A stretch of 64,000 nt of DNA from an uncultured bacterium (GTDB taxonomy: Bacteria; Electryoneota; Electryoneia; Electryoneales; Electryoneaceae). Location of the stretch: assembly GCA_964538455.1 (NCBI GenBank), contig CAZIDZ010000003.1, positions 129,832 to 193,831 of the forward strand, read 5' to 3'. The position numbers were made by a program, and so were the translations under genes. Below the pieces are notes generated by a model that did no database searches, was not told the DNA's origin, and saw only the letters and a list, made by a program, of their open reading frames with translations. Numbering within the stretch: position 1 is the stretch's first letter; each line of letters opens with the position of its first letter. This document shows positions 1 through 64,000 of this stretch, piece after piece.

Positions 1-18
1 GTCCAGATAACGTGAGGA

Positions 19-1779
19 TTGCTGCTGTTGACGGAAGAAACGTCTTCAAGGATTCTCGTCATTGACGACGAGTTGAGCATCCGTGAAATGCTCGCCCAGG
101 CGCTGGAAATCGGCGGCTTTCGGGTGGAGACCGCCGTGGATGGGGAGGAGGGACTCGAAAAATTCAGCAAGGATCAGTCGTTCGACGTTATCCTCACAGA
201 CTTGATGATGCCCAAGGTCAACGGAATGCAGGTGCTTGAGCAGGTGAAAAAACTTGACCCCACCGTCGAATTGATTATGCTCACCGGTTTCGGCGGGAAT
301 GAATCCGCAATCGAGGCGATGAAGAAGGGCGCCTACGACTATCTGCTGAAACCGACGAATGTCGAAGAGCTGTTTATTACTGTGCAGAAGGCAATCGAAA
401 GGCGCCGCCTCTCCGAAGAGAACAGACAGTACCAGCGTAATCTCGAGCGTCTCGTCCGGGAGCGAACCCGCGAGCTCAGCGAGACGAAAAACTTCCTCCA
501 GTCGATCCTCGATTCATCGCTGGACTACTCGATCATCGCCACGGGACTGAACGGCGTCATCACGCTTTTCAACAAGGGCTCGGAACGGTTGACCGGGTTT
601 GTAGCCACTGACATGGAGGCGAAAAAGACGATCTATGACTTCGTCCCCGGACTCGAGGAACGCCTGAAAAAGACCGATGAGGACGGTCTCAAGCCTGTCA
701 AGGGGACGCCGAGGGAGACCGTGTGCACGATGCTGCGTGCCGACGGCAGGAGGGTGACCGTTTCGATGTCCATCGCCGCGTTGACCAACCAGAAGAAAAC
801 GGTTGTCGGTACGCTCTTTATTTCCAAGGATATCACTGCGCAGAAAGCGCTCGAACACCAATTGAAAAAGTACACCGAGAACCTCGAACAGATCGTCCAG
901 GAGCGAACGGAGGAGCTCGCACGGCGCAACGATGAGCTCGAAAGAACACTCAGTGAACTGAACGAAACGCAGCAGCAGCTGCTCCAGTCGGAAAAGCTGG
1001 CGAGCATCGGACAGCTGGCCGCCGGCGTCGCGCACGAAATCAACAATCCGATCGGTTTCGTGCACTCGAACCTGAGCAACCTGCAAAAATTCAACAGCAG
1101 GCTTCAGCGCCTGCTTAAGGAAATTCGAGCTTCGGTCAAGGGAGGCGGCCTCTCTGAAACCCGGTATGATCAGCTTTGGAAAGAGGCGAAGCTCGAAAAG
1201 CTGCTACCGGAGCTGGACACGATGATCATGGAATCCCTCGACGGCACCCAGCGTGTGCGGACGATCGTCAGCGATCTGAAGAATTTCAGTAACATTGACC
1301 GCGCACAGGTCCAGGATGCCGATCTCGAGGCGGGGCTGGAGAGCACCCTCAACATCGTCTGGAACGAAATCAAGTACAACGCCGAGGTCGAGAAGCAATA
1401 CTCTAAAATACCAACAGTTACATGCAATCCGCAGCAGTTGAATCAGGTGTTTCTGAATCTCCTGGTGAATGCGGCGCACGCTATCAAGGAACCCCCGGGC
1501 AAGATTATAATACGGACATTACGAATTGACCAGGACCGGGTGGCCGTCGAAATTCAGGACAACGGGGCGGGCATTCCGGAAGGCAACCGGAAAAAAATCT
1601 TCGACCCGTTCTATACGACGAAACCGATTGGAGAAGGTACGGGATTAGGTCTCTCGATCAGCTACCGCATTGTGAAGGATCATGGGGGTGAAATCGAGGT
1701 GGAGAGCCAAGTGGGTGAAGGAACGACTTTCCGTGTGATTCTCCCGATCAAGGGACCCATGAGCGAAGAGGTGGAGTAA
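19..1779 (+). CDS. Hybrid sensor histidine kinase (N-terminal receiver, PAS, HisKA, HATPase_c)
   Basis: The N-terminus has an REC fold (ILVIDDE...ILTDLMMP with the acceptor Asp). The middle looks PAS-like. The H-box is SEKLASIGQLAAGVAHEINNPIGFV, and the G-boxes are DNGAGIP and GTGLGLSI. The start is TTG at 19 or 28; an in-frame stop at 8-10 prevents any extension upstream. Confidence 0.85.
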   Translation: MLLLTEETSSRILVIDDELSIREMLAQALEIGGFRVETAVDGEEGLEKFSKDQSFDVILTDLMMPKVNGMQVLEQVKKLDPTVELIMLTGFGGNESAIEAMKKGAYDYLLKPTNVEELFITVQKAIERRRLSEENRQYQRNLERLVRERTRELSETKNFLQSILDSSLDYSIIATGLNGVITLFNKGSERLTGFVATDMEAKKTIYDFVPGLEERLKKTDEDGLKPVKGTPRETVCTMLRADGRRVTVSMSIAALTNQKKTVVGTLFISKDITAQKALEHQLKKYTENLEQIVQERTEELARRNDELERTLSELNETQQQLLQSEKLASIGQLAAGVAHEINNPIGFVHSNLSNLQKFNSRLQRLLKEIRASVKGGGLSETRYDQLWKEAKLEKLLPELDTMIMESLDGTQRVRTIVSDLKNFSNIDRAQVQDADLEAGLESTLNIVWNEIKYNAEVEKQYSKIPTVTCNPQQLNQVFLNLLVNAAHAIKEPPGKIIIRTLRIDQDRVAVEIQDNGAGIPEGNRKKIFDPFYTTKPIGEGTGLGLSISYRIVKDHGGEIEVESQVGEGTTFRVILPIKGPMSEEVE

Positions 1780-1782
1780 CAC

Positions 1783-3105
1783 ATGGATCAGACAAAAACA
1801 CTGCTCTTCGTCGACGACGAACCGAATATCCTCAGCGCGCTGAAGCGGGTGTTCATCGACGATGAATTTGAGGTTGTCACCGCCAATTCCGGCAAGGAGG
1901 CGCTGGGGATCTTCAACGATCGTGAGATTCAGTTGATCATCTCGGACCAGCGCATGCCGGAGATGAGCGGTTCCGAGCTGCTGGCCAAAATACGCGAATC
2001 CAAGCCGGAAGTCATGCGCATCATCCTCACCGGTTTCGCGGACATGGACGCCGCGGTCGACTCGATCAACAACGGCCAGATCTATCAGTTCATCTTCAAG
2101 CCGTGGAACGATGAGGAGCTCCGCTCCGTCGTCCTCCGCGCCCTCGAAGCCTTCGACCTGCAGCACGAGAACAAGCGGCTTCTTGTCGAGTTGCAAAAGG
2201 CCAACAAGGAACTCGAGGAGCTGAACGACCAGCTCGCGCACAAGGTGAAGGAGCGGACGGCGCTTATCGTCCAGAAAAACCTCGAACTTGGCAAGCTGAA
2301 CAAATCGCTGGAATCCGCCCTGGTCAGCACCGTACGGGTCTTCGTCAACCTGCTCGAACTGAGCCGCCCGGAGGTCAGCCGGCACGCGCGCCGCGTCGCC
2401 ACCCTCGCGACCACCTTTGCGAAGCAGATGGGGTGGGAGGAGAAGCGGATCCACGATATCGAGATCGCGGCCCTGCTCCACGACATCGGCAAAATCGGCA
2501 TCCCCGAGATCATCCTCCGCAAACCCAACGAGGATCTCTCGGACGGCGAGCTGAAAGCGTTGAACAACCACCCGATCCTCGGCCAGAACATGATCGGGGC
2601 GATCGACTCGTTCAATGCCATCGGCAAAATTATCCGCGCCCATCATGAACAGTGGGGCGGCAAGGGTTTCCCGGATGGGCTGAAAGGAGAGGACATTCCG
2701 ATCGAAGCCCGGTTGCTCGCGGTGTGCAACCAGTTCGACCATCTGAAGGAGGATGGGAAAAGCCGGCCCTTCGTCGAGAAGTATTTCCAGAACGCCTCGG
2801 GGGAGAGCTTCGACCCCAAAATGACCGCGATGATGCTTGACTTTATCGGCAGTGCCGCGGGCCTCAATGACAGCGGTGAGGAGGGAGCGGCGCGCGGAGG
2901 CGTCACTGTGGGGGGGCAGCGAAAGGTCAAAGTCCTTCCCAACGAGCTGAAACCTGGCATGGTGCTTGCAGACAACTTGATGACCGGAAAGGGCATCTTC
3001 CTCTTGCCCCAGGGGCAATTGCTCAAGGAAACCCACATCCGGTCCATCCAGGACATTCAGCGGGTCGATCCGATCAAAGGCTCGATTGAAGTCTTGGTGG
3101 ATTGA
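1783..3105 (+). CDS. Response regulator with HD-GYP phosphohydrolase domain (c-di-GMP phosphodiesterase-like)
   Basis: The receiver domain (LLFVDDEPNIL, IISDQRMP) is followed by HDIGKIGIP and HHEQWGGKGFPDGL. This is the HD-GYP signature with Tyr replaced by Phe. The stop overlaps the fliR start. Confidence 0.85.
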   Translation: MDQTKTLLFVDDEPNILSALKRVFIDDEFEVVTANSGKEALGIFNDREIQLIISDQRMPEMSGSELLAKIRESKPEVMRIILTGFADMDAAVDSINNGQIYQFIFKPWNDEELRSVVLRALEAFDLQHENKRLLVELQKANKELEELNDQLAHKVKERTALIVQKNLELGKLNKSLESALVSTVRVFVNLLELSRPEVSRHARRVATLATTFAKQMGWEEKRIHDIEIAALLHDIGKIGIPEIILRKPNEDLSDGELKALNNHPILGQNMIGAIDSFNAIGKIIRAHHEQWGGKGFPDGLKGEDIPIEARLLAVCNQFDHLKEDGKSRPFVEKYFQNASGESFDPKMTAMMLDFIGSAAGLNDSGEEGAARGGVTVGGQRKVKVLPNELKPGMVLADNLMTGKGIFLLPQGQLLKETHIRSIQDIQRVDPIKGSIEVLVD

Positions 3106-3917
3106 CGCAAGACGCTTCGAGGCAGCCGGTGGAAATTCTGAATTGGAATCTCGATCAGCTCGAGCGCTGGTTCCTGATACTTTTCCGCGTCGCCAGCATG
3201 CTGATGGTTTTTCCCCTCTTCGGGTACGCCAGTTTCCCAACCCTGGCGCGCCTTGTGGTGGCCTTCTTCATCGCCTCTCTGCTGCTTCCCATCTACGGAC
3301 CCACTACCGCGATCACGGCGGGGATGGGGGTGCTTTCGTTCTTCAGCATCGTCCTGCGTGAGGTGCTCGTCGGGCTCGCCATCGGCTTCTCCGCTCAATT
3401 CCTCTTCATCGGCGTGCAGTTCGCCGGGCACGTGATCGGCCGCACCATGGGTTTCGCGCTGATGAACGTCATCGATCCCCAGTCGCAGACCAGCGTTCCA
3501 CTCATCGGCCAGTTGATGCAGCTGTTCGTGCTGCTGCTGTTCCTGTTGATGAATGGCCACCATTTCCTGCTGCTCGCACTCGACGAGAGTTTCGTCCAAA
3601 TCCCTGTCGGCACTGGGCTTTTGACGGGACAGGGGATTGAGGGCATCGCCCGCCTCAGCGCGGATATCTTCGTCATCGGAATCAAGGTCGGCGCCCCCGT
3701 GCTGGTGGCGATTATGATCACCGAAGTGGGACTCGGAGTTGTCGCCAGAACCGTCTCCCAGATAAACGTATGGCTCGTCGGTTTCCCCTTGAAGATCGGC
3801 ATCGGACTGTTCACGCTCGCGCTGGCTCTGCCAATGATGGCGTACGTCTTCGGAAAACTGTACGCAGACTGGCAGGGCTCCCTGATCGATTTCATCCGGG
3901 CCATGGCTACGGGGTAG
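3102..3917 (+). CDS. fliR: Flagellar export apparatus protein FliR
   Basis: A 271-aa polytopic membrane protein. Its N-terminus (LERWFLILFRVASMLMVFPLFG) is typical of FliR, and it lies immediately upstream of flhB. Confidence 0.85.
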   Translation: MTQDASRQPVEILNWNLDQLERWFLILFRVASMLMVFPLFGYASFPTLARLVVAFFIASLLLPIYGPTTAITAGMGVLSFFSIVLREVLVGLAIGFSAQFLFIGVQFAGHVIGRTMGFALMNVIDPQSQTSVPLIGQLMQLFVLLLFLLMNGHHFLLLALDESFVQIPVGTGLLTGQGIEGIARLSADIFVIGIKVGAPVLVAIMITEVGLGVVARTVSQINVWLVGFPLKIGIGLFTLALALPMMAYVFGKLYADWQGSLIDFIRAMATG

Positions 3918-3923
3918 AGCTGC

Positions 3924-5003
3924 ATGCCAAAAGAGAACCAGGACGGATCGGAAAAAACCGAAAAACCAACGGCCCGCCGGATCAAGAAGGCCCGTGAGGA
4001 AGGGAATGTTGCGCGCAGCATGGAGGTCAATAGCGCGGGCGTCCTCACCGCGGGCATCGCCGCGCTGGTGCTCTTCGGTGGCTGGATGATGGAGCGCATG
4101 ACCACCCTGATGGTCTGGGTGTTCAAAAGCCTTGGCGAAATCGACGTCTCTCCCGCGTCGCTGCCCTCCTACATGAAAGACGGCGCCGAGTGGATGTTCC
4201 TCACCTTGATCCCGGTGCTCGCCTCGATCGCCGTCATGGGCATCGTCATCAATCTGATCCAGACCGGCCCCCTGTGGACGACGAAATCGCTCAAGTTCCG
4301 CTTCGACAAGCTGAATCCCGTCAGCGGGGCGAAAAAGCTGATCAACCAGCGCGCTTGGGTGCGCCTGTTGACGAATCTCGTCAAGGTGGTGATGATCGGG
4401 TACATCATTTTTCGGGTCATCAAGTCGTCCTGGCCGCAATTCGTACCCTTAATGGATTCCGAAATCCCCAATATCTTCCATTTCCTGATGCGAGAGGTGC
4501 TTAGACTTCTTTTATGGGGCTTATTCGCAATGATTATTATCGCAATCATCGACTTCACCTATCAAAAACATAAATATATCGAAGATCTGAAGATGACAAA
4601 GCAGGAGATCAAAGAAGAACGCAAAATGATGGAAGGTGATCCCCAGGTGAAGGGGAAGATCAGGCAGGTTCAGTTCCAACTCGCTTTCAATCGGATGATC
4701 AAGGAGTTGCCCAACGCGGACGTCGTCGTCACCAACCCGGTTCATGTTGCCGTCGCGTTGAAATACCGCGCGGAGGAGATGACTGCCCCAGTCGTCGTCG
4801 GCAAGGGGTTGCGCCTGCTCGCCGAACGAATCAAGAACATCGCCCGCGAAAATGATATCCCAATCGTTGAAAATCCGCCACTTGCACGTGCCCTCTACAA
4901 ACTCTGCGACGTGGGGGAGGAGATCCCCGGTCAATTCTACCAGGACGTTGCGGAAATTCTCGCCTACATATACCAGTTGCGCCAGGAACAATCGGTAGCA
5001 TAA
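3924..5003 (+). CDS. flhB: Flagellar export apparatus protein FlhB
   Basis: The N-terminus TEKPTARRIKKAREEGNVARS is typical of FlhB. There are 4 TM segments. The C-terminal domain has VVTNPVHVAVALKY, the autocleavage NPTH site in an NPVH form. Confidence 0.9.
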   Translation: MPKENQDGSEKTEKPTARRIKKAREEGNVARSMEVNSAGVLTAGIAALVLFGGWMMERMTTLMVWVFKSLGEIDVSPASLPSYMKDGAEWMFLTLIPVLASIAVMGIVINLIQTGPLWTTKSLKFRFDKLNPVSGAKKLINQRAWVRLLTNLVKVVMIGYIIFRVIKSSWPQFVPLMDSEIPNIFHFLMREVLRLLLWGLFAMIIIAIIDFTYQKHKYIEDLKMTKQEIKEERKMMEGDPQVKGKIRQVQFQLAFNRMIKELPNADVVVTNPVHVAVALKYRAEEMTAPVVVGKGLRLLAERIKNIARENDIPIVENPPLARALYKLCDVGEEIPGQFYQDVAEILAYIYQLRQEQSVA

Positions 5004-5074
5004 ACAGTCACTTACGCTCCGGCACAGGGCTTGCAAACTCTTCCGGGAACCCAACCTTGGAGTGAGTGCGCCCT

Positions 5075-7213
5075 ATGGCCGAAGCCCAGACAAAAGCCTA
5101 CCTATCGACGGAGCAACGTCTCGCCCAAGTACCTTGGCTTGATAAACTTACGAGTCGTGCGGACATCACCCTCGCGGTCGCCGCCGTAGGTGTCGTTGTC
5201 CTCATGATCATCCCGATCCCTCCGGGATTGCTCGATGTGCTGATTTCCTTGAACATCACCTTCGCGCTGATCGTGCTGATGGTCTCGATGTACACCGAGC
5301 GATCACTCGATTTCAGTGTATTCCCCGGACTGCTGCTGCTGCTCACCCTGTTCCGCCTCGGAATTAACGTGGCTTCAACGAGGATGATTCTCGGGTTCGC
5401 TTTCGCGGGAAAGGTCATTGCTGCTTTCGGCAGCTTTGTAGTTGCTGGCAGCTACATCGTCGGCATCGTCATCTTCACCATCCTCGTCGTGATCAACTTT
5501 ATGGTGGTTACCAAGGGTTCCGGTCGCATCGCCGAAGTGGCGGCGCGGTTCACCCTGGACGCCATGCCCGGCAAGCAGATGGCCGTGGACGCCGACATGA
5601 ACAACGGCCTGATTGATGAACATGAGGCCCGCAGGCGCCGCGATGACATCCGCCGTGAAGCCGATTTCTACGGCGCCATGGACGGCGCGGCGAAGTTCGT
5701 GCGGGGGGATGCCATCGCCGGCATCATCATCACCTTCGTCAACATCATCGGAGGCCTGTTGATCGGCGTCCTGCAGCGGAAAATGTCCTTTCCCCAGGCG
5801 ATGACGACGTACACGATCCTGACGATCGGCGACGGCCTGGTCAGCCAGATCCCCGCGCTGATCATCTCCGTCTCGGCGGGCATCATCGTCTCGCGCGCCG
5901 CCTCCGAGATGAACATGGGCCGGGAATTCGCGGGTCAGCTGTTGGTCCATCCGCGGGCCGGTTTCATCACCTCCGGGGTCCTGATGTTCTTCGCCCTCGT
6001 GCCGGGAATGCCCACCCTGCCGTTCCTTTTGCTCTCGCTGGTGACTGGGTACATTGCCTGGATGACGCGGCAATCGCGCAGGAAAACCGAGGAGACCGCA
6101 ATCGTTCAGGCACGCGTCCCGAAAGGCCATGAGGAAAAAATCGAAGACTACCTGTACGTGGATCCGATGGAGCTCGAAATCGGTTACGGCCTGATCCCGC
6201 TCGTTGACAAGGAGCAGGAGGGCGATCTGCTCAACCGGATCACGATGATCCGAAAGCAGCAGGCGATGCAGATGGGATTGGTGATCCCGCCGATTCGCAT
6301 TCGAGATAACATCCAGTTGAAGCCGAGCGAGTACGTGATCAAGATCCGCGGCAATGAGGTCGCCCGCGGCGAACTTCGTCTCGGCTACTATCTCGCTCTG
6401 AATCCCGGCACCGCGAACGGTAAGGTCGAGGGCGTCGCTACCAAGGAGCCGACCTACGGTCTGCCGGCGCTGTGGATCAACAAGAATGTCAAGGAGAAAG
6501 CCGAGAACTACGGCTATACGGTGGTCGAACCGACCGCCGTGCTCGCAACGCACCTCGTCGAGGTGATCAAGGCGAATGCACACAAGCTGCTGACACGCAA
6601 GGATGTAAACAATCTCATCGACAACCTGAAAGCGGACAATCCGACGGTCGTCGAGGAGCTGATCCCGAACATGATGACGGTGGGCGGAGTGCATAAGGTG
6701 CTGCAGAAGCTGCTCAAGGAATCGATCCCGATCCGGGACCTCGGAACCATTCTTGAGACGCTTGCGGATTATGCACCGATGTCGAAGGAACCCGATGTGC
6801 TGGTGGAGTACGTCCGCTATGCACTGGCGCCCACCATCACGCAAAAATTCCAGGACGAGGACGGGCATGTTTACGCCCTGACCCTCGATCCGGAAGTGGA
6901 ACAGGTGATTTCCGACGCTGCTCAGCAGGCGGGCCGGCAGGGCCACTTTGGAGTTGTCGATCTGCCTCCTCAGACTATCAACGCCCTCTACACCAGCCTG
7001 TCGAAGCAGGTCGAACGGATGACATCCGAGGGCCGGCAACCCCTGCTGATCACGTCGCCGACGGTCCGCCAGGCCTTCCGGCGGCTGACTGAGCCTGTTT
7101 TGCCGCAGCTCATCGTGCTATCTTACGGTGAGTTGTTGGTTAACGTTCAGGTCGATTCGATCGGTGTTGTCAGCTTGAATCCGGAGCAGGAGCAGAAGGC
7201 GGCCAAGGCGTAG
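5075..7213 (+). CDS. flhA: Flagellar export apparatus protein FlhA
   Basis: The conserved FHIPG-loop region (MVVTKGSGRIAEVAARFTLDAMPGKQMAVDADMNNGLIDE, FYGAMDGAAKFVRGDAIAG) is present, followed by a large cytoplasmic C-terminal domain. I prefer the ATG at 5075 over the GTG at 5066 because of Shine-Dalgarno spacing. Confidence 0.9.
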   Translation: MAEAQTKAYLSTEQRLAQVPWLDKLTSRADITLAVAAVGVVVLMIIPIPPGLLDVLISLNITFALIVLMVSMYTERSLDFSVFPGLLLLLTLFRLGINVASTRMILGFAFAGKVIAAFGSFVVAGSYIVGIVIFTILVVINFMVVTKGSGRIAEVAARFTLDAMPGKQMAVDADMNNGLIDEHEARRRRDDIRREADFYGAMDGAAKFVRGDAIAGIIITFVNIIGGLLIGVLQRKMSFPQAMTTYTILTIGDGLVSQIPALIISVSAGIIVSRAASEMNMGREFAGQLLVHPRAGFITSGVLMFFALVPGMPTLPFLLLSLVTGYIAWMTRQSRRKTEETAIVQARVPKGHEEKIEDYLYVDPMELEIGYGLIPLVDKEQEGDLLNRITMIRKQQAMQMGLVIPPIRIRDNIQLKPSEYVIKIRGNEVARGELRLGYYLALNPGTANGKVEGVATKEPTYGLPALWINKNVKEKAENYGYTVVEPTAVLATHLVEVIKANAHKLLTRKDVNNLIDNLKADNPTVVEELIPNMMTVGGVHKVLQKLLKESIPIRDLGTILETLADYAPMSKEPDVLVEYVRYALAPTITQKFQDEDGHVYALTLDPEVEQVISDAAQQAGRQGHFGVVDLPPQTINALYTSLSKQVERMTSEGRQPLLITSPTVRQAFRRLTEPVLPQLIVLSYGELLVNVQVDSIGVVSLNPEQEQKAAKA

Positions 7214-7256
7214 AGGCGCCCGGCGATGCAGCGACCGCAGGTGGGGAAAACCCCGG

Positions 7257-8531
7257 ATGATCATTAAAAAATTCATCGCGGATACGATGAACGAAGCCCT
7301 GGCCCAAATCAAGCAGGAGCTGGGGGAGGATGCTGTCATCCTGCAGTCGCGCAGAGTGGAAAAACCCGGACTGCTCGGCGGAAAACAGCAGGTGGAGGTG
7401 ACCGCCGCCACTCCGGACCGCCACCCGGCGCCTCCCCGCGGCAGAAAGCCTCTGGTGAACGAAAGCATGCGCCGTTCCCTCGAGGGCGGGATCGTTCCGC
7501 CACCCGCGCGCCGGCAACCGCTCGGCACCAGGCGGTACAACCGTCCTGACGCCGCCCGCTCCGAGAAACAGCCCCCTGAGGCCGCTCCCTCGCCGGACGT
7601 CGAGGGGATGGAGATGGAAATCCGCGACCTGCGGAAAACCGTTGAAGATCTCGCGTCCCATCTGAAAAGCCAGGAATCCCCGGATGTCCCCGAAGTTCTC
7701 AAACGCGCCTGGAGCGATCTGGTCGCGAACGATGTTTTCAAGGCCACGGCAACGGATCTCGTCGTCGAACTCAGCAGCCGGTTGACTCCTGAACAGCTGC
7801 CCGATGGGGATCTCGTCGAATCGCGGCTGCATGACCTGATCGCTGAAAAATTCCGCATCGCCAGGCAGCGCGGGGCGTTGCGCAGCGAAAACCGCCCGCG
7901 CGCAATCGCCTTGATCGGGCCGACCGGTGTGGGCAAGACGACGACCCTGGCGAAGATGGCGACCAACAGGAAGGTGTTCGGCGAGGCGGATGTCGCGCTC
8001 GTCTCAACAGACACCTATCGCGTCGCCGCCGTGGAACAACTCAAGACCTTCGCCAGCATCGCGGGGATTCCGATGGACGTTGTCTACCGTCCTGAGGAGC
8101 TGGCGCGTTCTCTGGACCGGCACCGGAAGCGCGATGTGATTTTGATCGACACGGCGGGCAGGAGCCAGAATGACCGCGAGGCGCTCAGCGAACTGAAAAC
8201 GTTCATGAACGCCGCGCCGATTGATGAGGTCGTCCTCGTGATGGCCGCCAACACCCGCATCGAGGATCAGCGCCAGATGGTCGAGCGCTTTTCTTCCATT
8301 CCGGCCAACCGTGTGATCATCACGAAATTGGATGAAGCCACCTCGGCGGGCCACCTGCTCGAGATGTCGCGGCTGCTCCCGCGAGGGTGGAGCTTCTTGA
8401 CCACCGGCCAGAATGTGCCGGATGACATCACCGCCGCCGATGAGCTGTTGCTCGCCGCGATGGTCGCCAAGAAAGACTATTTCGAGCAGCTGAGGTCCAA
8501 CGGATTCCGCCTGCCGACGGCGGCCGAATAA
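7257..8531 (+). CDS. flhF: Flagellar biosynthesis GTPase FlhF (SRP-type)
   Basis: The N-terminus MIIKKFIADTMNEALAQIKQELGEDAVIL is FlhF-like. The G1 box is IALIGPTGVGKTT, with DTAGR and TKLDE motifs. Confidence 0.85.
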   Translation: MIIKKFIADTMNEALAQIKQELGEDAVILQSRRVEKPGLLGGKQQVEVTAATPDRHPAPPRGRKPLVNESMRRSLEGGIVPPPARRQPLGTRRYNRPDAARSEKQPPEAAPSPDVEGMEMEIRDLRKTVEDLASHLKSQESPDVPEVLKRAWSDLVANDVFKATATDLVVELSSRLTPEQLPDGDLVESRLHDLIAEKFRIARQRGALRSENRPRAIALIGPTGVGKTTTLAKMATNRKVFGEADVALVSTDTYRVAAVEQLKTFASIAGIPMDVVYRPEELARSLDRHRKRDVILIDTAGRSQNDREALSELKTFMNAAPIDEVVLVMAANTRIEDQRQMVERFSSIPANRVIITKLDEATSAGHLLEMSRLLPRGWSFLTTGQNVPDDITAADELLLAAMVAKKDYFEQLRSNGFRLPTAAE

Positions 8532-8624
8532 GCGGAACGGATGGGTGAGCGAGAACCGCTGTGAATCGGACGGCTTCGCCGCAGGCACGGAAAGAAACGT
8601 GAAAGCGTATCAAAAGGAAATCTT

Positions 8625-9500
8625 GTGACACGGGATCAGGCATCGACTCTTCGTACGCAGAACGGTGATCGTGCAAAAAGGAAGGATCGCGCCTTGCGAG
8701 CACGCCGCATTGCCGTAACGAGCGGCAAGGGAGGCGTTGGCAAGTCGAACGTCAGCCTCAACCTGGCGATCGCGCTCGCCCGCATGGGCCGCCGCGTGCT
8801 GCTCGTCGATGCCGATACAAACCTCGCGAACATCGATATCCTGCTCGGCATCCAGGCGCGGCTCACCCTCGCGGACGCCATCTTCGGAGATGCGTTCTTC
8901 GGGGATATCCTGCTCGAGGGTCCCGATGGGATCGCCATCCTTCCCGGATCGAGCGGCGTTGTTGAAATCATGGAGGAAGACGCTGCCGTTCGCCAGAAAA
9001 TGTTCGACGCGTTCGATGATCTCGAACGCCGATTCGACGTGCTGCTGATCGACACCGGGGCGGGTCTATCCGAAAATGTGCTCCATTTCGTGGCTGGCGC
9101 GGACGATGTCGTGCTGGTGACGAATTCCGAGCCGACCTCGATCACCGATGCCTACGCCATGGTCAAGGTGGCAACCCACATGAATCCGGCGCTCAAGCTG
9201 CAGGTCGTTGTCAACCTGGCGGCCAAGGAACAGGATGCGAAGGACACGTTCGAAAAGCTCCAGTTGGCCGTGCGGAATTTCCTCAGCGTCGATATCGAAA
9301 TGCTGGGCTTGCTGCCCGCGGACAAGAACGTGCTGGCGGCCGTCAACCAGCGGCAGCCGTTTCTCACTCTGTTCCCGAAAAGCGCGGCATCGACGGCGAT
9401 CATGCTGATGGCGCACAAGCTGATGCGCCGCACCCAGGCGCCGTCGGAGGACAGCGAAAACCTCGCCCGCAGAATCTATGACAAGATGGGTGGCGCATGA
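8625..9500 (+). CDS. flhG: MinD/ParA-family ATPase FlhG (FleN/YlxH)
   Basis: It carries the deviant Walker A (IAVTSGKGGVGKS) and LLVDAD, and follows flhF as in polar flagellar loci. The start is GTG. Confidence 0.85.
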   Translation: MTRDQASTLRTQNGDRAKRKDRALRARRIAVTSGKGGVGKSNVSLNLAIALARMGRRVLLVDADTNLANIDILLGIQARLTLADAIFGDAFFGDILLEGPDGIAILPGSSGVVEIMEEDAAVRQKMFDAFDDLERRFDVLLIDTGAGLSENVLHFVAGADDVVLVTNSEPTSITDAYAMVKVATHMNPALKLQVVVNLAAKEQDAKDTFEKLQLAVRNFLSVDIEMLGLLPADKNVLAAVNQRQPFLTLFPKSAASTAIMLMAHKLMRRTQAPSEDSENLARRIYDKMGGA

Positions 9501-9928
9501 CTCCGGGATGGAAGCAAGTCGCGAAAGCGTTCGGTTTTGTCCTGCTGTTCGGCATTATCGCGTGGAACCTCTACGTCGGGGCCGGTGTCTTCAACGCGAT
9601 CTTCCGCGGCCTCGTCGCCTGGCTGATTTTCCAGATCCTCAACATCGTCCTCACCAACGTCGTCGTCCGCCAATTGTCCGAGTACGAATACAAACGGTTG
9701 CGCCAGCTCGCGGAAGAGGAGGAGATGGAGGAGATGCAGCAGGCGCAGAACAACGTCGCCCTCGATGAGGACATCAGTGAGGCGAGCGAACAGGCAAAGG
9801 CGAGAACCGCGGCGCCCGCACCCGAAACCGCCAGGGAAACCGCCCCGGGCGAAGAAACTGCCTCCAGGGAAGAGCCCGCATCCAGCGAAAAGGAAGCCGA
9901 GGGTGAAAAGAGCGGAGACACTGGATGA
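9497..9928 (+). CDS. Small hypothetical membrane protein (2 TM + acidic tail)
   Basis: The start codon overlaps the flhG stop (ATGA) and the stop overlaps the fliA start (ATGA). There are two hydrophobic helices followed by a Glu-rich C-terminus. I saw no recognisable family. Confidence 0.5.
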   Translation: MTPGWKQVAKAFGFVLLFGIIAWNLYVGAGVFNAIFRGLVAWLIFQILNIVLTNVVVRQLSEYEYKRLRQLAEEEEMEEMQQAQNNVALDEDISEASEQAKARTAAPAPETARETAPGEETASREEPASSEKEAEGEKSGDTG

Positions 9929-10716
9929 CGATGCCTGAAATGGCCAGCATGCAGGATGACCAACTCTGGGGCCTGTGGGTGAAGTCGCCCGAGCAACAGG
10001 TCAAGGATGAGTTGGTTATTCGTTATTTGCCCCTCGTCGAACAGGTGGCGGGACGGATGAAGATCGGCCTCCCCGACTCCGTCCAGGTCGACGAGTTGGT
10101 CAATTCAGGAATCATCGGCCTCATCGGCGCAATCGACAATTTCGACCCCTCCCGGGGCTTCAAATTCGAAACCTACGCCGTCAACCGGATCCGCGGCTCC
10201 ATTCTCGACAGTCTTCGCGATTATGACTGGATGCCCCGCTCGATCCGCTCGAAAACACGTTCCCTGGAAACCGCCCTCGTGCGGCTCGAGGGGGAGCTGG
10301 GACGCGTCCCAAGCGATGACGAGGTAGCCGCCGCCCTTGATCTCGATATGGAGGCCTACTTCGCGCTGATCGACGAAGTGAAGGTCGCCAGCATTCTCTC
10401 CCTCGACCAGCCGATCACAGGTTCTGAGGGGGAAACGACATCCCTCAGTGAAATGCTCGAAGATGACGAAGGAGAGAATCTTTCGGACCGAGTGGAATGG
10501 CTTGAGGCGAAGGAAGTCGCAAAACGAATGATTTCGCAACTAAAACAGCAGGAAAGGCTGATTATTGCGCTATATTACTATGAAGAACTGACTTTACGTG
10601 AAATTGGTGAAGTTCTGGGCATCAGCGAATCACGAGTTTCTCAAATACACAGCAGAATTATTCTCACCCTCAAGGGTAAACTTCGCAGTTTGTACGACGA
10701 TAAGAGTCGTGAGTGA
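9925..10716 (+). CDS. fliA: Flagellar sigma factor FliA (sigma-28)
   Basis: It has sigma-70 region 2 (GLIGAIDNFDPSRGFKFETYAVNRIRGSI), region 3, and region 4 (LTLREIGEVLGISESRVSQIHSR). The 263-aa size is typical of FliA/WhiG. Confidence 0.85.
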   Translation: MTMPEMASMQDDQLWGLWVKSPEQQVKDELVIRYLPLVEQVAGRMKIGLPDSVQVDELVNSGIIGLIGAIDNFDPSRGFKFETYAVNRIRGSILDSLRDYDWMPRSIRSKTRSLETALVRLEGELGRVPSDDEVAAALDLDMEAYFALIDEVKVASILSLDQPITGSEGETTSLSEMLEDDEGENLSDRVEWLEAKEVAKRMISQLKQQERLIIALYYYEELTLREIGEVLGISESRVSQIHSRIILTLKGKLRSLYDDKSRE

Positions 10717-10731
10717 CCGGAGGCTGATCGC

Positions 10732-11094
10732 GTGGTCAAACCGATTTACCTGCAAGACAATCTCAGCAAGGCGCCGCTCGCCCAGATCTATCAGGACCTG
10801 GAAAATCCGGGCGCCGAACGCCTTCGTGACCTCCATCGGATGATCACGCTCCGCGAGCAGGAGCGCGCCGAGCAGGAGCAGGCGCCGAAAATGGAGGAGC
10901 GCCCGGGGACAGTGGCGATTCACCCGGACGGATCCTCCCGGGGCCGCGGAGGACGGCAACAGACCGCGTCCAAACGCGCAAAAGGCGCGCAGGGCAAAGC
11001 GAAAGCCGGTCCCGGTGAACGTGAAAACGACCTTCGCTTCCGCCGTCCGGATGACGACAAAGGGAAGGGCGATAAACTGGATCTCGAAGGGTAG
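10732..11094 (+). CDS. Hypothetical protein (basic/charged, 120 aa)
   Basis: The ORF starts at GTG directly after fliA and has biased composition. I saw no motif, so it is retained only for its position and length. Confidence 0.3.
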   Translation: MVKPIYLQDNLSKAPLAQIYQDLENPGAERLRDLHRMITLREQERAEQEQAPKMEERPGTVAIHPDGSSRGRGGRQQTASKRAKGAQGKAKAGPGERENDLRFRRPDDDKGKGDKLDLEG

Positions 11095-11098
11095 CCGG

Positions 11099-12814
11099 AT
11101 GAGGGCTGAGAGCGCACAGAATAGCTTTCGCAGGTCGCGACGGGAGATTGCTTCGCGTCTCGCGCTTCTGCTGCTCGCGTTCTCTATCCCTGCGGCATCC
11201 GCCCTCGCGAACCGCCTCGTATCCGCGAGCGTCGGGACACGCAACAGAAATTCTTCGCTGCTCGTCCTCAAGTTCGACGTTCCCACGCAGCTCACCCTCG
11301 GCGGGCGAGAGGGGAGGTCAATCGTCCTCTCCGGCGGCAGCGTCCAGCAGGGTCCTGAGTCGTTCCACGCTTCGGGCCTGATCCGCAACCTGCGCGTTCA
11401 AGGCGGTGATATCGTCGTCGATGCGACCCGCTATGTCCGGGCACGCATGACTTCCGCCGGGGCAGGCATCTACCTCATCGTGCTGGAATCCGCGAAGGAG
11501 CCAGCGAACGCTCAACCGCAGCGTGCGACCCCCTCGACGCCCGAAGTGACCAAAACCGGGCAGCAGGCGCAACCCGCCGTCGAACGGTCGGAAAAACCGG
11601 TCAAGACGGCGCTGGCGGAACCGGAAAAGGAGCAACCCGTTGAACGGCAGGAAACTGCTCCTCCACCTCAAGTAACACCGCAGACAACGGAGCCTAGCAC
11701 CCCTCAAACTCAGGAGTTCCAAACCTACCAACCGGATCTGACGCAGACCCAGGCCGGGTTCAGGAAGACCCTCGCCGATCTCTATGAGTGGGTTCCCGTG
11801 CATCCGGTCGTGCTGCCGACGACCGTGCAGTTCGCGCTGGAATTGTCGCAGCAGGGCAACCGGGACCGCGCGATTCTGCTGCTCGAATCGATCAAGCCGG
11901 AAGAACCCGAATTTGGCTGGAGTCGTATCGCTCTCGGCCGGATGATGGAGCAGGTCGGAGATTACAACAAAGCCCTCGACTACTACCGTGAGGCGCTCAG
12001 CGACCGCGAAACGGAGGGCGTAGCCGCGGTTCGGATCGCTCTCGCGTTCCAGGCCGTCGGCAACCGAACCGCTTCCGTGGGGCTGTGGGAGCGCGTGCTC
12101 GACATGAACCAGGGACAGATCTACGTCGAACCGTCCGAGATGCCCCAACCGCGCGCTGAACCTTCATCTTACGCGATGCAGACCCCGGCGGAACCCGTCG
12201 CCATCAGCCCGCAGGAACCTTCGACGCCCACGGAGCAGCCTCCCTCCACGGATACCACCGCGGAGTTGAACGCTTCCGCCGGAAAATCCGGTAAGGCCGC
12301 CGAACCGAAGAAAAACACATTCTCCTTCGTCCGTCTCTGGCCGTTCGCCATCGGATTCATCGCGCTCTCCGCGTTGCTCTATTTCGTCCTCAGCCGCTTG
12401 AAAAAGCGCCCCAGTGCCAAGGAATACGACATCCACCAGGATATGGCGAACCTCGGCCTCGATATCGAACTTGACGAAGAGCCCGAGCCCGCCGCCGGGC
12501 CGCGTGTGGCGGATATGTACGCCGCCCAGTCCGGCGAGGCTGCTCCGGAACCCGAAGAGGGGGTCGAACAGCACGAAGAGAAACCTGCCGGTGAGGGAGA
12601 AGAGGAAGAGCAGGAGGATGTCCAGCTCAATGAGATACCGGAACCGAACGATTTGAACATTGACACCAATGATTTCGATCTGAGCGACGACAAGGTAGCT
12701 CAAGTCCGCGAGATGCACGCTCAGGGCGCAACCGTGCGCGAAATTGCTGAAGAACTTGGAATTGGACAGGATGAAGTGCGCATGGCCATCCGCCTCGCCG
12801 AAGCCGGCCAATAG
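11099..12814 (+). CDS. Hypothetical secreted/membrane protein: signal peptide, beta-rich N-domain, Pro/Thr/Gln linker, TPR-like helices, one TM helix, acidic tail, C-terminal sigma-70 region-4-like HTH
   Basis: The start is taken at ATG 11099, after the stop of the previous ORF. The signal peptide is LALLLLAFSIPAASALA and the TM segment is WPFAIGFIALSALLYFVL. The C-terminus ATVREIAEELGIGQDEVRMAIRLAEAG resembles sigma region 4.2. Confidence 0.55.
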   Translation: MRAESAQNSFRRSRREIASRLALLLLAFSIPAASALANRLVSASVGTRNRNSSLLVLKFDVPTQLTLGGREGRSIVLSGGSVQQGPESFHASGLIRNLRVQGGDIVVDATRYVRARMTSAGAGIYLIVLESAKEPANAQPQRATPSTPEVTKTGQQAQPAVERSEKPVKTALAEPEKEQPVERQETAPPPQVTPQTTEPSTPQTQEFQTYQPDLTQTQAGFRKTLADLYEWVPVHPVVLPTTVQFALELSQQGNRDRAILLLESIKPEEPEFGWSRIALGRMMEQVGDYNKALDYYREALSDRETEGVAAVRIALAFQAVGNRTASVGLWERVLDMNQGQIYVEPSEMPQPRAEPSSYAMQTPAEPVAISPQEPSTPTEQPPSTDTTAELNASAGKSGKAAEPKKNTFSFVRLWPFAIGFIALSALLYFVLSRLKKRPSAKEYDIHQDMANLGLDIELDEEPEPAAGPRVADMYAAQSGEAAPEPEEGVEQHEEKPAGEGEEEEQEDVQLNEIPEPNDLNIDTNDFDLSDDKVAQVREMHAQGATVREIAEELGIGQDEVRMAIRLAEAGQ

Positions 12815-12941
12815 CTCCCGTCCTACCCGGCGGCAACTCTTTCCCTTCCGCAGGTGATCCCTTCCGCAATCCACTCCCAAAACACCCTCGAAGTGCTCTC
12901 GTAAGTCTTGCATTAACAGTTCCCTAAACGCCATACATTCC

Positions 12942-12957
12942 CGGCACGGCGTTTGCC
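12942..12957 (+). promoter_or_regulatory. Candidate sigma-54 (-24/-12) promoter for flgF operon
   Basis: cGGCACGgcgtTTGCc matches TGGCACG-N4-TTGCW, with GG at 12943-12944 and GC at 12955-12956. It lies 41 nt upstream of the flgF ATG. Confidence 0.5.
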
Positions 12958-12997
12958 GATCAGCTTGGTGTGCACTCTGGTTTACGGGGACCCAAGC

Positions 12998-13741
12998 ATG
13001 ATACGAGGCATTTACCACTCAGCGGCCGGAATGTTGCCGCGCTACTACCAGTTGGTCAATGTTTCCAATAACTTGGCCAATGCAACAACCACATCCTTCA
13101 AAGCCGACCGCCGTTATTTCAGCACCGTCCTGAACAATGAACTCGTCCAGCCGGGCGCGGGCAACCACGAAAAGCGGCTCGAGGACCTGGACAAGGGGTT
13201 GTACACCAACTTCAGCCAGGGGGCCATCAGCCCCACCGGCAACAAAACCGATTTCGCCCTGAACGGCACCGGCTATTTCGTCATCGAGAATCCCGAAACA
13301 TCCGAGCGGTTCTACACGCGTGACGGGCGTTTCAAGATCAACAACCAGGGCGAACTGGTCACCTCCCTCGGGTACAAGGTGCTCGACGATTCCGGGTCAT
13401 CCGTTATCGTCCATGACAGCAACTTTTTCGTTGACGATAAGGGCACCCTGTTCGTCCGTGGGTCGCAGACGACCGGCCTGATGCTCGCCGACTTTGAGGA
13501 TCCGCACGTCCTGATCAAAAAGGGCGACAGCATGTACCAGACCAAGGATCCGAACGCCTACCCGATCCCCGCGGAAGACACGCGGGTGATCCAGGGAAGC
13601 CTCGAAGCGTCCAACGTGAACATCGTCGAAGAGATGGTGACCATGATCGACCTCAACCGCAACTACGAATCCTCTCAACGCGCGTTGATGGCGCAGGATG
13701 AATCTCTTGGCAAGCTGATCAACACGGTGCCGCGGTTCTAG
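12998..13741 (+). CDS. flgF: Flagellar basal-body rod protein FlgF
   Basis: It has the Flg_bb_rod N-terminus (MIRGIYHSAAGM...NNLANATTTSFKAD) and a conserved C-terminus (LEASNVNIVEEMVTMI). Confidence 0.8.
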   Translation: MIRGIYHSAAGMLPRYYQLVNVSNNLANATTTSFKADRRYFSTVLNNELVQPGAGNHEKRLEDLDKGLYTNFSQGAISPTGNKTDFALNGTGYFVIENPETSERFYTRDGRFKINNQGELVTSLGYKVLDDSGSSVIVHDSNFFVDDKGTLFVRGSQTTGLMLADFEDPHVLIKKGDSMYQTKDPNAYPIPAEDTRVIQGSLEASNVNIVEEMVTMIDLNRNYESSQRALMAQDESLGKLINTVPRF

Positions 13742-13778
13742 TCCGCAGCGCCGTTCGAGGTAGTGGAGGAAACGGACC

Positions 13779-14567
13779 ATGATGAGAGCACTCAGGACAG
13801 CGGCGAGCGGGATGTACGCACAGCAACTGTCCATCGACACGATCGCCAACAACCTGGCCAACGTCAACACGAACGGGTTCAAGAAATCGCAAGTCGAATT
13901 TCAGGACCTGATCTACCAGACCATCCAGGCGACCCATTCGGTGCGCAACCTGGGCACGGTGGTCCCCGCCGAATTGCAGATCGGGCACGGGGTCAAGCCG
14001 GTCGCCATCGAAAAAAGCTTCAGCCAGGGCAGTCCGGTGCAGACCGACAATCCGCTCGACCTGTCCGTCGAGGGCGATGGCTTCTTCCAGGTTAGGAAAC
14101 CCGACGGATCCATCTCCTACACCCGGGACGGCAATTTCAAGCGGAGCCCGGATGGCCGCATGGTCACCAGCGACGGATACGTCCTCGATCCGGAAATCGT
14201 CTTCCCGGACGACACTACGCAGGTCGCCATCGATCGTGAGGGTTATGTCTACGCGAATGTCTACGGCCGGAACGATGCAATCGAACTGGGCCAAATCGAG
14301 CTCGCCCGGTTCACCAACCCGGCCGGACTGCGCGCTACGGGACAGAACCTGTTCACCGAGACGGAGGCCTCCGGCATCCCGATCCTCGGCAATCCCGGAC
14401 AGGAGGGATTCGGCGATCTCAACCAGGGATACCTGGAGGGTTCGAATGTGGAAGTCGTCGAGGAGATGGTCAACATGATTGTCGCCCAGCGCGCCTACGA
14501 AGTCTCCTCAAAGGCGATCAAGACTACGGAAGACATGTTGTACCTGGCCAACAACCTGAAGCGGTAA
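13779..14567 (+). CDS. flgG: Flagellar distal rod protein FlgG
   Basis: MMRALRTAASGMYAQQLSIDTIANNLANVNTNGFKK, DNPLDLSVEGDGFFQV and LEGSNVEVVEEMVNMIVAQRAYE are all present. Confidence 0.9.
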   Translation: MMRALRTAASGMYAQQLSIDTIANNLANVNTNGFKKSQVEFQDLIYQTIQATHSVRNLGTVVPAELQIGHGVKPVAIEKSFSQGSPVQTDNPLDLSVEGDGFFQVRKPDGSISYTRDGNFKRSPDGRMVTSDGYVLDPEIVFPDDTTQVAIDREGYVYANVYGRNDAIELGQIELARFTNPAGLRATGQNLFTETEASGIPILGNPGQEGFGDLNQGYLEGSNVEVVEEMVNMIVAQRAYEVSSKAIKTTEDMLYLANNLKR

Positions 14568-14571
14568 ACCG

Positions 14572-15291
14572 ATGACGACGATGCGAACACTCCTGGCAGC
14601 CATGCTCTTCGGTTTCGCTGCCACGACAGCCGGTGCGGGAGGGGCACCCTTGTCCGTGACGGTTCGCAGCGCCGTTCAGAAGTGGCTGGAAACGCAGTGG
14701 GGAAAAGGACAGGTCGAGTTCGAAATCACGACCCGCCCGCGTTCCCTGAGAATCCCCGAAGGGGCGAAGCTGACTGTCGAGGGAGAATCGCTGCCGCGCG
14801 GAGTCTCGATTCTGTACCTCGAGGTGGATGAAGGCGGACTGCGGGTGCGCCGCGTGCCGCTCAGCGTGCGTGTCCACCCGAAAGCGCTCGTCCCGGTGGC
14901 GAAACACACCCTGAAGCGCGGTGAAACGATCCACGGCGACATGCTCAAATGGGAGCGAAGGGACGTTACCGATGTTCGCGGAGACTGGCCGCTGCACACC
15001 GCGAAACTGACCAGCGGTTCATACTGGATGCGGCGCACGGTTCGCGAAAACGAAGTCATCACCGAAGAAGCGGTTGAGCGCAAGCCGGAAGTGCTGCGCG
15101 GCGAACCGATCACGCTGCTGGCGCGGCAGGGTAAGGTGAATATCGAAACGACCGGGATCGCCATGGAAGACGGACGCAAGGGCGACTGGATTCGTGTTGA
15201 AAATCCGCAGTACAAGACGTTCCTCCGCGCCCAGGTTACGGATTTGGCAACTGCAGTCGTGGGTCCAACCGCGACGAGAGGATCACGATGA
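14572..15291 (+). CDS. flgA: Flagellar P-ring assembly chaperone FlgA
   Basis: It has a signal peptide and a SAF-like C-terminus (GIAMEDGRKGDWIRVENPQYKTFLRAQV), and sits between flgG and flgH. Confidence 0.75.
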   Translation: MTTMRTLLAAMLFGFAATTAGAGGAPLSVTVRSAVQKWLETQWGKGQVEFEITTRPRSLRIPEGAKLTVEGESLPRGVSILYLEVDEGGLRVRRVPLSVRVHPKALVPVAKHTLKRGETIHGDMLKWERRDVTDVRGDWPLHTAKLTSGSYWMRRTVRENEVITEEAVERKPEVLRGEPITLLARQGKVNIETTGIAMEDGRKGDWIRVENPQYKTFLRAQVTDLATAVVGPTATRGSR

Positions 15292-15878
15292 CTGGAATTC
15301 GCAGGCGTGGGGTGCTCGCAGCGCTGCTGTTGATCGCGCTGCTGCCCGCGACTTCGACGGCTCAGACGATGAAAGAGGTCGTCGCCAGGTCGTTCTACGC
15401 CGACAAAAAGGCGTTCAACGAAGGCGACATCATCACCGTCCAGATCGTTGAATTCGCCCAGGGCACAAACCAGACAAACGCCAAAACCAACTCCGACAAC
15501 CGGCTCGACGCCAACAGCAATCCCTCGAGCGTCAGCTGGCTGCCGGATTTCGGCCTCACCAGCCAGATGACCAACCGCCACACCGCCGAGGGAGAGATCA
15601 CCACCAAGGGATCGCTCGAGAGCAAGATGACCGCGGTGGTCACAGAGGTCCAGGACAACGGCCTGCTCTCGATCCAGGGCACCCGGGTCGTGGATGTCAA
15701 CGGTGAAAAACAGACAACTGTGCTGACGGGACTCGTCCGCCCGGAGGATGTTTCCGCGGACAACCTGGTCTTCAGCTACAACATCGCAAACGCGCAGATC
15801 TCGTACAAAGGCAAGGGCATGGTTTCCGAGGCGGGCAAGCCCGGAATCATCGCCAGGATCTGGAATTGGATATTCTGA
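15288..15878 (+). CDS. flgH: Flagellar L-ring protein FlgH
   Basis: A signal/lipoprotein-like N-terminus is followed by SFYADKKAFNEGDIITVQIVE, and the C-terminus has a conserved GLV.PEDV motif. Confidence 0.85.
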   Translation: MTGIRRRGVLAALLLIALLPATSTAQTMKEVVARSFYADKKAFNEGDIITVQIVEFAQGTNQTNAKTNSDNRLDANSNPSSVSWLPDFGLTSQMTNRHTAEGEITTKGSLESKMTAVVTEVQDNGLLSIQGTRVVDVNGEKQTTVLTGLVRPEDVSADNLVFSYNIANAQISYKGKGMVSEAGKPGIIARIWNWIF

Positions 15879-16981
15879 TGAACGGAAATCGCTTCACAGC
15901 CATCCTGCTGATCGCCCTGCTCCTCGTCCCGGGATTTGCGATCGGGCAGTCAAGGATCAAGGATCTCGCCGACGTTGAAGGTCTGGGATCCATGCCACTC
16001 GTCGGGTATGGCCTCGTCGTCGGGCTTGAGGGCACCGGGGACAGCCCCCGCTCGCTCTTCACCAACCAGGCGCTCTCGAACATGCTCGAGCGCTTCGGTA
16101 TCAGTGTCACCAGCGACAAAGTGCGCACCCGAAATGTAGCCGGCGTGATGGTCACCGCAACCCTCAACCCCTTCACCAAAGGCGGCCAGCGTGTGGACGT
16201 CAATGTCTCTTCGCTTGGCGACGCCCGCAGCCTGCAAGGCGGGACGCTGCTGCTCACCCCGCTCGCAGGCGCCGATGAGCATGTTTACGGCGTCGCGCAG
16301 GGGCCGATCAGCATCGGCGGTTACGCCGTCGAATCCGAAGGGGTGAGCGTCCGTCAGAATGCCGCCGCCGTGGGACGGATTCCCGCAGGTTTCCTCGTCG
16401 AGCGTGAGCTCGGAGTCTCGCTGGATGGCCTCGAACAATTCCGCTGGTCTCTGCGTGAATCCGATTTCACCACCTCGCGCCGGATCGCGGAGGCGATCAA
16501 CACGTCAACCGGCCAGACGATCGCCACCGCCATCGACCCGGTGAGCATCCAAGTCAGCGTCCCGGCAAACTATCCCGGCGGCGCCCTCGGCCTGATCGCA
16601 GACACGGAATCGCTGCCGATCACCGTCGACATCCCCGCGCGGGTTGTGATCAACGAGCGCACCGGAACCGTGATCATCGGCGAAAACGTGCGCCTCTCGA
16701 GCGTCGCAATCAGCCACGGAGCTCTTTCGATTTCGATCACCAACGCCCCCGTCGTCAGCCAGCCTGGCGCATTCAGCCCCGGCCAGACAACGGTGCAGCG
16801 CGCGACACAGGTGCAGGTGCAGGAGCAGGGAACGGGCGTTGTCGTGATCCAGCAGACGGCCAATGTCGGCGACGTCGCGGGCGCGCTGAACAGCCTCGGC
16901 GTGACCCCGCGTGACATCATCGCGATCTTCCAGGCGCTGAAAAAGGCCGGGGCGCTGCAAGCGGATCTGGTGATCATCTGA
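15866..16981 (+). CDS. flgI: Flagellar P-ring protein FlgI
   Basis: A signal peptide is followed by RIKDLADVEGLGSMPLVGYGLVVGLEGTGD. There is an alternative ATG at 15878. Confidence 0.9.
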   Translation: MDILMNGNRFTAILLIALLLVPGFAIGQSRIKDLADVEGLGSMPLVGYGLVVGLEGTGDSPRSLFTNQALSNMLERFGISVTSDKVRTRNVAGVMVTATLNPFTKGGQRVDVNVSSLGDARSLQGGTLLLTPLAGADEHVYGVAQGPISIGGYAVESEGVSVRQNAAAVGRIPAGFLVERELGVSLDGLEQFRWSLRESDFTTSRRIAEAINTSTGQTIATAIDPVSIQVSVPANYPGGALGLIADTESLPITVDIPARVVINERTGTVIIGENVRLSSVAISHGALSISITNAPVVSQPGAFSPGQTTVQRATQVQVQEQGTGVVVIQQTANVGDVAGALNSLGVTPRDIIAIFQALKKAGALQADLVII

Positions 16982-17874
16982 TGAGCAGCAATTATTCACT
17001 TGAGGCATTGCGCAGCGATGCCACGCAGCTCTGGGCGAATCAGCCCGTGCCGAAAAACGTCACGGACCCCGAAGCCTACAAGGCGGCACGCGGCTTCGAA
17101 GCCTATTTCGCACGCTACCTGATCAATCAGCTGAAGGGCGATATGAACCTCGTCGGGGGCAAGGGATATGGCGGGGAGATCTATCAGGACATGTACGTCG
17201 AGTCTCTCGCCAGCAAGATCGCCTCGACCGGTTCGCTGGGCATCGCCGAGATGATCTATAGGCAATTGATGCAGAAAAAGGGAGAGGAACCCTTCAAGGC
17301 GGACGATCAGAAGCTGAACCCGCTCCAGTCCATTCAGAAGCTGTCGATCCCGTTCGCGAAGGACGGCCCGCCCGTCTCGCTGAAGATGATCCGCTATCAC
17401 GATTACGTCAGCGAGGCGGCCAACCGCTTCGGGCTTGAGCCGGAGCTGATCTATGCGGTGATGCAACAGGAATCCGGCGGCGACACCAACGCGGTCTCAA
17501 AGGCCGGGGCGAAGGGACTGATGCAGTTGATGGACACGACCGCCGAGCAGATGGGCGTCCGCGATGCCTTCGATCCCCGCGACAACATCATCGGCGGGGC
17601 GAAATACCTGAGGGCGCAGTTGGACCGCTTCGGCAATCTCGACACGGCGCTGGCGGCCTACAACGCCGGTCCCACTGCGGTGTCCGAGTACGGTGGCGTG
17701 CCGCCGTTTAAGGAGACTCAGGATTACGTCAGAAACGTTTCCTCGATCTATGGACGGCTCAAACAGGCCGTGCAGCAGCAGGCGGACAAACAGGCGGATC
17801 GTAGCGGCGATGCTGAACGCACGTCGGCCGCGTCCCGAGTCCTGCAACTGTCCAAAACGGATGGAGAGAGGTGA
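16981..17874 (+). CDS. flgJ: FlgJ-like protein: N-terminal rod-binding domain fused to C-terminal lytic transglycosylase (SLT) domain
   Basis: The rod-binding motif FEAYFARYLINQLK is present. The SLT catalytic region is ELIYAVMQQESGGDTNAVSKAGAKGLMQLM...AAYNAGPTAV. The start overlaps the flgI stop. Confidence 0.8.
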   Translation: MSSNYSLEALRSDATQLWANQPVPKNVTDPEAYKAARGFEAYFARYLINQLKGDMNLVGGKGYGGEIYQDMYVESLASKIASTGSLGIAEMIYRQLMQKKGEEPFKADDQKLNPLQSIQKLSIPFAKDGPPVSLKMIRYHDYVSEAANRFGLEPELIYAVMQQESGGDTNAVSKAGAKGLMQLMDTTAEQMGVRDAFDPRDNIIGGAKYLRAQLDRFGNLDTALAAYNAGPTAVSEYGGVPPFKETQDYVRNVSSIYGRLKQAVQQQADKQADRSGDAERTSAASRVLQLSKTDGER

Positions 17875-18380
17875 GCATGGATAAGGAATTGATTGCGAGC
17901 CTCGTTGACCTGATCAAGCGGGAGGAGGGATTCCTCTACGACTTCCTCGACCTGCTCGAGTCTCAAAAGGCGCTCCTGGTGAAAAACAAGGTCGAGGAAT
18001 TCGAGGTCACGGTACGCCAGCAGGAGGAATTGATCGAGCAGATTCGCGCGCTCGAAACCGAACGGATCGGAGTCGTGCAGCAGATCGCACGGGGGATGAA
18101 GATCGAGGACAACAAGGTGACGATCACCCGCCTCGTCGAAATGTCCCTCGGACAGGTGAGTGACGAATTAAAGAACGTTAAGAAAAATATGACACAGCTC
18201 GTCGATCGCATTCGACGGGCGAATCAGGTCAACCAGTATCTGATCAAGCGTTCCCTGAACCGGGCTCAGCGGTCCATCGATCTGCTGATCGATGAGGGGC
18301 TCCGGGACGTGATTTACGAACAAGACGGCAAAATCCGCGGACAGGACCGCCGTTCGTTGATGATTAACAAAACCCTCTGA
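17871..18380 (+). CDS. FlgN-like flagellar export chaperone (putative)
   Basis: A 169-aa protein, all helical with a heptad-like pattern. It sits immediately upstream of flgK-flgL, which is the usual FlgN position, and its start overlaps the flgJ stop. Confidence 0.45.
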   Translation: MSMDKELIASLVDLIKREEGFLYDFLDLLESQKALLVKNKVEEFEVTVRQQEELIEQIRALETERIGVVQQIARGMKIEDNKVTITRLVEMSLGQVSDELKNVKKNMTQLVDRIRRANQVNQYLIKRSLNRAQRSIDLLIDEGLRDVIYEQDGKIRGQDRRSLMINKTL

Positions 18381-18388
18381 GGACCGAG

Positions 18389-19801
18389 ATGTCGACGACG
18401 TACAACAGTTCACAGCTGCCAACCTCCCTCACGGGCATCATGCAGATGGCCCGCGACGCCCTGCTCGCGCAGCAGGCGGCGATGAACGTGCTCAGCCACA
18501 ACGTCGCCAACGTCGACACCGAGGGATACCACCGGCAGCGCGTCTCGCTCACAAGCCGCTATCCCCTGGAAGGGTACGGGGGTACCTGGGGGCAGGGCGT
18601 AAACATTCAGCAGGTCGAGCGCTCTTACCAGTCGTTCATCACGCGACAGGAGCGCACCGAGGTCGGCAATCTCGGCCGCTGGGAAACCGAACGCGATATG
18701 CTGATGCGCGTCGAGGAGCTGGTCGGAGGCCTCACGGACTACGGCGTCGGCAACGCACTTACGGAATTCTGGAATTCGTGGGAAGACCTGGCGAACGATA
18801 CCGACAGCGTTACCGCACGGCTGAACGTCATCGGACGCGCCAAGGATCTCGGCACGTCATTCGGCAACACCTACACCGATCTCGACAACATCCGCAAGGA
18901 AGTCAACGTCGAGATGAAATCCCAGATCGATACGATCAACAATTACGCCCGGCGCATCGCCGCGTTGAATCAGCAGATCTATACCATTACCGGCCGCAGC
19001 CAGAACCCGAACGACCTGATGGACCAGCGAGACCAGCTCGTCAAGGAACTCGGTAAAATGGCGAACATCACCATCGAAGAGGAATCCAACGGCTCCTTGA
19101 CCGTCTACCTCGGCAGCGAGACCCTGGTGTTCCGCAACGAGTTTCGGACACTCGACTGGAAGGTGGACAGCACGGGATCGACCGGGCCCTCGGGCGGGAA
19201 TGTCGTCTGGTCCGACGACCAGCGGCAGGTCCAGCTCTATTCCGGACAACTGTACGGGGCGCAGCAGGTGAGGGATTATGTCACCGAGATGCTCTCCAAG
19301 CTGGATGATCTCGCGAACACCATCCGCGACGAGGTCAACGCTCTGCACGAAACCGGTATCGGGCTGGACGGGACGACGGACAACGCGTTCTTCCGCACCG
19401 ATCTGGACGGCGCGCAGAGCCTGCAGGTCAATGCGGACCTGCTCAACGATCCCCAGAAGGTTGCCGCCTCGGCGGTGTCCGCGACCGGAGACAACTCCCT
19501 CGCGCATGACATCTTCAACCTGCAGTTCGAAGAGCATTTCGACCAGGGGCAGTCCAATTACAACGACTACTACCAGCAGCTCGTCGTCGAACTGGGAAAC
19601 AAGATTGACAATGCCAAAACCCGCGCCGACGCATCCCAGGCTTCGCTTGAACAGACCGAGTCCTGGCAGCAGCAGTATACGGGCGTCAATCTCGACGAGG
19701 AGATGACCAACATGGTCAATGTCCAGTATGCGTTTACTGCGGCCTCAAAGGTGAATTCGGCGGTCGATGAGATGATCCAGACACTGCTGGCGTCCGTCTA
19801 A
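18389..19801 (+). CDS. flgK: Flagellar hook-associated protein 1 FlgK
   Basis: The N-terminus SLTGIMQMARDALLAQQAAMNVLSHNVANVDTEGYHRQRV and the C-terminus VNLDEEMTNMVNVQYAFTAASKV are both typical. Confidence 0.9.
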   Translation: MSTTYNSSQLPTSLTGIMQMARDALLAQQAAMNVLSHNVANVDTEGYHRQRVSLTSRYPLEGYGGTWGQGVNIQQVERSYQSFITRQERTEVGNLGRWETERDMLMRVEELVGGLTDYGVGNALTEFWNSWEDLANDTDSVTARLNVIGRAKDLGTSFGNTYTDLDNIRKEVNVEMKSQIDTINNYARRIAALNQQIYTITGRSQNPNDLMDQRDQLVKELGKMANITIEEESNGSLTVYLGSETLVFRNEFRTLDWKVDSTGSTGPSGGNVVWSDDQRQVQLYSGQLYGAQQVRDYVTEMLSKLDDLANTIRDEVNALHETGIGLDGTTDNAFFRTDLDGAQSLQVNADLLNDPQKVAASAVSATGDNSLAHDIFNLQFEEHFDQGQSNYNDYYQQLVVELGNKIDNAKTRADASQASLEQTESWQQQYTGVNLDEEMTNMVNVQYAFTAASKVNSAVDEMIQTLLASV

Positions 19802-19818
19802 AGCATCGGAGTTGAGCT

Positions 19819-20835
19819 ATGCGCGTCACCAACCAGATGAAACGCAACCAGCTTCTGATCGACCTGAATCGGCTTCAGAACGACGTCTTCGTCTCGCAGC
19901 AGGTCCTGACCACTGGCACCGAGGTTGCCAAGCCTTCGGACAACCCGTCCGATGCGCGAAGGATCATGCTGCTCCAGAACTCGAGCAGCCGACGCGATCA
20001 GTACCTCCAGAACATTTCCGACGGCGTCGCGAGGATGAGTTACTCCGAAATCCAGACGCAGTACGCCCAGGACCTGCTCGTGGAAGCCCGCACAATTGCG
20101 CTGACCGCCTCCAACGGCGCCACCACGGACAGCGACCGCGCGTCCATGGCCGAGCGCATCGACGGCATGATTTCCGAACTGCTCTCGATCGCTAACAGCG
20201 CGCACGAAGACCAGTACATCTTCGGTGGCTTCAACACCCAGGACCCGCCCTATCAAGCGATCTTCGACCCCACCACCAACGATGTCATCGGGGTCCAGGA
20301 TCAGCCGCAGAACATGGACGGCGAGGTTTACCGGACCACCGCAGACGGCCAGCAGGTGCGCATCAACGTTCCCGGAAAAAACCTGTTCATGACCGGCACA
20401 ACCGGGGATTCGGGAGACATGTTCCAGATCCTCATTGATCTGCGCGATGCACTCCGGGACGGCGTCGATAATGACGAGCTCCAACAGAAGCAGCTCGATC
20501 CGCTCGATCCAAGCTACGATCCTCTGGCGACCTGGTCGCCCGCCCAGTACGACTCGCTGACGACGATTCAGCAGTCCCTGCAGCGGCTGGATGACGCCGC
20601 GGAAACGGCGAGGAACGTTATCACGCGCATCGGCACCGACGTCCAGCGCCTCCAGGCCACCGAAAACCGGCACCAGGATGTCGCGGTCAAGGAGCAGGAG
20701 CACCTCGGCGACACCCAGGGTGCCGACCTGACCGAGTGGATTTCAAAATTCCAGATGCAGACCCTCGCTCTGCAGCAGGCGATCCAGGTGGGCAATACAG
20801 TCCTTCAGTCGTCATTCGTGAACTTCATGCAATAG
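19819..20835 (+). CDS. flgL: Flagellar hook-associated protein 3 FlgL
   Basis: MRVTNQM...DNPSDARRI is a flagellin-like N-domain. Its size and its position after flgK fit FlgL. Confidence 0.85.
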   Translation: MRVTNQMKRNQLLIDLNRLQNDVFVSQQVLTTGTEVAKPSDNPSDARRIMLLQNSSSRRDQYLQNISDGVARMSYSEIQTQYAQDLLVEARTIALTASNGATTDSDRASMAERIDGMISELLSIANSAHEDQYIFGGFNTQDPPYQAIFDPTTNDVIGVQDQPQNMDGEVYRTTADGQQVRINVPGKNLFMTGTTGDSGDMFQILIDLRDALRDGVDNDELQQKQLDPLDPSYDPLATWSPAQYDSLTTIQQSLQRLDDAAETARNVITRIGTDVQRLQATENRHQDVAVKEQEHLGDTQGADLTEWISKFQMQTLALQQAIQVGNTVLQSSFVNFMQ

Positions 20836-20845
20836 GAGCGGGCGC

Positions 20846-23800
20846 ATGCCGGACAAGCGTGACCTGAACCGAGACGCCGCTGAATTTGCTTCGCGTTTTA
20901 CGGAGAGCAGCCCGGAAGAGAGCTCCGGGGACAGCGTTCAAAATGTGCTCATCCTTGCCCACGCGATCCCCACGCTGGCGAGCATCGGAGAGAAAAAGCG
21001 GGCTACGGACGCCGCGTTGAAGCTGCTCCGGATGCGCGACGATCGCGGTGGCTGGGATGACCCCTTACCCACGGTGATCGCTCTGGAAGCGTTCGTCGCC
21101 CTCCGGCTGCGTGGAATGGACCTGGACGATGGCCCGCAGGCTGTCGAGTACGCCGTCCGTTTTCTCCGCGATTCACGCCCGCTGGAGCTGCTCGAGCATG
21201 AGCTTCGCCTCGCGCGCAGCCTCGTTCTCGCTGGGTTGGCAAGGCAGGACGCGGCATTGATCGACGCCGGACTGCTCCGCGCACGATCGGCGCTCGAAAA
21301 AGAGCCGCGCTGGTCCCGCGACCTCGATATCGCCCTGCACGGCCTGCTCGCGGTCGCCGACCTGGTTACGATCACAAAGGACTCCACGACCGAGCAGCTG
21401 ATCTCGAGGCTGCTCGCTGAACACCACCTCGATCAGCCGGAACCGGAAGGGATCGAGGCGCAATCGGTGGCGGTGCTCGCCCGCGCGGGAACCGTGCTCG
21501 AAAAACTGGGCAGGCGCGACGCGGCGGTGGCCATGTACAAAAGAGCCGTGGAAAGCGCCGATGCCGCTTCCCTTGACACCGCTTCGCTCAAGTTCCGGGT
21601 GGAGTTGGGGGTGCGCATCTTCGGTGAGCCCGGTGATCAAGGCGGCGCGGGCGAAATCCCCGCGGGCGGCGAACAACCGGACCAAACGGAGCAGCAGACA
21701 GCGGAGCTGAAACCGGTGAGGTATGACGAGCTGCCTGCGGAGGCGACGTTCAATCGCTCCTCGGTCAGTGCGGTCATTCTCCAGAACGGACCCGCTGAAT
21801 CGGTGATCCAGACCCTGGAAGACCTCGCCGCGCAAACCGAACTGCCGGAGCAGATCGTCATCCTCTGGACCTCTCCCTCGTCACGCGCGCAGCTCCCCGA
21901 CCTGCCCACCGATCTCGCCGAGATTCACGGCGCCTTTGGATGGGGTGAATCCCCCTGGAGACTGGCGTTCCAGGTGGCACGGGCCGACTGGGTCTGGATG
22001 ATCCCCTCCGGCGTGCGCATCCTGCCGGACACCCTGATGGCGCTGAAACAGTCCGGCGGCCGCAAGCAGGCCATCTGCCTCTCGAAAAAAGAAGGCGGCC
22101 TCGACAAGGCCTTCGCTGGTCTCGTCGCGGAACCCACCCTCGCTGCGGAACGGTGCCTGATCAGGAGAGACGTTGCAGCTCACCTGCGTACTCCCCGGGC
22201 GAATGGGAGTTTCTGGGATATTGCGGCGTCCGTGGGAGAAAGGGAAGACTGGCGCGAGGTCGTGGAGAATGGCGAAGTGGGCATTCAGCCGGTCGAACAG
22301 GGTCTCGAATCCCTGCTCGCCGCCGTTCACTCCCTCGCCGGCCACTACCGGCTCTTCCCGGTGGACGGTCCCGAGCAGCGAAAACTGCGCCACGACAGCG
22401 CCGCGCGGTTGCGTGACGAACTCTACCGCGCCTGCCAGGAATGGGAACAGCCTCTCGTTTCGGTGATTCTCGCAGGCTCCACGTCCGGCGGGTCGCTGGA
22501 AAAATCCTTCAGTTCGCTGCTGCGCAACACTCAGGAAATCCCCTTTGAGGTAATCGCGATCCTGCCCGCCGGGGTGGACCTTTCCTTGCGGAATGCGATG
22601 CTCGACGCCGGGGTGCTCATCGTCCCCGGTTCCGAGATCCCGACCGCGGATCTCAACCGCGCCGCCGCCAAGGCGAAGGGACAGATGCTGGTGATCCTCG
22701 AAGCCGGAAGCGAGCCGGAAGAGGGGTGGCTGCAGGCGATGATGGCCGCCGCGTTCGACGAACCAAACGCCGGAATCGTCGGCGGCCTGGTGCAAAGCCC
22801 GGCGATGACCATCCTTCACGCCGGGATTGCCTTCGACGACAGAGCGAATCCGATTTACCTCCACCAGGGCGCGCCGCTCGTCCTCAGCCATATCCATCGC
22901 CGCAGGGCATACCAGGCGGTGGGAGGGGGGATCGTCCTGGCCTCCAGACCGCTTTGGGAGCTGCTTCGCGGACTCGATGAGGGATTCGACGACGCCGTGG
23001 AAAACGCCCTGATCGATTTCTGCCTGCGCGCCCGCGAGAAGGATGTTCGAGTCATCTATGAACCGAAGGCAAAAGCCACCCATCACGTCTCGCAGCCATC
23101 CGCCCCAGAAGCGAACCGGCATTTCATCAAGAAATGGCGGGATCGGGTCGTTCCCGACGTCGAATTGTACGCCCGGATGGACGGCTACCGCGCGGAATCC
23201 AGGGAGCGAAGAATCGTCCTGGTTCCCATCGGACCCACGCTCAAAGCAAACGGGGAGGAGGCCATGAGCAGCTCCTCAACTTCGACACCGTCCCATGTCA
23301 TCAAGGCCGATTCGTCGGACAACGATCTGGCGTCCCTGCTCACCCGTGCTGAAACGCTGATGCGTGACGGGCGTTATGACATCGCCGAGGAGGCCTTGGT
23401 ACAGGGGCAGCACCAGGTGAACGGAAATGTGGGCGCCCGGGTGATCTACTGGACGCTGCTAGGCGACAGCAAATTCCGGCTGAACAAGACCGAAGACGCC
23501 TACGATTGCTACAAGAAGGCCGTGAAGGACGATCCGAGTGCGGAACGCGCCTGGATCGGAATCGCTACCTATCACCTGGTCAAGGGCGAACTCGAGAAAG
23601 CGGAAGACATATTCCGCCGCGTAATCTCGCTCAACGATTCGAGCACTCGCGGCTACCTCGGGCTGGGCAACGTCTATCTCCGCCGCGGCCAGCCCGGTGA
23701 CGCGCTCCCCAGCTTCGTCGAAGCCTCCCGCCTCGATCCCGGCTACCGTCCGACGGTTGTCGGCCTCGTCGCCGCCGCCGTCCAGGCGGAACAGATGCAG

Positions 23801-24004
23801 GAGGCGCTGACCCCGTTGCAGCAGTACCTGCAAATTCATCCCGAGGACAACGAGGCTCGTTTCCACTACGCCGCGATCCTGTTCGGCAACCAGGACAACG
23901 CGCACGCGAAAGAAGAAGCGATGAGGGTGCTCCGGGTGAAACCCGATCACCAGGGAGCGCGCGAACTGCTCGACAACCTGTCCCGGAACAGGGATGCATC
24001 CTGA
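20846..24004 (+). CDS. Large multidomain protein: N-terminal helical-repeat region, two GT-A (family 2-like) glycosyltransferase domains, C-terminal TPR repeats
   Basis: The GT2-like cores are VSAVILQNG.. and PLVSVILAGS..DDAVENALIDFCLRAREKDVRVIYEP. The C-terminal TPRs follow WTLLGDSKFRLNKTEDAYDCYKKAVKDDP. Its 10 nt gap to flgL is the basis for the block being co-transcribed with flgKL. Confidence 0.75.
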   Translation: MPDKRDLNRDAAEFASRFTESSPEESSGDSVQNVLILAHAIPTLASIGEKKRATDAALKLLRMRDDRGGWDDPLPTVIALEAFVALRLRGMDLDDGPQAVEYAVRFLRDSRPLELLEHELRLARSLVLAGLARQDAALIDAGLLRARSALEKEPRWSRDLDIALHGLLAVADLVTITKDSTTEQLISRLLAEHHLDQPEPEGIEAQSVAVLARAGTVLEKLGRRDAAVAMYKRAVESADAASLDTASLKFRVELGVRIFGEPGDQGGAGEIPAGGEQPDQTEQQTAELKPVRYDELPAEATFNRSSVSAVILQNGPAESVIQTLEDLAAQTELPEQIVILWTSPSSRAQLPDLPTDLAEIHGAFGWGESPWRLAFQVARADWVWMIPSGVRILPDTLMALKQSGGRKQAICLSKKEGGLDKAFAGLVAEPTLAAERCLIRRDVAAHLRTPRANGSFWDIAASVGEREDWREVVENGEVGIQPVEQGLESLLAAVHSLAGHYRLFPVDGPEQRKLRHDSAARLRDELYRACQEWEQPLVSVILAGSTSGGSLEKSFSSLLRNTQEIPFEVIAILPAGVDLSLRNAMLDAGVLIVPGSEIPTADLNRAAAKAKGQMLVILEAGSEPEEGWLQAMMAAAFDEPNAGIVGGLVQSPAMTILHAGIAFDDRANPIYLHQGAPLVLSHIHRRRAYQAVGGGIVLASRPLWELLRGLDEGFDDAVENALIDFCLRAREKDVRVIYEPKAKATHHVSQPSAPEANRHFIKKWRDRVVPDVELYARMDGYRAESRERRIVLVPIGPTLKANGEEAMSSSSTSTPSHVIKADSSDNDLASLLTRAETLMRDGRYDIAEEALVQGQHQVNGNVGARVIYWTLLGDSKFRLNKTEDAYDCYKKAVKDDPSAERAWIGIATYHLVKGELEKAEDIFRRVISLNDSSTRGYLGLGNVYLRRGQPGDALPSFVEASRLDPGYRPTVVGLVAAAVQAEQMQEALTPLQQYLQIHPEDNEARFHYAAILFGNQDNAHAKEEAMRVLRVKPDHQGARELLDNLSRNRDAS

Positions 24005-24031
24005 CCGCCTGTCTTGCGAAAGGAGGGCAGG

Positions 24032-25474
24032 ATGACAGGCACCCGTAAAATTGGCGTCGTCCAACTCGCCCGGTTCGGCGACCTGGTCCAGACCACACCG
24101 TTCCTCCAGCGACTCCGCGAACAGGAACCGGGTGCCAGTATCTCGATCATCGTTGATCGGCGAGTCGAAGCTGTCGCCAACCTGCTCGATGACGTGGACG
24201 AGGTTATCGGCGTCGATCTCGCCGGGATTCCCGCTCACCTGACCGGGACCATCCTCGCCGATTACGAAAACCTGCGCGCCTGGGTCAAATCCTGGCGGCG
24301 GGATACGGATTACGACCGGCTGATCCTGCTGAACCACGGGGCGATTCCCGAAGCCGTCGCGTCATTTCTCGGAGCTGAACGCCGCGAGGGCCCGGGACGC
24401 GGTTCCGCCTTCGACCGGCCGCACCGCCTGCTTCGGGCCGCTCTCTCAAACAGGGCATTCATTCCGCTCCATCTCAGCGAGGTTTGGGCGGCGTACGGTC
24501 CTCGAAAATTCCCCGTCCCAGCCCCGAAAATAAAGCCCGTAAAGTCCGGCACAACCTTTGCATTTCTAGATGGAAAAGGGCATGTAAGAGATAATAAAAA
24601 CAAGGTATTTGCGGTCAATTTGGGGGCGGGTGCGGCAGGAAGGCGAATGTCCACGGAAAACCTTGCCGCTCTCGTCCGAACGCTGGTCAATGGCAACCCG
24701 TATAGGCTGGTCGCAGTCGGTACGGATGACGACAGGCAAACCGCCGCCCGGCTGATGCAATCCGTACCGCTGAATAATCGCAATCGTGTAATCGATCTTA
24801 CTGGAAATACGACACTTGAACAACTGACGGGCGTGCTCGAGGCGGTGGACGTCCTGATTTCAGCGGACACGGGCACGTTGCAGCTTGCGGCGGCTGCGGG
24901 AACGGCTTCGGTTGGCCTCTTCTTTGCCAACGCCAACCCAATAGAAACAGGAGCTTATTCCCCCGGCGCCGTGGCTGTTGTCCGCCGCGACACCCTGCGT
25001 CCCGGACCGCAGCCGTCGGCCGGCGACATGGTGTTGGCGGCGAAAGTCGCGACCAGGCTGGTTCAGGGGCAACCCTTGGAGGATCTGGAAGATGAAAGCG
25101 ACACCTGTTTTGTGCTGGTGGCCCGATCTGCACCTGTGGGTGTCGAGTACGAACCCCTGCGACCCGGCTCAAAAGGGAATCTGGGGCAGGGCGGACGATG
25201 GCTTCCTCTGCTCAGGCAGTTCCTCTGGGCGGGAGATCGGATCGGCGAGACGGTTCCGGGCAGCCGCAAAGCCTGGACCGATCTCTTCGGTAGTGAGGAC
25301 GCCCTCCGCCTGAGGGATCTTCACGATCAGATCGTGCAGAACGGGGGAAAACAGCTTGAATCGTGGGATGAGGAAACCCGCTGGCTCGCCCACATCGTCG
25401 CGGAGTTTCCCAATGAGACCGCACTCTGGACAGCTCAGATGCTGGCGAGCAAAGCCGGGAGGATTCACGCATGA
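24032..25474 (+). CDS. GT9-family (ADP-heptose heptosyltransferase-like) glycosyltransferase
   Basis: The N-terminus IGVVQLARFGDLVQTTPFLQRL is the RxGDxV hallmark of Glyco_transf_9. There is a Shine-Dalgarno (AAGGAGGG) before ATG 24032. Confidence 0.7.
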   Translation: MTGTRKIGVVQLARFGDLVQTTPFLQRLREQEPGASISIIVDRRVEAVANLLDDVDEVIGVDLAGIPAHLTGTILADYENLRAWVKSWRRDTDYDRLILLNHGAIPEAVASFLGAERREGPGRGSAFDRPHRLLRAALSNRAFIPLHLSEVWAAYGPRKFPVPAPKIKPVKSGTTFAFLDGKGHVRDNKNKVFAVNLGAGAAGRRMSTENLAALVRTLVNGNPYRLVAVGTDDDRQTAARLMQSVPLNNRNRVIDLTGNTTLEQLTGVLEAVDVLISADTGTLQLAAAAGTASVGLFFANANPIETGAYSPGAVAVVRRDTLRPGPQPSAGDMVLAAKVATRLVQGQPLEDLEDESDTCFVLVARSAPVGVEYEPLRPGSKGNLGQGGRWLPLLRQFLWAGDRIGETVPGSRKAWTDLFGSEDALRLRDLHDQIVQNGGKQLESWDEETRWLAHIVAEFPNETALWTAQMLASKAGRIHA

Positions 25475-25776
25475 GTGAAATGAACCTGGACACGGAGGTG
25501 GCGGCTGCTGCGGAAAGCAGCCTCGGCCGTCCAGACAGCGGTGTGAGACGTGTGACGACGACCCCGTGGGCCGTGTTCGTCCACGCCTCGCCGGTCTACA
25601 TCACGAGCGATCAACCGTCCCGTCCTCGCCGTGGGCGTCCCGCGTCCCATCGAAATGTCGCGCACAATCGCCGCGGGATGCGGTTGCCCGATGATTACCC
25701 CTACGCGAATCGCCGTTGGAGCGAACGACTCCGTGTGCTGCGCGCGGTTCGTCACGATGCGGGAGAACTGTCATGA
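25471..25776 (+). CDS. Possible small basic protein, translationally coupled on both ends
   Basis: Its ATG overlaps the upstream stop (ATGA), and its TGA overlaps the downstream ATG (ATGA). It is Arg/Pro-rich with no motif, so it could instead be a frame artefact in a 300 bp spacer. Confidence 0.25.
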   Translation: MSEMNLDTEVAAAAESSLGRPDSGVRRVTTTPWAVFVHASPVYITSDQPSRPRRGRPASHRNVAHNRRGMRLPDDYPYANRRWSERLRVLRAVRHDAGELS

Positions 25777-27392
25777 ATCTGCTGGCGCTCAACGACACGT
25801 TTTTCGGCGATTCGCTCAACCGCCGCGACCTCTCCATCCTCCGCGTGGGTCCGGGACCCGATAACGACATCGTCATCGATCCCGGGGAAGAGGATCTTCG
25901 CGACGTGCTCGAACGTGCCGGATTCCGTCCCGATAGAATCCTGCAGGTCGACAGCATCGACGAGCGCGTTTTCTTCAAGGGACTCGACGAAATCGAAGCA
26001 CCGCGTGCGTTCTACGCCATTGACGGCCCGATCAACGGGTTCTGGCAGCTTCCCTGGGCGCACAACTTCGACCGCGTCTGGATCGATCAGAAGGATTCTT
26101 TCGACCGTATGGCGGAGAACGGGATCGCCTGGGCAGAATGGCTGCCGCTCGCGGCGGATGAGAATTTGTATCACCCCCCAACGCCTGCCGCAGAGCGCGA
26201 CCTCGACGTCGTCTTCGTGGGAACCGTCGATCCGGAGCGCCGTCCGAAACGGTCCGCGATTCTCTACCGGCTCGAACAAGTGGCGAACCTGACCGTCGTC
26301 AACGGCGACGGCAAGCGTTCCGTCCCCGCCGGGGAGGTTGCGGATATCTACCGCCGCGCGAAACTCGTCGTCAACGAACTGCTCTTCGACGGCGTCAACC
26401 TGCGCACCTTTGAAGCAATGGCCTGTGGTGCGGTGGTGATGACAGAGGAGAATCGTGGCGAGCAGGATCTCTTCGCGGATCTTGGCGCGCTGCAGACCTA
26501 CAACGCGAAAAACCTGGAGACCGTCGTCGCCCGTTTGCTCGCCGATCCCCGCGAACGGACGCGCATTTCCGAGAGTGGGGCCGAGGTCATTCGTGAAAGC
26601 CATCTTGTCGCGCACAGGGCGCGCAACCTGCTCAACCAGTTGGACGAGCTGAAACCTCGCCCCGGACGTGACACCGTTCCTTCGAAAATGCACGCGATGT
26701 GGGGCGTTTGGCAGGCCGGGCTCAAGTGGCAGACATTCAGGTCCACCGCGAAACAGGCGCAGGAGTACCTCGCCGCGCACCTCAACGATATCCCGATCGA
26801 CCGGAAGATCGAGCTGTTCGAAGCGACAGGAAACGGTCCGCAGGCGATGCACCTCCTTTTCGACCAATTCAAGGAAAACCGCCTCCCGGATCGGATGCTG
26901 CCGGTGCTCGCCTCCCTCGCCTTGGCGCAGGGCAGCAACGACCTGGCGGGGGATGTGCTCGGCGTGAAAAACGCCACCGCCTCCGACCTGCATGTCGCGA
27001 TCGCCAACCGTCTGCTTCATGGCGGCAGGGACCTCTCGCCCGGATTCAATCGCACCGCCGGACCGGTCAGCGCCTGGAACGCCTTCGAACATTACCAGCA
27101 CGCGTTCACCTTGGACGAGGAAAATCTCGCCGCCCTGGAAGGCATGGACAGGATTCTGGAGAAGCACAACGCATCGGAAATCTCCATGCCGCTCTGGCAG
27201 AAGTGGCACGCTCGCCATCCGCGTGATCCCGAGGCCATCCGCCGCTTCATCAACCGGGCGCGCAACGGCTATTTCAACGTGCCCACGGAATCGCTCGAAG
27301 GGAGGGGTGCGGAATACCCTTTTTCGGCAGTGTCGGCGCGTTCAACCGACCGGACGCCGTCCAGTGGCCAATCCGCAAGGAGTCGAGCGTGA
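25773..27392 (+). CDS. CgeB/DUF3880-like glycosyltransferase domain protein with helical C-terminal region
   Basis: VVFVGTVDPERRP...NLRTFEAMACGAVVMTE...SHLVAHRARNLL matches the Glyco_trans_1_2 (CgeB) pattern. There is a Shine-Dalgarno (GGAGA) before ATG 25773. Confidence 0.65.
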   Translation: MNLLALNDTFFGDSLNRRDLSILRVGPGPDNDIVIDPGEEDLRDVLERAGFRPDRILQVDSIDERVFFKGLDEIEAPRAFYAIDGPINGFWQLPWAHNFDRVWIDQKDSFDRMAENGIAWAEWLPLAADENLYHPPTPAAERDLDVVFVGTVDPERRPKRSAILYRLEQVANLTVVNGDGKRSVPAGEVADIYRRAKLVVNELLFDGVNLRTFEAMACGAVVMTEENRGEQDLFADLGALQTYNAKNLETVVARLLADPRERTRISESGAEVIRESHLVAHRARNLLNQLDELKPRPGRDTVPSKMHAMWGVWQAGLKWQTFRSTAKQAQEYLAAHLNDIPIDRKIELFEATGNGPQAMHLLFDQFKENRLPDRMLPVLASLALAQGSNDLAGDVLGVKNATASDLHVAIANRLLHGGRDLSPGFNRTAGPVSAWNAFEHYQHAFTLDEENLAALEGMDRILEKHNASEISMPLWQKWHARHPRDPEAIRRFINRARNGYFNVPTESLEGRGAEYPFSAVSARSTDRTPSSGQSARSRA

Positions 27393-29236
27393 ACGGATCT
27401 GACGGCATCCTTGAAAGAAACCTCGCTGTGTTGCGCAAACGCGGGCAGGGTGATCTGGCGAACGCCCTGGCCGCTTTGCCCGTCTCTGAAAGGGTACAGG
27501 CGTCTATCGCGCGCTCGGGCGATCCTACGTTGAAAGTCAACGGTCAAAACATTCACAGCCCCTACGATCCGAAACGGGAGGCGGCGGCGCTCGCGGAAAA
27601 ACTGCTCGGCGGCATCGATCCGGCGAAACCGGTTCTGTTCGTCGGGGGTGGCTGCGGCTACGTCCTGGAGCAGGGAAAAGACTGCCTGCAAAACACGCAG
27701 ATCGTCCTTGCCGAACCGGTTCCCGAGGTTCTCGCCGCGGCCATCCGTTCGCGTGATATGAGCGAAATCTTCTCCCTTGCCAACCTCGCTTTCGGCGATT
27801 CGATCCCCTCGCTTGCGGACAATATCCGCTCGCTGCTTGGGGACCGCGCCGAGCAGGCTCAGGTCGTCGTTCTTCCTTCGGCACGATCGTCGGCTCCCCG
27901 AGAGGTGGACGCCCTGCTGAGCGCGCTTTCCACGAAAACGGGAAACGCCGACCTCGGAAACCTGCGCATCCTGCTCGTTGGACCTGTGTACGGGGGCAGT
28001 CTTCCGGTCACCCGGTATGTGCACAGCGCGCTGAAAAAGCTCGGCCACACCGTCGAATGGCTCGATTTCTCTCCGCTTCATGAAAGCGTACGGTTTTTCG
28101 ACGGTATCACTCGGAAGCAGGAGCACCGCAAGGCGTTGCAGGGGCAGTACACCCACCTGATGGCTCAGACCGTCCTTGCGCGCGCTGAGCTCTTTCAGCC
28201 ACAGATCGTCTTTTTCATGGCGCAATCCCCCGGCGCTCCGAATGTCCTGGAGGAGCTGCGCAATGCGGGGATCCCGACCGCTTTCTGGTTCGTCGAGGAC
28301 GGCAAGCTCTTCGATTACGGCATGAAGATGGCTCCCTATTATGACGTTTTCTTCCACATCCAGGGGGCTTCCTTTACCGAACAATTGAAGCAGGCCGGAG
28401 CCCGCCATGTCCATTACCTCCCGCTCGCCGCCGACCCGGACGTTCACAAACCGCTGCAGCTGACCGATGACGAACAGGCCGAATACGGCAGCGACATCAG
28501 CCACGTCGGCGCCGGGTACCCCAACCGCCGCAGATTCTTCCCCTCGCTGCTCGACTTCAACTTCAAGCTCTGGGGCAGCGACTGGGAGCAGCCCGGTCCG
28601 TTGGGCAAGGTGCTGCAGCGCGGGGGCGAACGGATCTCCACCGAGGATACCGTGAAAATCTTCAACGCGTCGAAGGTGAACCTCAACCTGCACTCCTCGA
28701 CTTTCACCGACGGCGTGAACCCGGACGGCGATTTCGTCAATCCGAGAACCTTCGAATTGGCCGCCTGCGGAGCGTTCCAGCTCGTCGACGAACGCAGCCT
28801 GCTTCCTTCGCTGTTCAGCGTGGATAGCGAGATGGTCACGTTCCTCGGTGTCTGGGACTGTCGAGAGAAAATCGCCCATTACCTGGAGCACCCGGAAGAG
28901 GCGAAAGCGATCGCCGACGCCGCGAGGAACAGGGTGTTGCAGCAGCATACCTATGCCCATCGGATGCAGGAAGCGCTCTCGGTGATCGCGGCGGCCTGCC
29001 CCATCCCTGAAAACCGGGTGATGCGGAACACGGTGGCTTCGCTGGTCGCACAGGCGGGGAAAAACCGCGAACTCGCGGAAATCTTCGGACAGATGGGGCA
29101 GCCGGAGGACGAGTTGACGTTGTCGGAGATCGCGGATACGATCCGCCACGGACAGGGCAAAATGAATGAGAGCGAAGCGCTGCTGCTGCTGATGGATGAA
29201 TTCCACACGTGGGCGAAGGAAAAGGGAGTCGCATGA
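27389..29236 (+). CDS. Fusion protein: N-terminal Maf/DUF115-like (motility accessory factor-like) domain + C-terminal CgeB-like glycosyltransferase domain
   Basis: The N-terminus has KPVLFVGGGCGYVLEQ (DUF115-like Gly-rich loop). The C-terminus has RTFELAACGAFQLVDE...QQHTYAHRMQEAL. The GTG start overlaps the upstream stop. Confidence 0.6.
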   Translation: MNGSDGILERNLAVLRKRGQGDLANALAALPVSERVQASIARSGDPTLKVNGQNIHSPYDPKREAAALAEKLLGGIDPAKPVLFVGGGCGYVLEQGKDCLQNTQIVLAEPVPEVLAAAIRSRDMSEIFSLANLAFGDSIPSLADNIRSLLGDRAEQAQVVVLPSARSSAPREVDALLSALSTKTGNADLGNLRILLVGPVYGGSLPVTRYVHSALKKLGHTVEWLDFSPLHESVRFFDGITRKQEHRKALQGQYTHLMAQTVLARAELFQPQIVFFMAQSPGAPNVLEELRNAGIPTAFWFVEDGKLFDYGMKMAPYYDVFFHIQGASFTEQLKQAGARHVHYLPLAADPDVHKPLQLTDDEQAEYGSDISHVGAGYPNRRRFFPSLLDFNFKLWGSDWEQPGPLGKVLQRGGERISTEDTVKIFNASKVNLNLHSSTFTDGVNPDGDFVNPRTFELAACGAFQLVDERSLLPSLFSVDSEMVTFLGVWDCREKIAHYLEHPEEAKAIADAARNRVLQQHTYAHRMQEALSVIAAACPIPENRVMRNTVASLVAQAGKNRELAEIFGQMGQPEDELTLSEIADTIRHGQGKMNESEALLLLMDEFHTWAKEKGVA

Positions 29237-30810
29237 ACGTGCTCCTGATCAATCTGGCGCGCATCGGGGATCTCGTGCAGGTGTCGCCTGTTTCCCAGGG
29301 CCTCATGGATGAGCTGGGAGCGCGGGTGACGTTGCTCGCCCCGGAGAAGTACGCGGAGTTCGCGCGCCGACTGTCAGGAGTCGACGAAGTCATCGGCGTG
29401 GATGATTCAGACCTCAATCGTGAAGGTATCGTCCTGTCGTCGCTGATACACTCCGATCCGAAGCTGAGTCAGGCGATCGCAGACCTGCGAGCGCATTCCT
29501 TCGACCTCGCGATCAACCTTACCCACGATGAGCTCTCCACCGCGCTGGCGAGCGCGATCGGGGCGAAAGCTGTGCGCGGCCGTTTCGGACAACCCGGACA
29601 TATCCAGGTGAGGGGGGATGCCTTCCGCTATTTCTACACCGTGCTCGAGCATCGCATGATGAACGGCATCAACCTTTGCGACATCTACCGGATCGGCGCG
29701 GGAATCGCCAACGGCCGCCGTCCGGTCTCGATGGCGCCTGTGCCAGAGGATCGGCGGGCAATACGCGATCGAATCGGCGAAACATCAAGGCCCGTGATCC
29801 TGCTGCACCCCGGCGCAAACCATCCTCACCGCAGGTGGCCGGTGTCGAAGTACGGAGCGCTGGCGAAGATGCTGCACGCGGAGGGCGCGGAGGTGCTCGT
29901 GCTCGCCGGTCCGGCCGAGCGTGATCTCGCTGGCGCTGTCGTGCGTTTATCCAACGGTTCTGCGCGCGCGATGGATAAACCCGTACCTGTTGAACTGCTG
30001 CCCGCGCTGTTTGCGGAGGTAAACCTCGTCGTCACCAACGACACCGGTCCGCTCCACATCGCCGCGTCTGTCGGCACGCCAACCGTGTCGCTGTTCCTCG
30101 CCATGGCGCGCCCCCAGGACACAGGCCCCTGTTCGCCCGAACATCTGATCCTGGAGACGCTCGAAAGCTGTCATCCCTGCCCGGAGCACAGCGCATGCGA
30201 TTCTCCCGTGTGTGGTGATTCGATCCCGGTAGAGGTGGTGTTCGCCGCCGTCCGGGCGAGATTGTGCGAATCGTTTCCCGCTGAATACGTCTTCAAACCC
30301 TTCGGCGGACGCTTCCGGGCGCTCGTCACTCGCTGGGGCGCGAACGGGATGATCGAGCTCGAAGAAATCTACCGTTCCGTTCCCATACCGGATGGCTTCG
30401 ATGTCGGCTCCGCATGGAAACCGGTCTGGCTCTCGCTGTTCGCGGGGGATAGCCCTTCCGGGGAGGTGTTGAAACAGCTCCGGGGGACTTTCAGCATCTC
30501 GGAGCAGCGATCGATGCTCGCGGTGGTCACCCTCTGCCGGGGAATTCTCGCTCGTCTAAACGGGGAACCGCTGCAGGACGAACAAGGCAATCCGCTCAGC
30601 GTGGCCGTGCTCGAGGATTTCGCTCTTCAGGAGGAGCAGCGTTCGCAATCGGCGAAAACCCTGCTGCTGCCCTTCCGGTTGGAGCGCGAAGCGCTCTACG
30701 CCCGGGGGATCGATGCCGTGCGAAACGAAGCGGAGAGCCGCTTTTCCCGCTGGATCGGCACCCTCGCCGCGCTCAGCCCGGACGCTGTCCGGGAGGAGGT
30801 GGCGGCATGA
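29233..30810 (+). CDS. GT9-family heptosyltransferase-like protein with Cys4 cluster
   Basis: MNVLLINLARIGDLVQVSPV and TNDTGPLHIAASVGTPTVSLF are GT9 motifs. The Cys cluster is CHPCPEHSACDSPVC. The ATGA overlaps the upstream gene. Confidence 0.7.
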   Translation: MNVLLINLARIGDLVQVSPVSQGLMDELGARVTLLAPEKYAEFARRLSGVDEVIGVDDSDLNREGIVLSSLIHSDPKLSQAIADLRAHSFDLAINLTHDELSTALASAIGAKAVRGRFGQPGHIQVRGDAFRYFYTVLEHRMMNGINLCDIYRIGAGIANGRRPVSMAPVPEDRRAIRDRIGETSRPVILLHPGANHPHRRWPVSKYGALAKMLHAEGAEVLVLAGPAERDLAGAVVRLSNGSARAMDKPVPVELLPALFAEVNLVVTNDTGPLHIAASVGTPTVSLFLAMARPQDTGPCSPEHLILETLESCHPCPEHSACDSPVCGDSIPVEVVFAAVRARLCESFPAEYVFKPFGGRFRALVTRWGANGMIELEEIYRSVPIPDGFDVGSAWKPVWLSLFAGDSPSGEVLKQLRGTFSISEQRSMLAVVTLCRGILARLNGEPLQDEQGNPLSVAVLEDFALQEEQRSQSAKTLLLPFRLEREALYARGIDAVRNEAESRFSRWIGTLAALSPDAVREEVAA

Positions 30811-33761
30811 AGCGGCCCGTCGCGATCCTCAACATGACACGCATGGGCGACCTGTTGATGACCGGTCCGATGCTGCACCGTCTCCGCGAACAGTGGCCCG
30901 GGCACCCTCTCCACCTGATCGCGGTGGACGGATTTATGCCGATCGCGCAGGGAATGGACGTCGACAGGGTAATCTCACTCGATTACGACAGGTTGACCAC
31001 GCTGGCGGTGTCCGCGGGTGAAGCACGCCGCGTCAACCTGATCGACGCACTCGGCGAATTCCGTGACGTGATTCGCGAACTGCAATCCGTTGACTACGAG
31101 GCGATTTACAATGTCAGCCACACGCGGATCAGCGCGATCATTGCGACCCTGCTTAACGGCGAGGTTCGCGGGGGCCTGCACCTCGACAGCCAAGGGTTCA
31201 GGGTCATCGCGGGACGTTGGGCTCGCAACTGGTTCGCAGGGAATCTCAATCGCGGAGTGAACCCCTTCCACCTCGTCGACATGAACATCGGAATCGCCGG
31301 CGGCGGCGTCTTTCCGGCCGATCAACGGAAGCTTCATTACCACGTTCCCGGCGACGCGCGTGAGGAAGCCGCGTCCATCCTGGAATCCTTAGGGATCGGC
31401 GATCAAACTCCGTTCATCGTTGTCCAGGTGGGGGCCTCGACGGAGGATAAACGTTGGGAGCCGGAAAAATTCGGCCAGGCCGCGGCTCAGATTCTCAAGG
31501 CTGCCGGTGTGCGCCCGGTCTTCGTCGGCACGCACTCCGAACGCGAATGGGCCGGGACCGCCGCCCGGATCGTGGGCGGTGAGGCGGCCGTGCTAGCGGG
31601 GCAGACCACGCTTCCCGTGTTGGCGGCTGTGCTCGAGCGCAGTTCGCTGCTGGTCACCAACGATACGGGCACGATGCACCTCGCTCAGGCGGTGGGCACC
31701 CGCTCGCTCGACATTACCCTCGGCGCGGCGCTCTCGGACGAGACCGGCCCCTACGGAAGCGGAAGCGTGATCCTCGAACCCGACATTGCCTGCTTCCCCT
31801 GCGATTTCAACGCCGTTTGCCCGCATCACAACTGCCACGGCTTGATCACCCCGGATCTGGTCGCGAGCGTTGCCTGCGCCATGCTCGAAGGCCAGCCACT
31901 CGAGCAGGTGATCGGCCGCCTCGATACCCGCGGCGCCCACATCTGGGTAACCGGATTCGACGCCGATGGATGGTGGAGAAAGTATCCGCTCGCGGAAAAA
32001 ACGCTGCAAGCGAAGGACGTGATCCGTGAATGCTACCGGGAAATTCTGAAAGCGGATCTCGAGCCGGACCTGCGTCCAAACGGGGTCGATTCGCAGGCGG
32101 TGTTGCAGTCCCTGGGGTCATACGACTCGGCCAGTGCAGACAGTACTGCCGCGCTGCAGCCGGACACTGAACTTGGAACCGAACTGCTCGCTCTGATACG
32201 CAGGGCCGCCGGCTTGGCTGAACGCATCGTGCGAATTTCCCCGGACGAACCCGGGGCCGTGGAAAAGCTGGCTGATTACGGGCAGGAACTGGCGCAGCTC
32301 GACGAAAGCATTCTCCAGTCGTTCCTGCACAGCACGCTCTGGGCGCCCGTGTTGGCGCTGTTCCGCTTCGATCTCGAAAACCTGCCGGAAGACGGTCTTG
32401 AGGCACAGTCCCGGCGTACTCTCGAGTTGCACGAACGGCTTGAAACCCTTGTTCAGTCCCTGCTGAGCCTCCTCGCTGACGTGGCGCGGTCTGTCCCGTC
32501 GAACGGTTCACACGGACGGGGCCGCGACCGCGTAATTACGAAGACGGGAACAGCTCACGACAGCTACGACAGCTTCCGACGGCCGCGAATGCGCGGCGAG
32601 CGGCTGAACATCGTGCTCCCGACCAGCGGCTACTATTTGCAGCAGGAGATCGCGACGGCGTTGACACGACTCGGCCACCGCGTCCACCCGTTGCCGTTCG
32701 CCGGCAGGGAGGACGTCATCGAGCGGCTGTTGCTGCTCAGCCGCGACGCGGATCTGCTCGTCACCGTCAATCACCTCGGATTCGATCAGTTCGGCGAACT
32801 CGCGCATCTGCTGGATCGCATCGAACTGCCCTACATCTCCTGGTACGTTGACCGGCCCGCGTTCATCCTGCTCGATCACGCCATCGGTCCCGCGGAGAAC
32901 GCCCTGATCGCCACCTGGGAGCAGTCGACGATCGAGGAGATCCGGTCCTACGGATTCGAAAACGTGGTCTATCTGCCGCTGGCGACCGACGAAAAACGTT
33001 TTTCGCCCAAGACAGGCCAGTTTGACCCCGGTACGCCTCACTGGGTGGCGAATTCGATGGTTTTGCCGAGCCGCGAATGGCAGGAAAAAGCCTCCCTGTA
33101 CGACGGCGATCCCCTGCTCCAGAGAGCGGTTGCCTTGCAGCGGGCGGGGCGCCTTGAACCGGAGGCGGTGCTCGCGGCGGCGGCTTCGGCGGAAGGCGTT
33201 GAGCTTGACGACTGGGACAAACGCAGGAAATTGAACGCGGCGTCGGCGATTGCCCTGACCGCAACGCGCCAGTTGCGCCGCGATCTTGCCAGCGAAACTG
33301 CACCGCTGGGACTGCAGCTTCACGGGGATCAGGGGTGGGGCGAAATCGCACCCCGGGCGGCGCTCAACCCCCCGGTGGAATACCCCAGGGGCTTGGTCGA
33401 GGCCTATCGCAATTCGTTGCAGCTGAACGCCACCAGCTACCAGATGCCCACCGCCGTCAACCAGCGGGTGTTTGACGTTCCCGCGGCCGGCGGGGTGCTT
33501 GTCACCGATGCCCAGGAGGCGCTCGGCGAACTCTTCGATCATGAGACGGAATGTATTGTTTATACGGAACCTGGTGAAATCGCCGAGAGCATTCGTTGGG
33601 TGCGCAAAAACCCTCAGGATGCGCAGCGGCGGTCGATCCGGGCACGTCAGCGGATACTCAACGAACACACATACACGCACAGAATGCGAATGCTGCTTGA
33701 ACGGGCTCGCCTGCACGGAGTTCACGCTTCTGTGTCTACAGCGGGAGGAGCGGTACGATGA
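30807..33761 (+). CDS. Fusion protein: N-terminal GT9 heptosyltransferase-like domain (with Cys cluster) + C-terminal CgeB-like glycosyltransferase domain
   Basis: VAILNMTRMGDLLMTGPMLHRL and TNDTGTMHLAQAVGTRSL are GT9 motifs. The Cys cluster is CFPCDFNAVCPHHNC. The C-terminus has QRVFDVPAAGGVLVTD...NEHTYTHRMRMLLE. Confidence 0.7.
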   Translation: MKRPVAILNMTRMGDLLMTGPMLHRLREQWPGHPLHLIAVDGFMPIAQGMDVDRVISLDYDRLTTLAVSAGEARRVNLIDALGEFRDVIRELQSVDYEAIYNVSHTRISAIIATLLNGEVRGGLHLDSQGFRVIAGRWARNWFAGNLNRGVNPFHLVDMNIGIAGGGVFPADQRKLHYHVPGDAREEAASILESLGIGDQTPFIVVQVGASTEDKRWEPEKFGQAAAQILKAAGVRPVFVGTHSEREWAGTAARIVGGEAAVLAGQTTLPVLAAVLERSSLLVTNDTGTMHLAQAVGTRSLDITLGAALSDETGPYGSGSVILEPDIACFPCDFNAVCPHHNCHGLITPDLVASVACAMLEGQPLEQVIGRLDTRGAHIWVTGFDADGWWRKYPLAEKTLQAKDVIRECYREILKADLEPDLRPNGVDSQAVLQSLGSYDSASADSTAALQPDTELGTELLALIRRAAGLAERIVRISPDEPGAVEKLADYGQELAQLDESILQSFLHSTLWAPVLALFRFDLENLPEDGLEAQSRRTLELHERLETLVQSLLSLLADVARSVPSNGSHGRGRDRVITKTGTAHDSYDSFRRPRMRGERLNIVLPTSGYYLQQEIATALTRLGHRVHPLPFAGREDVIERLLLLSRDADLLVTVNHLGFDQFGELAHLLDRIELPYISWYVDRPAFILLDHAIGPAENALIATWEQSTIEEIRSYGFENVVYLPLATDEKRFSPKTGQFDPGTPHWVANSMVLPSREWQEKASLYDGDPLLQRAVALQRAGRLEPEAVLAAAASAEGVELDDWDKRRKLNAASAIALTATRQLRRDLASETAPLGLQLHGDQGWGEIAPRAALNPPVEYPRGLVEAYRNSLQLNATSYQMPTAVNQRVFDVPAAGGVLVTDAQEALGELFDHETECIVYTEPGEIAESIRWVRKNPQDAQRRSIRARQRILNEHTYTHRMRMLLERARLHGVHASVSTAGGAVR

Positions 33762-34366
33762 ATGTGATTGTGGATGGCAAACCGGTCGAGCTGCCTGCGG
33801 AGGGGCAGAAGACGATCGGCGACGTCGTCGGGTCCGTGTCCAAGGATCTGGACGCGAAACGGCGGATCATCAAGGTGGTCGTCGACGGCCAGGACATCAC
33901 CGGTCAGGCGGAGGCCCATCTGCAGAGCAGGAGCGGCGGCGAAAAGGTCGAGATCACGACGGGCCTGGCCAGCGAACTGGCGCTCGAAACTCTGGACGGG
34001 ATCCGGGATTTCCACGGTGCGCTCGAGTTGGAGTTGAACCGCACCGCGGACGAATTCCGGATGGGTAACAACCAGAAATCCAACGAGATGTTCGCCCGCT
34101 GCCTGGATGGATTGCAGATCCTGCTGCGCACAACGGTTTCCGTCGCCAACCTGCTGCAGGTCGACAGCGCCAAGGTGAAAGCGGGATCCGGCAACATGAA
34201 TGCGGTCACCGAAAACATCGCCCGCGTCCTCCAGGAGTTGATCGAGGCGCAGATCAATCGGGATGCGATTCTGATCGCCGATCTGATCGAGTACGAACTT
34301 AAACCTCTGTTGGACGATTGGCAGGACGCCCGAGAACAGCTCCGGCTGATCGGAAAGGCGGCCTGA
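33758..34366 (+). CDS. Hypothetical protein (beta-rich N-terminus + helical C-terminus), last-but-one gene before flagellin promoter
   Basis: The ATGA overlaps the upstream gene. I saw no known motif. Confidence 0.5.
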   Translation: MNVIVDGKPVELPAEGQKTIGDVVGSVSKDLDAKRRIIKVVVDGQDITGQAEAHLQSRSGGEKVEITTGLASELALETLDGIRDFHGALELELNRTADEFRMGNNQKSNEMFARCLDGLQILLRTTVSVANLLQVDSAKVKAGSGNMNAVTENIARVLQELIEAQINRDAILIADLIEYELKPLLDDWQDAREQLRLIGKAA

Positions 34367-34779
34367 TGCTGCGCGACGCCCCACAGGACAACGAGCAGAT
34401 TCTGAGGGAATTGCTTTCCGTCACGGAAGATACCGTGGCGGCGGCGAGGATCGATCACCGTTCAGCGCTGGATCCGCTGCTCGATCGACGCGGGAAGCTG
34501 CTCGCGGTGTTTTGGGGTTTCCCTCCCGATCAGCCGCTGCCGCTGTTCGACGACAGCAGGGTGGGGAGCACTCCGCCAAGCCTTTCAGGAAGCGAAAAAC
34601 GGCTGTTGAAACGCGTTATATCTTTGGATAACAAAGTCTTAAAGTATCTGAACGCCAACAGGGAACGGCTCTTGAACGAGTTTCATTCCCTGCGGCGTGG
34701 CGAACGGGCGATCTCCGGCCTTCGCGATCTCCTGCGAGATGGCAGAACGGGGGGAAAAAGGGTAGACATGAGAGGGTAA
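34366..34779 (+). CDS. Hypothetical helical protein (possible flagellin-associated chaperone/regulator)
   Basis: The TGATG overlaps the upstream gene. It is a 137-aa helical protein with no family recognised. Confidence 0.45.
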   Translation: MLRDAPQDNEQILRELLSVTEDTVAAARIDHRSALDPLLDRRGKLLAVFWGFPPDQPLPLFDDSRVGSTPPSLSGSEKRLLKRVISLDNKVLKYLNANRERLLNEFHSLRRGERAISGLRDLLRDGRTGGKRVDMRG

Positions 34780-34890
34780 GTACCTGTTCTTTCACAAGCT
34801 GCAGACGGACTTGCGAGAATCAACCAATGTCTTGGTTGCTGCGTGCTTTTAACGTTCGGGTTTTGTTGAAACGAACCTGAAAGTCTTGCT

Positions 34891-34917
34891 CAAGGTTTAC
34901 TCCTGGCCTGCCGATAG
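34891..34917 (+). promoter_or_regulatory. Sigma-28 (FliA) class III promoter for flagellin
   Basis: cAAgGTTT-N11-GCCGATAg compares with TAAAGTTT-N11-GCCGATAA. It is followed by the Shine-Dalgarno AAGGAGG 8 nt before the fliC ATG. Confidence 0.6.
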
Positions 34918-34967
34918 AGGGACTAGCAAGGGTTTCCTCTTCGGGACATAGTGCAAGGAGGTGCAGC

Positions 34968-35801
34968 ATGAGTACTCGCATCAACCACAACATCCTCGCA
35001 CTCACCGCCCAAAGGAATATCTACCGAACCCAGACAGATTTGGACCGCACTCTCACGCGGCTCTCCTCGGGTTTGCGGATCAACTATTCCTGGGACGACC
35101 CCGCGGGGTTGGCGGTGAGCGAGAGATTCCGTGCCCAAATCGCCTCAATGGTCGAAGCGGAACGGAACGCAAATTACGACGTCAACCTGCTGGCGACTGC
35201 AGAAGGGTCGTTGCAGACCATTGACAACACACTGACGCGTATGCGCGCGCTGGCGATCCAGGCGTCCAACGGCGCCCTGGCATCCCAGGATCGGGCTTCG
35301 CTGGACGAGGAATTCCAGCAGCTCGCTTCAGAGATCACGCGTATCGCGCACACAACCAATTACAACGGTCTTTACCTGCTGAGTGGGGACTATTCCACGG
35401 CTGGAATCAAGTTCCACATCGGCACGTACAACGTGAGTGGGCAGGATTACTACTACGTCACGTTGAACGACATGAGCGCCAGCGCGCTCGGGTTGACTGG
35501 CCTGAATCTGTTGAACACTGTCAGCGCCCAGAACTCGATCGCTTCGCTGGATGCGGCAATCAACACCAAGGATACTGAGCGGACACGCATCGGTTCGCAG
35601 GTTTCTCGTCTGCAGAACACGATCACGAACCTGCAAGTCGCCAAGGAAAATGCGTCTTCGTCCGAGTCGACCATCCGTGACGCGGATATCGCCGAAGAGA
35701 TGAGTGCTTTCGTGCGATCCCAGTTGCTGATGCAGACTGGCATCTCGATGCTTTCCCAGGCGAACATGGTGCCGCAAATCGTTGCGGGTTTGGTCGGGTA
35801 A
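34968..35801 (+). CDS. fliC: Flagellin
   Basis: The N-terminus MSTRINHNILALTAQRNIYRTQTDLDRTLTRLSSGLRINYSWDDPAGLAVSERF and the C-terminus AFVRSQLLMQTGISMLSQANMVPQIVAGLV are flagellin-like. At 277 aa the variable D2/D3 domain is minimal. Confidence 0.9.
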   Translation: MSTRINHNILALTAQRNIYRTQTDLDRTLTRLSSGLRINYSWDDPAGLAVSERFRAQIASMVEAERNANYDVNLLATAEGSLQTIDNTLTRMRALAIQASNGALASQDRASLDEEFQQLASEITRIAHTTNYNGLYLLSGDYSTAGIKFHIGTYNVSGQDYYYVTLNDMSASALGLTGLNLLNTVSAQNSIASLDAAINTKDTERTRIGSQVSRLQNTITNLQVAKENASSSESTIRDADIAEEMSAFVRSQLLMQTGISMLSQANMVPQIVAGLVG

Positions 35802-35863
35802 CCGCTCCCGGCCGAACGTCTCGATCCTGATCCGGTGATCAGGCGGGGCGAGTCGAAAAAAAC

Positions 35864-35918
35864 GACACCCATGGAAGGCGCAGGTTCAGGGTGAGTTGCG
35901 CCTCCATGGGTGTTTTCT
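35864..35918 (+). terminator. Rho-independent terminator after fliC
   Basis: GACACCCATGGAAGGCGCA...TGCGCCTCCATGGGTGT forms a long GC stem followed by TTTTCTGT. Confidence 0.6.
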
Positions 35919-35984
35919 GTGAGGCCATCCCGATCGTTGCAGGTCGCTGACCCCGTCATGCCACGTGCATCCGGCGGAGGAGTC

Positions 35985-37634
35985 ATGGCTTCACCAACTA
36001 CAGTTAGCGGAATCTCGTCCGGCATTGACTGGCAGGCTACTGTCGATGCCCTGATGCAGATCGAGTATCAGAAAGTGCAGATACTCGACGACCGAAAATC
36101 CGCTTTCGAAAGCAAAAAGACAGCCTGGTCCAGCATCCAAACCAAGCTGCAGACGTTGAAATCCACGTCTGACGACATGGACAAACTCAATGAGGTCCTG
36201 CTCAAACAGGCAACCAGCTCGAATACGGATGCGATTACTGTCAGCGCCAAGGCGAGTGCGGTGGAAGCCACGCACACCGTTGTTGTCAATCAGCTCGCCA
36301 AAAACGAAGTCCTGGTGCACAGCGCCGGTTGGGCGGACGCTTATTCCACCTCGCTGACGACCGCCGGCAACGACTTCGTTTACACGTTTGACGGGACGGA
36401 CTATACAATCACGCTGTCGAATGGATCGACAATCGCGGACCTCGTCGCTGCAATCAACGAAGATACGGATAACCCGGGAGTGACTGCGTCGTTTATTGAT
36501 GATGGCGGAAGCAGTGATCCCGTGCACCTTGTGCTCGCTGCCGATGATCCGTCCGCGGCTTCGGTGCTCTCGATCAACGATGCCGGAACAACGATCGGAG
36601 CGACCGCGGCCGACTTCGATACGGCAAACTGGACGCAGACGCAGGCGCCCCAGGAAGCGCAAATCCGTGTCGACGGGTATCCTCCGGCCTCCTGGATCAC
36701 GCGCACGACGAATACCATTGACGACGTGATCTCCGGGGTGACACTCAATCTCAAGGCCGTCGATGCCTCCGGCACAACGATCACAATCGCAAACGATTCC
36801 GATGCAATCAAATCGAAAATTCAGGGGTGGGTGGACGCGTACAACGACGTCGTCCAGACGATCAATGACTTTTCCTCCTATGATTCGGAAAACGAGATTC
36901 GTGGTGTCCTGATGGACGACAGCCAGGCACGGCTCGTGCGCGATCAGCTGATCTCCGCGGTCACGTCGGAGATCGCGGATCTGCCGGCGGACTCCGCCTA
37001 CACCACGCTCGGTTCAATCGGGGTCGACATCGGCGCCGGCGGACTGCTCACCGTTGACAGTTCCCAGCTCGATGATGCGCTCGCGGATAAGGCGGATGAA
37101 GTCGCAAGTGTTTTCGCGTTCACATCGTCCACGTCGAACTCGACCCTGGAATATCAGTCGTCAAGACCCGAAACTCAGGGCGGCACCTACGACGTTTTCG
37201 CAACCTACACGGCGGCGGGGGTGCTCGATAAAAACGGTACGAATACGATCGGGGGATACGCCGCCACCGTGGAAGGCACCAACATTTTGCGGGGCAAGAA
37301 CGGTACACCCGTTGAAGGATTGAGAATCTGGTTTAACAGTCCCGGAACCGGATCGCCTGGCACGGCGAGCGCCACAATACGCGTCGGGAACGGGCTCTCT
37401 ATCGTCGCCAGTGACCAGGTGGAGCAACTCACTGATTCCGTGGACGGGTTGATCAAGTTGGTCCAGGACAGCTACTCCGAGCAGATCTCGAACCTCGAGG
37501 ACCAGATGGCCGCGTACCAGACACGGCTGGATCAGAAGAAACAGATGCTGACGAATCAGTTCATTGCGATGGAAAAGGCCGTTTCACAAGCCAAGAACCA
37601 GGCGAATTGGGCATCGAGCGCCCTGTCGTCATGA
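35985..37634 (+). CDS. fliD: Flagellar filament cap protein FliD
   Basis: The N-terminus ISGISSGIDWQATVDALMQIEYQKVQ is FliD-like, and the C-terminal coiled coil is LTNQFIAMEKAVSQ. There is a Shine-Dalgarno (GGAGGAG) before ATG 35985. Confidence 0.8.
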   Translation: MASPTTVSGISSGIDWQATVDALMQIEYQKVQILDDRKSAFESKKTAWSSIQTKLQTLKSTSDDMDKLNEVLLKQATSSNTDAITVSAKASAVEATHTVVVNQLAKNEVLVHSAGWADAYSTSLTTAGNDFVYTFDGTDYTITLSNGSTIADLVAAINEDTDNPGVTASFIDDGGSSDPVHLVLAADDPSAASVLSINDAGTTIGATAADFDTANWTQTQAPQEAQIRVDGYPPASWITRTTNTIDDVISGVTLNLKAVDASGTTITIANDSDAIKSKIQGWVDAYNDVVQTINDFSSYDSENEIRGVLMDDSQARLVRDQLISAVTSEIADLPADSAYTTLGSIGVDIGAGGLLTVDSSQLDDALADKADEVASVFAFTSSTSNSTLEYQSSRPETQGGTYDVFATYTAAGVLDKNGTNTIGGYAATVEGTNILRGKNGTPVEGLRIWFNSPGTGSPGTASATIRVGNGLSIVASDQVEQLTDSVDGLIKLVQDSYSEQISNLEDQMAAYQTRLDQKKQMLTNQFIAMEKAVSQAKNQANWASSALSS

Positions 37635-37703
37635 TAGACTGAGTCATACCACCGCCCTTGACGGCGGTGTTCAAGGCCGAGTACACTTGAAGAGGTGTGT
37701 GCC

Positions 37704-38084
37704 ATGCCTGTGCTGAATCCGTACAAGCAGTACGACGACGTCACCTTCGGAACGGCGCATCCGCTGTCGCTGGTCATCTCGACCTATGACGCTGCGATCC
37801 GCTCGCTGAAGGAGGTAATCCGCAGCCTCAAGTCGAACGACGTTGAAAATCGCGTCAAAAACGTCGACCTTTCTTTTGAGTTGATCAGCGAACTGCGGAA
37901 GTCGCTGGATCCGGAAAAAGGCGGCGACATTGCCGAAAAACTGAGCTCGCTGTACGAGTTCTTTATCCGCGAGATCACCGTGGCGAACGCGTATCAGGAT
38001 GCCGACCGCCTCGAACCGGTGATCAAAATATTGCAGGAGTTGCGCGACTCCTGGGTTGAGGTGCGCAGGCAGGTGAAATCCTGA
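37704..38084 (+). CDS. fliS: Flagellin-specific chaperone FliS
   Basis: NPYKQY...TAHPLSLVISTYDAAIRSLKEV...LYEFFIREI is the FliS pattern. Confidence 0.85.
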   Translation: MPVLNPYKQYDDVTFGTAHPLSLVISTYDAAIRSLKEVIRSLKSNDVENRVKNVDLSFELISELRKSLDPEKGGDIAEKLSSLYEFFIREITVANAYQDADRLEPVIKILQELRDSWVEVRRQVKS

Positions 38085-38120
38085 TCGTTCCAAAATACCC
38101 CGATGGGAGGGATCGCCCAG

Positions 38121-38591
38121 ATGGTTAACGGCATTGATAAAACAGGCGCTGCAGGTCCCCTGGGTCCGAAACCGGTCGACCGCGCGCCCGCGCAGGATAC
38201 AGACAAAACCCGGCCGGTTGAGCAGGATGCCGAAACCGGCCGCGGAAAGGACACCGCAAAAATCTCGCCTTCTTCCGCGGAGGTGGCCCGGTACCAGGAA
38301 ATGGCCCGGCTCCACCGCGAGGCGTACGGCCCGCAGGAGCGGACCAAGAAGCTCGATGACGTCCGCCGGCGCGTTCAGGAAAACTATTACGATCAACCCG
38401 AGGTGATTGACAAAATGGCGGGCGGCATCGCCAAGGCCGTGCAGGGAGCTGCCGATGAAACCGGTGTCGAACGGGCCCGTCGTCGAAGCGAAGAGGAATT
38501 TTATGACCGGCCCGAGGTTGTCGACAAAACCGCCGAGAAACTGATCGAACAGATCATTCCCGGACTACAGCGTCAACGGGGCGGGGGTTGA
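38121..38591 (+). CDS. FlgM-like anti-sigma-28 factor (putative; C-terminal motif duplicated)
   Basis: Two copies resemble the FlgM sigma-binding helix (G.Y.VD..KIA..LI): RVQENYYDQPEVIDKMAGGIAKAV and EEFYDRPEVVDKTAEKLIEQII. The N-terminus looks disordered. There is a Shine-Dalgarno (GGGAGGGA) before ATG 38121. Confidence 0.45.
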   Translation: MVNGIDKTGAAGPLGPKPVDRAPAQDTDKTRPVEQDAETGRGKDTAKISPSSAEVARYQEMARLHREAYGPQERTKKLDDVRRRVQENYYDQPEVIDKMAGGIAKAVQGAADETGVERARRRSEEEFYDRPEVVDKTAEKLIEQIIPGLQRQRGGG

Positions 38592-38616
38592 TCCGCTGCC
38601 GCTTTTCAGCCAGCTC

Positions 38617-38641
38617 GGGGCCGTTTCGGCCCCTTTTTCTT
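38617..38641 (+). terminator. Rho-independent terminator
   Basis: GGGGCCG-TTTC-GGCCCC is followed by TTTTTCTT. Confidence 0.7.
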
Positions 38642-38703
38642 GCGGAGTTGCCGCTCCTGTCATGTGAGCGTACCTTCGCAGGTTGACCTCGAAGGTGTTG
38701 CGA

Positions 38704-39813
38704 GTGAACGAACAGAAACGCAATTCCTATTATCGTGAATTGGGCGTCCAGCCGGACGCGACTCCCGGACAGATTCGCGACGCTTATAGGAAACTCGCCA
38801 AACGATACCACCCCGACCGCAACCCGGGCGACAGGGTGGCCGAGGAGCGTTTCAAACGAGTCGGTGAGGCGTACCGCATCCTCACCGATCCCGCACAGCG
38901 GATCGTCTACCATCAGAAAGAGGCGGTGCGCACCCGCGCCAGGGCCGCGGAGAAGAAGAAATCAACCGCTTCCTTCGCGGAACTGTTCAAAAAGGTCTTT
39001 CAGAGCGGTTTCGGCGGAGATACAGACGGGCCCGCCGCCAACGCTCCCGCCCGTGGCAAGGATCAGAAAATCAGCCTGGAGCTCGACGCCTTCGAACTGG
39101 CGGAGGGCACCCGCCGCACCCTCAAGGTCAAGCGGGATATCTCCTGTGAGGTTTGCGGCGGCACGGGGATCAAACCGGGGCACGGGCTGCACGAGTGCTC
39201 CATCTGCCAGGGACTGGGCGAGGTGCCGCGCGTCAAGGACGGGAAAACCATTTTTGTCACCTGTACCAACTGCCAGGGCACCGGGCAGATCATCAAGGAA
39301 CGATGTCTCAATTGCGGCGGGCGAAGCATCGTCCGGAGCGCCGGCACGATTACTGTCGACATCCCTTCGAACAGCCGCGAAGGAACGGTCATTCGCATCT
39401 CAAAGCAGGGGAACGCGGGTCCGTACAGGGGCCGGCCGGGCGACCTGCTGATCGAACTCCGTTCGAAAAACAGCGCCTATTTCGAACAGGACGGGGAGGA
39501 GTTGGTCTACCATTTACCGGTGACGCTGCTTGAGGTTGTAACCGGGGGCGACGTCGAGGTGCCCACGCCCAAGGGGAAGGTAAAGCTGACTCTAAAACCG
39601 GGAGTCGCTCCGGATGCGATTCTGCGAGTGAGGGGAAAGGGGCTGCCAATAACGGGAGGTGGCGCCGGAGACATCCTCGTCCATGTCCACTACCACCTGC
39701 CCGATCGGCTCACCGAAAAAGCGCGGAAGTTGCTCGAGGATCTGGTCAAACAACCGGGATGGTCGCCGCAGAAGGATGAAAACGGATTTGTCCGGAGATC
39801 AAACGAAGAGTAG
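38704..39813 (+). CDS. dnaJ: DnaJ-family chaperone (J domain + CxxCxGxG zinc finger + C-terminal domains)
   Basis: The J domain is YYRELGVQPDATPGQIRDAYRKLAKRYHPDRNP. Four CxxCxGxG repeats are present. I chose GTG 38704 (Shine-Dalgarno AAGGTG) over the upstream TTG 38683. Confidence 0.75.
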   Translation: MNEQKRNSYYRELGVQPDATPGQIRDAYRKLAKRYHPDRNPGDRVAEERFKRVGEAYRILTDPAQRIVYHQKEAVRTRARAAEKKKSTASFAELFKKVFQSGFGGDTDGPAANAPARGKDQKISLELDAFELAEGTRRTLKVKRDISCEVCGGTGIKPGHGLHECSICQGLGEVPRVKDGKTIFVTCTNCQGTGQIIKERCLNCGGRSIVRSAGTITVDIPSNSREGTVIRISKQGNAGPYRGRPGDLLIELRSKNSAYFEQDGEELVYHLPVTLLEVVTGGDVEVPTPKGKVKLTLKPGVAPDAILRVRGKGLPITGGGAGDILVHVHYHLPDRLTEKARKLLEDLVKQPGWSPQKDENGFVRRSNEE

Positions 39814-39904
39814 GAAGCCCCATACGATCTCAACGCCCTGGCTTCCGCTTCTGTTTCTTGAATTATTCCAGCAATAGTAGTCCGTGTTAGCCGCCTATAG
39901 TCAT

Positions 39905-39955
39905 CCCCCGGCTTAACCGGGGGACCCAGTTGTAGCCCGGATTATCGAATCCGGG
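39905..39955. terminator. Two tandem perfect hairpins between convergent dnaJ and trkH (probable bidirectional terminators)
   Basis: The hairpins are CCCCCGG-CTTAA-CCGGGGG (39905-39923) and CCCGGATT-ATCG-AATCCGGG (39936-39955). There is also an upstream GGAAGCC...GGCTTCC stem followed by TCTGTTTCTT at ~39825-39872. Confidence 0.45.
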
Positions 39956-39973
39956 TATCCCGCTAACCGCCGC

Positions 39974-41413
39974 TCACCGGCTCCAGAATGTCCGTGTGAA
40001 CAGCACGAGCACCGTATAGATCTCCAGTCGCCCGGTGATCATCATCATGCTCAGCACCCACTTCCCGACTCCGGGAATCGCCGCGTAGTTGTCCGTCGGG
40101 CCTACTCCGCCGAGACCGGGCCCGATGTTGCTGAGACATGCGACAACGCTGGTAAACGCCGTTACGTGGTCGAGATCGATCAGTGACATGATCAGCGTTC
40201 CGATCGCGAGCAGCACGGCATAGAGCAGCGCAAACGCCAGCACGTTGAGAACGATCTCTTCCTGTATGATCCTTCCTCCCTGGCGGATAGGGTAGAGCGT
40301 CTGCGGGTGGACGAGTTTGTGGAGTTCCACCCGCGCCTGCTTCATCAGCAGCTGGATGCGAATCGCCTTCATCCCGCCCCCGGTGGATCCCGCCATGCCA
40401 CCCATGATCATCAGCAGCACGAGGGCGATCTGCGCCACTGGGTGCCACGCCTCGAAGTTTGCCGTGGCATAGCCCGTCGTCGTGGTGATCGACACTGCGG
40501 TGAACGCTGATTCCCGCAGCGATTTCTCGAGCGGATCCCCCTCGACGAGACGCAGCGCGGTCATCGCGAGCACCGCCGCGATAATGATCGACGCGAAGAA
40601 TCGAAACTCGGGGCTTTGCAGGTACTGCTTCGGCTGTCCTCGCAGGGCATGGTAGTGGAGGTTGAAGCTGACTCCCGCGAGGAACATGAAGACGATGATC
40701 ACCCAGTGGATGTACGCCGAATCGTAATACCCGATCGACGCGCTTTTCGTAGAAAAACCGCCCGTCGCAAGCGTCCCGAACGCGTGGCAGGCGCTGTCGA
40801 AAAGGGGCATTCCGCCGAGCGTCAGCAGCACAACCTCGCAGACCGTGAAGAGCACGTACACGCCCCACAGGATTTCTGCCGTGCTCTTGATGCGGGGGGT
40901 GAGTTTATCGGCGGTCGGCCCCGGGGACTCCGCCTTGAACATCTGCATCCCGCCGATGCCGAGGAACGGGAGAATGGCAATCGAAAAAACGATAATTCCC
41001 ATGCCCCCGACCCAATGGGTGAAGCTGCGCCAGAACAGGATGCCGTGGGGAAGGCTCTCGATGTTCGTCAGGATCGAGGCGCCGGTCGTCGTAAATCCGC
41101 TGGCGGACTCGAAAAAGGCCTCCGTGAACGTCGGGATTGCGCCTGTGATCAGGAAGGGAAGGGAGCCGGCCAGGGACATGCAGAACCAGCCGAGGCTGAC
41201 GACGGCGAATCCATCGCGAAGAGTCAGGTCCACCTTGCCGCGCTTCAACAGCACCAGCAACGACCCGGTAGCCATCACGATCAGCGCGGAAAACGCAATC
41301 CCCAGCGCGTCCCCGTCACCATAAATCAGCGCGATTCCCACCGAGAGCAGCATCGAGGCTCCCAGCAGCAGCAGCAGGGTGCCAACGATGCGGAAAACGG
41401 TTCGTGGATTCAT
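39974..41413 (-). CDS. trkH: TrkH/KtrB-family potassium uptake membrane protein
   Basis: A 479-aa polytopic membrane protein with repeated pore-loop GG motifs (TTTGAS, TTTGYA, GGFSTK). Confidence 0.8.
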   Translation of the reverse strand: MNPRTVFRIVGTLLLLLGASMLLSVGIALIYGDGDALGIAFSALIVMATGSLLVLLKRGKVDLTLRDGFAVVSLGWFCMSLAGSLPFLITGAIPTFTEAFFESASGFTTTGASILTNIESLPHGILFWRSFTHWVGGMGIIVFSIAILPFLGIGGMQMFKAESPGPTADKLTPRIKSTAEILWGVYVLFTVCEVVLLTLGGMPLFDSACHAFGTLATGGFSTKSASIGYYDSAYIHWVIIVFMFLAGVSFNLHYHALRGQPKQYLQSPEFRFFASIIIAAVLAMTALRLVEGDPLEKSLRESAFTAVSITTTTGYATANFEAWHPVAQIALVLLMIMGGMAGSTGGGMKAIRIQLLMKQARVELHKLVHPQTLYPIRQGGRIIQEEIVLNVLAFALLYAVLLAIGTLIMSLIDLDHVTAFTSVVACLSNIGPGLGGVGPTDNYAAIPGVGKWVLSMMMITGRLEIYTVLVLFTRTFWSR

Positions 41414-41422
41414 CGACCAGTC

Positions 41423-42766
41423 CTAGCTGAACAATCGCAGGACGTCCGGCACAGACTCTGGGATGCAGAAGACGACGACACGGTCGCCGACGTAGATCGG
41501 GGTGTCGCCGACCGGGATCTCTCCGAAATCTTTGTGTTCCACCGCGACCACGATAGAACCCTTCGGAAAGTTGATCTCCCGCAGTTTTTTGCCCACGATC
41601 TCCGACCCGGGATCGACCTCGAACTCGTAGGTCTCCGCGTCGACTCCCACCATGTGGCGCAGACTGATGATCCGGCCGATGCGGATGAATTTCAGGATCG
41701 CGTTCGAGGTCAACAGCCGGGGGTTGATCGCCACATCGAGCCCGATCGTTTTCACGATCGGCACGTATTGCGTCTTGCCGATCAGCGTGATCGTTCTCGG
41801 AACCCGCAGGTGGCGCGCGAGCAGCGAGGTGACGATGTTGTCCTCGTCGTCGTCGGTCAGCGCCGCGAAAACATCCATGTCGATGATCCCCTCGCGGGAG
41901 ATCAAATCGATGTCGCTCGCCTCGCCGACAACGATGTCCGTGTTGTCCAGGCCCTCCGCTGCGGCGAGCCCCCGGTCACGGTTCCGTTCGATCAGCTTGA
42001 CGTGAATGCTCTTTTCCTGCTCCAGCTCCTTCGCCACCATCCGACCGATCGGCGTCGCGCCGTACAGCATCACCCGGTGGGTCTCCCAATCCTGATGGCC
42101 CGCAAGCGCAAAGGCGTCCTGGAGGTTCTTCGTATAGCAGGAGATATAGATGTCGTCGCCGACCTCGATATGATCGCTGCCGCGCGGAATGATCGTGCGG
42201 TTTTCGCGGTTGACCGCGACCAGGCGATAGGCGAATTTCCGCAGCTCCGCGATCTCCTGGAGTTTCTTCCCGGCGATCGGCGAACGCTCGACCACCTTCA
42301 AGCCGATGATTGCGATCTCGTCGTTGCAGAAGGTGATGATTTCCTGGACCTGCGGGTAACGAATCAGGCGTACGATTTCCCGGGTCGCCTCCAGCTCCGG
42401 GTGGATGATCAGGTCAATCCCCAGGTCTTCGGGTTTGAGAAAACTGCCCCCGGTGGAAAAGTCCCGGTTGCGAACCCGTGCGATCTTGGTTTTCACGCCG
42501 AATTGCTTCGCGATCATGCAGGTGAGCACATTGACTTCGTCCACGGTGGTCACCGAGATCAGCATGTCCGCGCTCTCGATGCCCGCCTCCTTGAGCACGG
42601 ACGGGCTCGTCCCCGGCCCCTCGATCGCAAGCACATCCAGCGTGTTCGAGATATACTGAATGCGGTCCGGATCGTGATCGACCACCGTGATGTCATGGTT
42701 TTCCTGGCTCAACAATCGCGCCAGGTGGCCGCCGACCTCACCAGCACCGATGATCAAAATATTCAA
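41423..42766 (-). CDS. trkA: TrkA potassium uptake regulator (two RCK/NAD-binding domains)
   Basis: The first RCK domain starts MNILIIGAGEVGGHLARLL and the second starts VMLYGATPIGRMVAKEL. Confidence 0.85.
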   Translation of the reverse strand: MNILIIGAGEVGGHLARLLSQENHDITVVDHDPDRIQYISNTLDVLAIEGPGTSPSVLKEAGIESADMLISVTTVDEVNVLTCMIAKQFGVKTKIARVRNRDFSTGGSFLKPEDLGIDLIIHPELEATREIVRLIRYPQVQEIITFCNDEIAIIGLKVVERSPIAGKKLQEIAELRKFAYRLVAVNRENRTIIPRGSDHIEVGDDIYISCYTKNLQDAFALAGHQDWETHRVMLYGATPIGRMVAKELEQEKSIHVKLIERNRDRGLAAAEGLDNTDIVVGEASDIDLISREGIIDMDVFAALTDDDEDNIVTSLLARHLRVPRTITLIGKTQYVPIVKTIGLDVAINPRLLTSNAILKFIRIGRIISLRHMVGVDAETYEFEVDPGSEIVGKKLREINFPKGSIVVAVEHKDFGEIPVGDTPIYVGDRVVVFCIPESVPDVLRLFS

Positions 42767-44046
42767 AGCTTGACTCCGATAATCTGATCGACACCGCCGA
42801 GATACGGTTGCAGCGGCTTCGGAATGAGGATCCGTCCCTCCGGCGTCTGGAACGTCTCCAGCAACGCCACCATCAACCGGCTCGTCGCCAATCCCGATCC
42901 GTTCAGCGTGTGCGGATACTCGGGCTTGCTGCCAGGCTCACGGCGAAAACGCAGGTTCATCCGCCTCGCCTGGAATTCACCAAAGTTGCTCACGCTACTG
43001 GCCTCAAGCCAAGCGTTTGTGCCCGGAGCCCAGATTTCGATGTCAAAGCATCTCGACGCTCCAAAACTGAGATCTCCCGCGCAAAGCTCCACTATCCGGT
43101 AGGGGAGGGCCAGTGCTTCAAGGATTGCTTCGGCGTGCGAGAGAATCTCCTGTTGCGCCTTCGCACTCTCTTCGGGACGGACGATCTGGACCAGTTCGAC
43201 CTTGTTGAATTGATGGACCCGCCGCAGTCCGTGAGTCTCCTGCCCGTGCGAACCGGCCTCCCGGCGGAAACACGGAGTGTAGGAACAATACTTCTTTGGC
43301 AACTCATCCGGCCCCAGAATCTCATCCGCATGGAAATTCGTCACCGGAACTTCCGCCGTCGGGATCAGGAAAAAATCCTCGCTCTCGATGCGGTAGAGAT
43401 CGTCCTCGAACTTGGGAAGCTGACCTGTGCCGATAGCTGTCGCCCGGTTGACGACGAGGGGCACGATCAGCTCTGTATACCCGTGCTGGCGAGTCTGCAC
43501 GTCGAGCATGTAGTTGATCAGCGCGCGCTCCAGTGCGGCGCCCGCCCCCACATAAACCGGCCAGCCCGTGCCCGTCAGCTTGGCCCCAACCGACATGTCG
43601 AGAATGCGGAGCGATTCGGAGAGCTCCAGGTGATCCTTCAGCTCGAAATCGAACTTCCGTGGTTTGCCCTCCTGCCGCACTACGACATTCGCCTCTGCAC
43701 TCGAACCATCGGGCGCGGACGCATCCGGCTCGTTCGGCCAGTCGAGTAACAGCGCGTCGATCCGCTGGCGAAGATCGCGCTTCCTGTCGTCGATGCCGAC
43801 AGCCTCTTCCCGGATCCGGCGCGCGGCATCCATCTCCTCCGCGGCGTCGCGGCCCGCCTTTTTCGCATCCCCGATCGCTTTACTCGCACGATTCAGATCC
43901 GCCTTCAGATCGTCCGCCGCCTTTGTCAAATCGCGCCACTCCGAATCGAGTTTCAGCACACTCTCGACATCCGCGTCGAATCCCTTCCTCGCGAGCGAAG
44001 CACGCACTTCCTCCGTGTGTTCACGTATCCGGCGAATATCATGCAT
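42763..44046 (-). CDS. serS: Seryl-tRNA synthetase
   Basis: An N-terminal coiled-coil arm is followed by class II motifs (FRREAGS, GLRRVHQFNKVE, GSGLATSR). Confidence 0.9.
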   Translation of the reverse strand: MHDIRRIREHTEEVRASLARKGFDADVESVLKLDSEWRDLTKAADDLKADLNRASKAIGDAKKAGRDAAEEMDAARRIREEAVGIDDRKRDLRQRIDALLLDWPNEPDASAPDGSSAEANVVVRQEGKPRKFDFELKDHLELSESLRILDMSVGAKLTGTGWPVYVGAGAALERALINYMLDVQTRQHGYTELIVPLVVNRATAIGTGQLPKFEDDLYRIESEDFFLIPTAEVPVTNFHADEILGPDELPKKYCSYTPCFRREAGSHGQETHGLRRVHQFNKVELVQIVRPEESAKAQQEILSHAEAILEALALPYRIVELCAGDLSFGASRCFDIEIWAPGTNAWLEASSVSNFGEFQARRMNLRFRREPGSKPEYPHTLNGSGLATSRLMVALLETFQTPEGRILIPKPLQPYLGGVDQIIGVKL

Positions 44047-44079
44047 CTTCTTTGTATCCCAAGTGTTACGATTCCCGAT

Positions 44080-45483
44080 TCAACGCCCTCTGGCGGTGAT
44101 CATCACCCAAAACGTGTTCAACAGAATCTTAATATCGAGCGACACCGACATGTTCTCAAGGTAGAACAGGTCGTACTGGAGCTTCTCGCGGACATCGTCA
44201 AGGTTCGTGTCGTACCCGCGGCGGATCTGCGCCCAGCCGGTGATCCCCGGCTTCGCGTTCAGCCGCCTCGCGTAAAACGGGATCTCTTTGCTGAATTCAT
44301 CGACGAACACACGTCGCTCCGGACGGGGGCCGACCAGGCTCATCTCGCCGAGCAGAACATTCCAGGCTTGGGGGATTTCATCCAGACGGGTGTTCCGCAG
44401 AAAACGACCGACCCGCGTGACCCGCGGATCGTCCGGCGTCGCCCACACCGCGCCCGTCCCTTTTTCCGCATCCGCCTGCATCGTCCGGAATTTGACCACC
44501 GTAAATTCACGCCCCCGGTACCCGACACGCCTCTGCCGGAACAGCGCCGGACCTTTCGAATCGAGCCGGATTGCGAGCGCAATCAGCGCCATGAACGGCA
44601 ACCCGGCGACCAACAGGAACAGCGAGACGAGAATGTCCAGCAACCGCTTGATCAGCTTCCCGGTCGGTGTCATCAGCGCGGGAAACACCTCGAGCAGCGG
44701 AACACCGTACAACTCCCGCGTTTTGGCGTACCCGGCGAGCACCTGCATGAAGTCTGGTTCGATCATCGTGCGCAGCGCATGACGGCTTGCCAGTTCGATT
44801 ACCTCCAGCGTTTTTCCCCTCTCTTCCGGCTCAAGTGCGATCAACGCATACTCGAGAGTCTCCGGGCCAGACTGGTTGGCTTGGGTGATTTTCTCGAAAT
44901 CCTGAAGGGAAATGAGGGGGACGTCCGGCTTCACGGCGGGAAGTTTTTTCTGCGTACAAACCACGTAATGGACCTCGTACCCGTATTCCGGCCTCTGGCT
45001 GATGTGACGGTACAGATTCATCGCTCGCGGACCGCAGCCGAAGAGTGCCGAATGATAGAGCCCGATGCGCCTCATGTACAGCAGGCGCACGAATGTCCGG
45101 AACAGGCTGTGTCCACCACCGACGAAAATCACGAGAAGGATGCCGTAGCTGACCAGCACGATTCTTGTGTTCGTCACCGGGTGGCCGGGGTCCATGCTGA
45201 TGAAAAAGAGCAGGATCACTCCGACTACGACGCCTTTGAAAATCCTCTCCACGGCCTCAAATCGCGAGGTGCTGATCGTCCTCGCGTAGATCCCCTGCAG
45301 GGCGAAGAGCAGCAGCCAGAATACTGTCAGCATCGCAGCAACTGGAATGAACTGTGGCTGCAGCGGCTCGCGGAACAGCCCCGAGGAATAGCGAAGCTGG
45401 TAGGTGAGATAGAAGGCGGCCTGCAGCATCACCAGATCGATCAGCAGCAGGACGGGCGCACGATGGCGGATCAGCCATTTCAT
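44080..45483 (-). CDS. Undecaprenyl-phosphate sugar phosphotransferase (bacterial sugar transferase family, WcaJ/WbaP-like)
   Basis: The N-terminal half has TM segments. The C-terminal half has FTVVKFRTM, RVTRVGRFLRNTRLDEIPQAWNVLLGEMSLVGPRP. Confidence 0.8.
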   Translation of the reverse strand: MKWLIRHRAPVLLLIDLVMLQAAFYLTYQLRYSSGLFREPLQPQFIPVAAMLTVFWLLLFALQGIYARTISTSRFEAVERIFKGVVVGVILLFFISMDPGHPVTNTRIVLVSYGILLVIFVGGGHSLFRTFVRLLYMRRIGLYHSALFGCGPRAMNLYRHISQRPEYGYEVHYVVCTQKKLPAVKPDVPLISLQDFEKITQANQSGPETLEYALIALEPEERGKTLEVIELASRHALRTMIEPDFMQVLAGYAKTRELYGVPLLEVFPALMTPTGKLIKRLLDILVSLFLLVAGLPFMALIALAIRLDSKGPALFRQRRVGYRGREFTVVKFRTMQADAEKGTGAVWATPDDPRVTRVGRFLRNTRLDEIPQAWNVLLGEMSLVGPRPERRVFVDEFSKEIPFYARRLNAKPGITGWAQIRRGYDTNLDDVREKLQYDLFYLENMSVSLDIKILLNTFWVMITARGR

Positions 45484-46628
45484 CTCGTGTGATCCCAGAT
45501 CATCTGCGAACCCTTGGTCACCGCGTTGAATACTCCCGTGGCTGCGGCGCGCAGCATTAGCACAAGGTAATACGCGTGCGAAAGCAGGGGGATGGGACGT
45601 TCGGAGCCAAGCCCCCGGCCTAATAGACCAAAGAAACCGAGCAGCGAAGAGGCTCCGAAGACGGCAACGTCGAAGCCGTTGTTGCGGCGGGTGAGGATGC
45701 GTAAAGTCGAGGCCAGCAGGGCGGCCCCAAGCAGAAATGGCGAGAGCCAGCGTAAAACCTTATGACTCCACAACAGCAGCGCGAGCCGGCCGCTTCTCCC
45801 AGGATTGAGCAGTTCGGGGAACTTGAGCACACTCGCCACGGAGCGACGCACGATGCGCTCTTTGCGCGCGAGCTCGGCTCGGAAATCCTGTTCCGCCGAT
45901 TCCCAGGCCACAGCCTCCGGCGCATAAACCGTCCGGTAGCCTGCCTGGGCGATCAGTAGCGGTTCGAGCAGGTCGCTGATCGCGTCGGCAGGGAGGGGAA
46001 TGTACTGCTCGCGGCGGACCGCATAGATCGAGCCGTTCGCCCCGATCAGCCCGCCGGTCCTCGATTCCGCCCGCTTCAATCCCGTTTCCAGAAAATTCCA
46101 ATAGGCGGATTCGGTGGCGTCGGTGGCACGCTCGCCGTTTCTGTACCGGTGGCGGCCGCTCACCGCGCCGATCGCGCTCTCCGTAAACGGTGCGACCAGC
46201 GGGCGCAGGGCATCTTCTTCGAACAGCGTGTTGGCGTCGGTGAACGCGAGAATCTCGGCTTCTGAGTCCGCTGCCGCACGGTTCTGCGCCTCTGTCTTGC
46301 CGATCTCGCCGAACTCGAGCACTCGCACTCCCCGATCGTCGTAACCGCGGGCGATTTCCACGGTGTTGTCCTTACAACCGTTGGCCAGAACCGTGGTCTG
46401 CAGACGGCCTTTCGGGTACTTCAGATTCAGGCAATTCTCGATTCTACCCGCGATCCCCGCCTGCTCATTGCGCGCCGAGATGAATAACTCCACCTGCGGC
46501 AAATCCGCGTCCTCCGGAATCGCCCATTCCGTCTCCCGTTTCCTCGATGCTGCAGCCAGCAGAATCACAGGGAAGAGGAGGAAAGAGTAAAAAAGGAGGA
46601 GAAGACATGATATGAGCAGAGCGGCCAC
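45480..46628 (-). CDS. Family 2 glycosyltransferase (membrane-anchored)
   Basis: The GT-A core is VELFISARNEQAGI...VLANGCKDNT...AFTDANT. Confidence 0.7.
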   Translation of the reverse strand: MAALLISCLLLLFYSFLLFPVILLAAASRKRETEWAIPEDADLPQVELFISARNEQAGIAGRIENCLNLKYPKGRLQTTVLANGCKDNTVEIARGYDDRGVRVLEFGEIGKTEAQNRAAADSEAEILAFTDANTLFEEDALRPLVAPFTESAIGAVSGRHRYRNGERATDATESAYWNFLETGLKRAESRTGGLIGANGSIYAVRREQYIPLPADAISDLLEPLLIAQAGYRTVYAPEAVAWESAEQDFRAELARKERIVRRSVASVLKFPELLNPGRSGRLALLLWSHKVLRWLSPFLLGAALLASTLRILTRRNNGFDVAVFGASSLLGFFGLLGRGLGSERPIPLLSHAYYLVLMLRAAATGVFNAVTKGSQMIWDHTR

Positions 46629-46790
46629 GTTCTACCCTCGCTTCCCGGGTTCATACCCCGAAGACGCCGGAATTGATGACAGTTGGTGCACAGGATACAC
46701 GGTCAATCCTACTCTGCTCACGGAAAAGGGCTGATCTTGAATTCGGAATAGACTCTGCAAAGCCAGCGAATTTTGAGACGTACAAGGATG

Positions 46791-48257
46791 TTAGAGCCGT
46801 TCCCAATTTTCGGTATCACATTCATAGACGTTGTTGATACGATTTCGCTTGATAATATAACGTTCGTAAAGGATGATGGTTATTGCAAAAACCATCATCC
46901 AGATGTACACGTGCGCAAAATAGATCATCGACACTTCGGTCATGCCCGAAAACATGATGCCGGCGATCGCGGTGAACAGAGACGCACCGATGATCCGCAA
47001 TTCAACGTGTTCGGCTCTTTTGTAGATACGGTAGGAACGCTGCAATGCGGTAAAATAGACGGCGCAGAGTAGAATCAACTGAATGATACCGCCCTTGAAC
47101 AAGGCGATCACGTAGCTATTGTCAATGAATCGAAAGGAACTTCCGGTACCTGCAGAACGAAGTTCCGAGCCGGCGCCCATGCCGAGCAGGAAGTTTCCGT
47201 GCAGAATCTTTAACGCTCGGTTGATATCAAAGAACCTCATCAGGAGGGAATTATCACTCAGGTTTCCCACACCTTGCCAACGGCCCAGAATGATATTGAT
47301 ATCTACGTTGAACAAGCTTGCGCTAAAATAGAGCAAACCAAATAAAAACATAAAGTATATCGCGTACAATAAGATACTTTTGAAAATTCTATTGAATGTG
47401 ATACCGTATCTGTTAATATAAAGGAAATAAAATAACATGAACAAAAAGATTAATTCAACCCATAACATCCTTTTCTGCGATAAAATGATCAATAATATTT
47501 GGATAAATCCCAATATGCTTAGCGAAATTCGCCATAGCATCTTTTTCTTTATGTGGAAAAGACCGAGTGTCAGCGGTAAGCCTACAACTCCAATATACGC
47601 ATGATTCGTTATCGGCCTGAATATCACAAAATCCAATATGTTGGTAAACGCTCTGCTGATAAGATACCCAAACTCTAGCGACACAAAAGTCGATAGAATT
47701 ACAATATATAATAGCCATCTCATGATATTTTTATTATATAATACATAATACCAAATAAAGAAACCTAAAAACATAAATAGTTGGCTAAATTCTATTAGTA
47801 AATTTGCTGAATTATTTCCAAATGCCATACCACGCACAATTGCAAAAATAGCATAATAAATATAAGCATAAATTATAATGTTCAAATAATTATCTGCAAC
47901 AACGGCTTTCACCTCTGTTCTCTTAATGAATGAGGTACTATAAAAAACTACACAAAGGCTTAATATTATAATAATATAAATCGTTTTATCATAGAAATAG
48001 AATGGAAATATATTGAACACCTCACCCCAGTGTTCTGCCGGAATTAAAGCTACATATAGTAGAAACAATACCGGGAGAAACCAGTTCTTCCACGCAAACT
48101 TGATGAAAATAAACATGGCGAAGAGGAAGATGATCCCATACGCCATATTGAATTTTATCGAAATCAGCAGAAAGGCGGGAATGAACAGCCACCAAATGGC
48201 TTTCACATACTGGCGAAGGCTGAAAAGCTGCCCTGATTTTTGTACGATCGCGTTCAT
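46791..48257 (-). CDS. Wzy/O-antigen ligase-like polytopic membrane protein (polysaccharide polymerase candidate)
   Basis: A 488-aa protein with more than 10 TM segments, rich in F/I/Y/L. The gene is strongly AT-rich compared with its flanks and lies between the wzz-like gene and GT2. Confidence 0.55.
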   Translation of the reverse strand: MNAIVQKSGQLFSLRQYVKAIWWLFIPAFLLISIKFNMAYGIIFLFAMFIFIKFAWKNWFLPVLFLLYVALIPAEHWGEVFNIFPFYFYDKTIYIIIILSLCVVFYSTSFIKRTEVKAVVADNYLNIIIYAYIYYAIFAIVRGMAFGNNSANLLIEFSQLFMFLGFFIWYYVLYNKNIMRWLLYIVILSTFVSLEFGYLISRAFTNILDFVIFRPITNHAYIGVVGLPLTLGLFHIKKKMLWRISLSILGFIQILLIILSQKRMLWVELIFLFMLFYFLYINRYGITFNRIFKSILLYAIYFMFLFGLLYFSASLFNVDINIILGRWQGVGNLSDNSLLMRFFDINRALKILHGNFLLGMGAGSELRSAGTGSSFRFIDNSYVIALFKGGIIQLILLCAVYFTALQRSYRIYKRAEHVELRIIGASLFTAIAGIMFSGMTEVSMIYFAHVYIWMMVFAITIILYERYIIKRNRINNVYECDTENWERL

Positions 48258-48266
48258 TGGCGCAAT

Positions 48267-49490
48267 TCAGCCAAGCTCGTCGAATGAGTCTTTGCGGAAG
48301 AACTGTTTCAGATTCAAATGGTCAAATACATACCTGACTTGATCATATTTCTCTCGATTTCCGTCCTTCAGGTTGTTGACCCATTCCACGAAAGAAACGA
48401 CCGTGTAAATAATCAGAAAACCGAGCATCACAAATGCGATCACAATCAGAGCGCGTTTCGGTCGGATCCGTTTATCCGGCACCTGCCCCCAGTCAAGCAC
48501 GTACACGTTGCTGTTTTCGCGAAGTTCTGAAATTCGTGCTTGCTCGTATTGCGGCAATAGGAACTGCAGTATCACGGTTTGCAGGTCTAGCTCGCGCTCC
48601 ATGTGGTAATAGCGCACACCGACTTCGGGAGCGACATCCAGAGTGAGGATATAATCTGTCGCACGCTTGTCACTCTGTTCCGTGACACGATCGAGTTCCC
48701 CGCGCAACGCTTTCACACGTTCACGGAGCAGCGAGATGTCGGTCGTGTTCTGCGGGAGGGTCTGTTCCATGACTTTCAGGTTTACTTCCGCGATTACGAG
48801 ACTCTTATAGATTTCCGTTGCGGCTTCAACCGCGGCATGGACCTGATCCTCAACGGAAACAACGCCTGTCTTTTTCTGAAAAGCGATGAATTCATCTTCC
48901 AGCTTATGAATGTCGTCATAGGTCTCGTCGACGCGCCTGCCGATATATTCACGTTGGTTTTTCGCTTGGGAGTGGATCACATCGACATAATGATCCTGCA
49001 TCCAATTGACGATGAAATTGACCGTATTGGCCGCAAGTTCGGGTGTCTTTTCATCGACAGAAATCGAAATGCTGCCCTGCTCCGTAAACTCCCATCGAAC
49101 CAGTTTTTCGTAGATTTTATACCCCTCCATCCGCGATTTCGCCTTGTGATTCTTAGTCCAATCGAATTTGTCTATCACGGCGTCCCGCAGGTTTCGGCTC
49201 TCAAGGATCGCCATTGCTAGGTACGATTCATTGCCCATCGCTCCGGGAACGCCAATCGCTCCCAATCCCAATCCTGGCAGCAAGGAGCTCAATCCTGTTT
49301 GCTCCGCTGGCGGCGGCAGAACCAGAGCTTCACTTCTGAACCACTGCTGCGCCAGCAGTGCGTAAACGACGGAAGCGGCGGCGACAAGAGCAAGGAAAAG
49401 GATAAAGGTCCGTCTCCACCGGATGATACGTGCGAGGTGATCCCAGAGTGTGACCCTGTTCTCTTCCGCTTCACGGGACTGCATCTTCAC
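48267..49490 (-). CDS. Polysaccharide co-polymerase (Wzz/chain-length determinant family)
   Basis: It has an N-terminal TM, a ~300-aa periplasmic coiled-coil region and a C-terminal TM (ALIVIAFVMLGFLIIYTVV). This is the PCP topology. Confidence 0.6.
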   Translation of the reverse strand: MKMQSREAEENRVTLWDHLARIIRWRRTFILFLALVAAASVVYALLAQQWFRSEALVLPPPAEQTGLSSLLPGLGLGAIGVPGAMGNESYLAMAILESRNLRDAVIDKFDWTKNHKAKSRMEGYKIYEKLVRWEFTEQGSISISVDEKTPELAANTVNFIVNWMQDHYVDVIHSQAKNQREYIGRRVDETYDDIHKLEDEFIAFQKKTGVVSVEDQVHAAVEAATEIYKSLVIAEVNLKVMEQTLPQNTTDISLLRERVKALRGELDRVTEQSDKRATDYILTLDVAPEVGVRYYHMERELDLQTVILQFLLPQYEQARISELRENSNVYVLDWGQVPDKRIRPKRALIVIAFVMLGFLIIYTVVSFVEWVNNLKDGNREKYDQVRYVFDHLNLKQFFRKDSFDELG

Positions 49491-49660
49491 TCCAATTACG
49501 AGGATAAGCTGTCGTTGTGATCCTATCTTTCATCCAGCTTGCAAAGGTAAACCTTGCCCCTGCTGGACGCAAGGTATACTTTTGCTGCTGCCGCCGGGAG
49601 TATGCTGTTTAGGTTATTGATATTAAAGCGTATTAAGAGTGCATTTGAACGGACACGCCG

Positions 49661-51178
49661 GTGAACAAGACTAAAAAACAGCCTGCTCCTGTAAGCACGC
49701 TAGCCAGGGGAATCGCCTTCCTTTCCGGGGGTATGTTTCTCTCCTTTCTCCTCTCGTTTTTCTCCGCCCCGATTACTTCACGCCTGTTTCCGCCCCAGGC
49801 GTTTGGCCTGGCGGCGCTCTTCGCTTCCTTCGGTACGATTGTGGGTCCGATCGCCGCGCTAAGATATGACAAGGCAATCCTGCTGCCCAAAGAAGGCCGC
49901 GATGCCTCGCAGCTATTCGTCCTCTCTCTGTTCTGGATTGCCATCGTTTCGGTCCTGCTGTTTTTCGGCGTCTATCATTGGGGCCCAGCCATCCTTCAAC
50001 GGCTACAGGCATCTTCGCTGATACGTGTCCTCTGGTGGTTCCCGCTTAGCGTAACTCTGTTTGCGCTGGCGCTGCCAATTCAGGCGTGGCTGACAAGGCG
50101 CGAAAACTACCGTGTCCTCGCCGAGCAGCGTGTGTGGAAACAGGGAGGCCTGTCCGCTTTCGCTATCGGCGGTGGTGCTATCGGCTTTCAAAGCGGAATG
50201 CACCTCGCAGGGCTTCGCCTCCTCGGTCTGATCCTTGGCCCACTGCGGATGATCTTGTTCATGCTCCGGCATCGCGGGACTCTACCGAATGGCGTCTATC
50301 TCCGCGGCGTCGTCCAACAGATGAAACGCTACTGGAAATTCCCGGCTTTCTCGGTGAGTGATTCCCTGCTGGAAGCCGCTGGACGCGAAGCTCCGGTGAT
50401 CCTGCTTGCGTACTTTTTCAACCCGGCGATCGTCGGCTTTTATACGCGCGCAGCTGTCCTCGTGAGGATCCCTTTCCTTGTGCTCGGACTCGCGCTGGAG
50501 CAAGTGTTCTTTCAACAGGCGAGCGCTCGGCATGCGAACGGGCAGAGTATTCGCGAACTGACCGAACGCCTGTACCGGAGTGTCATCCGCTACATGTTTC
50601 TTCCATTTGCGCTGTTGTGCCTGCTCGGCCCGGATCTCTTCCAATTCTTCCTGGGTGCGCCCTGGCGTGAGGCCGGAGTGTTCGTATCGCTTCTGGCCCC
50701 GTTTATTCTCCTCAGGCTCGTCGTCGTCCCGCTGGGCACCCTTTACAACGTCCTCGAACGGCAGGGGGTGGGGCTGACTTTCACACTGACACTTTTCGTG
50801 GTGCAGATCGCGGCGCTGATCGCAGGCGGGAAAATCGGAAATTCACGCACGGCTTTGCTTGTCTATTCGCTCGGTGGCATCGTCGTGCTGGCGCTGCTCG
50901 GTGCCTGGTCGTTGCGCGCGGCCGAGGTCCCGCTGTTGCGTTCTATCTGGCTTCTCCTGAAATCCGCCGTTGTCAGCGGTTTGTTTCTCCTGCCCGCGCT
51001 GGTAATGCAGCTGATGCTGAAACTCTCGTTCGGTTGGGTCGCCCTCGCCGCCGCAGTCACCGTCGCGGTTTATTACACGCTTCACATCGCCAGCGATCCG
51101 GACGCTAGGAACCTGATCGAGAGTATTCGCTCTCAACTCGGAACCAACCGCGATGGCGGATTCGACATCCGGGAGTAG
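49661..51178 (+). CDS. Wzx-like oligosaccharide flippase (MOP/polysaccharide biosynthesis protein family)
   Basis: A 505-aa protein with ~12-14 TM segments. Its size and position next to the polysaccharide genes fit Wzx. Confidence 0.6.
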   Translation: MNKTKKQPAPVSTLARGIAFLSGGMFLSFLLSFFSAPITSRLFPPQAFGLAALFASFGTIVGPIAALRYDKAILLPKEGRDASQLFVLSLFWIAIVSVLLFFGVYHWGPAILQRLQASSLIRVLWWFPLSVTLFALALPIQAWLTRRENYRVLAEQRVWKQGGLSAFAIGGGAIGFQSGMHLAGLRLLGLILGPLRMILFMLRHRGTLPNGVYLRGVVQQMKRYWKFPAFSVSDSLLEAAGREAPVILLAYFFNPAIVGFYTRAAVLVRIPFLVLGLALEQVFFQQASARHANGQSIRELTERLYRSVIRYMFLPFALLCLLGPDLFQFFLGAPWREAGVFVSLLAPFILLRLVVVPLGTLYNVLERQGVGLTFTLTLFVVQIAALIAGGKIGNSRTALLVYSLGGIVVLALLGAWSLRAAEVPLLRSIWLLLKSAVVSGLFLLPALVMQLMLKLSFGWVALAAAVTVAVYYTLHIASDPDARNLIESIRSQLGTNRDGGFDIRE

Positions 51179-51186
51179 CGCCCCGC

Positions 51187-52863
51187 TTACCCGGGCGGCG
51201 TCCCCTGCCCGCTAGCACGGAACCAGCGCGGAAGAATCGCCAGCACCGCAACTCCGAAAATCAGGCCTACCCATGCGGGAATTCCGAGTCCGGAGGGGAG
51301 ATAGCCGAAGATGAGGGCGACCGCGCCCGAGATCAGGGCGTACGGGATTTGCGTGTTCACATGGTCGATATGGTGGCAGCCGCTCGCCATCGAGGAGAGG
51401 ATCGTCGTGTCGCTGATCGGGCTGCAGTGATCGCCGAATGTCGCGCCCGCGAGCACGGCGCCGACGCCGCCCAGCAGCACCCCGTGCGCAACAGCCGCGC
51501 TGCTCCCCGCTTCCAGCGGAAGCTGGTGAGCAAGCGGTATCGCGATCGGGATCAGGATCGCCATCGCTCCCCACGATGTCCCCGTCGAGAACGCCGTCGC
51601 GCAGGAGACGACGAAGAGCACGGCGGGGAGCAGAGCAGGGGTCAGATTTCCAGTCGCGCTGTCGATCACAAATTGCGCTGTCCCAAGCCTGCTGGTCACG
51701 TCACTCAACGACCACGCAAGCAGCAGAATCACCATCGCCGGCACCATCGAACGCAGCCCGTCGATCAATCCCTCGGATACTTCGCTCACTTTCACTCGCC
51801 CGATGGTGCCCGCGAGCAGCGCGGCGGAGAGCACCCCGAGAAACGATGAGGCGAGCAGCACGGAGGATGAATCCGCCCGGCCGAGAATCTCGAATAGTGG
51901 CGCCGGGTGCCCCAGCGCCGAACGCCCGGAGACGTACAAACCGACGAAGGTGGCGACAATCACCAATCCAATCGGGATCAGGGCGATCGCCAGCGCGTTC
52001 AATCCCGCCGGGGTCTCCGCCTCGACCGTGGAAATCGCATCCGCCTGACGGCTGGGATCGTTGCCCGCAACCGTCGCGCGCTCGACGGCGAGCATCGGGC
52101 CGATGTCGCGCTGCCAAAACGCCAGCGACGCCACGAGGATCAGCGTGAAGATGCTGTACGCGCGGTAAGGGATCGCCTGCAGGAACAGCGCGTAGGCGTC
52201 GCCGATTCCCGCCAGACCAACCGAAGCGTCCCGGATCAGACCCACTTCGAAGCCGATCCAGGTGCTGATCACCGCGATCGACGCGACAGGTGCAGCCGTC
52301 GAGTCGACGATGTACGCCAATTTCGCCCGCGAGATCCGGAGCCGGTCGGTGTAGGGGCGAAGCGTGTTGCCGACCAATAGCGTGTTTGCATAATCGTCGA
52401 AGAAGATGAACAGGCCCATCGCCCAGGAGACAAGCAGGCCGCCACGCCGCGTGTTGGAAAGTGCCCCGAGCGCTCGCACGATTCCCGCCATCGCCCCGGA
52501 GCGGGCGAGAATCCCGACCATGCCCCCAAGCATCAGGCTGAACAGTACTACGGAGGTGTGTGTCGGATTCGCCAGCGCGTTCTGCAGGAAATCCGTCGCC
52601 AAACGAACCAGCGCGCGCCCCGGTTCCGTCGGCGTCAGCAGCAGGCTCCCGACGTAAATACCCAGCAGCAGGGAACCCACCACCTCCTTTAGGATCAGCG
52701 CCAGTCCGATCGCGACGAGCGGCGGCAGGATGGACGTCCAGTGCGCGTGGGGCAGAGGGGAATCGATCGACGCCCAGGCGGCGGACACCACTCCGAAAAA
52801 GAGTGCCGCGGCGATTACGGTGCGAACCATGCCGCGTCTTTGAAATGGGTTTCTCAGCATCAT
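51187..52863 (-). CDS. NhaC-family Na+/H+ antiporter
   Basis: A 558-aa polytopic protein. Its N-terminal region (SILPPLVAIGLALILKEVVGSLLLGI) resembles NhaC. Confidence 0.6.
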   Translation of the reverse strand: MMLRNPFQRRGMVRTVIAAALFFGVVSAAWASIDSPLPHAHWTSILPPLVAIGLALILKEVVGSLLLGIYVGSLLLTPTEPGRALVRLATDFLQNALANPTHTSVVLFSLMLGGMVGILARSGAMAGIVRALGALSNTRRGGLLVSWAMGLFIFFDDYANTLLVGNTLRPYTDRLRISRAKLAYIVDSTAAPVASIAVISTWIGFEVGLIRDASVGLAGIGDAYALFLQAIPYRAYSIFTLILVASLAFWQRDIGPMLAVERATVAGNDPSRQADAISTVEAETPAGLNALAIALIPIGLVIVATFVGLYVSGRSALGHPAPLFEILGRADSSSVLLASSFLGVLSAALLAGTIGRVKVSEVSEGLIDGLRSMVPAMVILLLAWSLSDVTSRLGTAQFVIDSATGNLTPALLPAVLFVVSCATAFSTGTSWGAMAILIPIAIPLAHQLPLEAGSSAAVAHGVLLGGVGAVLAGATFGDHCSPISDTTILSSMASGCHHIDHVNTQIPYALISGAVALIFGYLPSGLGIPAWVGLIFGVAVLAILPRWFRASGQGTPPG

Positions 52864-52924
52864 AAATCGCCAGCAAACTTAGGCTTTGCGCTTCGTAGAG
52901 GCAAGGGTTCGCCGCTAAGTATCG

Positions 52925-52953
52925 TTGCAGGGTTCCGAGGCACTGTGTATATT
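52925..52953 (+). promoter_or_regulatory. Candidate sigma-70 promoter
   Basis: TTGCAG-17 nt-TATATT lies ~30 nt upstream of ATG 52985. Confidence 0.4.
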
Positions 52954-52984
52954 CACGTTCAACTTTGATCAATCCGGCGGAACC

Positions 52985-55558
52985 ATGGTCCGTACAGCGA
53001 GTTCCCCCGCCCTTGCACTGTTGCTTGCGTTGCTTCTCGCCGTGCCTGCGGCGGCCTCGCATGACTTTGCGTACCGGGCCGGGGATCCTTCCCAACCCTA
53101 CATACCCCAGACCGGGTTGTTCGCTCCCACCTCGGCCACCTGGTACAAACCGCTTTCGGGAACGTGGCACCTGCAGAGGGGAAAGGACCAATCCAGCCAG
53201 ATTGTAGTTCCCGGATGCTGGCCCAGCGGCGAAGGGAAAGTAACCCTCTCGACGACGTTCCGGATCCCCCCGGAGTACCAGCAGCGGCATCTTCACCTCG
53301 TCTTCTGGGGCGCGAGGCGGCATCTGTCGGTCAAGGTGAACGGCCGCCTTGTCGAGGCCTGGGACGCCGACTGGCCCACCTTCGACATCGAGCTTCCACG
53401 CTGGCTGCTGCAGTTCGACAAACCCAACGATCTTGAGGTCGAAATCCACGACGAGCTCAGCGCACGGCAGTCGATCCCGTTGAAACCAAAGCTGTATGAT
53501 TCCGTTCCCTATTCCGGCCTCTTCTCCGACGTCGCACTGGTGGCCGGACCCCTGATCGGAGTGGAGGATCTCGATTGGGACGTGCGCTTTCGAGACGACT
53601 ATTCGATCGCGGATTGGAAAATTGCCTTTTCCCTGCGCAACCTCCGCAATCCGAATATCGATTCGGTTGTCGTACAGAAACTCTCGATTCACGCCGAGTG
53701 GGATTCTCCGGACGGCCAGACACACGGCCGCAGCGAATCCGTCCCGATCACCATCGACGCGGTCGAACGCGTCCAGGGCGAAGTGCACGGCTCCATCCAG
53801 CACCCCCAACTCTGGAATCTTGAGAAACCGATTCTGTATTCGTTCCGCCTTGTCTTCCAGAGTGGTGACAGCGTCTGGTCCATCCCGTTCCGCTTCGGGT
53901 TGAGCGAGATCCGCTGGGCTCCCGACGGGATTTTGCTCAACGGAAAGCGCCTCCAGATCCGCGGTGTCGATGTACGGCAGGAAACGATCGGCCGCGGCAT
54001 TGCCCTCACGTCCGATGAGGTGCGCGCCGACCTGGAGAGGGTGAAAAACCTCGGCTTCAATCTCGTCCGCATCATCGGCGATCCGCCCCATCCCGCTACC
54101 GCGCGCATCTGTGACGAATTGGGCCTGCTGCTGGTGCCGCAGCTCGGGCTGCGGGGAATCCCCGAAACCATCTTCCTCTCAACGCCGTTTCACGATCGCC
54201 TCGCGAAAATGCTCACCGCTATGGTCCGCCGCGAGGGCATGCACCCGAGCATCGCCGCCTGGGGGTTGATCAATTGGGCTCCTCCGTCCGATGCCGTCGT
54301 CGACGATATCGGCCAACTCGCGTCGAACATCTCACAGCTCGATCAGCGCCCTTTGATGGCGGGATTCGCGATCAACGGATCGCGGCAGCTCCCCGAACAT
54401 GTCGTCGGGGTCGCCGAGCGATCGCCCTACCTCATTTTCAAGCCACTCGCCCCGCTGCATAACACTGCCGAGCCCTGGCTAATCGGCGGCCTCGGGGCGT
54501 TCGCGACACGCAACAGTCTCGCGGAAGACAGCATCCGCGGACAGGTTCGGCAGTCGGATGCGCTGCTCCACCAGCTCAAGGCGGCCCGCGCCATGCCCTC
54601 GGCGGGCTTTATCATCGACGCTTACGCCGACCGCCTCAGCGCCCTGCCGATGCTCATCGCCGGAGGAGAACGACTCAACAACGAAATCGCCCGCGGCCTG
54701 ATGACAAGCGACCGGGAGAAGCGCATCGCCTGGCAGAAAGTCGGCGAGGCGATGGGGCAACTCCGGATCGAGGCCCCGACACTCGAGACTCCTCATCCGG
54801 AATTCCCCATCATTTTCCCGCTCGCGACGATGGCGGTCGGGGGGTTCCTGCTGCTGATGATGCGCCAGAACAATGTCTTCCGGCACAATCTGCAGCGGAT
54901 GTTCGCGCACATGCACGGCTTCTTCGTTGACATTCGCGACAAACGTTACTTCCAGTCGGGCCAGACTTTCCTCGTTGCGCTGCTCTATTCCGCGCAGCAG
55001 GCGATCATCGAGGCTGGCTGGCTGCATCACAGCCGCTCGGATTTCGGCCTGGACTACCTGCTCACCCTGGCCATCCCGTTCTTCCAGGTGAAGGCGAGGC
55101 TCGTGGAATGGGCCTGGCAGCCGCTCCAGGGGCTGCTCGCTTTCACCGTGATCAATTTCCTCGGTCTCGTGCTGCTCGCCTTGCTCGTCCGCATTGTCTC
55201 AATTCCCTTCCGCGGCTCGTTGACCATCAAGCAGACCTTCAGCCTCGTCTCCTGGGCAAGCACAAATTTTCTGCTGCTGCTTCCGCTCGGCCTGATTCAC
55301 TACCGCCTGCTCGATTTCAGCTGGTTCCAGGTGACGGTGCTGATCCTGTACACAATCTTCATCTTCTGGTTCCTGGTGCGAATCGTCTCGATGATCCGGA
55401 TCGGCTACCGGGTGACCGTGCAGTCGGCTTGGCTGATTTTCCTGTTCATGATCGTTGTGCTCGCGGGCACCCTGCTGGTGCTCTACCGCAGCGGGTTTGC
55501 GATGCCGGAATACATCGACTTTTACACGAACGTGATCTCGCCCTGGGTAAAGGGCTGA
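52985..55558 (+). CDS. Secreted GH2-like (beta-galactosidase/glucuronidase fold) domain protein with C-terminal polytopic Yip1-like membrane domain
   Basis: The signal peptide is LALLLALLLAVPAAAS. The GH2-like region is LNGKRLQIRGVDVRQE...GFNLVRIIGDPPHP. The C-terminus has ~5 TM helices. Confidence 0.55.
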   Translation: MVRTASSPALALLLALLLAVPAAASHDFAYRAGDPSQPYIPQTGLFAPTSATWYKPLSGTWHLQRGKDQSSQIVVPGCWPSGEGKVTLSTTFRIPPEYQQRHLHLVFWGARRHLSVKVNGRLVEAWDADWPTFDIELPRWLLQFDKPNDLEVEIHDELSARQSIPLKPKLYDSVPYSGLFSDVALVAGPLIGVEDLDWDVRFRDDYSIADWKIAFSLRNLRNPNIDSVVVQKLSIHAEWDSPDGQTHGRSESVPITIDAVERVQGEVHGSIQHPQLWNLEKPILYSFRLVFQSGDSVWSIPFRFGLSEIRWAPDGILLNGKRLQIRGVDVRQETIGRGIALTSDEVRADLERVKNLGFNLVRIIGDPPHPATARICDELGLLLVPQLGLRGIPETIFLSTPFHDRLAKMLTAMVRREGMHPSIAAWGLINWAPPSDAVVDDIGQLASNISQLDQRPLMAGFAINGSRQLPEHVVGVAERSPYLIFKPLAPLHNTAEPWLIGGLGAFATRNSLAEDSIRGQVRQSDALLHQLKAARAMPSAGFIIDAYADRLSALPMLIAGGERLNNEIARGLMTSDREKRIAWQKVGEAMGQLRIEAPTLETPHPEFPIIFPLATMAVGGFLLLMMRQNNVFRHNLQRMFAHMHGFFVDIRDKRYFQSGQTFLVALLYSAQQAIIEAGWLHHSRSDFGLDYLLTLAIPFFQVKARLVEWAWQPLQGLLAFTVINFLGLVLLALLVRIVSIPFRGSLTIKQTFSLVSWASTNFLLLLPLGLIHYRLLDFSWFQVTVLILYTIFIFWFLVRIVSMIRIGYRVTVQSAWLIFLFMIVVLAGTLLVLYRSGFAMPEYIDFYTNVISPWVKG

Positions 55559-57037
<1,479 letters not shown>

Positions 57038-57063
57038 GCCCGCTGAAGATCTTTGAGAGAGGA

Positions 57064-57090
57064 AACGGGGAACGCAGCGCGTTCCCCGTT
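57064..57090. terminator. Bidirectional terminator hairpin between guaB (+) and rpsT (-)
   Basis: AACGGGGAACGC-AGC-GCGTTCCCCGTT forms a 12-bp perfect stem. Confidence 0.55.
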
Positions 57091-57128
57091 GTGTACCTTA
57101 CAGGTGGAAGGCGGATTCCGGAGTGGAT

Positions 57129-57386
57129 TCAGCCCTGGCGGCCGCGGACGATTTTCGCGAGACGGGACTTCTTGTCGGCGGCGCGGTTCTTGTGGATGAT
57201 CCCTTTCCCGGCGGCGCGGTCGAGTACCTTCACTGCCGCCGAGAAGGTTTCGGTGGCCTGCTCGGAGCTCTCCGAGTCGCGAACCGCACGGACCGCATCC
57301 TTGATCTTCGCCCGGTATGCCCGGTTGCGGCTGCGTTCACGATCCGACGTCCGCATCCGTTTCTCGTTTGACTTGTGCTGAGGCAT
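57129..57386 (-). CDS. rpsT: 30S ribosomal protein S20
   Basis: An 85-aa Lys/Arg-rich protein with MPQHKSNEKRMRTSDRERSRNRAYRAKIK. Confidence 0.85.
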   Translation of the reverse strand: MPQHKSNEKRMRTSDRERSRNRAYRAKIKDAVRAVRDSESSEQATETFSAAVKVLDRAAGKGIIHKNRAADKKSRLAKIVRGRQG

Positions 57387-57443
57387 CTTCGTATTCCAAC
57401 TTGCAACGGCCGTTTCGTTTCAGAGGCGCAAATATAGGTCACG

Positions 57444-58229
57444 ATGGACAGGCAAGCAAGCGACAAAATCGCGGCTCTCGCGGAGCAGATGCTCGGCGAA
57501 AAACGTGTCTGCGCTCTCACCGGAGCGGGAGTTTCCAGGGAAAGCGGCGTCCCCACATTCCGCGATGAGGACGGCCTCTGGAAAAAGTTCAGGCCCGAGG
57601 AGCTGGCCAACGTCCAGGCCTTTCTCTCCAACCCGGTGCGGGTGTGGGAGTGGTATGATTGGCGGCGCCAGCTGATCGCCGACGTCACTCCGAACCCGGG
57701 GCACGTTGCCTTGGCCGAGTTGGAGCAGCTCGTCTCGCACTTCGTCCTGATCACCCAGAACGTGGATAACCTGCACCGTCAGGCCGGCAGCCGCGACGTA
57801 ATCGAATTGCACGGCAACATCCGCAGGAACAAGTGCTTTGATTGCAATACCGTCTTCCAACTCGAATCCCAGGAATCCCGGCTCGAGTTCGTCCCGGGCG
57901 AGTTGCCCCGCTGCCCGGCGTGTGGCGGACGGCTCCGGCCCGACGTTGTCTGGTTTGGCGAAAACCTCCCCGCTGAGGCGATCGACCGTGCCTGGAGCGA
58001 GGCGGAGCGCTGCGACGTCTTCTTCTCGATCGGGACCTCGGCGATCGTCTATCCGGCCGCCGCGCTGCCGCAGGTCGCTAAGGCCGCAGGGGCGTTTCTC
58101 GTCGAGGTCAATCTTAAGGCCACCGAGTTGACGCCCTTCGCCGACGTTGTTTTCCACGAGGAGTCCGGGCACGTGCTCCCGCTCATCGTAACCGCGTTGA
58201 AAAGCGCCAGACGGGAGGCGCAGGCATGA
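57444..58229 (+). CDS. cobB: NAD-dependent protein deacylase (Sir2/CobB family)
   Basis: GAGVSRESGVPTFRDEDGLW and QNVDNLH are Sir2 motifs. The Zn ribbon is CFDC...CPACGG. Confidence 0.85.
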   Translation: MDRQASDKIAALAEQMLGEKRVCALTGAGVSRESGVPTFRDEDGLWKKFRPEELANVQAFLSNPVRVWEWYDWRRQLIADVTPNPGHVALAELEQLVSHFVLITQNVDNLHRQAGSRDVIELHGNIRRNKCFDCNTVFQLESQESRLEFVPGELPRCPACGGRLRPDVVWFGENLPAEAIDRAWSEAERCDVFFSIGTSAIVYPAAALPQVAKAAGAFLVEVNLKATELTPFADVVFHEESGHVLPLIVTALKSARREAQA

Positions 58230-60505
58230 AACATCCCGCTGCATTCCGCTTGGTCCTCGTCCTGATGGCCGCCGCGGTGATCGCCGGCGGGTGCGCCTAT
58301 TTCAACTCTTTTTACAACACCCGGAAATACTTCGAGCAGGGTGAAAAGGAGCGGGAGAGCACCGCCAGCCAGGGAGCCCGCCCGCAGCAGTACAACAAGT
58401 CCATAGAAGCCGGATCGAGGCTGATCGAATTCTATCCCGATTCGAAGTATATAGACGATGCCCTGTTCATCATGGGGCAGTCCTATTACTGGCTCGGCGA
58501 TTACCACAAGGCGCAGAGAAAATTCCAGGAACTCCAATCGAACTATCCGAACAGCCCCTACTTCGACGCTTCACGCCTCTGGACCGGCAAGGTGTTCGTC
58601 AAATTGAAGAAGCGGCAGGAGGCGACCAACACCCTCCGCGGCCTCATTGCCGATACGGAGGACCCGCAGCTTGTGTCCGGCGCTCAGTACGCGATCGCCG
58701 AGCTCTACTTCGACGATTCCCTCTTCGTCAAGGCGGAGCAGGAGTTCATCAAGGTCACCGCCATCCGCGGTGCAAGCGACGAGACCGTCGGTGAGGCTTA
58801 CTGGAGGGCGGGGGATGCGGCCTTCCGCGAGGGACGGTTCGATGCCGCCGCCGCTCACCTGAAAAACGCCCTCAAGCATAACCTGTCGAGGAGCCTCGTC
58901 TTCGAGGTCAGATTGCTGTATGGCAAGGCGTTGCTCAACGGAGGAAATCCCGAGAAGGCCCTCGGTGAATTCAACTCCCTGCTCAACGACAAGCGCTATT
59001 TCGAGTCCCACAGCAAGGTTCTGATCGAGCAGGCAATCGCGCTGCGAGGGATTGGAAAAGGGGAGCAGGCTCGCTCCGACCTGCAGACGGTGATCGACAC
59101 CTCGCCCCGCTCCGAAGCCGCGGCGCAGGCCTATTACCTGCTCGGCTTCTGGGCCCTGAAGGATGAGGCGGCGCCCGTGAAAGCCCGCGAACTCCTGGAA
59201 AAGGCCAAGGTGGAGCGGGCCCGTTCGCTCTACTCGTTGAAGGCGGACACCCTGCTCAATCGGATTAACAAGGTGCGCAGCCTGAATGAACAGAGACGCT
59301 GGCTCGATCAGCGAATCCACCTTCTCGAGCGGTGGATCGCGGATCCGGTGAATCCGGCGGACACTCTCGCACTCAGCGGGAAGGAGTACTTCGAAAGCAC
59401 GCTTTTCGACAGCCTGAGAATTGCCCCGTTGCTTGCCAGGGCGTATACGGCGGATACCTCCTCGACCGCGGACACCCTTGGCGAGGCGGTCGCCTTTGAC
59501 CCCGAGCCCGTACTCGATTCCCTCGCCCTCGACCGCATCGCGCTGCAGACGGCCCGCTTTCAACTCGGCGAGCTGCTGCTCTTTGAAATGGGGGAGCAGG
59601 ACAGCGCGCTCGCCGTCTTCCGGGAACTCGCTCAGCGCTCCGGCATCGATTCGGTGAGGGCGCGCGCCTGGCTGGCGATCGCCTACCTGCACAAGATGAG
59701 GGGCGAACAGGCCGAACACGATTCGCTGCTCAATAAAATCGCCGATGAGTACGCAACTACGCGCTTCGGCGCCTTCGCCTCGAAAAAACTCGGCCGCGAA
59801 ACCGGGCAGGAACAACTCATCCGCCCCGATCAAGAGGCGTACAGGGACGCCGTCGCCTTGTACACCGATGTCGATCGCCGTCCCGAGGCCTATTCCAAAT
59901 TCCGCTGGATCATCGACCGCTACCCGAATTCCCCCCTGGTCGCCCCTTCGCTCTACGCCGCCGCGCTCATCGCCGTCCGCGACATGGGGGACAGGGCCGC
60001 CGCGGAGGAACTGCTCAACCAACTGGCGAGCAGCTATCCCGCCTCACGCCAGGGCCAGCAGGCCAACCAGTTGCTCGCCGACCTCCAGGAAATACGCGAC
60101 AAGGAGATGGCCGATAGCCTCGGAACGGACACCGGCGAAAGCGATATCCTGTCGGAGGATGAAGTCGACCGGAAACCCGTAATCGTCGGCGGCGTACAGG
60201 CGCTTTCCTCCGTGCTCGACTCGCGCGGGCTGTTGCCCCAGGAGGTGCTCAACGGAGCCGGGGGAGACGTGCTCTTGCGCTACATTGTGCACGCTGACGG
60301 GAGCGCCAGCAATTTCCGCGTCGTCCTCGAGGATCCCCCCGGACGCGGTCTGGCGCGGGCGTTGATTAGCGGCTTGCAGTTGATGGACTTTGCACCCGGA
60401 CTGAAAGCGGGCGAAAAAGTCGACACCCGTGTCGAGCACCGGTTCTCGCTGCCTCTCGATGCACCTCCGAATGTGCGGCCTTTACCAAAGAGACGGGGAG
60501 CGTGA
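58226..60505 (+). CDS. TPR-repeat lipoprotein with C-terminal TonB-C-like domain
   Basis: The lipobox-like signal is AAVIAGGCAY. It has multiple TPR-like helices. The C-terminus VLLRYIVHADGSASNFRVVLEDPP...DTRVEHRFSL is TonB_C-like. Confidence 0.55.
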   Translation: MKHPAAFRLVLVLMAAAVIAGGCAYFNSFYNTRKYFEQGEKERESTASQGARPQQYNKSIEAGSRLIEFYPDSKYIDDALFIMGQSYYWLGDYHKAQRKFQELQSNYPNSPYFDASRLWTGKVFVKLKKRQEATNTLRGLIADTEDPQLVSGAQYAIAELYFDDSLFVKAEQEFIKVTAIRGASDETVGEAYWRAGDAAFREGRFDAAAAHLKNALKHNLSRSLVFEVRLLYGKALLNGGNPEKALGEFNSLLNDKRYFESHSKVLIEQAIALRGIGKGEQARSDLQTVIDTSPRSEAAAQAYYLLGFWALKDEAAPVKARELLEKAKVERARSLYSLKADTLLNRINKVRSLNEQRRWLDQRIHLLERWIADPVNPADTLALSGKEYFESTLFDSLRIAPLLARAYTADTSSTADTLGEAVAFDPEPVLDSLALDRIALQTARFQLGELLLFEMGEQDSALAVFRELAQRSGIDSVRARAWLAIAYLHKMRGEQAEHDSLLNKIADEYATTRFGAFASKKLGRETGQEQLIRPDQEAYRDAVALYTDVDRRPEAYSKFRWIIDRYPNSPLVAPSLYAAALIAVRDMGDRAAAEELLNQLASSYPASRQGQQANQLLADLQEIRDKEMADSLGTDTGESDILSEDEVDRKPVIVGGVQALSSVLDSRGLLPQEVLNGAGGDVLLRYIVHADGSASNFRVVLEDPPGRGLARALISGLQLMDFAPGLKAGEKVDTRVEHRFSLPLDAPPNVRPLPKRRGA

Positions 60506-61314
60506 AGACACTCGAAAATGCCACCGTCGTGGCCAACAACCCGATCCGTGAGACCATCGTTTCTCTCTGGCTGAGGGCTCCCCTGATCGCAGCACGCGCA
60601 CAACCCGGACAGTTCGTTCACGTTCGCATCGCACCGCCCGCGTTTCAGCCGCTCCTCCGAAGGCCGCTCAGCATCGGCAGGGTGCACGGGGAAACGATTG
60701 AGCTCGTCTGGAGGATCGTTGGACAGGGTACGGAAATGCTCGCTCATGTCCGGCCCGGAGACTCCGTGGATCTGCTCGGACCCCTCGGCCATCCCTTTTC
60801 GCTCGATCCGCCTGCGGAAAAATCGCTGCTTGTCGGTGGCGGGCTGGGTGCGCCGCCGATCGTTTTCCTTCACGAATACCTCAAGTCGCTGGGACACGAC
60901 AGCGAGCTGATGATCGGTACGCGGTCACGTGCGGATCTTCCGCTCGCGGACGACGATCCCGTGCTGCAGGAAAGTGCCCTCGCTTTCGAACTCCCCGGCG
61001 ATGGCGCCCATACTGGACTCGTCACCGATCCGCTGGCCGAGAGGCTTTCGAAGCTGCGCGACGAAGGAGCGCTCGCGGGCACCGCCGTGTATGCCTGCGG
61101 ACCCTGGGGCCTTGTCGCCGCTCTGCAGCGGCTGTTGCCCCGGTTCAACCTGTTGCGCGCCGAGGTGTCGCTCGAACAGCAGATGGGGTGCGGGGTGGGG
61201 GTCTGCCAGGGTTGCGCGGTCGTCGCCGAGGGCGGACCGACTCCTTACAGGCTCACCTGCTCGGACGGCCCGGTGTTCGATCTCTTCGCAGTGGAGGTGC
61301 CCGGTGGCCTTTAG
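60502..61314 (+). CDS. pyrK: Dihydroorotate dehydrogenase electron-transfer subunit PyrK
   Basis: It has an FAD/NAD-binding ferredoxin-reductase fold (RPLSIG) and a C-terminal 2Fe-2S Cys cluster, CGVGVCQGCAV. Confidence 0.8.
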   Translation: MKTLENATVVANNPIRETIVSLWLRAPLIAARAQPGQFVHVRIAPPAFQPLLRRPLSIGRVHGETIELVWRIVGQGTEMLAHVRPGDSVDLLGPLGHPFSLDPPAEKSLLVGGGLGAPPIVFLHEYLKSLGHDSELMIGTRSRADLPLADDDPVLQESALAFELPGDGAHTGLVTDPLAERLSKLRDEGALAGTAVYACGPWGLVAALQRLLPRFNLLRAEVSLEQQMGCGVGVCQGCAVVAEGGPTPYRLTCSDGPVFDLFAVEVPGGL

Positions 61315-62248
61315 CCTGAAAACGTCCGTCGGCTCACTGGCGATGAACAGCCCGATCATCGCGGCGTCGGGGTGCTACGGCTACGGAATCGAATACCGCG
61401 AAGTCGCCGATCCCGCCCAGCTCGGTGCGTTTGTCACAAAAAGCATCTCTCTCGAGCGTTGGAAAGGCAACCCGCCTCCCCGGCTGGCGGAGAGCGGGAC
61501 CGGGTTGATCAACAGCATCGGCCTCGCCAACATGGGCGTCGAGCAATTCCTCAACGAGATCGGCCCGCAGCTCTCGACTCTCGGTACAAAAGTGATCGTA
61601 TCGGTCGCCTGCAAGGTTATGGAGGAGTACGCGCAGGTCGTCGAGCGGCTGGAATCGTGTGACGCCGTTGACGGGTACGAACTCAACATCAGCTGCCCGA
61701 ACGTCAAGGAAGGCGGAATGGCGTTCAGCCGCAATCCGCGAGTCACCGAGCAGCTCGTTGCGAGCGTGCGCAAGGTGACGAAAAAGTGGATCTCGTCCAA
61801 ACTCACGCCCAACGTCGCGGAAATCGCAGACGGCGCCATCGCGGCGGAGGCCGGCGGCAGCGACGCGCTCAGCCTGATCAACACTCTCGTCGGCATGGCG
61901 GTGGACTGGAAATCCCGTCGCCCCAGGGTCGCGACCGTCACCGGCGGCTATTCCGGACCGCCGATCAAACCGATCGCCCTCGCGAAAGTCTGGGAGGCGT
62001 ACAACGCAGTCAAAATCCCGATTATCGGCATCGGGGGAATCGTCTCCTGGACCGATGTGCTCGAGTTTCTCATTGTCGGCGCCACCGCCGTGCAGGTGGG
62101 GACAGCACTGTATGCGGATCCGCAGATACCACAAAAATTGAATCTGGAATTGACAAAATATGGCATCGAGCATAGCTTGAGCTCGCTGTCCGAATTGGTC
62201 GGCAGCCTGAAAACGGATCGTGCCGCAACGGTGGGAGTTCCAAGCTGA
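61304..62248 (+). CDS. pyrD: Dihydroorotate dehydrogenase (class 1B) catalytic subunit PyrD
   Basis: NSPIIAASGCYGYG, NSIGLAN and GGIVSW are present. The GTG start overlaps the pyrK stop. Confidence 0.85.
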   Translation: MAFSLKTSVGSLAMNSPIIAASGCYGYGIEYREVADPAQLGAFVTKSISLERWKGNPPPRLAESGTGLINSIGLANMGVEQFLNEIGPQLSTLGTKVIVSVACKVMEEYAQVVERLESCDAVDGYELNISCPNVKEGGMAFSRNPRVTEQLVASVRKVTKKWISSKLTPNVAEIADGAIAAEAGGSDALSLINTLVGMAVDWKSRRPRVATVTGGYSGPPIKPIALAKVWEAYNAVKIPIIGIGGIVSWTDVLEFLIVGATAVQVGTALYADPQIPQKLNLELTKYGIEHSLSSLSELVGSLKTDRAATVGVPS

Positions 62249-62736
62249 TGGACAAGTTTGCCGTCACCCCTGGCAGGGCTTTGCTGCTTCCCCTCGTATT
62301 CCTGGCCCTGATCGGGTTGACCTCGTGCGCTCCGGCTCCGATCTACAAAGGCAGTCGCGGAAGCGTCACCCCGCGAGTCCCGGCTCACGGTCGTTCCACC
62401 GGAACCGAACCCACGGAAAGTTTCCGCGTCGGACAGGTGCTCGTCGGGGAGGCGAGCTATTATGGTCCCGGGTTCCACGGCAAGCTGACGGCGAATGGAG
62501 AGGTGTACGATCAGAACGATTTGACGTGCGCTCACAAAACCCTGCCGTTCAACACAAAACTTCGAATTACATTCATCCCGACGGGAAAATCCGTGATCGT
62601 GCGTGTCAATGACCGTGGTCCCTACAAGCGCGGACGAATCCTCGACCTCAGCGTGGAAGCGGCGCGAAGGCTCGGGATGACCGGAGACGGAACTGGTCTC
62701 GTCCGTGCCCAGATCATCAGCTTGGGAGAGCCGTGA
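62248..62736 (+). CDS. rlpA: RlpA-like lipoprotein (DPBB domain)
   Basis: The DPBB core is GEASYYGPGFHGKLTANGEVYDQNDLTCAHKTLPFNTKLRI...VRVNDRGPY. Confidence 0.75.
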   Translation: MDKFAVTPGRALLLPLVFLALIGLTSCAPAPIYKGSRGSVTPRVPAHGRSTGTEPTESFRVGQVLVGEASYYGPGFHGKLTANGEVYDQNDLTCAHKTLPFNTKLRITFIPTGKSVIVRVNDRGPYKRGRILDLSVEAARRLGMTGDGTGLVRAQIISLGEP

Positions 62737-63557
62737 ACAATCTGTTCAAACGGATTCTCGTTGCGGTCGTCGGCATTCCCTTTGCCGTGGTTGTCATTCT
62801 CCTGGGCGGGTGGGTCTTCACGGCAGTGATCTCGATCCTCGCCGCCGGCACAGCCTACGAACTCATCCGGCTCTCGAACCGCCTTCCCGTCCAGGGAGGC
62901 CCGTGGAAAGCCGCTGTCTTCTCCGCCGCGATGCCGGTCGCCTGCTGGCTGTGGGGCGCGGGAGGGATGCTCATCTTCCTGCTGCTTGTCTTTCTCGTCT
63001 TTTCAATCACTTCCCTGCGCCATCCTCCTCAACAGGGCTTCCCGCATATCACGCTGAACCTCTTCGCCGTCGTCTACAGCGGCGTCCTTTTCGGCGCCAT
63101 GATCCTGTTGAGAAACTCCGGAACCGGCGGGCAGGTGCTCAACGGCGGTTGGTTGCTCCTTTACGCGATGGCCGGGGTGTGGATTGCGGATTCGATTGCG
63201 TTCTTCGTCGGCTCGAGCGTGGGGCGGCGCCCTCTCTCGCCGGTGCTCTCGCCGAAAAAAACCTGGGAGGGGACGATCGCCGGAATCTTCGCCGCCGTCG
63301 CCTGGGGCGTATGGGCGCCGATCATGCCCGAAGGCCTGCTCAGTCTGCCCGACCGAATCGTCGTCGGCGTCCTCATCGGAACTATGGCGGTGTTCGGAGA
63401 TCTGACCGAGTCGATGATGAAACGCGCCGTGAATCTGAAGGATTCAGGAAAACTCTTTCCGGGACACGGCGGCATGCTCGACCGCTTCGACAGCCTGCTG
63501 GTCGTTCTTTCTTCCGTGTACGTGTATCTGGTCATTCGCGGAATAATTCCCCTTTAG
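62733..63557 (+). CDS. cdsA: Phosphatidate cytidylyltransferase
   Basis: A polytopic membrane protein with the C-terminal signature KTWEGTIAG...DLTESMMKRAVNLKDSGKLFPGHGGMLDRFDSL. Confidence 0.8.
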   Translation: MNNLFKRILVAVVGIPFAVVVILLGGWVFTAVISILAAGTAYELIRLSNRLPVQGGPWKAAVFSAAMPVACWLWGAGGMLIFLLLVFLVFSITSLRHPPQQGFPHITLNLFAVVYSGVLFGAMILLRNSGTGGQVLNGGWLLLYAMAGVWIADSIAFFVGSSVGRRPLSPVLSPKKTWEGTIAGIFAAVAWGVWAPIMPEGLLSLPDRIVVGVLIGTMAVFGDLTESMMKRAVNLKDSGKLFPGHGGMLDRFDSLLVVLSSVYVYLVIRGIIPL

Positions 63558-63999
63558 ACGGATTCGCCGCCGTCCGCCAAAAGGCCGCCTCCACCCTCCG
63601 CACCCGGCTCCGCAGTGTGTGCCACGACTCCCGTGGATGGAATTTCGAGGATGAATTTCGCCCCGCCCAGCGCTTCCGAGGTTTCCATACGAATCTCCCC
63701 GCCGTGCCGCCGCGCCACATTCCGCACCACCGGCAACCCGAGCCCGATCCCGGAGCTCTTCGTCGTCTGGTAGGGCTCGAAGATCGCATCGCCGAGTTCC
63801 GCGGGAACCCCGGGGCCGGAGTCTTCGACAATGAATCTCAACACATCTCCCGCTTCCCTGACCGTCAATCGCACCTGCCCGTCGCCGGCAGCCTGACACG
63901 CGTTTTCGACAAGGTTGAGCAGCGCTCGTTTCAGCTTTTCGCGGTCCACCGGAATCTCCGCGTTACTGCCCTCGATCACGCAGTCGAGCCGCTCCTTGT
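63554..63999 (-). CDS. Sensor histidine kinase, C-terminal part only (gene continues past window end)
   Basis: HATPase_c motifs are present: LLNLVENACQA, EDSGPGVP, GIGLGL. Confidence 0.7.
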   Translation of the reverse strand, partial: KERLDCVIEGSNAEIPVDREKLKRALLNLVENACQAAGDGQVRLTVREAGDVLRFIVEDSGPGVPAELGDAIFEPYQTTKSSGIGLGLPVVRNVARRHGGEIRMETSEALGGAKFILEIPSTGVVAHTAEPGAEGGGGLLADGGESV

Positions 64000-64000
64000 A

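Follow-up and report, generated by a model that had tools for sequence, protein, structure and literature searches.

The window, a 64,000-nucleotide stretch of DNA from an uncultured bacterium, begins inside a flagellar gene cluster whose genes described here all lie on the + strand. Bases 1..15 are the 3' end of fliQ, the last four codons V-Q-I-T plus TGA, recognized from the DNA and from their similarity to AQIT-stop at the FliQ C-terminus (...YVAQIT-stop) of the closest relative. A histidine kinase gene (28..1779) and a response regulator gene encoding 440 amino acids (1783..3105) follow, both detected with Pfam, the latter also with NCBIfam and AlphaFold2. Then come fliR (3129..3917; Pfam Bac_export_1 1e-61, and 190.1 bits on TIGR01400 with a cut-off of 168.6) and, identified with Pfam, flhB (3924..5003), flhA (5066..7213), flhF (7257..8531), flhG (8625..9500) and fliA (9925..10716), with a 143-aa ORF between flhG and fliA (9497..9928). 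In the gene-order comparison, the order fliR, flhB, flhA, flhF, flhG, 143-aa ORF, fliA is common to all relatives. The original prediction of a kinase gene and an HD-GYP regulator gene ahead of fliR-flhB-flhA is borne out by the Pfam domain content of both.

Where does the kinase-regulator pair sit relative to the other export-gate genes? It had been thought to displace fliPQ, which is wrong: the pair lies between fliQ and fliR. The order fliP-fliQ-kinase-regulator-fliR is found in 12/12 related loci, fliP-fliQ being immediately upstream of the pair, and the 15-nt fliQ remnant together with synteny indicates that fliP-fliQ precede the window as well. A look-up by exact sequence gave no record for the window regulator or for P0001. 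Across the 13 syntenic loci (the window and the 12 related loci) the identity of the regulator ranges from 79% down to 42%, and the SerRS proteins of the same genomes are only ~63% identical. Within the orthologous clade of the regulator, flagellar context was found in 13/14 cases examined. A close homologue, P0021 (48% identity), is encoded outside any flagellar cluster, and homologues at ~40% identity occur in unrelated gene neighborhoods. A flagellar export gene was found near regulator paralogues in 0/80 metagenome loci, a scan with receiver-domain peptide patterns that yielded only paralogues of <=50% identity and serves as a negative control only. The GC content of the insert (0.54-0.60) gives no clear sign of recent transfer relative to its flanks (0.53-0.63). 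A further insertion in the same operon, FapA, is present between fliO and fliP. A literature search of incomplete coverage turned up no account of kinase and regulator genes placed between fliQ and fliR.

The gaps separating fliQ, kinase, regulator, fliR and flhB are 12, 3, 23 and 6 nt in turn, and no + strand terminator or convincing promoter was found between these genes. In several loci the kinase and regulator genes are 2-3 nt apart or overlap. Gaps of 3-23 nt and absent terminators mean that the pair is almost certainly co-transcribed with the export-gate genes, as originally proposed; fliPQ do lie directly upstream, but the short gaps argue against the kinase gene being a separate transcription unit. 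The idea that the fliR start overlaps the regulator stop and that the two genes are translationally coupled in this way is not supported. The overlap exists only for the longest ORF, starting at TTG 3102, which is an artefact of choosing the longest frame, and the coupling depends on this probably incorrect start codon. FliR homology begins at GTG 3129 in every locus, 23 nt downstream of the regulator's stop and preceded by GAGG at 3118-3121. Two related loci (L006, L007) have an in-frame stop beyond the point where the regulator gene ends, making a start/stop overlap with fliR impossible there.

The kinase ORF (19-1779) matches Response_reg (4e-28), PAS_9 (1e-7), HisKA (2e-5) and HATPase_c (1e-27) in Pfam. 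Its start is more likely TTG 28 than the TTG 19 of the longest ORF, because GAGGA is present at 14-18 and the protein of a relative (L002) starts at the equivalent codon. With a receiver domain carrying the acceptor Asp58, followed by a coiled coil, PAS domain, DHp domain (His336 in the H-box AHEINNP) and CA domain, it is a HisKA-type kinase with an N-terminal receiver, cytoplasmic and without a membrane segment. Alignment of the orthologues shows that the receiver and H-box are conserved and that the PAS domain is missing in 4/13 loci. Adjacency of the two genes in 13/13 syntenic loci fits a cognate pair, in agreement with the proposal that the kinase is the probable partner of the regulator.

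The regulator matches Response_reg (1.6e-23) and HD_5 (2e-36) in Pfam and consists of a receiver, an 85-residue helix, an HD-GYP domain, a disordered linker and a C-terminal module; its AlphaFold2 model has a mean pLDDT of 93.5, and the best matches among solved structures are V-cGAP3, PmGH and PA4781. The receiver has all of the residues expected of an RpfG-type receiver: D11, D12, D55, T83 and K106. The HHExxDGxGYPxxxxxxxI loop of full-length HD-GYP domains is present as HHEQWGGKGFPDGL (residues 287-300; 2641..2682), located from the sequence and by alignment to PmGH, PA4781 and V-cGAP3. It contains H287, H288 and E289, keeps I294, and has G292 where PmGH has D281 and F296 where PmGH has Y285. 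Far from lacking metal-binding residues entirely, the regulator aligns with 7/8 of the PmGH metal ligands (E185, H189, H221, D222, H250, H276, H277, D305). The exception is D305, replaced by Asn316 (2728..2730) in the alignments, and the position of PmGH D183 is occupied by Arg. The residues E197, H201, H233, D234, K237, H263, H287, H288 and D319 are all present, K237 and D319 corresponding to K225 and D308 of PmGH.

Is the GFP variant, which had raised the question of catalytic competence, a sign of incompetence? It is not, and it tells little about activity. PA4781, which has GFP in the aligned sequence HHERWDGRGFPEGL, hydrolyses c-di-GMP once phosphorylated (PMC3774798), PmGH Y285A and other GYP-motif mutants retain activity (PMC4159591), and Phe occupies the GYP Tyr position in 66/120 family members. 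Not GFP but three other replacements (D305 by N, D281 by G and D183 by R), the first two being the informative ones, make the catalytic competence of the window regulator uncertain. Asn at the D305 position is found in 7/7 catalytically intact syntenic orthologues and in 44/120 family members, and PmGH D305A is impaired but still active (PMC4159591).

The regulator ends in an unnamed alpha/beta module of ~62 aa (2911..3102) with the pattern LKPGMVLA...GKGIFLLPQGQLL...VDPI...V. Its fold is predicted with confidence, the pLDDT being ~95 within the full model and 84.8 for the module by itself. Even at E = 10, Pfam gave no match to the last 90 residues, and Foldseek returned no solved-structure match to the module below E = 0.1. 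Resemblance to small RNA-polymerase domains (E above 0.28) was too weak and was rejected as a functional lead; DUF3391 was likewise set aside, there being no Pfam match to it and Bd1817 being absent from the fold matches. Two stand-alone tandem relatives, and only these, give 32-34-bit matches to Arc_PepC in Pfam, a hint at most. A profile search recovered 3,869 cluster representatives, among which are stand-alone copies in tandem and repeats at the N-terminus, and the module is also present in thousands of HD-GYP proteins that have no link to flagella.

The window copy and six orthologues have an almost complete active site, and 6/12 related syntenic regulators (L005-L008, L014, L015) lack at least three of the residues equivalent to H189, H221, D222, H250, H276, H277 and D308. 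These losses follow at least two different patterns. The same six proteins retain E-x-x-D-G-x-G-x-P...I and the C-terminal module, and the receiver residues DD, D, T/S and K are present in every syntenic orthologue. Mean pairwise identity is 63% for the receiver, 57% for the C-terminal module, 54% for the helix and 45% for the HD-GYP domain. Because the lineage keeps the phospho-switch, GYP loop and C-terminal module and not the metal centre, the lineage-wide output is most likely non-catalytic, and the conserved role of the regulator is probably a phosphorylation-controlled, non-catalytic one. The suggestion of a sensor-type rather than hydrolytic role thus gains real support from the six metal-site-deficient orthologues, although the window copy may also act as a c-di-GMP/pGpG phosphodiesterase that is gated by phosphorylation and probably slow. 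There is precedent for non-catalytic HD-GYP function: DvhD is a metal-free c-di-GMP receptor (PMC13090378), NosR is a likely non-catalytic regulator with HG-GTP motifs (PMC12570481), and HnoD and RpfG provide further cases (bioRxiv 10.1101/2021.11.05.467447).

How does the pair compare with known systems? The regulator scores 425.7 bits on NCBIfam NF053512 (NosR family; cut-off 400) over residues 7-433, corresponding to profile positions 1-418 of 422, and in this full-length match it resembles NosR of the Burkholderia NosP-NosK-NosR nitric-oxide pathway. The kinase shares the H-box H-E-I-N-N reported for NosK (PMC12570481). Unlike in that pathway, there is no adjacent NosP/FIST gene, and neither the scanned ORFs of the window nor such gene tables as were obtained for related loci contain one; the kinase inputs are receiver and PAS domains, the neighbors are fliQ and fliR, and the regulator has HD and GFP in place of the HG and GTP of NosR. 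The receiver followed by a full-length HD-GYP domain is the arrangement of the RpfG family, e.g., P. aeruginosa PA4781 and T. maritima TM0186, and the GFP variant is shared with PA4781, whose receiver gates active-site access (PMC3774798). Compared with that family, the window regulator carries an additional C-terminal module, which is conserved, and has Asn in place of D305; it is encoded in a flagellar export operon, and its orthologues are often devoid of a metal site. DvhD of Desulfovibrio vulgaris (PDB 9rbz) has an HD-GYP fold without HD and HH and binds c-di-GMP metal-free (PMC13090378). It shares Asn at the D305 position and is a model for the degenerate orthologues; unlike the window regulator, it belongs to an adhesin-release system as a dCache-PAS membrane protein and is neither a response regulator nor linked to flagella. 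Elsewhere, too, signaling genes lie among flagellar export genes or share their regulation. E. coli PdeH, an EAL enzyme in the flagellar regulon, keeps c-di-GMP low. In Xanthomonas, the sensor genes XCV1982-1985 lie between fliR and flhB (PMC3826837). Unlike these, the insert described here separates fliQ from fliR, comprises both kinase and regulator as a complete pair, employs HD-GYP instead of GGDEF or EAL, and belongs to a Calditrichota-like lineage. Within the window, no PilZ, GGDEF or EAL gene that might supply a c-di-GMP effector or cyclase was found, nor any riboswitch or other RNA in Rfam.

From domain content, gene order and conservation, which are observed directly here, we infer co-transcription, cognate pairing and every functional step of the following explanation, to which we assign a probability of about 0.5. 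In the ancestor of an uncultured lineage related to Calditrichota, a cognate pair would have become inserted between fliQ and fliR: a soluble kinase that begins with a receiver and may or may not have PAS, and an RpfG/NosR-type receiver/HD-GYP regulator with an extra C-terminal module. The pair would have been kept in place since, transcribed with the export-gate genes and with a mostly non-catalytic output. The kinase would integrate a cytoplasmic cue, received through PAS, with phosphorylation of its own receiver, and would phosphorylate Asp55 of the regulator; the long dimerizing helix would then relay the signal to the HD-GYP domain and C-terminal module. Binding of c-di-GMP or pGpG, protein-protein interaction, or both, would set the motility state during flagellar building. 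On the other side, gene position alone is no proof of a flagellar target, P0021 is encoded elsewhere, the window has no c-di-GMP effector or cyclase gene, the fold of the C-terminal module gives no hint of function, and hydrolysis may be important in the genomes of the window copy and of the six orthologues with a nearly complete active site.

A simpler possibility, which we consider plausible but doubtful, is that the regulator is just an active, phosphorylation-gated c-di-GMP phosphodiesterase that keeps c-di-GMP low during flagellar assembly and use, in the manner of PdeH. The complement of catalytic residues from E197 to D319 listed above is what such an enzyme would be expected to have, GFP is compatible with activity in PA4781 (PMC3774798), PmGH D305A and GYP-motif mutants keep theirs (PMC4159591), and RpfG-family enzymes need receiver phosphorylation (bioRxiv 10.1101/2021.11.05.467447). 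Yet every intact-looking orthologue has Asn at D305, where no characterized enzyme has it, and D183, essential in PmGH, is Arg in the window regulator. Moreover, the six syntenic orthologues unable to bind metals keep the gene, its position, the receiver and the C-terminal module, and hydrolysis therefore cannot be what keeps the gene there across the lineage.

The conservation of the non-catalytic parts, the most conserved of the regulator, would also suit an assembly checkpoint, a reading that we regard as unlikely. In Campylobacter, the kinase FlgS detects that the export gate or MS ring is complete. By analogy, the soluble kinase would sense and report gate or MS ring assembly, and the regulator would be a phosphorylation-controlled adaptor whose C-terminal module and GYP loop dock on proteins of the export gate or of flagellar placement such as FliR, FlhB, FlhA, FlhF or FlhG. 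In 13 genomes the pair stands exactly within the fliPQR-flhBA block; the kinase lacks a membrane segment and, in 4/13 loci, does without a sensory PAS domain. The argument is, however, purely positional, the module's occurrence in thousands of HD-GYP proteins without a flagellar link weighs against it, and the output is no sigma-54 activator, unlike FlgR: no Sigma54_activat or HTH domain was detected in the regulator with Pfam. More improbable still is that the pair is a passenger without functional relation to its neighbors, a two-component system that ended up in an intergenic site tolerant of insertions and was kept for a non-flagellar role. Homologues at ~40% identity in unrelated neighborhoods, and an operon that tolerates FapA between fliO and fliP, are what one would expect of a passenger; the clade in which its position is constant is nonetheless deep (SerRS ~63% identical), the gaps leave too little room for independent promoters, and 13/14 cases examined in the orthologous clade have flagellar context.

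Although conserved, the position of the pair amounts to a modest variation on what is known of motility control, and its practical impact is limited because all carriers found are uncultured. If the adaptor reading were true, a checkpoint would have been built on a c-di-GMP enzyme scaffold in which catalysis is now optional. The regulator also points to a widespread, unnamed 60-residue module on HD-GYP proteins. If a mostly non-catalytic output is correct, the lineage would offer a natural series of one HD-GYP regulator at one genomic position, with a near-complete enzyme at one end and a clearly dead one at the other, and would be useful for studying the function of non-catalytic HD-GYP domains. 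For flagellar biology, the locus shows that regulatory genes can interrupt the fliPQR unit and that the unit can nevertheless persist throughout a deep lineage.

What is a histidine kinase and HD-GYP response regulator pair doing among the flagellar export genes, and how long has it been there? A single + strand gene array fills the first 10.7 kb of the window. It comprises the final four codons and the stop codon of an ORF (V-Q-I-T-TGA, 1-15), a kinase with REC, PAS, HisKA and HATPase_c domains (19/28-1779, 583-586 aa, without a membrane segment), a 440-aa regulator with REC and HD_5/HD (HD-GYP) domains (1783-3105), FliR (3102/3129-3917), FlhB (3924-5003), FlhA (5066-7213), FlhF (7257-8531), FlhG (8625-9500), a 143-aa ORF (9497-9928) and FliA (9925-10716). 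The domain content of the pair is as originally predicted, and so is the regulator motif HHEQWGGKGFPDGL (residues 287-300, nt 2641-2682). The 143-aa ORF overlaps flhG and fliA by 4 nt each and has no Pfam match; its N-terminal half is hydrophobic and its tail acidic, and its position is kept in the relatives tested, at 29-62% identity. After fliA comes a 599-aa protein (11015-12814, +) that matches TPR weakly and DUF6115 at its C-terminus; the long stretch in between is of low complexity and rich in proline and glutamate. The position of this protein is conserved in the related locus L001. The cluster continues with flgF, flgG, flgA, flgH, flgI, flgJ, flgN, flgK and flgL, then a probable flagellin glycosylation island (20846-34366, +), with genes for a TPR protein of 1052 aa and five large glycosyltransferases (GT9, GT1-like, DUF3880), and then flagellin, fliD and fliS. 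Elsewhere in the window, the ORFs for the electron-transfer (60502-61314, +) and catalytic (longest ORF, 60929-62248, +) subunits of dihydroorotate dehydrogenase B overlap by ~385 nt as listed; the catalytic subunit probably has its true start 3' of the listed GTG.

The pair had been thought to displace fliPQ, which proved not to be so. Of the relatives found, the closest is a MAG contig with a regulator 79% identical to that of the window and the gene order flgE-flbD-motA-motB-fliL-fliM-fliN-fliO-FapA-fliP-fliQ-HK-RR-fliR-flhB-flhA-flhF-flhG-x-fliA. Its FliQ ends in YVAQIT before the stop codon, and the DNA there, gcacagattacgTGAggattc, aligns with window bases 1-21, gtccagataacgTGAggattg; the window therefore begins four codons before the fliQ stop. 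The order fliP-fliQ-HK-RR-fliR-flhB-flhA is found in all 12 readable related loci (L002-L008, from species-representative genomes, L014, L015 and L097-L099), where regulator identity to the window copy falls from 79% to 42%. The seryl-tRNA synthetases (SerRS) of these genomes are only ~62-82% identical to that of the window, whose nearest named SerRS relatives are from Calditrichota/Calditrichia MAGs (54-65%), Ca. Electryonea (56%) and Kryptonia (53%). The fliQ/fliR insertion is old and has been stably inherited in this uncultured FCB-group lineage, which lies near Calditrichota. The fliOPQR block of the lineage has a second non-core insertion: in every relative, a FapA/DUF342 gene (PF20250 and PF03961, about 500-550 aa) lies between fliO and fliP (L001/L002 5608-7176; also L003-L008, L014, L015, L097-L099), a place beyond the upstream end of the window and hence outside its view.

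Coupling of the regulator to fliR by a start/stop overlap, part of the original prediction, is not supported. TTG 3102, which overlaps the regulator TGA, is merely where the longest ORF has its first start codon; FliR homology starts in every related locus at the residue matching GTG 3129 (V-E-I-L-N-W-N...), preceded by GAGG at 3118-3121. The distances from regulator stop to fliR start across loci are 23, 21, 15, 11, 23, 23, 24, about 185 and -1 nt, and in L006 and L007 an in-frame stop 3' of the regulator stop excludes an overlap. For the kinase, the most likely start is TTG 28, as in L002, with GAGGA ahead of it at 14-18. Gaps in the window are 12 nt (fliQ-kinase), 3 nt (kinase-regulator), 23 nt (regulator-fliR) and 6 nt (fliR-flhB), and from fliQ to flhB they contain neither a + strand terminator-like site nor a good promoter match. 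Co-transcription of the pair with the export genes, as predicted, is a well-supported inference from the short gaps and the lack of a terminator-like site.

Is the regulator a phosphodiesterase? In PmGH, eight residues bind metal (E185, H189, H221, D222, H250, H276, H277 and D305), and activity also requires D183, K225 and D308 (PMC4159591). We aligned the regulator with PmGH, PA4781 and V-cGAP3, HD-GYP proteins of solved structure. Its metal-binding residues are by no means all absent: E185, H189, H221, D222, K225, H250, H276, H277 and D308 are kept as E197, H201, H233, D234, K237, H263, H287, H288 and D319, and D305 is changed to N316, D183 to Arg, D281 to G292 and Y285 to F296. Catalytic competence had been doubted because the motif reads GFP, and this reason falls away. 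The Phe is uninformative on activity because PA4781, whose motif HHERWDGRGFPEGL also has Phe, hydrolyzes c-di-GMP and pGpG after receiver phosphorylation (PMC3774798), and because Phe occurs in 66 of the 120 closest family members (Tyr in 46). In PmGH, the G284A, Y285A and P286A replacements hardly altered activity (PMC4159591). G292 is nearly unique to the window genome (2/120; Asp in the closest relative). Asn at the D305 position occurs in 44/120 family members and in all seven intact-looking syntenic orthologues, the window copy included, and is the consistent peculiarity. The doubt itself stands on account of N316, G292 and the Arg at the D183 position: full catalytic competence cannot be asserted from the alignment, and PmGH D305A and E185A are impaired yet still active (PMC4159591).

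Among the 13 syntenic regulators (the window copy and 12 relatives), seven keep the His/Asp set (window, L002, L003, L004, L097, L098, L099) and six have lost it. The changes are H189 to E/D, H221 to S/L, D222 to N, H276 to Q, H277 to D and D308 to F in L005-L008; H189 to R, D222 to E, K225 to L, H250 to D, H276 to M, H277 to K and D308 to F in L014; and H250 to L, H276 to M and H277 to N in L015 (PmGH numbering). These six are predicted to be unable to hold the metal centre. In all six the gene keeps its position beside the kinase, and its product keeps all five signature residues of the receiver, the loop E-x-x-D-G-x-G-x-P...I and the C-terminal module. Mean pairwise identity is 63% for REC, 57% for the C-terminal module, 54% for the connecting helix, 45% for HD-GYP and 11% for the linker; of the folded parts of the regulator, the catalytic domain is the least constrained.

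In the AlphaFold2 model of the regulator, which draws on 66 sequences and is confident (pLDDT 93.5), residues 1-110 form REC, 110-194 a single long helix, 196-362 HD-GYP and 377-440 (window 2911-3102) a compact alpha/beta module that follows a disordered linker (364-376). Modelled alone, the module has a pLDDT of 84.8; it has no Pfam match, and a fold search against solved structures gave nothing better than E = 0.29. A profile search with it found 3,869 cluster representatives at E <=1e-3, nearly all of them with the module at the C-terminal end of a REC/HD-GYP protein about 430 aa long. Small stand-alone proteins (P0243, P0245) have two copies in tandem, and their weak Pfam Arc_PepC match (32-34 bits) is a hint only; an HD-GYP protein of 539 aa (P0320) has three copies at its N-terminus. 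The module is a mobile, widespread accessory domain of HD-GYP proteins, without a name; no description of it was found in the HD-GYP domain survey (bioRxiv 10.1101/2021.11.05.467447).

The kinase orthologues share a conserved receiver (DD, Asp58, T, K), a coiled coil, an H-box (AAGVAHEINNPIGF; His336, with an H-E-x-x-N phosphatase signature) and the catalytic domain. The receiver of the window kinase is 34% identical to that of the regulator. PAS is cleanly missing from four of them, of 428-439 aa (L014 4691-5986, L015 4689-6008, L097 2706-4004, L099 2697-3983), so the constant core is REC-DHp-CA and the sensory domain is dispensable for the role of the pair. This suggests that PAS is an optional extra input and that the kinase is controlled through phosphorylation of its own receiver, by another donor or by itself. 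The regulator matches NCBIfam NF053512 ("response regulator c-di-GMP phosphodiesterase, NosR family") over residues 7-433 (425.7 bits, cut-off 400), so that a curated family takes in the whole architecture together with its C-terminal extension. What defines the NosR system of Burkholderia is the action of the haem/FIST sensor NosP on NosK (PMC12570481). The window kinase carries REC and PAS inputs of its own, and no FIST gene was found among the window ORFs scanned or in the gene tables obtained for the relatives; membership holds at the sequence-family level only.

We favour, at a probability of roughly 0.5, a cognate, co-transcribed phospho-switch whose output across the lineage is non-catalytic; we infer that this output would be the binding of nucleotides and/or partners by way of the GYP loop and C-terminal module, and would tune motility while the flagellum is built. 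Under this reading, some phosphodiesterase activity may be left in the window genome. Known non-catalytic HD-GYP proteins offer plausible modes of action by analogy. DvhD, which like the window regulator has Asn at the D305 position, binds c-di-GMP without metal and has SQ for HD and MN for HH (PMC13090378); NosR carries HG-GTP (PMC12570481); HnoD is an inhibitor of an EAL enzyme, and RpfG uses its GYP loop to act on GGDEF proteins (bioRxiv 10.1101/2021.11.05.467447; PMC4159591). A more tentative reading is a simple phosphodiesterase, gated by phosphorylation, that would keep c-di-GMP low as PdeH does; it has to be set beside both the seven intact His/Asp sets and the six degenerate ones.

Two further readings turn on location. 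Regulator homologues of ~40% identity lie in unrelated neighbourhoods, one in a type IV pilus/MshE/PilZ-sigma-54 region and another adjoining a T9SS peptidase, and no flagellar export gene was found near paralogues in 80 metagenome loci, so the link to flagella is particular to the orthologous clade. A role of the pair as an assembly checkpoint for the export gate, among whose genes it sits, is improbable, and that it is an unrelated passenger, in a place held in every readable locus, is more improbable still.

The component parts of the arrangement are of known kinds, and signalling genes have been found in a flagellar cluster before: in Xanthomonas, three sensor genes lie between fliR and flhB (PMC3826837). 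No prior description of a kinase/HD-GYP pair between fliQ and fliR was found in the literature, within incomplete coverage. What is new is a complete pair splitting fliQ from fliR across a deep lineage, repeated metal-site decay at one fixed locus, and the unnamed C-terminal module that the regulator carries. As judged from the orthologues, retention of the regulator in the flagellar operon would need phosphorylation and, in half the genomes, would not need hydrolysis.

Follow-up and report, generated by a model that had tools for sequence, protein, structure and literature searches.

A membrane-spanning protein of a flagellar locus with a periplasmic AMIN-fold and TPR-like part and a cytoplasmic module of the DUF6115/DUF2802 type

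Near fliA in an uncultured bacterium of the Electryoneaceae lies a gene for an uncharacterised membrane-spanning protein of the flagellar locus, which our analysis confirms as a real gene. Profile comparison shows its C-terminal module to be homologous to that of short proteins made of a transmembrane (TM) helix and DUF6115 and, more distantly, to DUF2802. We consider it reasonably likely that the protein is a bitopic flagellar biogenesis or placement factor, a long form of the FipA/SwrB (DUF2802/DUF6115) proteins that is co-inherited with flhF-flhG-fliA. The window referred to below is the whole stretch of 64,000 nucleotides that was analysed (contig CAZIDZ010000003.1, positions 129,832 to 193,831), and all coordinates are counted from its first letter.

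Results

The gene encodes a bitopic inner-membrane protein

The list of open reading frames gives an ORF of 571 amino acids at 11099-12814 on the + strand, with its stop codon at 12812-12814. A gap of 4 nt separates the ATG at 11099 from the stop codon of the upstream ORF; this start follows a Shine-Dalgarno-like stretch (GAAGGG) and agrees with the N-termini of five aligned homologues. A longer version starting from the GTG at 11015 would run into the conserved upstream ORF. The segments of the gene are as follows.

11099-12814, + strand: whole gene, bitopic inner-membrane protein (ORF list, start, full-length homologues)
11099-11209, + strand: Sec-type signal peptide, residues 1-37 (hydropathy and sequence; position conserved in homologues)
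11210-11497, + strand: periplasmic AMIN-fold beta-sandwich, residues 38-133 (AF2 model and Foldseek)
11498-11812, + strand: variable Pro/Gln/Thr-rich periplasmic linker, residues 134-238 (composition, pLDDT below 50, unalignable family-wide)
11813-12109, + strand: periplasmic TPR-like domain of six helices, residues 239-337 (DSSP of the model, Pfam, Foldseek)
12110-12334, + strand: second variable periplasmic linker, Pro/Ser/Thr-rich, residues 338-412 (composition, low pLDDT)
12335-12394, + strand: single TM helix, residues 413-432, with RLKKR on the cytoplasmic side (hydropathy, model)
12395-12673, + strand: cytoplasmic tether, residues 433-525 (alignments, charge)
12674-12811, + strand: C-terminal three-helix HTH-like module of the DUF6115/DUF2802 (SwrB/FipA) type, residues 526-571 (Pfam, hhalign, signature)

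The original prediction had read this architecture from the sequence as a signal peptide, a beta-rich N-domain, a linker, TPR-like helices, a TM segment, an acidic tail and a C-terminal HTH-like module, and every one of these elements was found. By hydropathy and sequence the signal peptide has a basic n-region (RRSRRE), the h-region LALLLLAFSIPAASALA and a site A-L-A followed by N, at which it would be cleaved. About 375 residues are periplasmic after its removal, comprising the AMIN-fold domain and a TPR-like domain of three repeats. The TM segment reaches a Kyte-Doolittle maximum of 2.16, forms a helix at residues 414-435 in the model and carries a conserved RxWP...G motif. It is the only TM helix and is followed by RLKKR, which places the C-terminus in the cytoplasm, so that the bitopic topology first proposed holds. 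On the cytoplasmic side, which is helical or disordered in the model, the tether begins with the conserved juxtamembrane motifs EYDI..D.ANLGLD and RVA.MYA.Q and continues as a variable acidic spacer rich in Glu, Asp and Pro; the net charge is -18 over residues 479-525 and -27 for the whole tail.

Five full-length homologues (42-59% identity) and some 20 other clusters, formed at 50% identity, have the same full architecture. An alignment of 26 proteins retains the whole of it even where identity drops to about 16-20%, and the feature is therefore more than chance. The distant members came only from an exhaustive search of representatives: a word-indexed search with the alignment of the 54-residue module recovered nothing, not even the family of the target itself, and with the full-length alignment of 26 sequences it returned a flood of unrelated TPR proteins. 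A metagenome scan with the module alignment yielded 9 loci only. The carriers of the long form are LCP-89 and unclassified lineages, the latter probably of the FCB group.

The periplasmic part combines an AMIN fold with TPR-like helices

In the AF2 model, built on a 24-sequence alignment, the N-domain (residues 38-133) is all-beta, with a pLDDT of 94.8 and a pTM of 0.85. Its best superpositions in a Foldseek search of the PDB were on AMIN domains, namely PilQ B2 (4aqz, TMq 0.68, rmsd 4.1), AmiC (4bin, TMq 0.66, rmsd 3.7) and PilQ (4av2, TMq 0.64). The E-values of these AMIN matches are weak (0.03-0.09), and small heat-shock-protein beta-sandwiches reached similar ones, with a much worse rmsd. 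The Pfam AMIN families (PF11741 and PF24837) gave no match to the target at E<=1, and the N-domain profile found nothing significant among PDB sequences. Three distant members of the family matched Pfam AMIN (best E 0.0042) and one matched AMIN-like (1.2e-4). The AMIN-like N-domain anticipated from the sequence is thus borne out by its fold, with sequence-level matches to Pfam AMIN in distant members only. AMIN domains, among them those of AmiC and PilQ, attach to peptidoglycan at the septum or pole, and other flagellar proteins, FliO and PflA, have them too (PMC10653833, PMC12403147). By inference, the AMIN domain of the target would bind peptidoglycan and the protein would be polar.

After the Pro/Thr/Gln linker, which holds 15 Gln, 14 Pro and 14 Thr in 87 residues, DSSP assigned six helices to residues 241-336 of the model, that is, three TPR-like pairs. 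Pfam TPR_7 scored 26.8 bits on the target (cutoff 27.9), TPR_2 was matched by 19 of the 26 family members (best E 4e-7), and Foldseek matched the domain to consensus TPR proteins (E 2e-4). In the alignments this block is the most conserved stretch of the family.

The C-terminal module is of the DUF6115/DUF2802 type

The predicted model places a three-helix module at residues 530-570. DUF6115 (PF19610; cutoff 27 bits) scored 26.8 bits on the full-length protein, 27.6 on the 54-residue module and 30.7 on the fragment from the TM helix to the end; the match spans positions 60-133 only of the 134-position profile. In the family, 24 of 26 members matched DUF6115 at E<=0.01, with a best E of 3.2e-11. 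DUF2802 (PF10975) remained below its threshold of 33.5 bits on the target (16.6 bits at full length, 22.0-22.7 for fragments) and was matched by 10 of 26 members at E<=0.01 (best 1.7e-5), one of which has a faint precomputed match.

Comparison of the module with 27 short TM+DUF6115 proteins by hhalign gave 99.0% probability (E 3.9e-18, 40 columns). The alignment of the short proteins was recruited with a profile built from the target's family, so that this comparison is not fully independent; Pfam annotates the short proteins independently. All 27 match DUF6115 (best E 3e-35), and 20 also match DUF2802. Against an approximate SwrB sequence, which agrees with the published residues H13, L48, F51, L53 and L155, hhalign returned 88% probability (E 3e-6, 35 columns), so that the module may be homologous to SwrB. 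The same approximate sequence, on which the DUF6115-SwrB link rests, scores 27.0 bits, exactly the DUF6115 cutoff.

Of the whole protein, the module alone is nearly invariant in the 26 aligned members, with I549, A550 and D558 invariant. It carries a signature, G543-x15-E559-x2-M562 (+16/+19 spacing), which in the form G-x15-E-x2-[L/M/T] was present in 17 of 17 long and 27 of 27 short members, the last position being L in 29, M in 11 and T in 4. This spacing equals that of G110/E126/L129 in VpFipA and of G136/E152/L155 in SwrB, the FipA comparison being one of residue numbers, taken from PMC11620751, and not of aligned sequences. FipA binds FlhF, and the substitutions G110A and L129A abolish this binding (PMC11620751). 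In SwrB, the L155P allele causes a conditional loss of function. The signature reads GQDEV in the long family, whose module is acidic (-3), and GQGEV in the short forms, whose module is slightly basic (+1). Characterised DUF6115/DUF2802 members act by protein-protein contacts.

The search of PDB sequences with the module profile found no solved structure of DUF6115 or DUF2802. The match to 8vd6 (E 5e-20) was discarded, because 8vd6 is a repeat protein designed de novo (PMC12339374) and the match an artefact of its idealised helical sequence. The same search also gave a weak match to 2lvs.

The gene is kept together with flhF, flhG and fliA

The genes around the target are listed below.

7257-8531, + strand: flhF, SRP-type GTPase, same operon (Pfam SRP54, E 1e-39)
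8625-9500, + strand: flhG, MinD/ParA-type ATPase, same operon (Pfam ParA/CbiA/MipZ; conserved synteny)
9497-9928, + strand: small ORF of 143 amino acids with two TM helices, between flhG and fliA (conserved in 8 loci; ends overlap its neighbours)
9925-10716, + strand: fliA, sigma-28 (NCBIfam FliA_WhiG, 249.9 bits, cutoff 189.6; Pfam Sigma70_r2/r3/r4)
10732-11094, + strand: small ORF of 120 amino acids, between fliA and the target (conserved in 8 loci; stop 4 nt before the target ATG)
12953-13741, + strand: flgF, rod protein, next gene 3' of the target (Pfam Flg_bbr_C and LlgE_F_G_D1)

The 143-residue ORF had Pfam and NCBIfam matches only at E>=0.005, far below the curated cutoffs. The 120-residue ORF gave nothing significant in Pfam (one match, E 0.19) and no match in NCBIfam or among PDB sequences; its ends are conserved in the 8 loci, with MVKPIHLQDNLSK at the N-terminus and NDLRFRRPEDDKGKG.KLD at the C-terminus. 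The target had been described as lying right after fliA; it is indeed near it, with this conserved ORF (10732-11094) in between. From flhG to the target the genes are spaced by -4 to +15 nt, and no + strand terminator was found between them in the window; Rfam gave nothing in the window.

The linkage to fliA is kept across relatives. In all 10 distinct loci with an upstream flank, flhF-flhG-(small ORF)-fliA lie upstream on the same strand, including loci whose target homologues are only 19-27% identical. Downstream, the target sits just before flgF-flgG-flgA-flgH-flgI, and half of the distant loci have no rod or ring genes 3' of the target homologue. The true start of flgF is probably the ATG at 12998, as its homologues align from residue 16. 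A sigma-28 promoter 5' of flgF was rejected: only a -10-like GCCGATCA (12955-12962) was found, with no correctly spaced TAAA. Downstream of fliA in a Firmicutes-type che/fla operon there is likewise a short DUF6115 gene.

Discussion

A putative placement factor and its likeness to known systems

In the mechanism that we propose, the AMIN domain would fix the protein to one region of the sacculus, probably the pole derived from the division site, and the TPR domain would contact a periplasmic partner. The acidic tether of about 95 residues would present the cytoplasmic module of about 45 residues, which would act by protein-protein contact at the membrane, either recruiting FlhF, as FipA does, or licensing the nascent MS-ring or export gate, as SwrB does; the activities described for these two proteins differ. 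FlhF as the cytoplasmic partner is carried over from DUF2802 proteins by analogy. The protein would thereby help to decide where and whether a basal body starts, and would unite in a single chain functions that gamma-proteobacteria divide between HubP/FimV and FipA.

FipA of Vibrio, Pseudomonas and Shewanella is likewise membrane-anchored with a cytoplasmic C-terminal helical module, and the target shares the G-x15-E-x2-[L/M] spacing with residues tested functionally in it. Both genes accompany flhF/flhG and stand at the end of the flhA-flhF-flhG-fliA block, fipA lying directly downstream of the flhA-flhF-flhG-fliA-che operon. However, FipA has about 160 residues, of which 5 are periplasmic, and an N-terminal TM helix, whereas the target has a 375-residue periplasmic AMIN and TPR part, its TM helix in the C-terminal third and a sub-threshold DUF2802 score (16.6-22.7 versus 33.5 bits). 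The best sequence match of the C-terminal module is to SwrB of Bacillus subtilis and the short TM+DUF6115 proteins, which also have a single TM helix and a cytoplasmic C-terminus. Like the target, a short DUF6115 gene can follow fliA, and swrB lies downstream of sigD in the fla/che operon. The short forms differ in their size (about 100-250 residues), N-terminal TM helix, coiled-coil segment and absence of an ectodomain.

HubP/FimV proteins resemble the target in design: a domain for peptidoglycan binding in the periplasm is joined through one TM helix to a long acidic region in the cytoplasm and a C-terminal protein-interaction domain, which in HubP binds FlhF (PMC12918733, PMC12826062). They are much larger, have LysM instead of AMIN and carry their TPR-like FimV domain at the cytoplasmic C-terminus, whereas the TPR of the target is periplasmic. 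No LysM or FimV match in Pfam was found in the target, and the parallel would be an analogy of design, with no sequence relationship detected.

The AMIN-bearing FliO of Campylobacterota and others is also bitopic, with a periplasmic AMIN domain and a small domain inside, but its cytoplasmic core is a beta-sheet and not a three-helix fold, and fliO sits with fliPQR. FliO was ruled out for the target, whose cytoplasmic part is helical and whose gene does not adjoin fliPQ. FlgM and FliK were ruled out as well: family HMMs for FlgM, FliK and FliO (Pfam, NCBIfam) had no match to the target at E<=1. The original prediction matched it to no known flagellar protein, and the family is uncharacterised.

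Alternative readings

Within the FipA/SwrB relationship, the protein could be an activator of the SwrB type and not a landmark. Its juxtamembrane segment and module would then act transiently on the MS-ring or export gate (FliF, FliP) and make basal bodies secretion-competent, with no recruitment of FlhF and no positioning, and the AMIN/TPR part would merely stabilise the protein in the envelope. We hold this to be unlikely. In its favour, the module scores better on DUF6115, which SwrB matches, than on DUF2802, and hhalign against the approximate SwrB sequence reached 88%; the family has conserved juxtamembrane motifs where the post-TM junction is the most critical region of SwrB; AMIN-bearing FliO stabilises the export-gate protein FlhB; and SwrB activates hook export through FliP/FliF (PMC4526659). 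Yet SwrB is itself a threshold-level member of DUF6115, AMIN is best known as a localisation device, and SwrB L155 corresponds to FipA L129, on which FlhF binding depends, so that the two activities may not be separable. Less probable again is a periplasmic motor scaffold, in which the AMIN and TPR ectodomain would work like PflA in a disk or collar and the cytoplasmic tail would be a secondary anchor. PflA has been described as a scaffold protein that contains AMIN; it combines an N-terminal beta domain with TPRs, and its N-terminal domain was among the N-domain matches (9leq, TMq 0.41). Second in the Foldseek ranking with the full model was 9hmf_K, a chain from the periplasmic flagellar scaffold of C. 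jejuni (E 2.4e-4, 355 columns), at an rmsd of 27 A, which reflects domain composition and not superposition. The TPR block, the most conserved part of the family, and the position just 5' of flgF-flgG-flgA-flgH-flgI would also suit such a scaffold; half of the distant loci, however, lack rod or ring genes downstream. PflA is described as wholly periplasmic, with no cytoplasmic tail, and PflA and PflB, with roughly 770-820 residues, have long TPR arrays, far exceeding the three pairs of the target. The near invariance of the C-terminal module in 26 members makes a secondary role for it unlikely.

Two further readings start from the claim that the C-terminus resembles region 4.2 of sigma factors. 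The likeness itself is real, with 9 of 21 identities to the FliA of the locus over the helix-turn part of region 4.2 (BLASTP) and a local motif, T(V/L)REI(A/G)E.LG(I)(G/S), common to the module and FliA 222-236, but it is generic and weak. Sigma70_r4 (PF04545) scored 12.5, 14.4 and 17.1 bits on the C-terminus (cutoff 24.1), below threshold in every test, and the profile search reached DUF6115 instead. Sigma70_r4_2 (PF08281) scored 12.4-15.1 bits (cutoff 25.7) and was matched by 3 of 26 members at E<=0.01, and hhalign against the FliA family of the locus gave 8% probability over 20 columns (FliA 220-239). A mimic of sigma-28 region 4, whose tethered module would titrate FlgM or some other ligand of region 4 at the membrane, is the least credible of the alternatives. 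The local similarity and the shared operon with fliA speak for it, as does the fall in sigma-D-dependent expression on loss of swrB when swrA is also absent; this fall arises because hook completion fails, and is accounted for by hook completion and FlgM export (PMC4526659). Moreover, the similarity is limited to the generic helix-turn part, the DUF6115 signature residues differ from those conserved in FliA region 4.2 (SESRVSQIHS), and no flgM was recognised adjoining the target gene. By analogy with SwrB, an indirect effect on the sigma-28 regulon is plausible.

A ToxR-like regulator of inverted topology, whose HTH would bind flagellar promoters on a periplasmic envelope cue, appears very improbable. 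Sigma region 4.2 and the resolvase HTH_7 share the three-helix HTH-type fold class with the module, which in isolation passes Pfam HTH_7 (24.9 versus a cutoff of 23.8 bits) and weakly matches many DNA-binding HTH families. In tblastn against plasmids it found only resolvase and IS21 HTH segments (E>0.03), and the profile search also drew TM-less proteins with tandem generic HTH repeats. However, the target module is membrane-tethered and carries the signature GQ(D/G)EV.[LM], and GQ(D/G)EV sets the DUF6115-type group apart from the generic HTH repeat proteins. Its third helix, the 'recognition' helix DEVRMAIRLAEA, bears a net charge of -1 to -3 in the family members; the mean for the module is -3, against +3 for FliA region 4, and the tether adds at least 18 negative charges. 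This acidity (-27 for the tail) argues against DNA binding, and the closest relatives, FipA and SwrB, work by protein contacts and have no reported DNA binding. The readings as a sigma-28 mimic and as a DNA-binding regulator are thus mostly not supported.

Implications for flagellar placement

A more specific version of the favoured reading, as a flagellar biogenesis or placement factor, can be put forward tentatively. The protein would be an all-in-one landmark in which the AMIN domain reads division-site or polar peptidoglycan and the module recruits FlhF, directly coupling the position of a new flagellum to the past of the cell wall at the pole. It would follow that FipA (gamma-proteobacteria), SwrB/DUF6115 (Firmicutes) and the long form are one ancient superfamily inherited together with flhF-flhG-fliA. 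The question at stake is how, beyond a handful of gamma-proteobacteria, FlhF locates the place where a flagellum is built. The first description of FipA dates from 2024, and the protein was reported to be missing from Bacillus, epsilon-proteobacteria and spirochaetes. A single superfamily of FipA, SwrB and the long form, if true, would contradict the view that FipA homologues are confined to polar gamma-proteobacteria.

FipA L129 and SwrB L155 are one shared position at which mutations matter in both proteins, and our data suggest that FipA and SwrB/DUF6115 have related cytoplasmic modules. The data also suggest that the module accompanies flhF-flhG-fliA in distant phyla and that, in some uncultured diderm lineages, it has been fused to a periplasmic AMIN and TPR ectodomain, which would offer a concrete path by which cell-wall landmarks could reach FlhF. 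Should the module turn out not to bind FlhF, the family would be a conserved flagellar gene found only in uncultured bacteria. If the proposal is confirmed, it would unify two factors that have been studied separately and provide a simple model of flagellar positioning.

Layout and topology of the target protein

The target gene, located downstream of fliA, was confirmed in the ORF list of the window as a 571-aa ORF at 11099-12814 (+). A conserved 120-aa ORF ends 4 nt before its ATG, and a GAAGGG stretch precedes this start. A longer version beginning at GTG 11015 was rejected: it overlaps the upstream ORF, and homologue N-termini do not back it. Hydropathy, composition and an AlphaFold model gave the following layout.

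Layout of the target protein (residues, feature)
1-37: Sec-type signal peptide (RRSRRE, LALLLLAFSIPAASALA, ALA followed by N)
38-133: all-beta domain
134-238: Pro/Gln/Thr linker
241-336: TPR-like region, six helices in three pairs
338-412: second low-complexity linker
413-432: single TM helix, with RLKKR behind it
433-478: juxtamembrane segment with conserved motifs
479-525: Glu/Asp/Pro spacer, net charge -18
530-570: C-terminal module of three short helices

By the positive-inside rule, residues 38-412 form a predicted periplasmic part and residues 433-571 a predicted cytoplasmic part. Together with the layout, this bears out the anatomy given in the original prediction, whose sole factual slip was to set the gene directly after fliA: one small conserved ORF intervenes. 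The bitopic arrangement and the domain identities are established. The N-terminal domain, modelled with high confidence from a 24-sequence domain alignment (pLDDT 94.8, pTM 0.85), was compared with the PDB using Foldseek, and the matches that truly superposed were AMIN domains: the B2 domain of PilQ (4aqz; TMq 0.68, rmsd 4.1), PilQ (4av2; TMq 0.64) and Escherichia coli AmiC (4bin; TMq 0.66, rmsd 3.7).

The target belongs to a family of long bitopic proteins

A word-indexed search yielded no more than five close homologues, each of them unnamed or labelled "hypothetical". With a TM-to-end profile, an exhaustive HMM search retrieved 216 proteins at E<=1e-3, falling into three groups.

Groups of profile matches
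Long: about 20 further clusters, 400-560 aa, full target architecture
Short: 100-250 aa, N-terminal TM helix plus module, GxGEVKLVIDL type
TM-less: tandem generic HTH repeats, without the GQ(D/G)EV signature

The TM-less matches (P0010, P0017-P0023 and others in that search) carry a generic HTH-like unit of 35 aa, repeated 3-16 times in tandem, P0010 having 16 copies in 957 aa; GQ(D/G)EV is absent from these repeat proteins. Twenty-six long proteins could be aligned across the AMIN-like domain, TPR block, TM helix and module, with I549, A550 and D558 invariant; 24 of the 26 match DUF6115 and 10 match DUF2802. Where a source is named, it is a "bacterium" MAG or candidate division LCP-89, and a T9SS-type sorting domain in a neighbour gene at one locus hints at an FCB-group origin.

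The target is linked to flhF, flhG and fliA

In the window and at all 10 distinct loci with upstream sequence, the genes run on one strand in the order flhA-flhF-flhG-(small two-TM ORF)-fliA-(small 98-120-aa ORF)-[optional HDOD and GAF/PAS/HisKA genes]-target, even for family members that are only 19-27% identical. In the window, neighbouring genes from flhG to the target, all on the + strand, lie -4 to +15 nt apart, and terminator prediction gave none on the + strand between them. Operon linkage with flhF-flhG-fliA is established. Given this conserved synteny, the absence from related flagellar loci that the original prediction had named as counter-evidence is not what was found. A cheC-cheD-fliA operon likewise has a short DUF6115 gene on the downstream side of its fliA.

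Further features of the window
19-3105 (+): hybrid response-regulator/PAS/histidine kinase and response-regulator/HD-GYP-type (HD_5) protein, directly 5' of fliR-flhB-flhA
9497-9928 (+): 143-aa two-TM ORF, overlapping flhG by 4 nt at its start (9497-9500) and fliA by 4 nt at its stop (9925-9928)
10732-11094 (+): conserved 98-120-aa ORF between fliA and the target
12955-12962: GCCGATCA, in the 183-nt gap 3' of the target
20846-33761 (+): five large glycosyltransferase genes and the gene of a 1052-aa TPR protein, in the interval from flgL to the flagellin gene (34968-35801)
46001-50000: Wzy-like and Wzz/GNVR polysaccharide genes, GC 0.46-0.50 against about 0.60 elsewhere

At the loci of three distant family members (L005, 5803-8004; L007, 4825-6934; L009, 4730-7014), genes for an HDOD and a GAF/PAS/HisKA protein separate the small post-fliA ORF from the family gene, which is not followed by flgF-flgG. 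In the two-TM ORF, both TM helices are N-terminal and are accompanied by a conserved FRG motif and an acidic tail; the ORF is kept between flhG and fliA in 8 of 8 loci examined (93-158 aa) and gave no significant match in Pfam or NCBIfam. In the ORF following fliA, the N-terminus looks invariant (MVKPIHLQDNLSK), the middle is basic and the C-terminus carries a NDLRFRRPEDDKGKG.KLD motif. This ORF found no significant Pfam match (one at E 0.19) and none in NCBIfam or PDB sequences; its position after fliA would conceivably suit a sigma-28 partner so far unrecognised, FlgM-like or of another kind. The mechanical ORF start of flgF is TTG 12953, and homologues align from residue 16, so translation probably begins at ATG 12998 (MIRGIYHS). 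The element at 12955-12962 resembles a sigma-28 -10 element, and TAAA at the canonical spacing is absent.

The glycosyltransferases at 20846-33761 are GT9 heptosyltransferase-like, Glyco_trans_1_2 and DUF3880 proteins, one being a 984-aa GT9+GT1 fusion, and the region is probably a flagellin glycosylation island. That at 46001-50000, flanked by GT2, sugar transferase and flippase-like genes, is typical of a variable surface-polysaccharide locus. The genes at 19-3105 suggest a c-di-GMP or two-component input to the flagellar operon.

The C-terminal module is related to DUF6115 and DUF2802

Pfam scores of the target and its fragments (bits)
Cutoff: DUF6115 27; HTH_7 23.8; DUF2802 33.5; Sigma70_r4 24.1
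Full length: DUF6115 26.8 (top non-TPR match); HTH_7 19.5; Sigma70_r3 16.7; DUF2802 16.6; Sigma70_r4 12.5
TM-to-end fragment: DUF6115 30.7; HTH_7 21.7; DUF2802 22.7; Sigma70_r4 14.4
54-aa module alone: DUF6115 27.6; HTH_7 24.9; DUF2802 22.0; Sigma70_r4 17.1

Profile-profile comparison matched the family module to 27 short TM-anchored proteins with 99% probability (E 4e-18, 40 columns). DUF6115 was matched by all 27 of these (best E 3e-35), and 20 of the 27 also matched DUF2802, a cross-match seen among proteins P0042-P0151 of the exhaustive search. Homology of the module to DUF6115-type proteins is established. Its net charge averages -3 over the long family, the third helix DEVRMAIRLAEA carrying -1 to -3, and the whole cytoplasmic part of the target carries -27, as against +3 for FliA region 4. 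Profile scores and acidic charge together put the module in the HTH fold class, with DUF6115 and DUF2802 rather than sigma region 4 as its specific relatives, and its surface does not look like a DNA-binding one.

These data bear directly on the alternatives. The original prediction read the C-terminus as a sigma-28 region-4 mimic, and BLASTP did align the target, at 9/21 identities, with the helix-turn part of region 4.2 in the FliA whose gene lies 2 kb upstream; yet Sigma70_r4 scored 12.5-17.1 bits against its cutoff of 24.1, the family module matched the FliA family with only 8% probability over 20 columns, and the module is acidic. We regard such mimicry as extremely improbable, the least supported of the rivals. 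Hardly more credible is a ToxR-like DNA binder: HTH_7 slightly exceeds its threshold with the isolated module (24.9 vs 23.8), against which stands the acidic module surface. A PflA-like periplasmic scaffold seems unlikely, although less so, the Foldseek match to the Campylobacter jejuni scaffold being at composition level with an rmsd of 27 A. What endures of the earlier interpretation is a flagellar, bitopic, HTH-like protein of a novel family; the sigma mimic does not.

FipA and SwrB share a signature with the module

FipA, whose domain is DUF2802, has 163 aa and an N-terminal TM helix, and its gene comes directly after the flhA-flhF-flhG-fliA-che operon. The protein binds FlhF, and Vibrio, Pseudomonas and Shewanella depend on it for flagellation and for bringing FlhF to the pole (PMC11620751). 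SwrB of Bacillus subtilis crosses the membrane once, has its C-terminal domain in the cytoplasm (preprint 10.1101/2021.04.30.442225) and increases the share of basal bodies exporting hook protein (PMC4526659; preprint 10.1101/2021.04.30.442225). Scoring below the DUF2802 threshold and lacking the short DUF6115 architecture, the target is in the strict sense neither a FipA/DUF2802 protein nor one of the short DUF6115 type, but has the module, topology and gene neighbourhood in common with them.

A G-x15-E-x2-[L/M/T] signature was found in 17/17 long and 27/27 short relatives. The SwrB sequence used for comparison agrees with all five published mutant residues (H13, L48, F51, L53 and L155). This sequence scored 27.0 bits on DUF6115, covering nearly the whole profile, and matched the long-family module with 88% probability in profile-profile comparison. 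The signature falls on G543/E559/M562 in the target, G136/E152/L155 in this SwrB sequence and, by published numbering, G110/E126/L129 in FipA. Thus, SwrB L155P, a conditional loss-of-function allele (preprint 10.1101/2021.04.30.442225), and FipA L129A, which like G110A abolishes FlhF binding (PMC11620751), affect the same position. This relationship between DUF6115/SwrB and DUF2802/FipA, as read from sequence, seems so far undescribed, because FipA homologues were reported absent from Bacillus (PMC11620751) and our literature search found no paper mentioning DUF6115.

Proposed role of the target

We consider it fairly probable that the target is a FipA/SwrB-type flagellar placement or assembly factor working by protein contacts, FlhF recruitment being somewhat more likely than pure SwrB-like activation. 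Beyond homology, we infer the functional steps as follows. The AMIN domain would hold the protein at a specific site in the sacculus, because AMIN domains are known to behave so in AmiC and PilQ and occur in the flagellar proteins FliO and PflA (PMC10653833, PMC2572700, PMC12403147). The TPR block may bind a periplasmic partner, and the acidic tether would keep the module near the membrane, in contact with FlhF (as FipA) or with the nascent MS-ring or export gate (as SwrB). In design, the target parallels HubP/FimV, which combine a LysM domain in the periplasm with a TM helix, an acidic cytoplasmic region and a C-terminal domain that binds FlhF (PMC12918733, PMC12826062), although there is no sequence relationship between them. 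The target is a conserved, uncharacterised flagellar gene of uncultured phyla, through which a link between FipA, SwrB and cell-wall landmarks can be tested.

Follow-up and report, generated by a model that had tools for sequence, protein, structure and literature searches.

What does a run of glycosyltransferase genes do between the genes for the hook-filament junction proteins and the gene for flagellin? The question is raised by a 64,000-nucleotide stretch of DNA from an uncultured bacterium (the window), in which flgK (18389-19801) and flgL (19819-20835), a pair matched by the Pfam families FlgK_D1, Flg_bbr_C and Flagellin_N, are followed by nine ORFs (g1 to g9, 20846-34779) and then by fliC (34968-35801), all on the + strand and as laid out in a first-pass annotation of this DNA. 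We consider it reasonably probable that these ORFs encode a multi-enzyme system, housed within the flagellar gene cluster, for O-glycosylation of flagellin in the cytoplasm, most likely attaching a sugar chain to it. As had been reported, 10 nt separate the flgL stop codon from the ATG of g1 (20846), whose Shine-Dalgarno sequence GGAG overlaps that stop codon. The annotation was equally right that every junction from 25471 to 34366 is a start/stop overlap, making seven consecutive ones: ATGA at g2/g3, g3/g4, g5/g6, g6/g7 and g7/g8, GTGA at g4/g5 and TGATG at g8/g9. At g1/g2 there is no overlap, and a 27-nt gap containing AGGAGG precedes the g2 ATG (24032). Because such overlaps are common in the flagellar cluster of this genome (about 6-7 of 14 other junctions), seven in a row are tight without being extraordinary; they are nonetheless kept in the orthologous cassette of a related locus (L001) that is about 43% identical. 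We found no convincing + strand terminator within the block, which together with the 10-nt gap makes the proposed co-transcription plausible, and g1 to g9 probably share the flgKL transcript. The word island fits less well, since the GC content of the block (0.61-0.64) only slightly exceeds the 0.59-0.62 of the flagellar genes on either side and there is therefore no compositional sign of recent transfer.

Profile searches upheld three GT9 and three CgeB-like domains among the original domain assignments, whereas the labels of a double GT2 protein and of a Maf/DUF115 protein did not stand. The Pfam family Glyco_transf_9 matches g2 (24032-25474, 480 aa, a GT-B enzyme; E 1.5e-12), g6 (29233-30810, 525 aa; E 1.3e-26) and g7 (30807-33761, 984 aa; E 2.1e-20). 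In g6, a CxxCx5Cx4C motif follows the C-lobe (Cys313, 316, 322 and 327) and the protein carries a helical C-terminal extension; the corresponding motif of g7 comprises Cys329, 332, 338 and 343, and g2, with one cysteine in total, lacks it. Equivalents of WaaC Asp13 and Asp261 are conserved in all three domains, which argues for their enzymatic competence, while family membership and these residues would leave the sugar donor unfixed. In g7, the Cys4-bearing GT9 domain (approximately residues 1-560) is fused to a CgeB-like GT-B domain (approximately residues 590-984; DUF3880 E 1.4e-8, Glyco_trans_1_2 E 1.1e-21). The two halves are separate adjoining genes in L007, L009, L014 and L084, and a search of 5.8 billion clusters yielded only about 18 homologs with the full-length fusion; we count the fusion of enzymes that are encoded separately elsewhere as pointing to functional coupling.

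Glyco_trans_1_2 also matches g4 and g5, and DUF3880 is present in g5 as it is in g7. The 539-aa product of g4 (25773-27392) is a CgeB-like GT-B glycosyltransferase (E 6e-20) with a C-terminal extension of about 230 aa for which no family match was found, and it has no Maf_N-like domain. The 615-aa product of g5 (27389-29236) combines a Maf-type N-terminal domain (approximately residues 1-185) with a GT4-like GT-B region (Glyco_trans_1_2 E 3.7e-39, DUF3880 E 2.1e-14). It had been called a Maf/DUF115 protein, but the DUF115 catalytic domain (PF01973) gives no Pfam match in g5, and only the N-terminal domain of Maf (PF20157, Maf_flag10_N) is present, at a sub-threshold E of 0.015 in the window and above cut-off in orthologs. 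An HMM of this domain finds, at E 1e-14 to 1e-21, genuine Maf proteins whose own PF01973 matches are at E about 1e-40, by which the two N-domains are judged homologous. In L026, L046 and L075, such a maf gene is the direct upstream neighbour of a g5-like gene. The AlphaFold2 model of g5 (pLDDT 91.9) predicts a confident GT4-like GT-B fold, whose GT-B part resembles BshA, MshA and PglA. We regard g5 as the candidate protein-directed, initiating transferase.

Instead of modifying a protein, an enzyme set of this kind might make a glycan that is free or attached to a lipid, for example a flagellar sheath, a matrix polysaccharide co-regulated with motility, or an LPS core or heptose extension. LPS heptosyltransferases are the best-known members of the GT9 family, and the NCBIfam matches of the block's proteins are all to WaaC, WaaF and WaaQ models, but at scores of 39-68 bits they fall far under the cut-offs of 135-569. 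CgeB-type enzymes act on spore surface glycan, and there is a Wzy/Wzz/flippase locus 10 kb downstream of the block; this locus, however, is placed beyond dnaJ, trkH and serS, is partly on the opposite strand and differs in GC content. Nor does the block itself contain a flippase, polymerase, priming transferase or ligase. With a maximum Kyte-Doolittle 19-residue mean of at most 1.47 for each protein and no membrane segment or signal peptide in any, the nine predicted products are all soluble by these measures. An association with LPS or capsule loci had been named as grounds for abandoning the flagellar interpretation, and no such family is among the 25 commonest neighbour families (248 ORFs around 65 related loci). 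We therefore regard a lipid-linked or free product as quite unlikely. The earlier claim that sugar-biosynthesis genes are absent was likewise sustained, as no nucleotide-sugar synthesis family in Pfam or NCBIfam matched any of the nine proteins and none is among those 25 neighbour families elsewhere.

The first gene of the block, g1 (20846-24004), encodes a 1052-aa protein in which a conserved N-terminal domain is followed by two GT-A-like regions and, at the C-terminus, by a TPR array (approximately residues 820-1050; Pfam TPR families, E 1e-15 to 1e-19). Although two GT2 domains had been assigned to it, we obtained a single match, at 17.7 bits against a Pfam cut-off of 23.3 and covering a fragment of the profile; the second GT-A-like stretch (approximately residues 330-480) gave no Pfam GT2 match. 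Orthologs in L001, L006 and L009 have a strong GT2 domain (E 1e-25 to 1e-35). In g1 of the window and of L004, the SxxIPxYN, DNGS and NxD motifs are lost and replaced by SVILAGST, ILPAG and LEAGSE, so that the donor-binding Asp motifs are gone from the window protein, and half of the domain is deleted in L002 and L083. Because its GT2 domain is degenerate, g1 probably serves as a TPR scaffold or adaptor without catalytic activity, a role that is conjecture since the only TPR protein of the block has a decayed catalytic domain. The TPR modules had been likened to the flagellin-binding TPR domain of FlmG, but FlmG has an N-terminal TPR domain and a GT-B domain, whereas in g1 a degenerate GT-A region precedes C-terminal TPRs, which is the order seen in GmaR.

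The state of g1, along with the absence of g6 from L002, L003 and L083, could mean that the cassette is partly decayed in this lineage and that several of its products are pseudoenzymes that now serve filament assembly only in a structural or regulatory capacity. We think this very improbable: g2 and g4 to g8 are intact ORFs with 35-78% identity to their orthologs, the catalytic Asp residues persist in each GT9 domain, and the invariant GT-B motif residues are retained in the g5 and g7 families.

The 101-aa basic product of g3 (25471-25776) has no Pfam or NCBIfam match but is conserved in the cassette lineage, with orthologs of 45-67% identity at the equivalent place in L001-L004 and L006. The last two genes had been left as unknowns, and both can now be placed. 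The 202-aa g8 protein (33758-34366) belongs to the TP0873_N/DUF8042 family, with a beta-grasp domain (residues 1-70) followed by a four-helix bundle (71-201), and is a candidate adaptor between the transferases and flagellin; in profile comparison it resembles neither FliS nor g9 (hhalign probability 0.1%). The 137-aa g9 protein (34366-34779) is helical and FliT-like (Pfam FliT E 0.0018, below cut-off), precomputed FliT matches being graded as weak and the L084 ortholog scoring 1.1e-5. It is probably an export chaperone belonging to the ordinary flagellar gene set.

A synteny survey of related loci revealed that the arrangement recurs in distant genomes, at only 35-55% identity. Between flgL and fliC, cassettes of 8-9 genes occur in L001, L004 and L006, and versions lacking g6 in L002, L003 and L083, with protein identities of 35-70%. 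Three loci from Calditrichota and LCP-89 (L007, L009 and L084) run from flgL through GT2+TPR, GT9, g5, Cys4-bearing GT9, CgeB-like and g8 to fliC, except that L084 is without the GT2+TPR gene and has a FliT-like gene ahead of fliC; L007 and L084 have a second GT9 gene before the Cys4-bearing one, and L014 is similar up to the contig end. A core set of a g5-like gene, a Cys4-bearing GT9, a CgeB-like gene and a DUF8042 gene adjoins fliC/fliD/fliS, motAB or a genuine maf gene in Calditrichota, Latescibacterota, Nitrospirota, Nitrospinota, Desulfobacterota and Acidobacteriota. Filament or junction genes are within 10 kb in 28 of 81 related loci and in 19 of the 34 with a g5-like gene; the other 53 of the 81 have no filament gene on the sequence examined, some of these contigs being short. 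The 126 ORFs that neighbour the module in 29 g5-bearing loci most commonly encode MotB, MotA, PilZ, response regulators, TPR proteins, other glycosyltransferases and MptE-like (Maf) proteins (4 members), and the 122 ORFs near more distant CgeB/GT9 pairs include FlgD (4), FliK (2) and FapA (2). The proposal of a flagellum-linked multi-glycosyltransferase set is thus borne out by core members beside fliC/fliD/fliS, motAB, flgD/fliK and maf in several phyla. No cultured organism was found to carry the full cassette.

These neighbourhoods bear on which flagellar protein may be modified. The presumed acceptor, the fliC product, is a minimal flagellin of 277 aa (Flagellin_N E 1.1e-38, Flagellin_C E 5.3e-20), as are the aligned flagellins adjoining the module (about 277-300 aa). 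The gene is followed by a hairpin terminator (approximately 35865-35913) and by fliD, fliS and an FlgM-like ORF (35985-38591, + strand; Pfam FliD_N/FliD_C and FliS), the last of which (38103-38591) has orthologs with a faint FlgM match. It is also preceded by the sigma-28-type promoter that had been proposed, or at least by a sigma-28-like site, CAAGGTTT-N11-GCCGATAG, on the + strand at approximately 34884-34917, starting 78 nt upstream of the fliC ATG and with a -10 box, GCCGATA, at 34910-34916. Similar sites are found upstream of fliC in L005, L006, L007, L083 and L084, at a distance of 76-80 nt in three of the five. That the block is joined to the flgKL transcript while fliC has its own promoter would suit enzymes that glycosylate FlgK, FlgL, FliD, the hook or another flagellar-export substrate, instead of or besides flagellin, as would the hook genes flgD and fliK near distant CgeB/GT9 pairs and the Nitrospirota module, which lies by motAB and PilZ genes and not by fliC. 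Against this, fliC, fliD and fliS adjoin the core module more often than any other genes across phyla, flagellin transferases are the only known carriers of the Maf N-domain, and in Desulfovibrionaceae (L021, L039 and L053) a CgeB-like gene is directly upstream of fliC. Such alternative substrates are, in our estimate, unlikely.

In the scheme that we propose, with flagellin as acceptor, g1 to g9 would be transcribed with flgK and flgL and translationally coupled, as the short gap, the overlaps and the absence of a convincing terminator inside the block suggest, and their proteins would therefore be made in fixed proportions. By analogy with FlmG, Maf-1 and GlfM-Maf-2, flagellin, unfolded or chaperone-free, may be captured in the cytoplasm before export, with the g1 TPR array, the g5 Maf-type N-domain and g8, as a bridge like GlfM, being candidate capture elements. 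The first sugar could then be placed on Ser/Thr by g5 or a Cys4-bearing GT9, presumably at sites in the short central hairpin of the flagellin, and the oligosaccharide would be extended by the remaining GT9 (inverting) and CgeB/GT4-like (retaining) enzymes, with g9 probably acting as an ordinary FliT chaperone. Because no sugar-synthesis genes are linked, we propose that donors come from housekeeping nucleotide-sugar pools, ADP-heptose being one candidate only. Six or seven transferase domains would be an unusual number for a flagellin whose exposed region is very short, which counts against this scheme.

How new such a system would be depends on what is compared. The TPR domain of FlmG binds flagellin, and GlfM is a four-helix-bundle adaptor for Maf-2. 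The first-pass annotation held that known flagellin glycosylation islands include sugar-synthesis genes or a single TPR-transferase, which is too strong: in the flgL-fliD cluster of P. syringae, the transferase-only pair fgt1 and fgt2 lies upstream of fliC, and the viosamine genes are in a separate island (PMC3927599). Enterobacterial flag-2 regions for flagellin glycosylation have also been predicted to contain GT9 genes (PMC6993521). The claim that this is not a described system holds, within the literature searched, for the enzyme families and not for the concept. This set of enzymes appears undescribed for flagellin glycosylation, while its location and logic are already known from Pseudomonas, Maf/GlfM and FlmG.

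The nine-gene block is embedded in a large flagellar gene cluster on the plus strand, which runs in the order flhA, flhF, flhG, a small ORF, fliA, a TPR/DUF6115 protein gene, flgF, flgG, two ORFs that sit at the flgA and flgH positions and are placed by position alone, flgI, an SLT-type flgJ, flgN, flgK and flgL, followed by the block itself, fliC, fliD, fliS, a FlgM-like ORF and then dnaJ. With start codons picked by Shine-Dalgarno context, the block comprises g1 (20846-24004), g2 (24032-25474), g3 (25471-25776), g4 (25773-27392), g5 (27389-29236), g6 (29233-30810), g7 (30807-33761), g8 (33758-34366) and g9 (34366-34779), all on the plus strand. The start of g1 lies 10 nt from the flgL stop codon, g1 and g2 are separated by a 27-nt gap, and all seven junctions from g2/g3 through g8/g9 are ATGA, GTGA or TGATG overlaps. 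Because start/stop overlaps are also frequent elsewhere in the flagellar cluster, we regard this run as tight but unexceptional; the cassette of the related locus L001, at 43% identity, preserves the same overlaps. We found no credible plus-strand terminator inside the block, and Rfam and tRNA scans of the whole window returned no matches. The encoded proteins are soluble, with neither a hydrophobic segment nor a signal peptide in any of the nine. At 0.61-0.64, the block differs little in GC content from the flagellar genes on either side and so gives no compositional sign of a recent island; for this reason, and because orthologs occupy the same position in other genomes, we rejected a recent transfer.

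Relatives include MAGs of Candidatus Electryonea, Calditrichaeota and LCP-89. In the 5.4-Mb genome that carries L001, the same nine genes occur in the same order between flgL and the gene for a 279-aa flagellin, an arrangement shared by L004 and L006; three further loci (L002, L003 and L083) have no g6 and a short g1. Loci from Calditrichota and LCP-89 (L007, L009 and L084) follow the order flgL, GT2+TPR, GT9, g5, a four-cysteine GT9 (GT9-Cys4), CgeB-like, g8 and fliC, except that L084 has no GT2+TPR gene and has a FliT-like gene preceding fliC, and that a second GT9 gene stands ahead of the Cys4 GT9 in L007 and L084. The order in L014 is similar as far as the contig runs. A core of CgeB-like, g5-like, GT9-Cys4 and DUF8042 genes, in which the CgeB-like gene also bears a Maf-type N-domain, is found in Nitrospirota, Nitrospinota, Desulfobacterota and Acidobacteriota, where it adjoins fliS, fliC/fliD, motAB/PilZ or a true maf. 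The CgeB-like gene lies directly upstream of fliC-fliD-fliS in Desulfovibrionaceae (L021, L039 and L053), and in L026, L046 and L075 a genuine maf shares an operon with g5-like genes. At least part of the module is also carried by cultured organisms, among them Desulfovibrio cuneatus DSM 11391 (L040), Fundidesulfovibrio agrisoli SG106 (L028) and Desulfovibrio sp. DV (L073).

Filament or junction genes were present in 28 of the 81 related loci within the fetched stretches of at most 10 kb. In two censuses of neighbouring ORFs (126 and 122), the leading families were MotA/B, PilZ, response regulators, TPR proteins and other glycosyltransferases, along with MptE-like (Maf), FlgD, FliK and FapA, and no LPS, capsule or nucleotide-sugar family appeared among the top 25. 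The first-pass annotation had named a consistent association with LPS or capsule loci as the finding that would count against its flagellar assignment; no such association emerged from the top 25 families of these censuses. The window does contain a polysaccharide locus (45480-51178) encoding a GT2 enzyme, a Wzy-like/O-antigen-ligase-like protein, Wzz and a Polysacc_synt_3 flippase, and the markedly low GC content at 46-50 kb (0.46-0.50, compared to about 0.60 elsewhere in the window) suggests a horizontally acquired surface-glycan cassette. We rejected a tie between the block and this downstream locus, since dnaJ, trkH and serS intervene and the GC content differs. In L082 (1-5108) and L005 (8967-10949), genes for SAM methyltransferases and for an asparagine-synthase-like amidotransferase occur alongside the module; they are absent from the window block and hint at further modification of the glycan at those loci.

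All three GT9 domains proposed at first reading were recovered, with PF01075 (Glyco_transf_9) scoring 47.8 bits in g2, 93.8 in g6 and 73.5 in g7 against a gathering cut-off of 22. When these proteins and their relatives were aligned with E. coli WaaC and WaaF, residues G12, D13, D261 and G263 of WaaC were invariant, and Asp13 and Asp261 are the catalytic residues of that enzyme. Scores against the NCBIfam equivalogs for LPS heptosyltransferases I, II and III (WaaC, WaaF and WaaQ) all fell far under the cut-offs. The window contains neither gmhA nor hldE, and ADP-heptose, the donor suggested in the first-pass annotation, is at most a possible one.

Immediately beyond the C-lobe, a CxxCx5Cx4C motif and, behind it, a helical extension are present in g6, g7 and the related proteins of L009 and L082; g2, WaaC and WaaF have neither. 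The motif recalls the four-cysteine iron finger of TibC (Cys339, 342, 358 and 370; PMC4358343) and occupies a comparable position, but with different spacing. TibC and AAH, the BAHT enzymes, glycosylate protein rather than LPS; they are GT9-like GT-B enzymes, as g6 and g7 are by family, and the metal finger of TibC is inserted towards the C-lobe terminus. There is no sign for g6/g7 of the N-terminal beta-barrel, the dodecamer or the heptose of TibC. A phmmer search of the PDB with g7 (E<=0.01) did not match TibC and returned only 3tov, a classical GT9, together with WaaF and WaaC. GT9 genes in flag-2 flagellar loci have also been proposed for flagellin glycosylation (PMC6993521), although these are single genes and a computational prediction only, and their likeness to g2, g6 and g7 is by family alone. 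The two halves of g7 are separate neighbouring genes in L007, L009 and L084, and similarly in L014, which identifies g7 as a fusion of two neighbouring enzymes; full-length fusions of this type number about 18 in 5.8 billion clusters, all from MAGs.

Pfam recognized Glyco_trans_1_2 in g4, g5 and g7, in agreement with the three CgeB-like domains originally claimed, and DUF3880 in g5 and g7, whose homologs carry the database name 'spore maturation protein CgeB'. The CgeB/YkvP spore-surface glycosyltransferases share both Pfam families; the block, by contrast, occurs in flagellated Gram-negative-type lineages, with flagellar neighbours and no spore context. The initial description of g5 as Maf plus CgeB was right as to the CgeB-like part and a Maf N-terminal domain but not as to MAF_flag10/DUF115: PF01973 (MAF_flag10/MptE-like, DUF115) gave no Pfam match in g5, whereas a search of that kind matches it in the genuine Maf proteins of L026, L046 and L075 (E about 1e-40). 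The Maf N-terminal domain (PF20157) scores E 0.015 in the window g5 and 29.6-41.4 bits in orthologs against a cut-off of 23.5, and many of the more than 3000 homologs exceed this threshold; at 90% identity the family comprises more than 3000 clusters. An HMM built on residues 1-190 of g5 and run against the proteins of the fetched loci matched proteins in L026, L046, L075, L037 and L020 (E 1e-11 to 1e-21) that are genuine Maf by PF01973 (E about 1e-33 to 1e-43; 2e-16 in L020), and the matched region directly precedes their catalytic domain.

An AF2 model of g5 (pLDDT 91.9) consists of this N-domain followed by a GT-B fold, with the GT4 enzymes BshA, MshA and PglA and a mannosyltransferase as the nearest folds (TM to target 0.64-0.69). 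This combination makes g5 a chimera, with the N-domain of Maf joined to a catalytic domain of GT4-like type. Searching the PDB with the g5 sequence returned nothing useful, and since the GT-B part governed the outcome of the fold search, the latter yielded no match of the N-domain to the Maf crystal structure, so the homology comes from the HMM. Larger fusions of g5-like or GT9/CgeB-like genes occur in Nitrospirota and Latescibacterota, among them ORFs of about 1203 aa in L013, L017 and L019 as well as L010 (6300-9155) and L008 (7990-11562); examples include a 1203-aa protein with Maf-N at about residue 606 and a 1190-aa protein that unites GT9, Maf-N and CgeB, and such fusions add to the 'Rosetta-stone' links between enzymes of the module.

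The first gene of the block had been credited with two GT2 domains, of which Pfam sees one, below its cut-off. In g1, Pfam detects a strong C-terminal TPR array (about residues 820-1050) after GT-A-like regions, PF00535 (GT2) scores 17.7-18.5 bits against a cut-off of 23.3, and in no ortholog does Pfam recognize the other GT-A-like stretch (about residues 330-480). The orthologs in L001, L006 and L009 have strong GT2 matches (E 1e-25 to 1e-35), and these and the L014 ortholog retain intact donor-binding motifs; in the window g1 and in L004, SxxIPxYN, DNGS and NxD are replaced by SVILAGST, ILPAG and LEAGSE, and in L002 and L083 the domain is half deleted. Given these substitutions, the simplest reading of the window g1 is a TPR scaffold that retains relic GT-A domains. 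Like GmaR of Listeria, in which GT2 precedes the TPRs, and FlmG of Caulobacter, g1 joins a TPR array to a glycosyltransferase-like domain and is encoded in a flagellar cluster. FlmG, however, has an N-terminal flagellin-binding TPR domain with its GT-B domain after it (PMC7591256), whereas g1 has a C-terminal array behind GT-A-like regions and a degenerate GT-A as catalytic domain, so that the FlmG-like character ascribed to these TPRs does not hold for domain order.

The final two genes, entered as unknowns in the first-pass annotation, both show family resemblances. The product of g9 is FliT-like, scoring 19.5 bits on PF05400 (26.6 for the L084 ortholog; cut-off 29.5). The 202-aa g8 protein is a member of two recent Pfam families, TP0873_N and DUF8042, is confidently modelled as a beta-grasp and a four-helix bundle (residues 71-201), and has 3031 family representatives (E<=1e-3, at 50% identity). 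Comparison of g8 with FliS and FliT-like alignments by hhalign gave a probability of 0.1%, and a literature search for TP0873 found nothing. A possible likeness is to the tripartite GlfM-Maf-2 system of Shewanella, in which Maf-2 and flagellin are connected through GlfM, a four-helix bundle of 89 aa: the block has a Maf N-terminal domain in g5 and encodes a small helical-bundle protein, g8, in cis, and an FR pair and a DxxE motif in the last helix of g8 resemble by eye the conserved F24, R25, D77 and E80 of GlfM. By description rather than by sequence comparison, g8 differs from GlfM in its greater length (202 versus 89 aa) and its extra beta-grasp. In addition, g5 has a GT4-like GT-B domain in place of the PF01973 GT-A catalytic domain of Maf, and the block lacks linked genes for Pse, Leg or CMP-sugars.

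The location of the block, with transferase genes between flgL and fliC in a flagellar cluster, is that of the Pseudomonas islands (P. aeruginosa PAK and P. syringae fgt1/fgt2), which lie between flgL and fliC/fliD and whose soluble transferases build an O-linked flagellin oligosaccharide. In P. syringae, a pair of genes for glycosyltransferases only, fgt1/fgt2, lies upstream of fliC, with the viosamine synthesis genes in a separate island (PMC3927599). The block differs in its three GT9 and three CgeB/GT4-like domains, Maf N-domain and DUF8042 protein. Its six or seven transferase domains also exceed the one to three glycosyltransferases, of families GT2, GT25 or GT41, in enterobacterial islands (PMC4875605). 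In the literature searched, no paper tied CgeB/DUF3880 enzymes, Maf-N/GT4 chimeras or DUF8042 to flagellin. Flagellin glycosylation has been studied mainly in pathogens, mainly with nonulosonic acids or rhamnose, and its transferases fall into the Maf, FlmG, GmaR, Fgt and GT2/GT41 types. Genes for flagellin glycosylation beside fliC are familiar, and it is the enzyme set that appears new.

We consider the block to be a real and conserved operon, and probably a functional one for flagellin modification, with an undescribed set of enzymes. Its best-supported reading, and one we regard as reasonably likely, is cytoplasmic O-glycosylation of flagellin before export. The data establish the order of the genes, their domain content, the conserved catalytic residues of the GT9 domains, the solubility of the products and the conserved association with flagellar genes; from these we infer the acceptor, the adaptor roles, the order of action and the donors as follows. 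Flagellin would be recognized by the g1 TPRs and the Maf-type N-domain of g5, perhaps with g8 as a bridge, by analogy with the TPR domain of FlmG and with GlfM-Maf-2, and the remaining GT9 and CgeB-like enzymes would then extend the glycan from housekeeping donors. A broader reading, which we put forward tentatively, is that the module represents a large undescribed class of flagellin glycosylation in which a Maf-N/GT4 enzyme, with the acceptor-recognition domain of Maf grafted onto a GT4-like catalytic domain, a metal-finger GT9 and a DUF8042 adaptor might place an oligosaccharide, possibly with heptose in it, on minimal flagellins of about 277 aa using housekeeping sugar nucleotides. Such a class would be widespread in uncultured and anaerobic phyla, namely Calditrichota, Latescibacterota, Nitrospirota, Nitrospinota, Desulfobacterota, Acidobacteriota and relatives.

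If the module does glycosylate flagellin, it would add one more transferase class with thousands of members, make the Maf N-domain a portable acceptor-recognition module, extend the role of GT9 in protein glycosylation past the autotransporter heptosyltransferases, and give a candidate role to TP0873_N and DUF8042, two new Pfam families without described function. Since a dedicated sugar pathway is not needed, the cassette could also appeal for glyco-engineering in E. coli.

Downstream of the block, fliC is preceded by a sigma-28-type site of its own, CAAGGTTT-N11-GCCGATAG, and the fliC genes of five related loci have comparable upstream sites. Across the whole window there are 14 copies of the heptamer GCCGATA, where shuffles predict 6.1 +/- 2.3; as a promoter element, the copy at 34910 alone was examined. 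In the fliC leader (34920-34967), a CAAGG motif occurs twice (AGCAAGGGU and UGCAAGGAGG), with the latter copy overlapping the Shine-Dalgarno sequence, and the pair brings to mind the CsrA sites of flagellin mRNAs. Structure prediction for the leader gave nothing significant (z = 1.24), and neither csrA nor fliW was seen in the window.

Several other genes of the cluster merit mention. In FlgJ (16981-17874), as in its L083 ortholog, a rod-binding domain is joined to an SLT lytic transglycosylase domain, where enterobacterial FlgJ has a glucosaminidase domain. Between fliA and flgF lies the gene for an uncharacterised 599-aa protein of the flagellar cluster (11015-12814), which has a weak TPR and matches DUF6115 at its C-terminus. 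Upstream of flhA (19-3105) is a pair of signalling genes, one for a hybrid of response-regulator, PAS and HATPase domains and the other for a response regulator bearing HD_5, an HD-GYP-type domain, and HD_5 and response-regulator genes recur near the module in other phyla too. Finally, the ORF after fliS (38103-38591) contains an internal duplication, RRRVQENYYDQPEVIDKMAGGIAKAV / RRRSEEEFYDRPEVVDKTAEKLIEQI, and as its orthologs have only a faint FlgM match, the repeat may be a duplicated anti-sigma-28 C-terminal motif.
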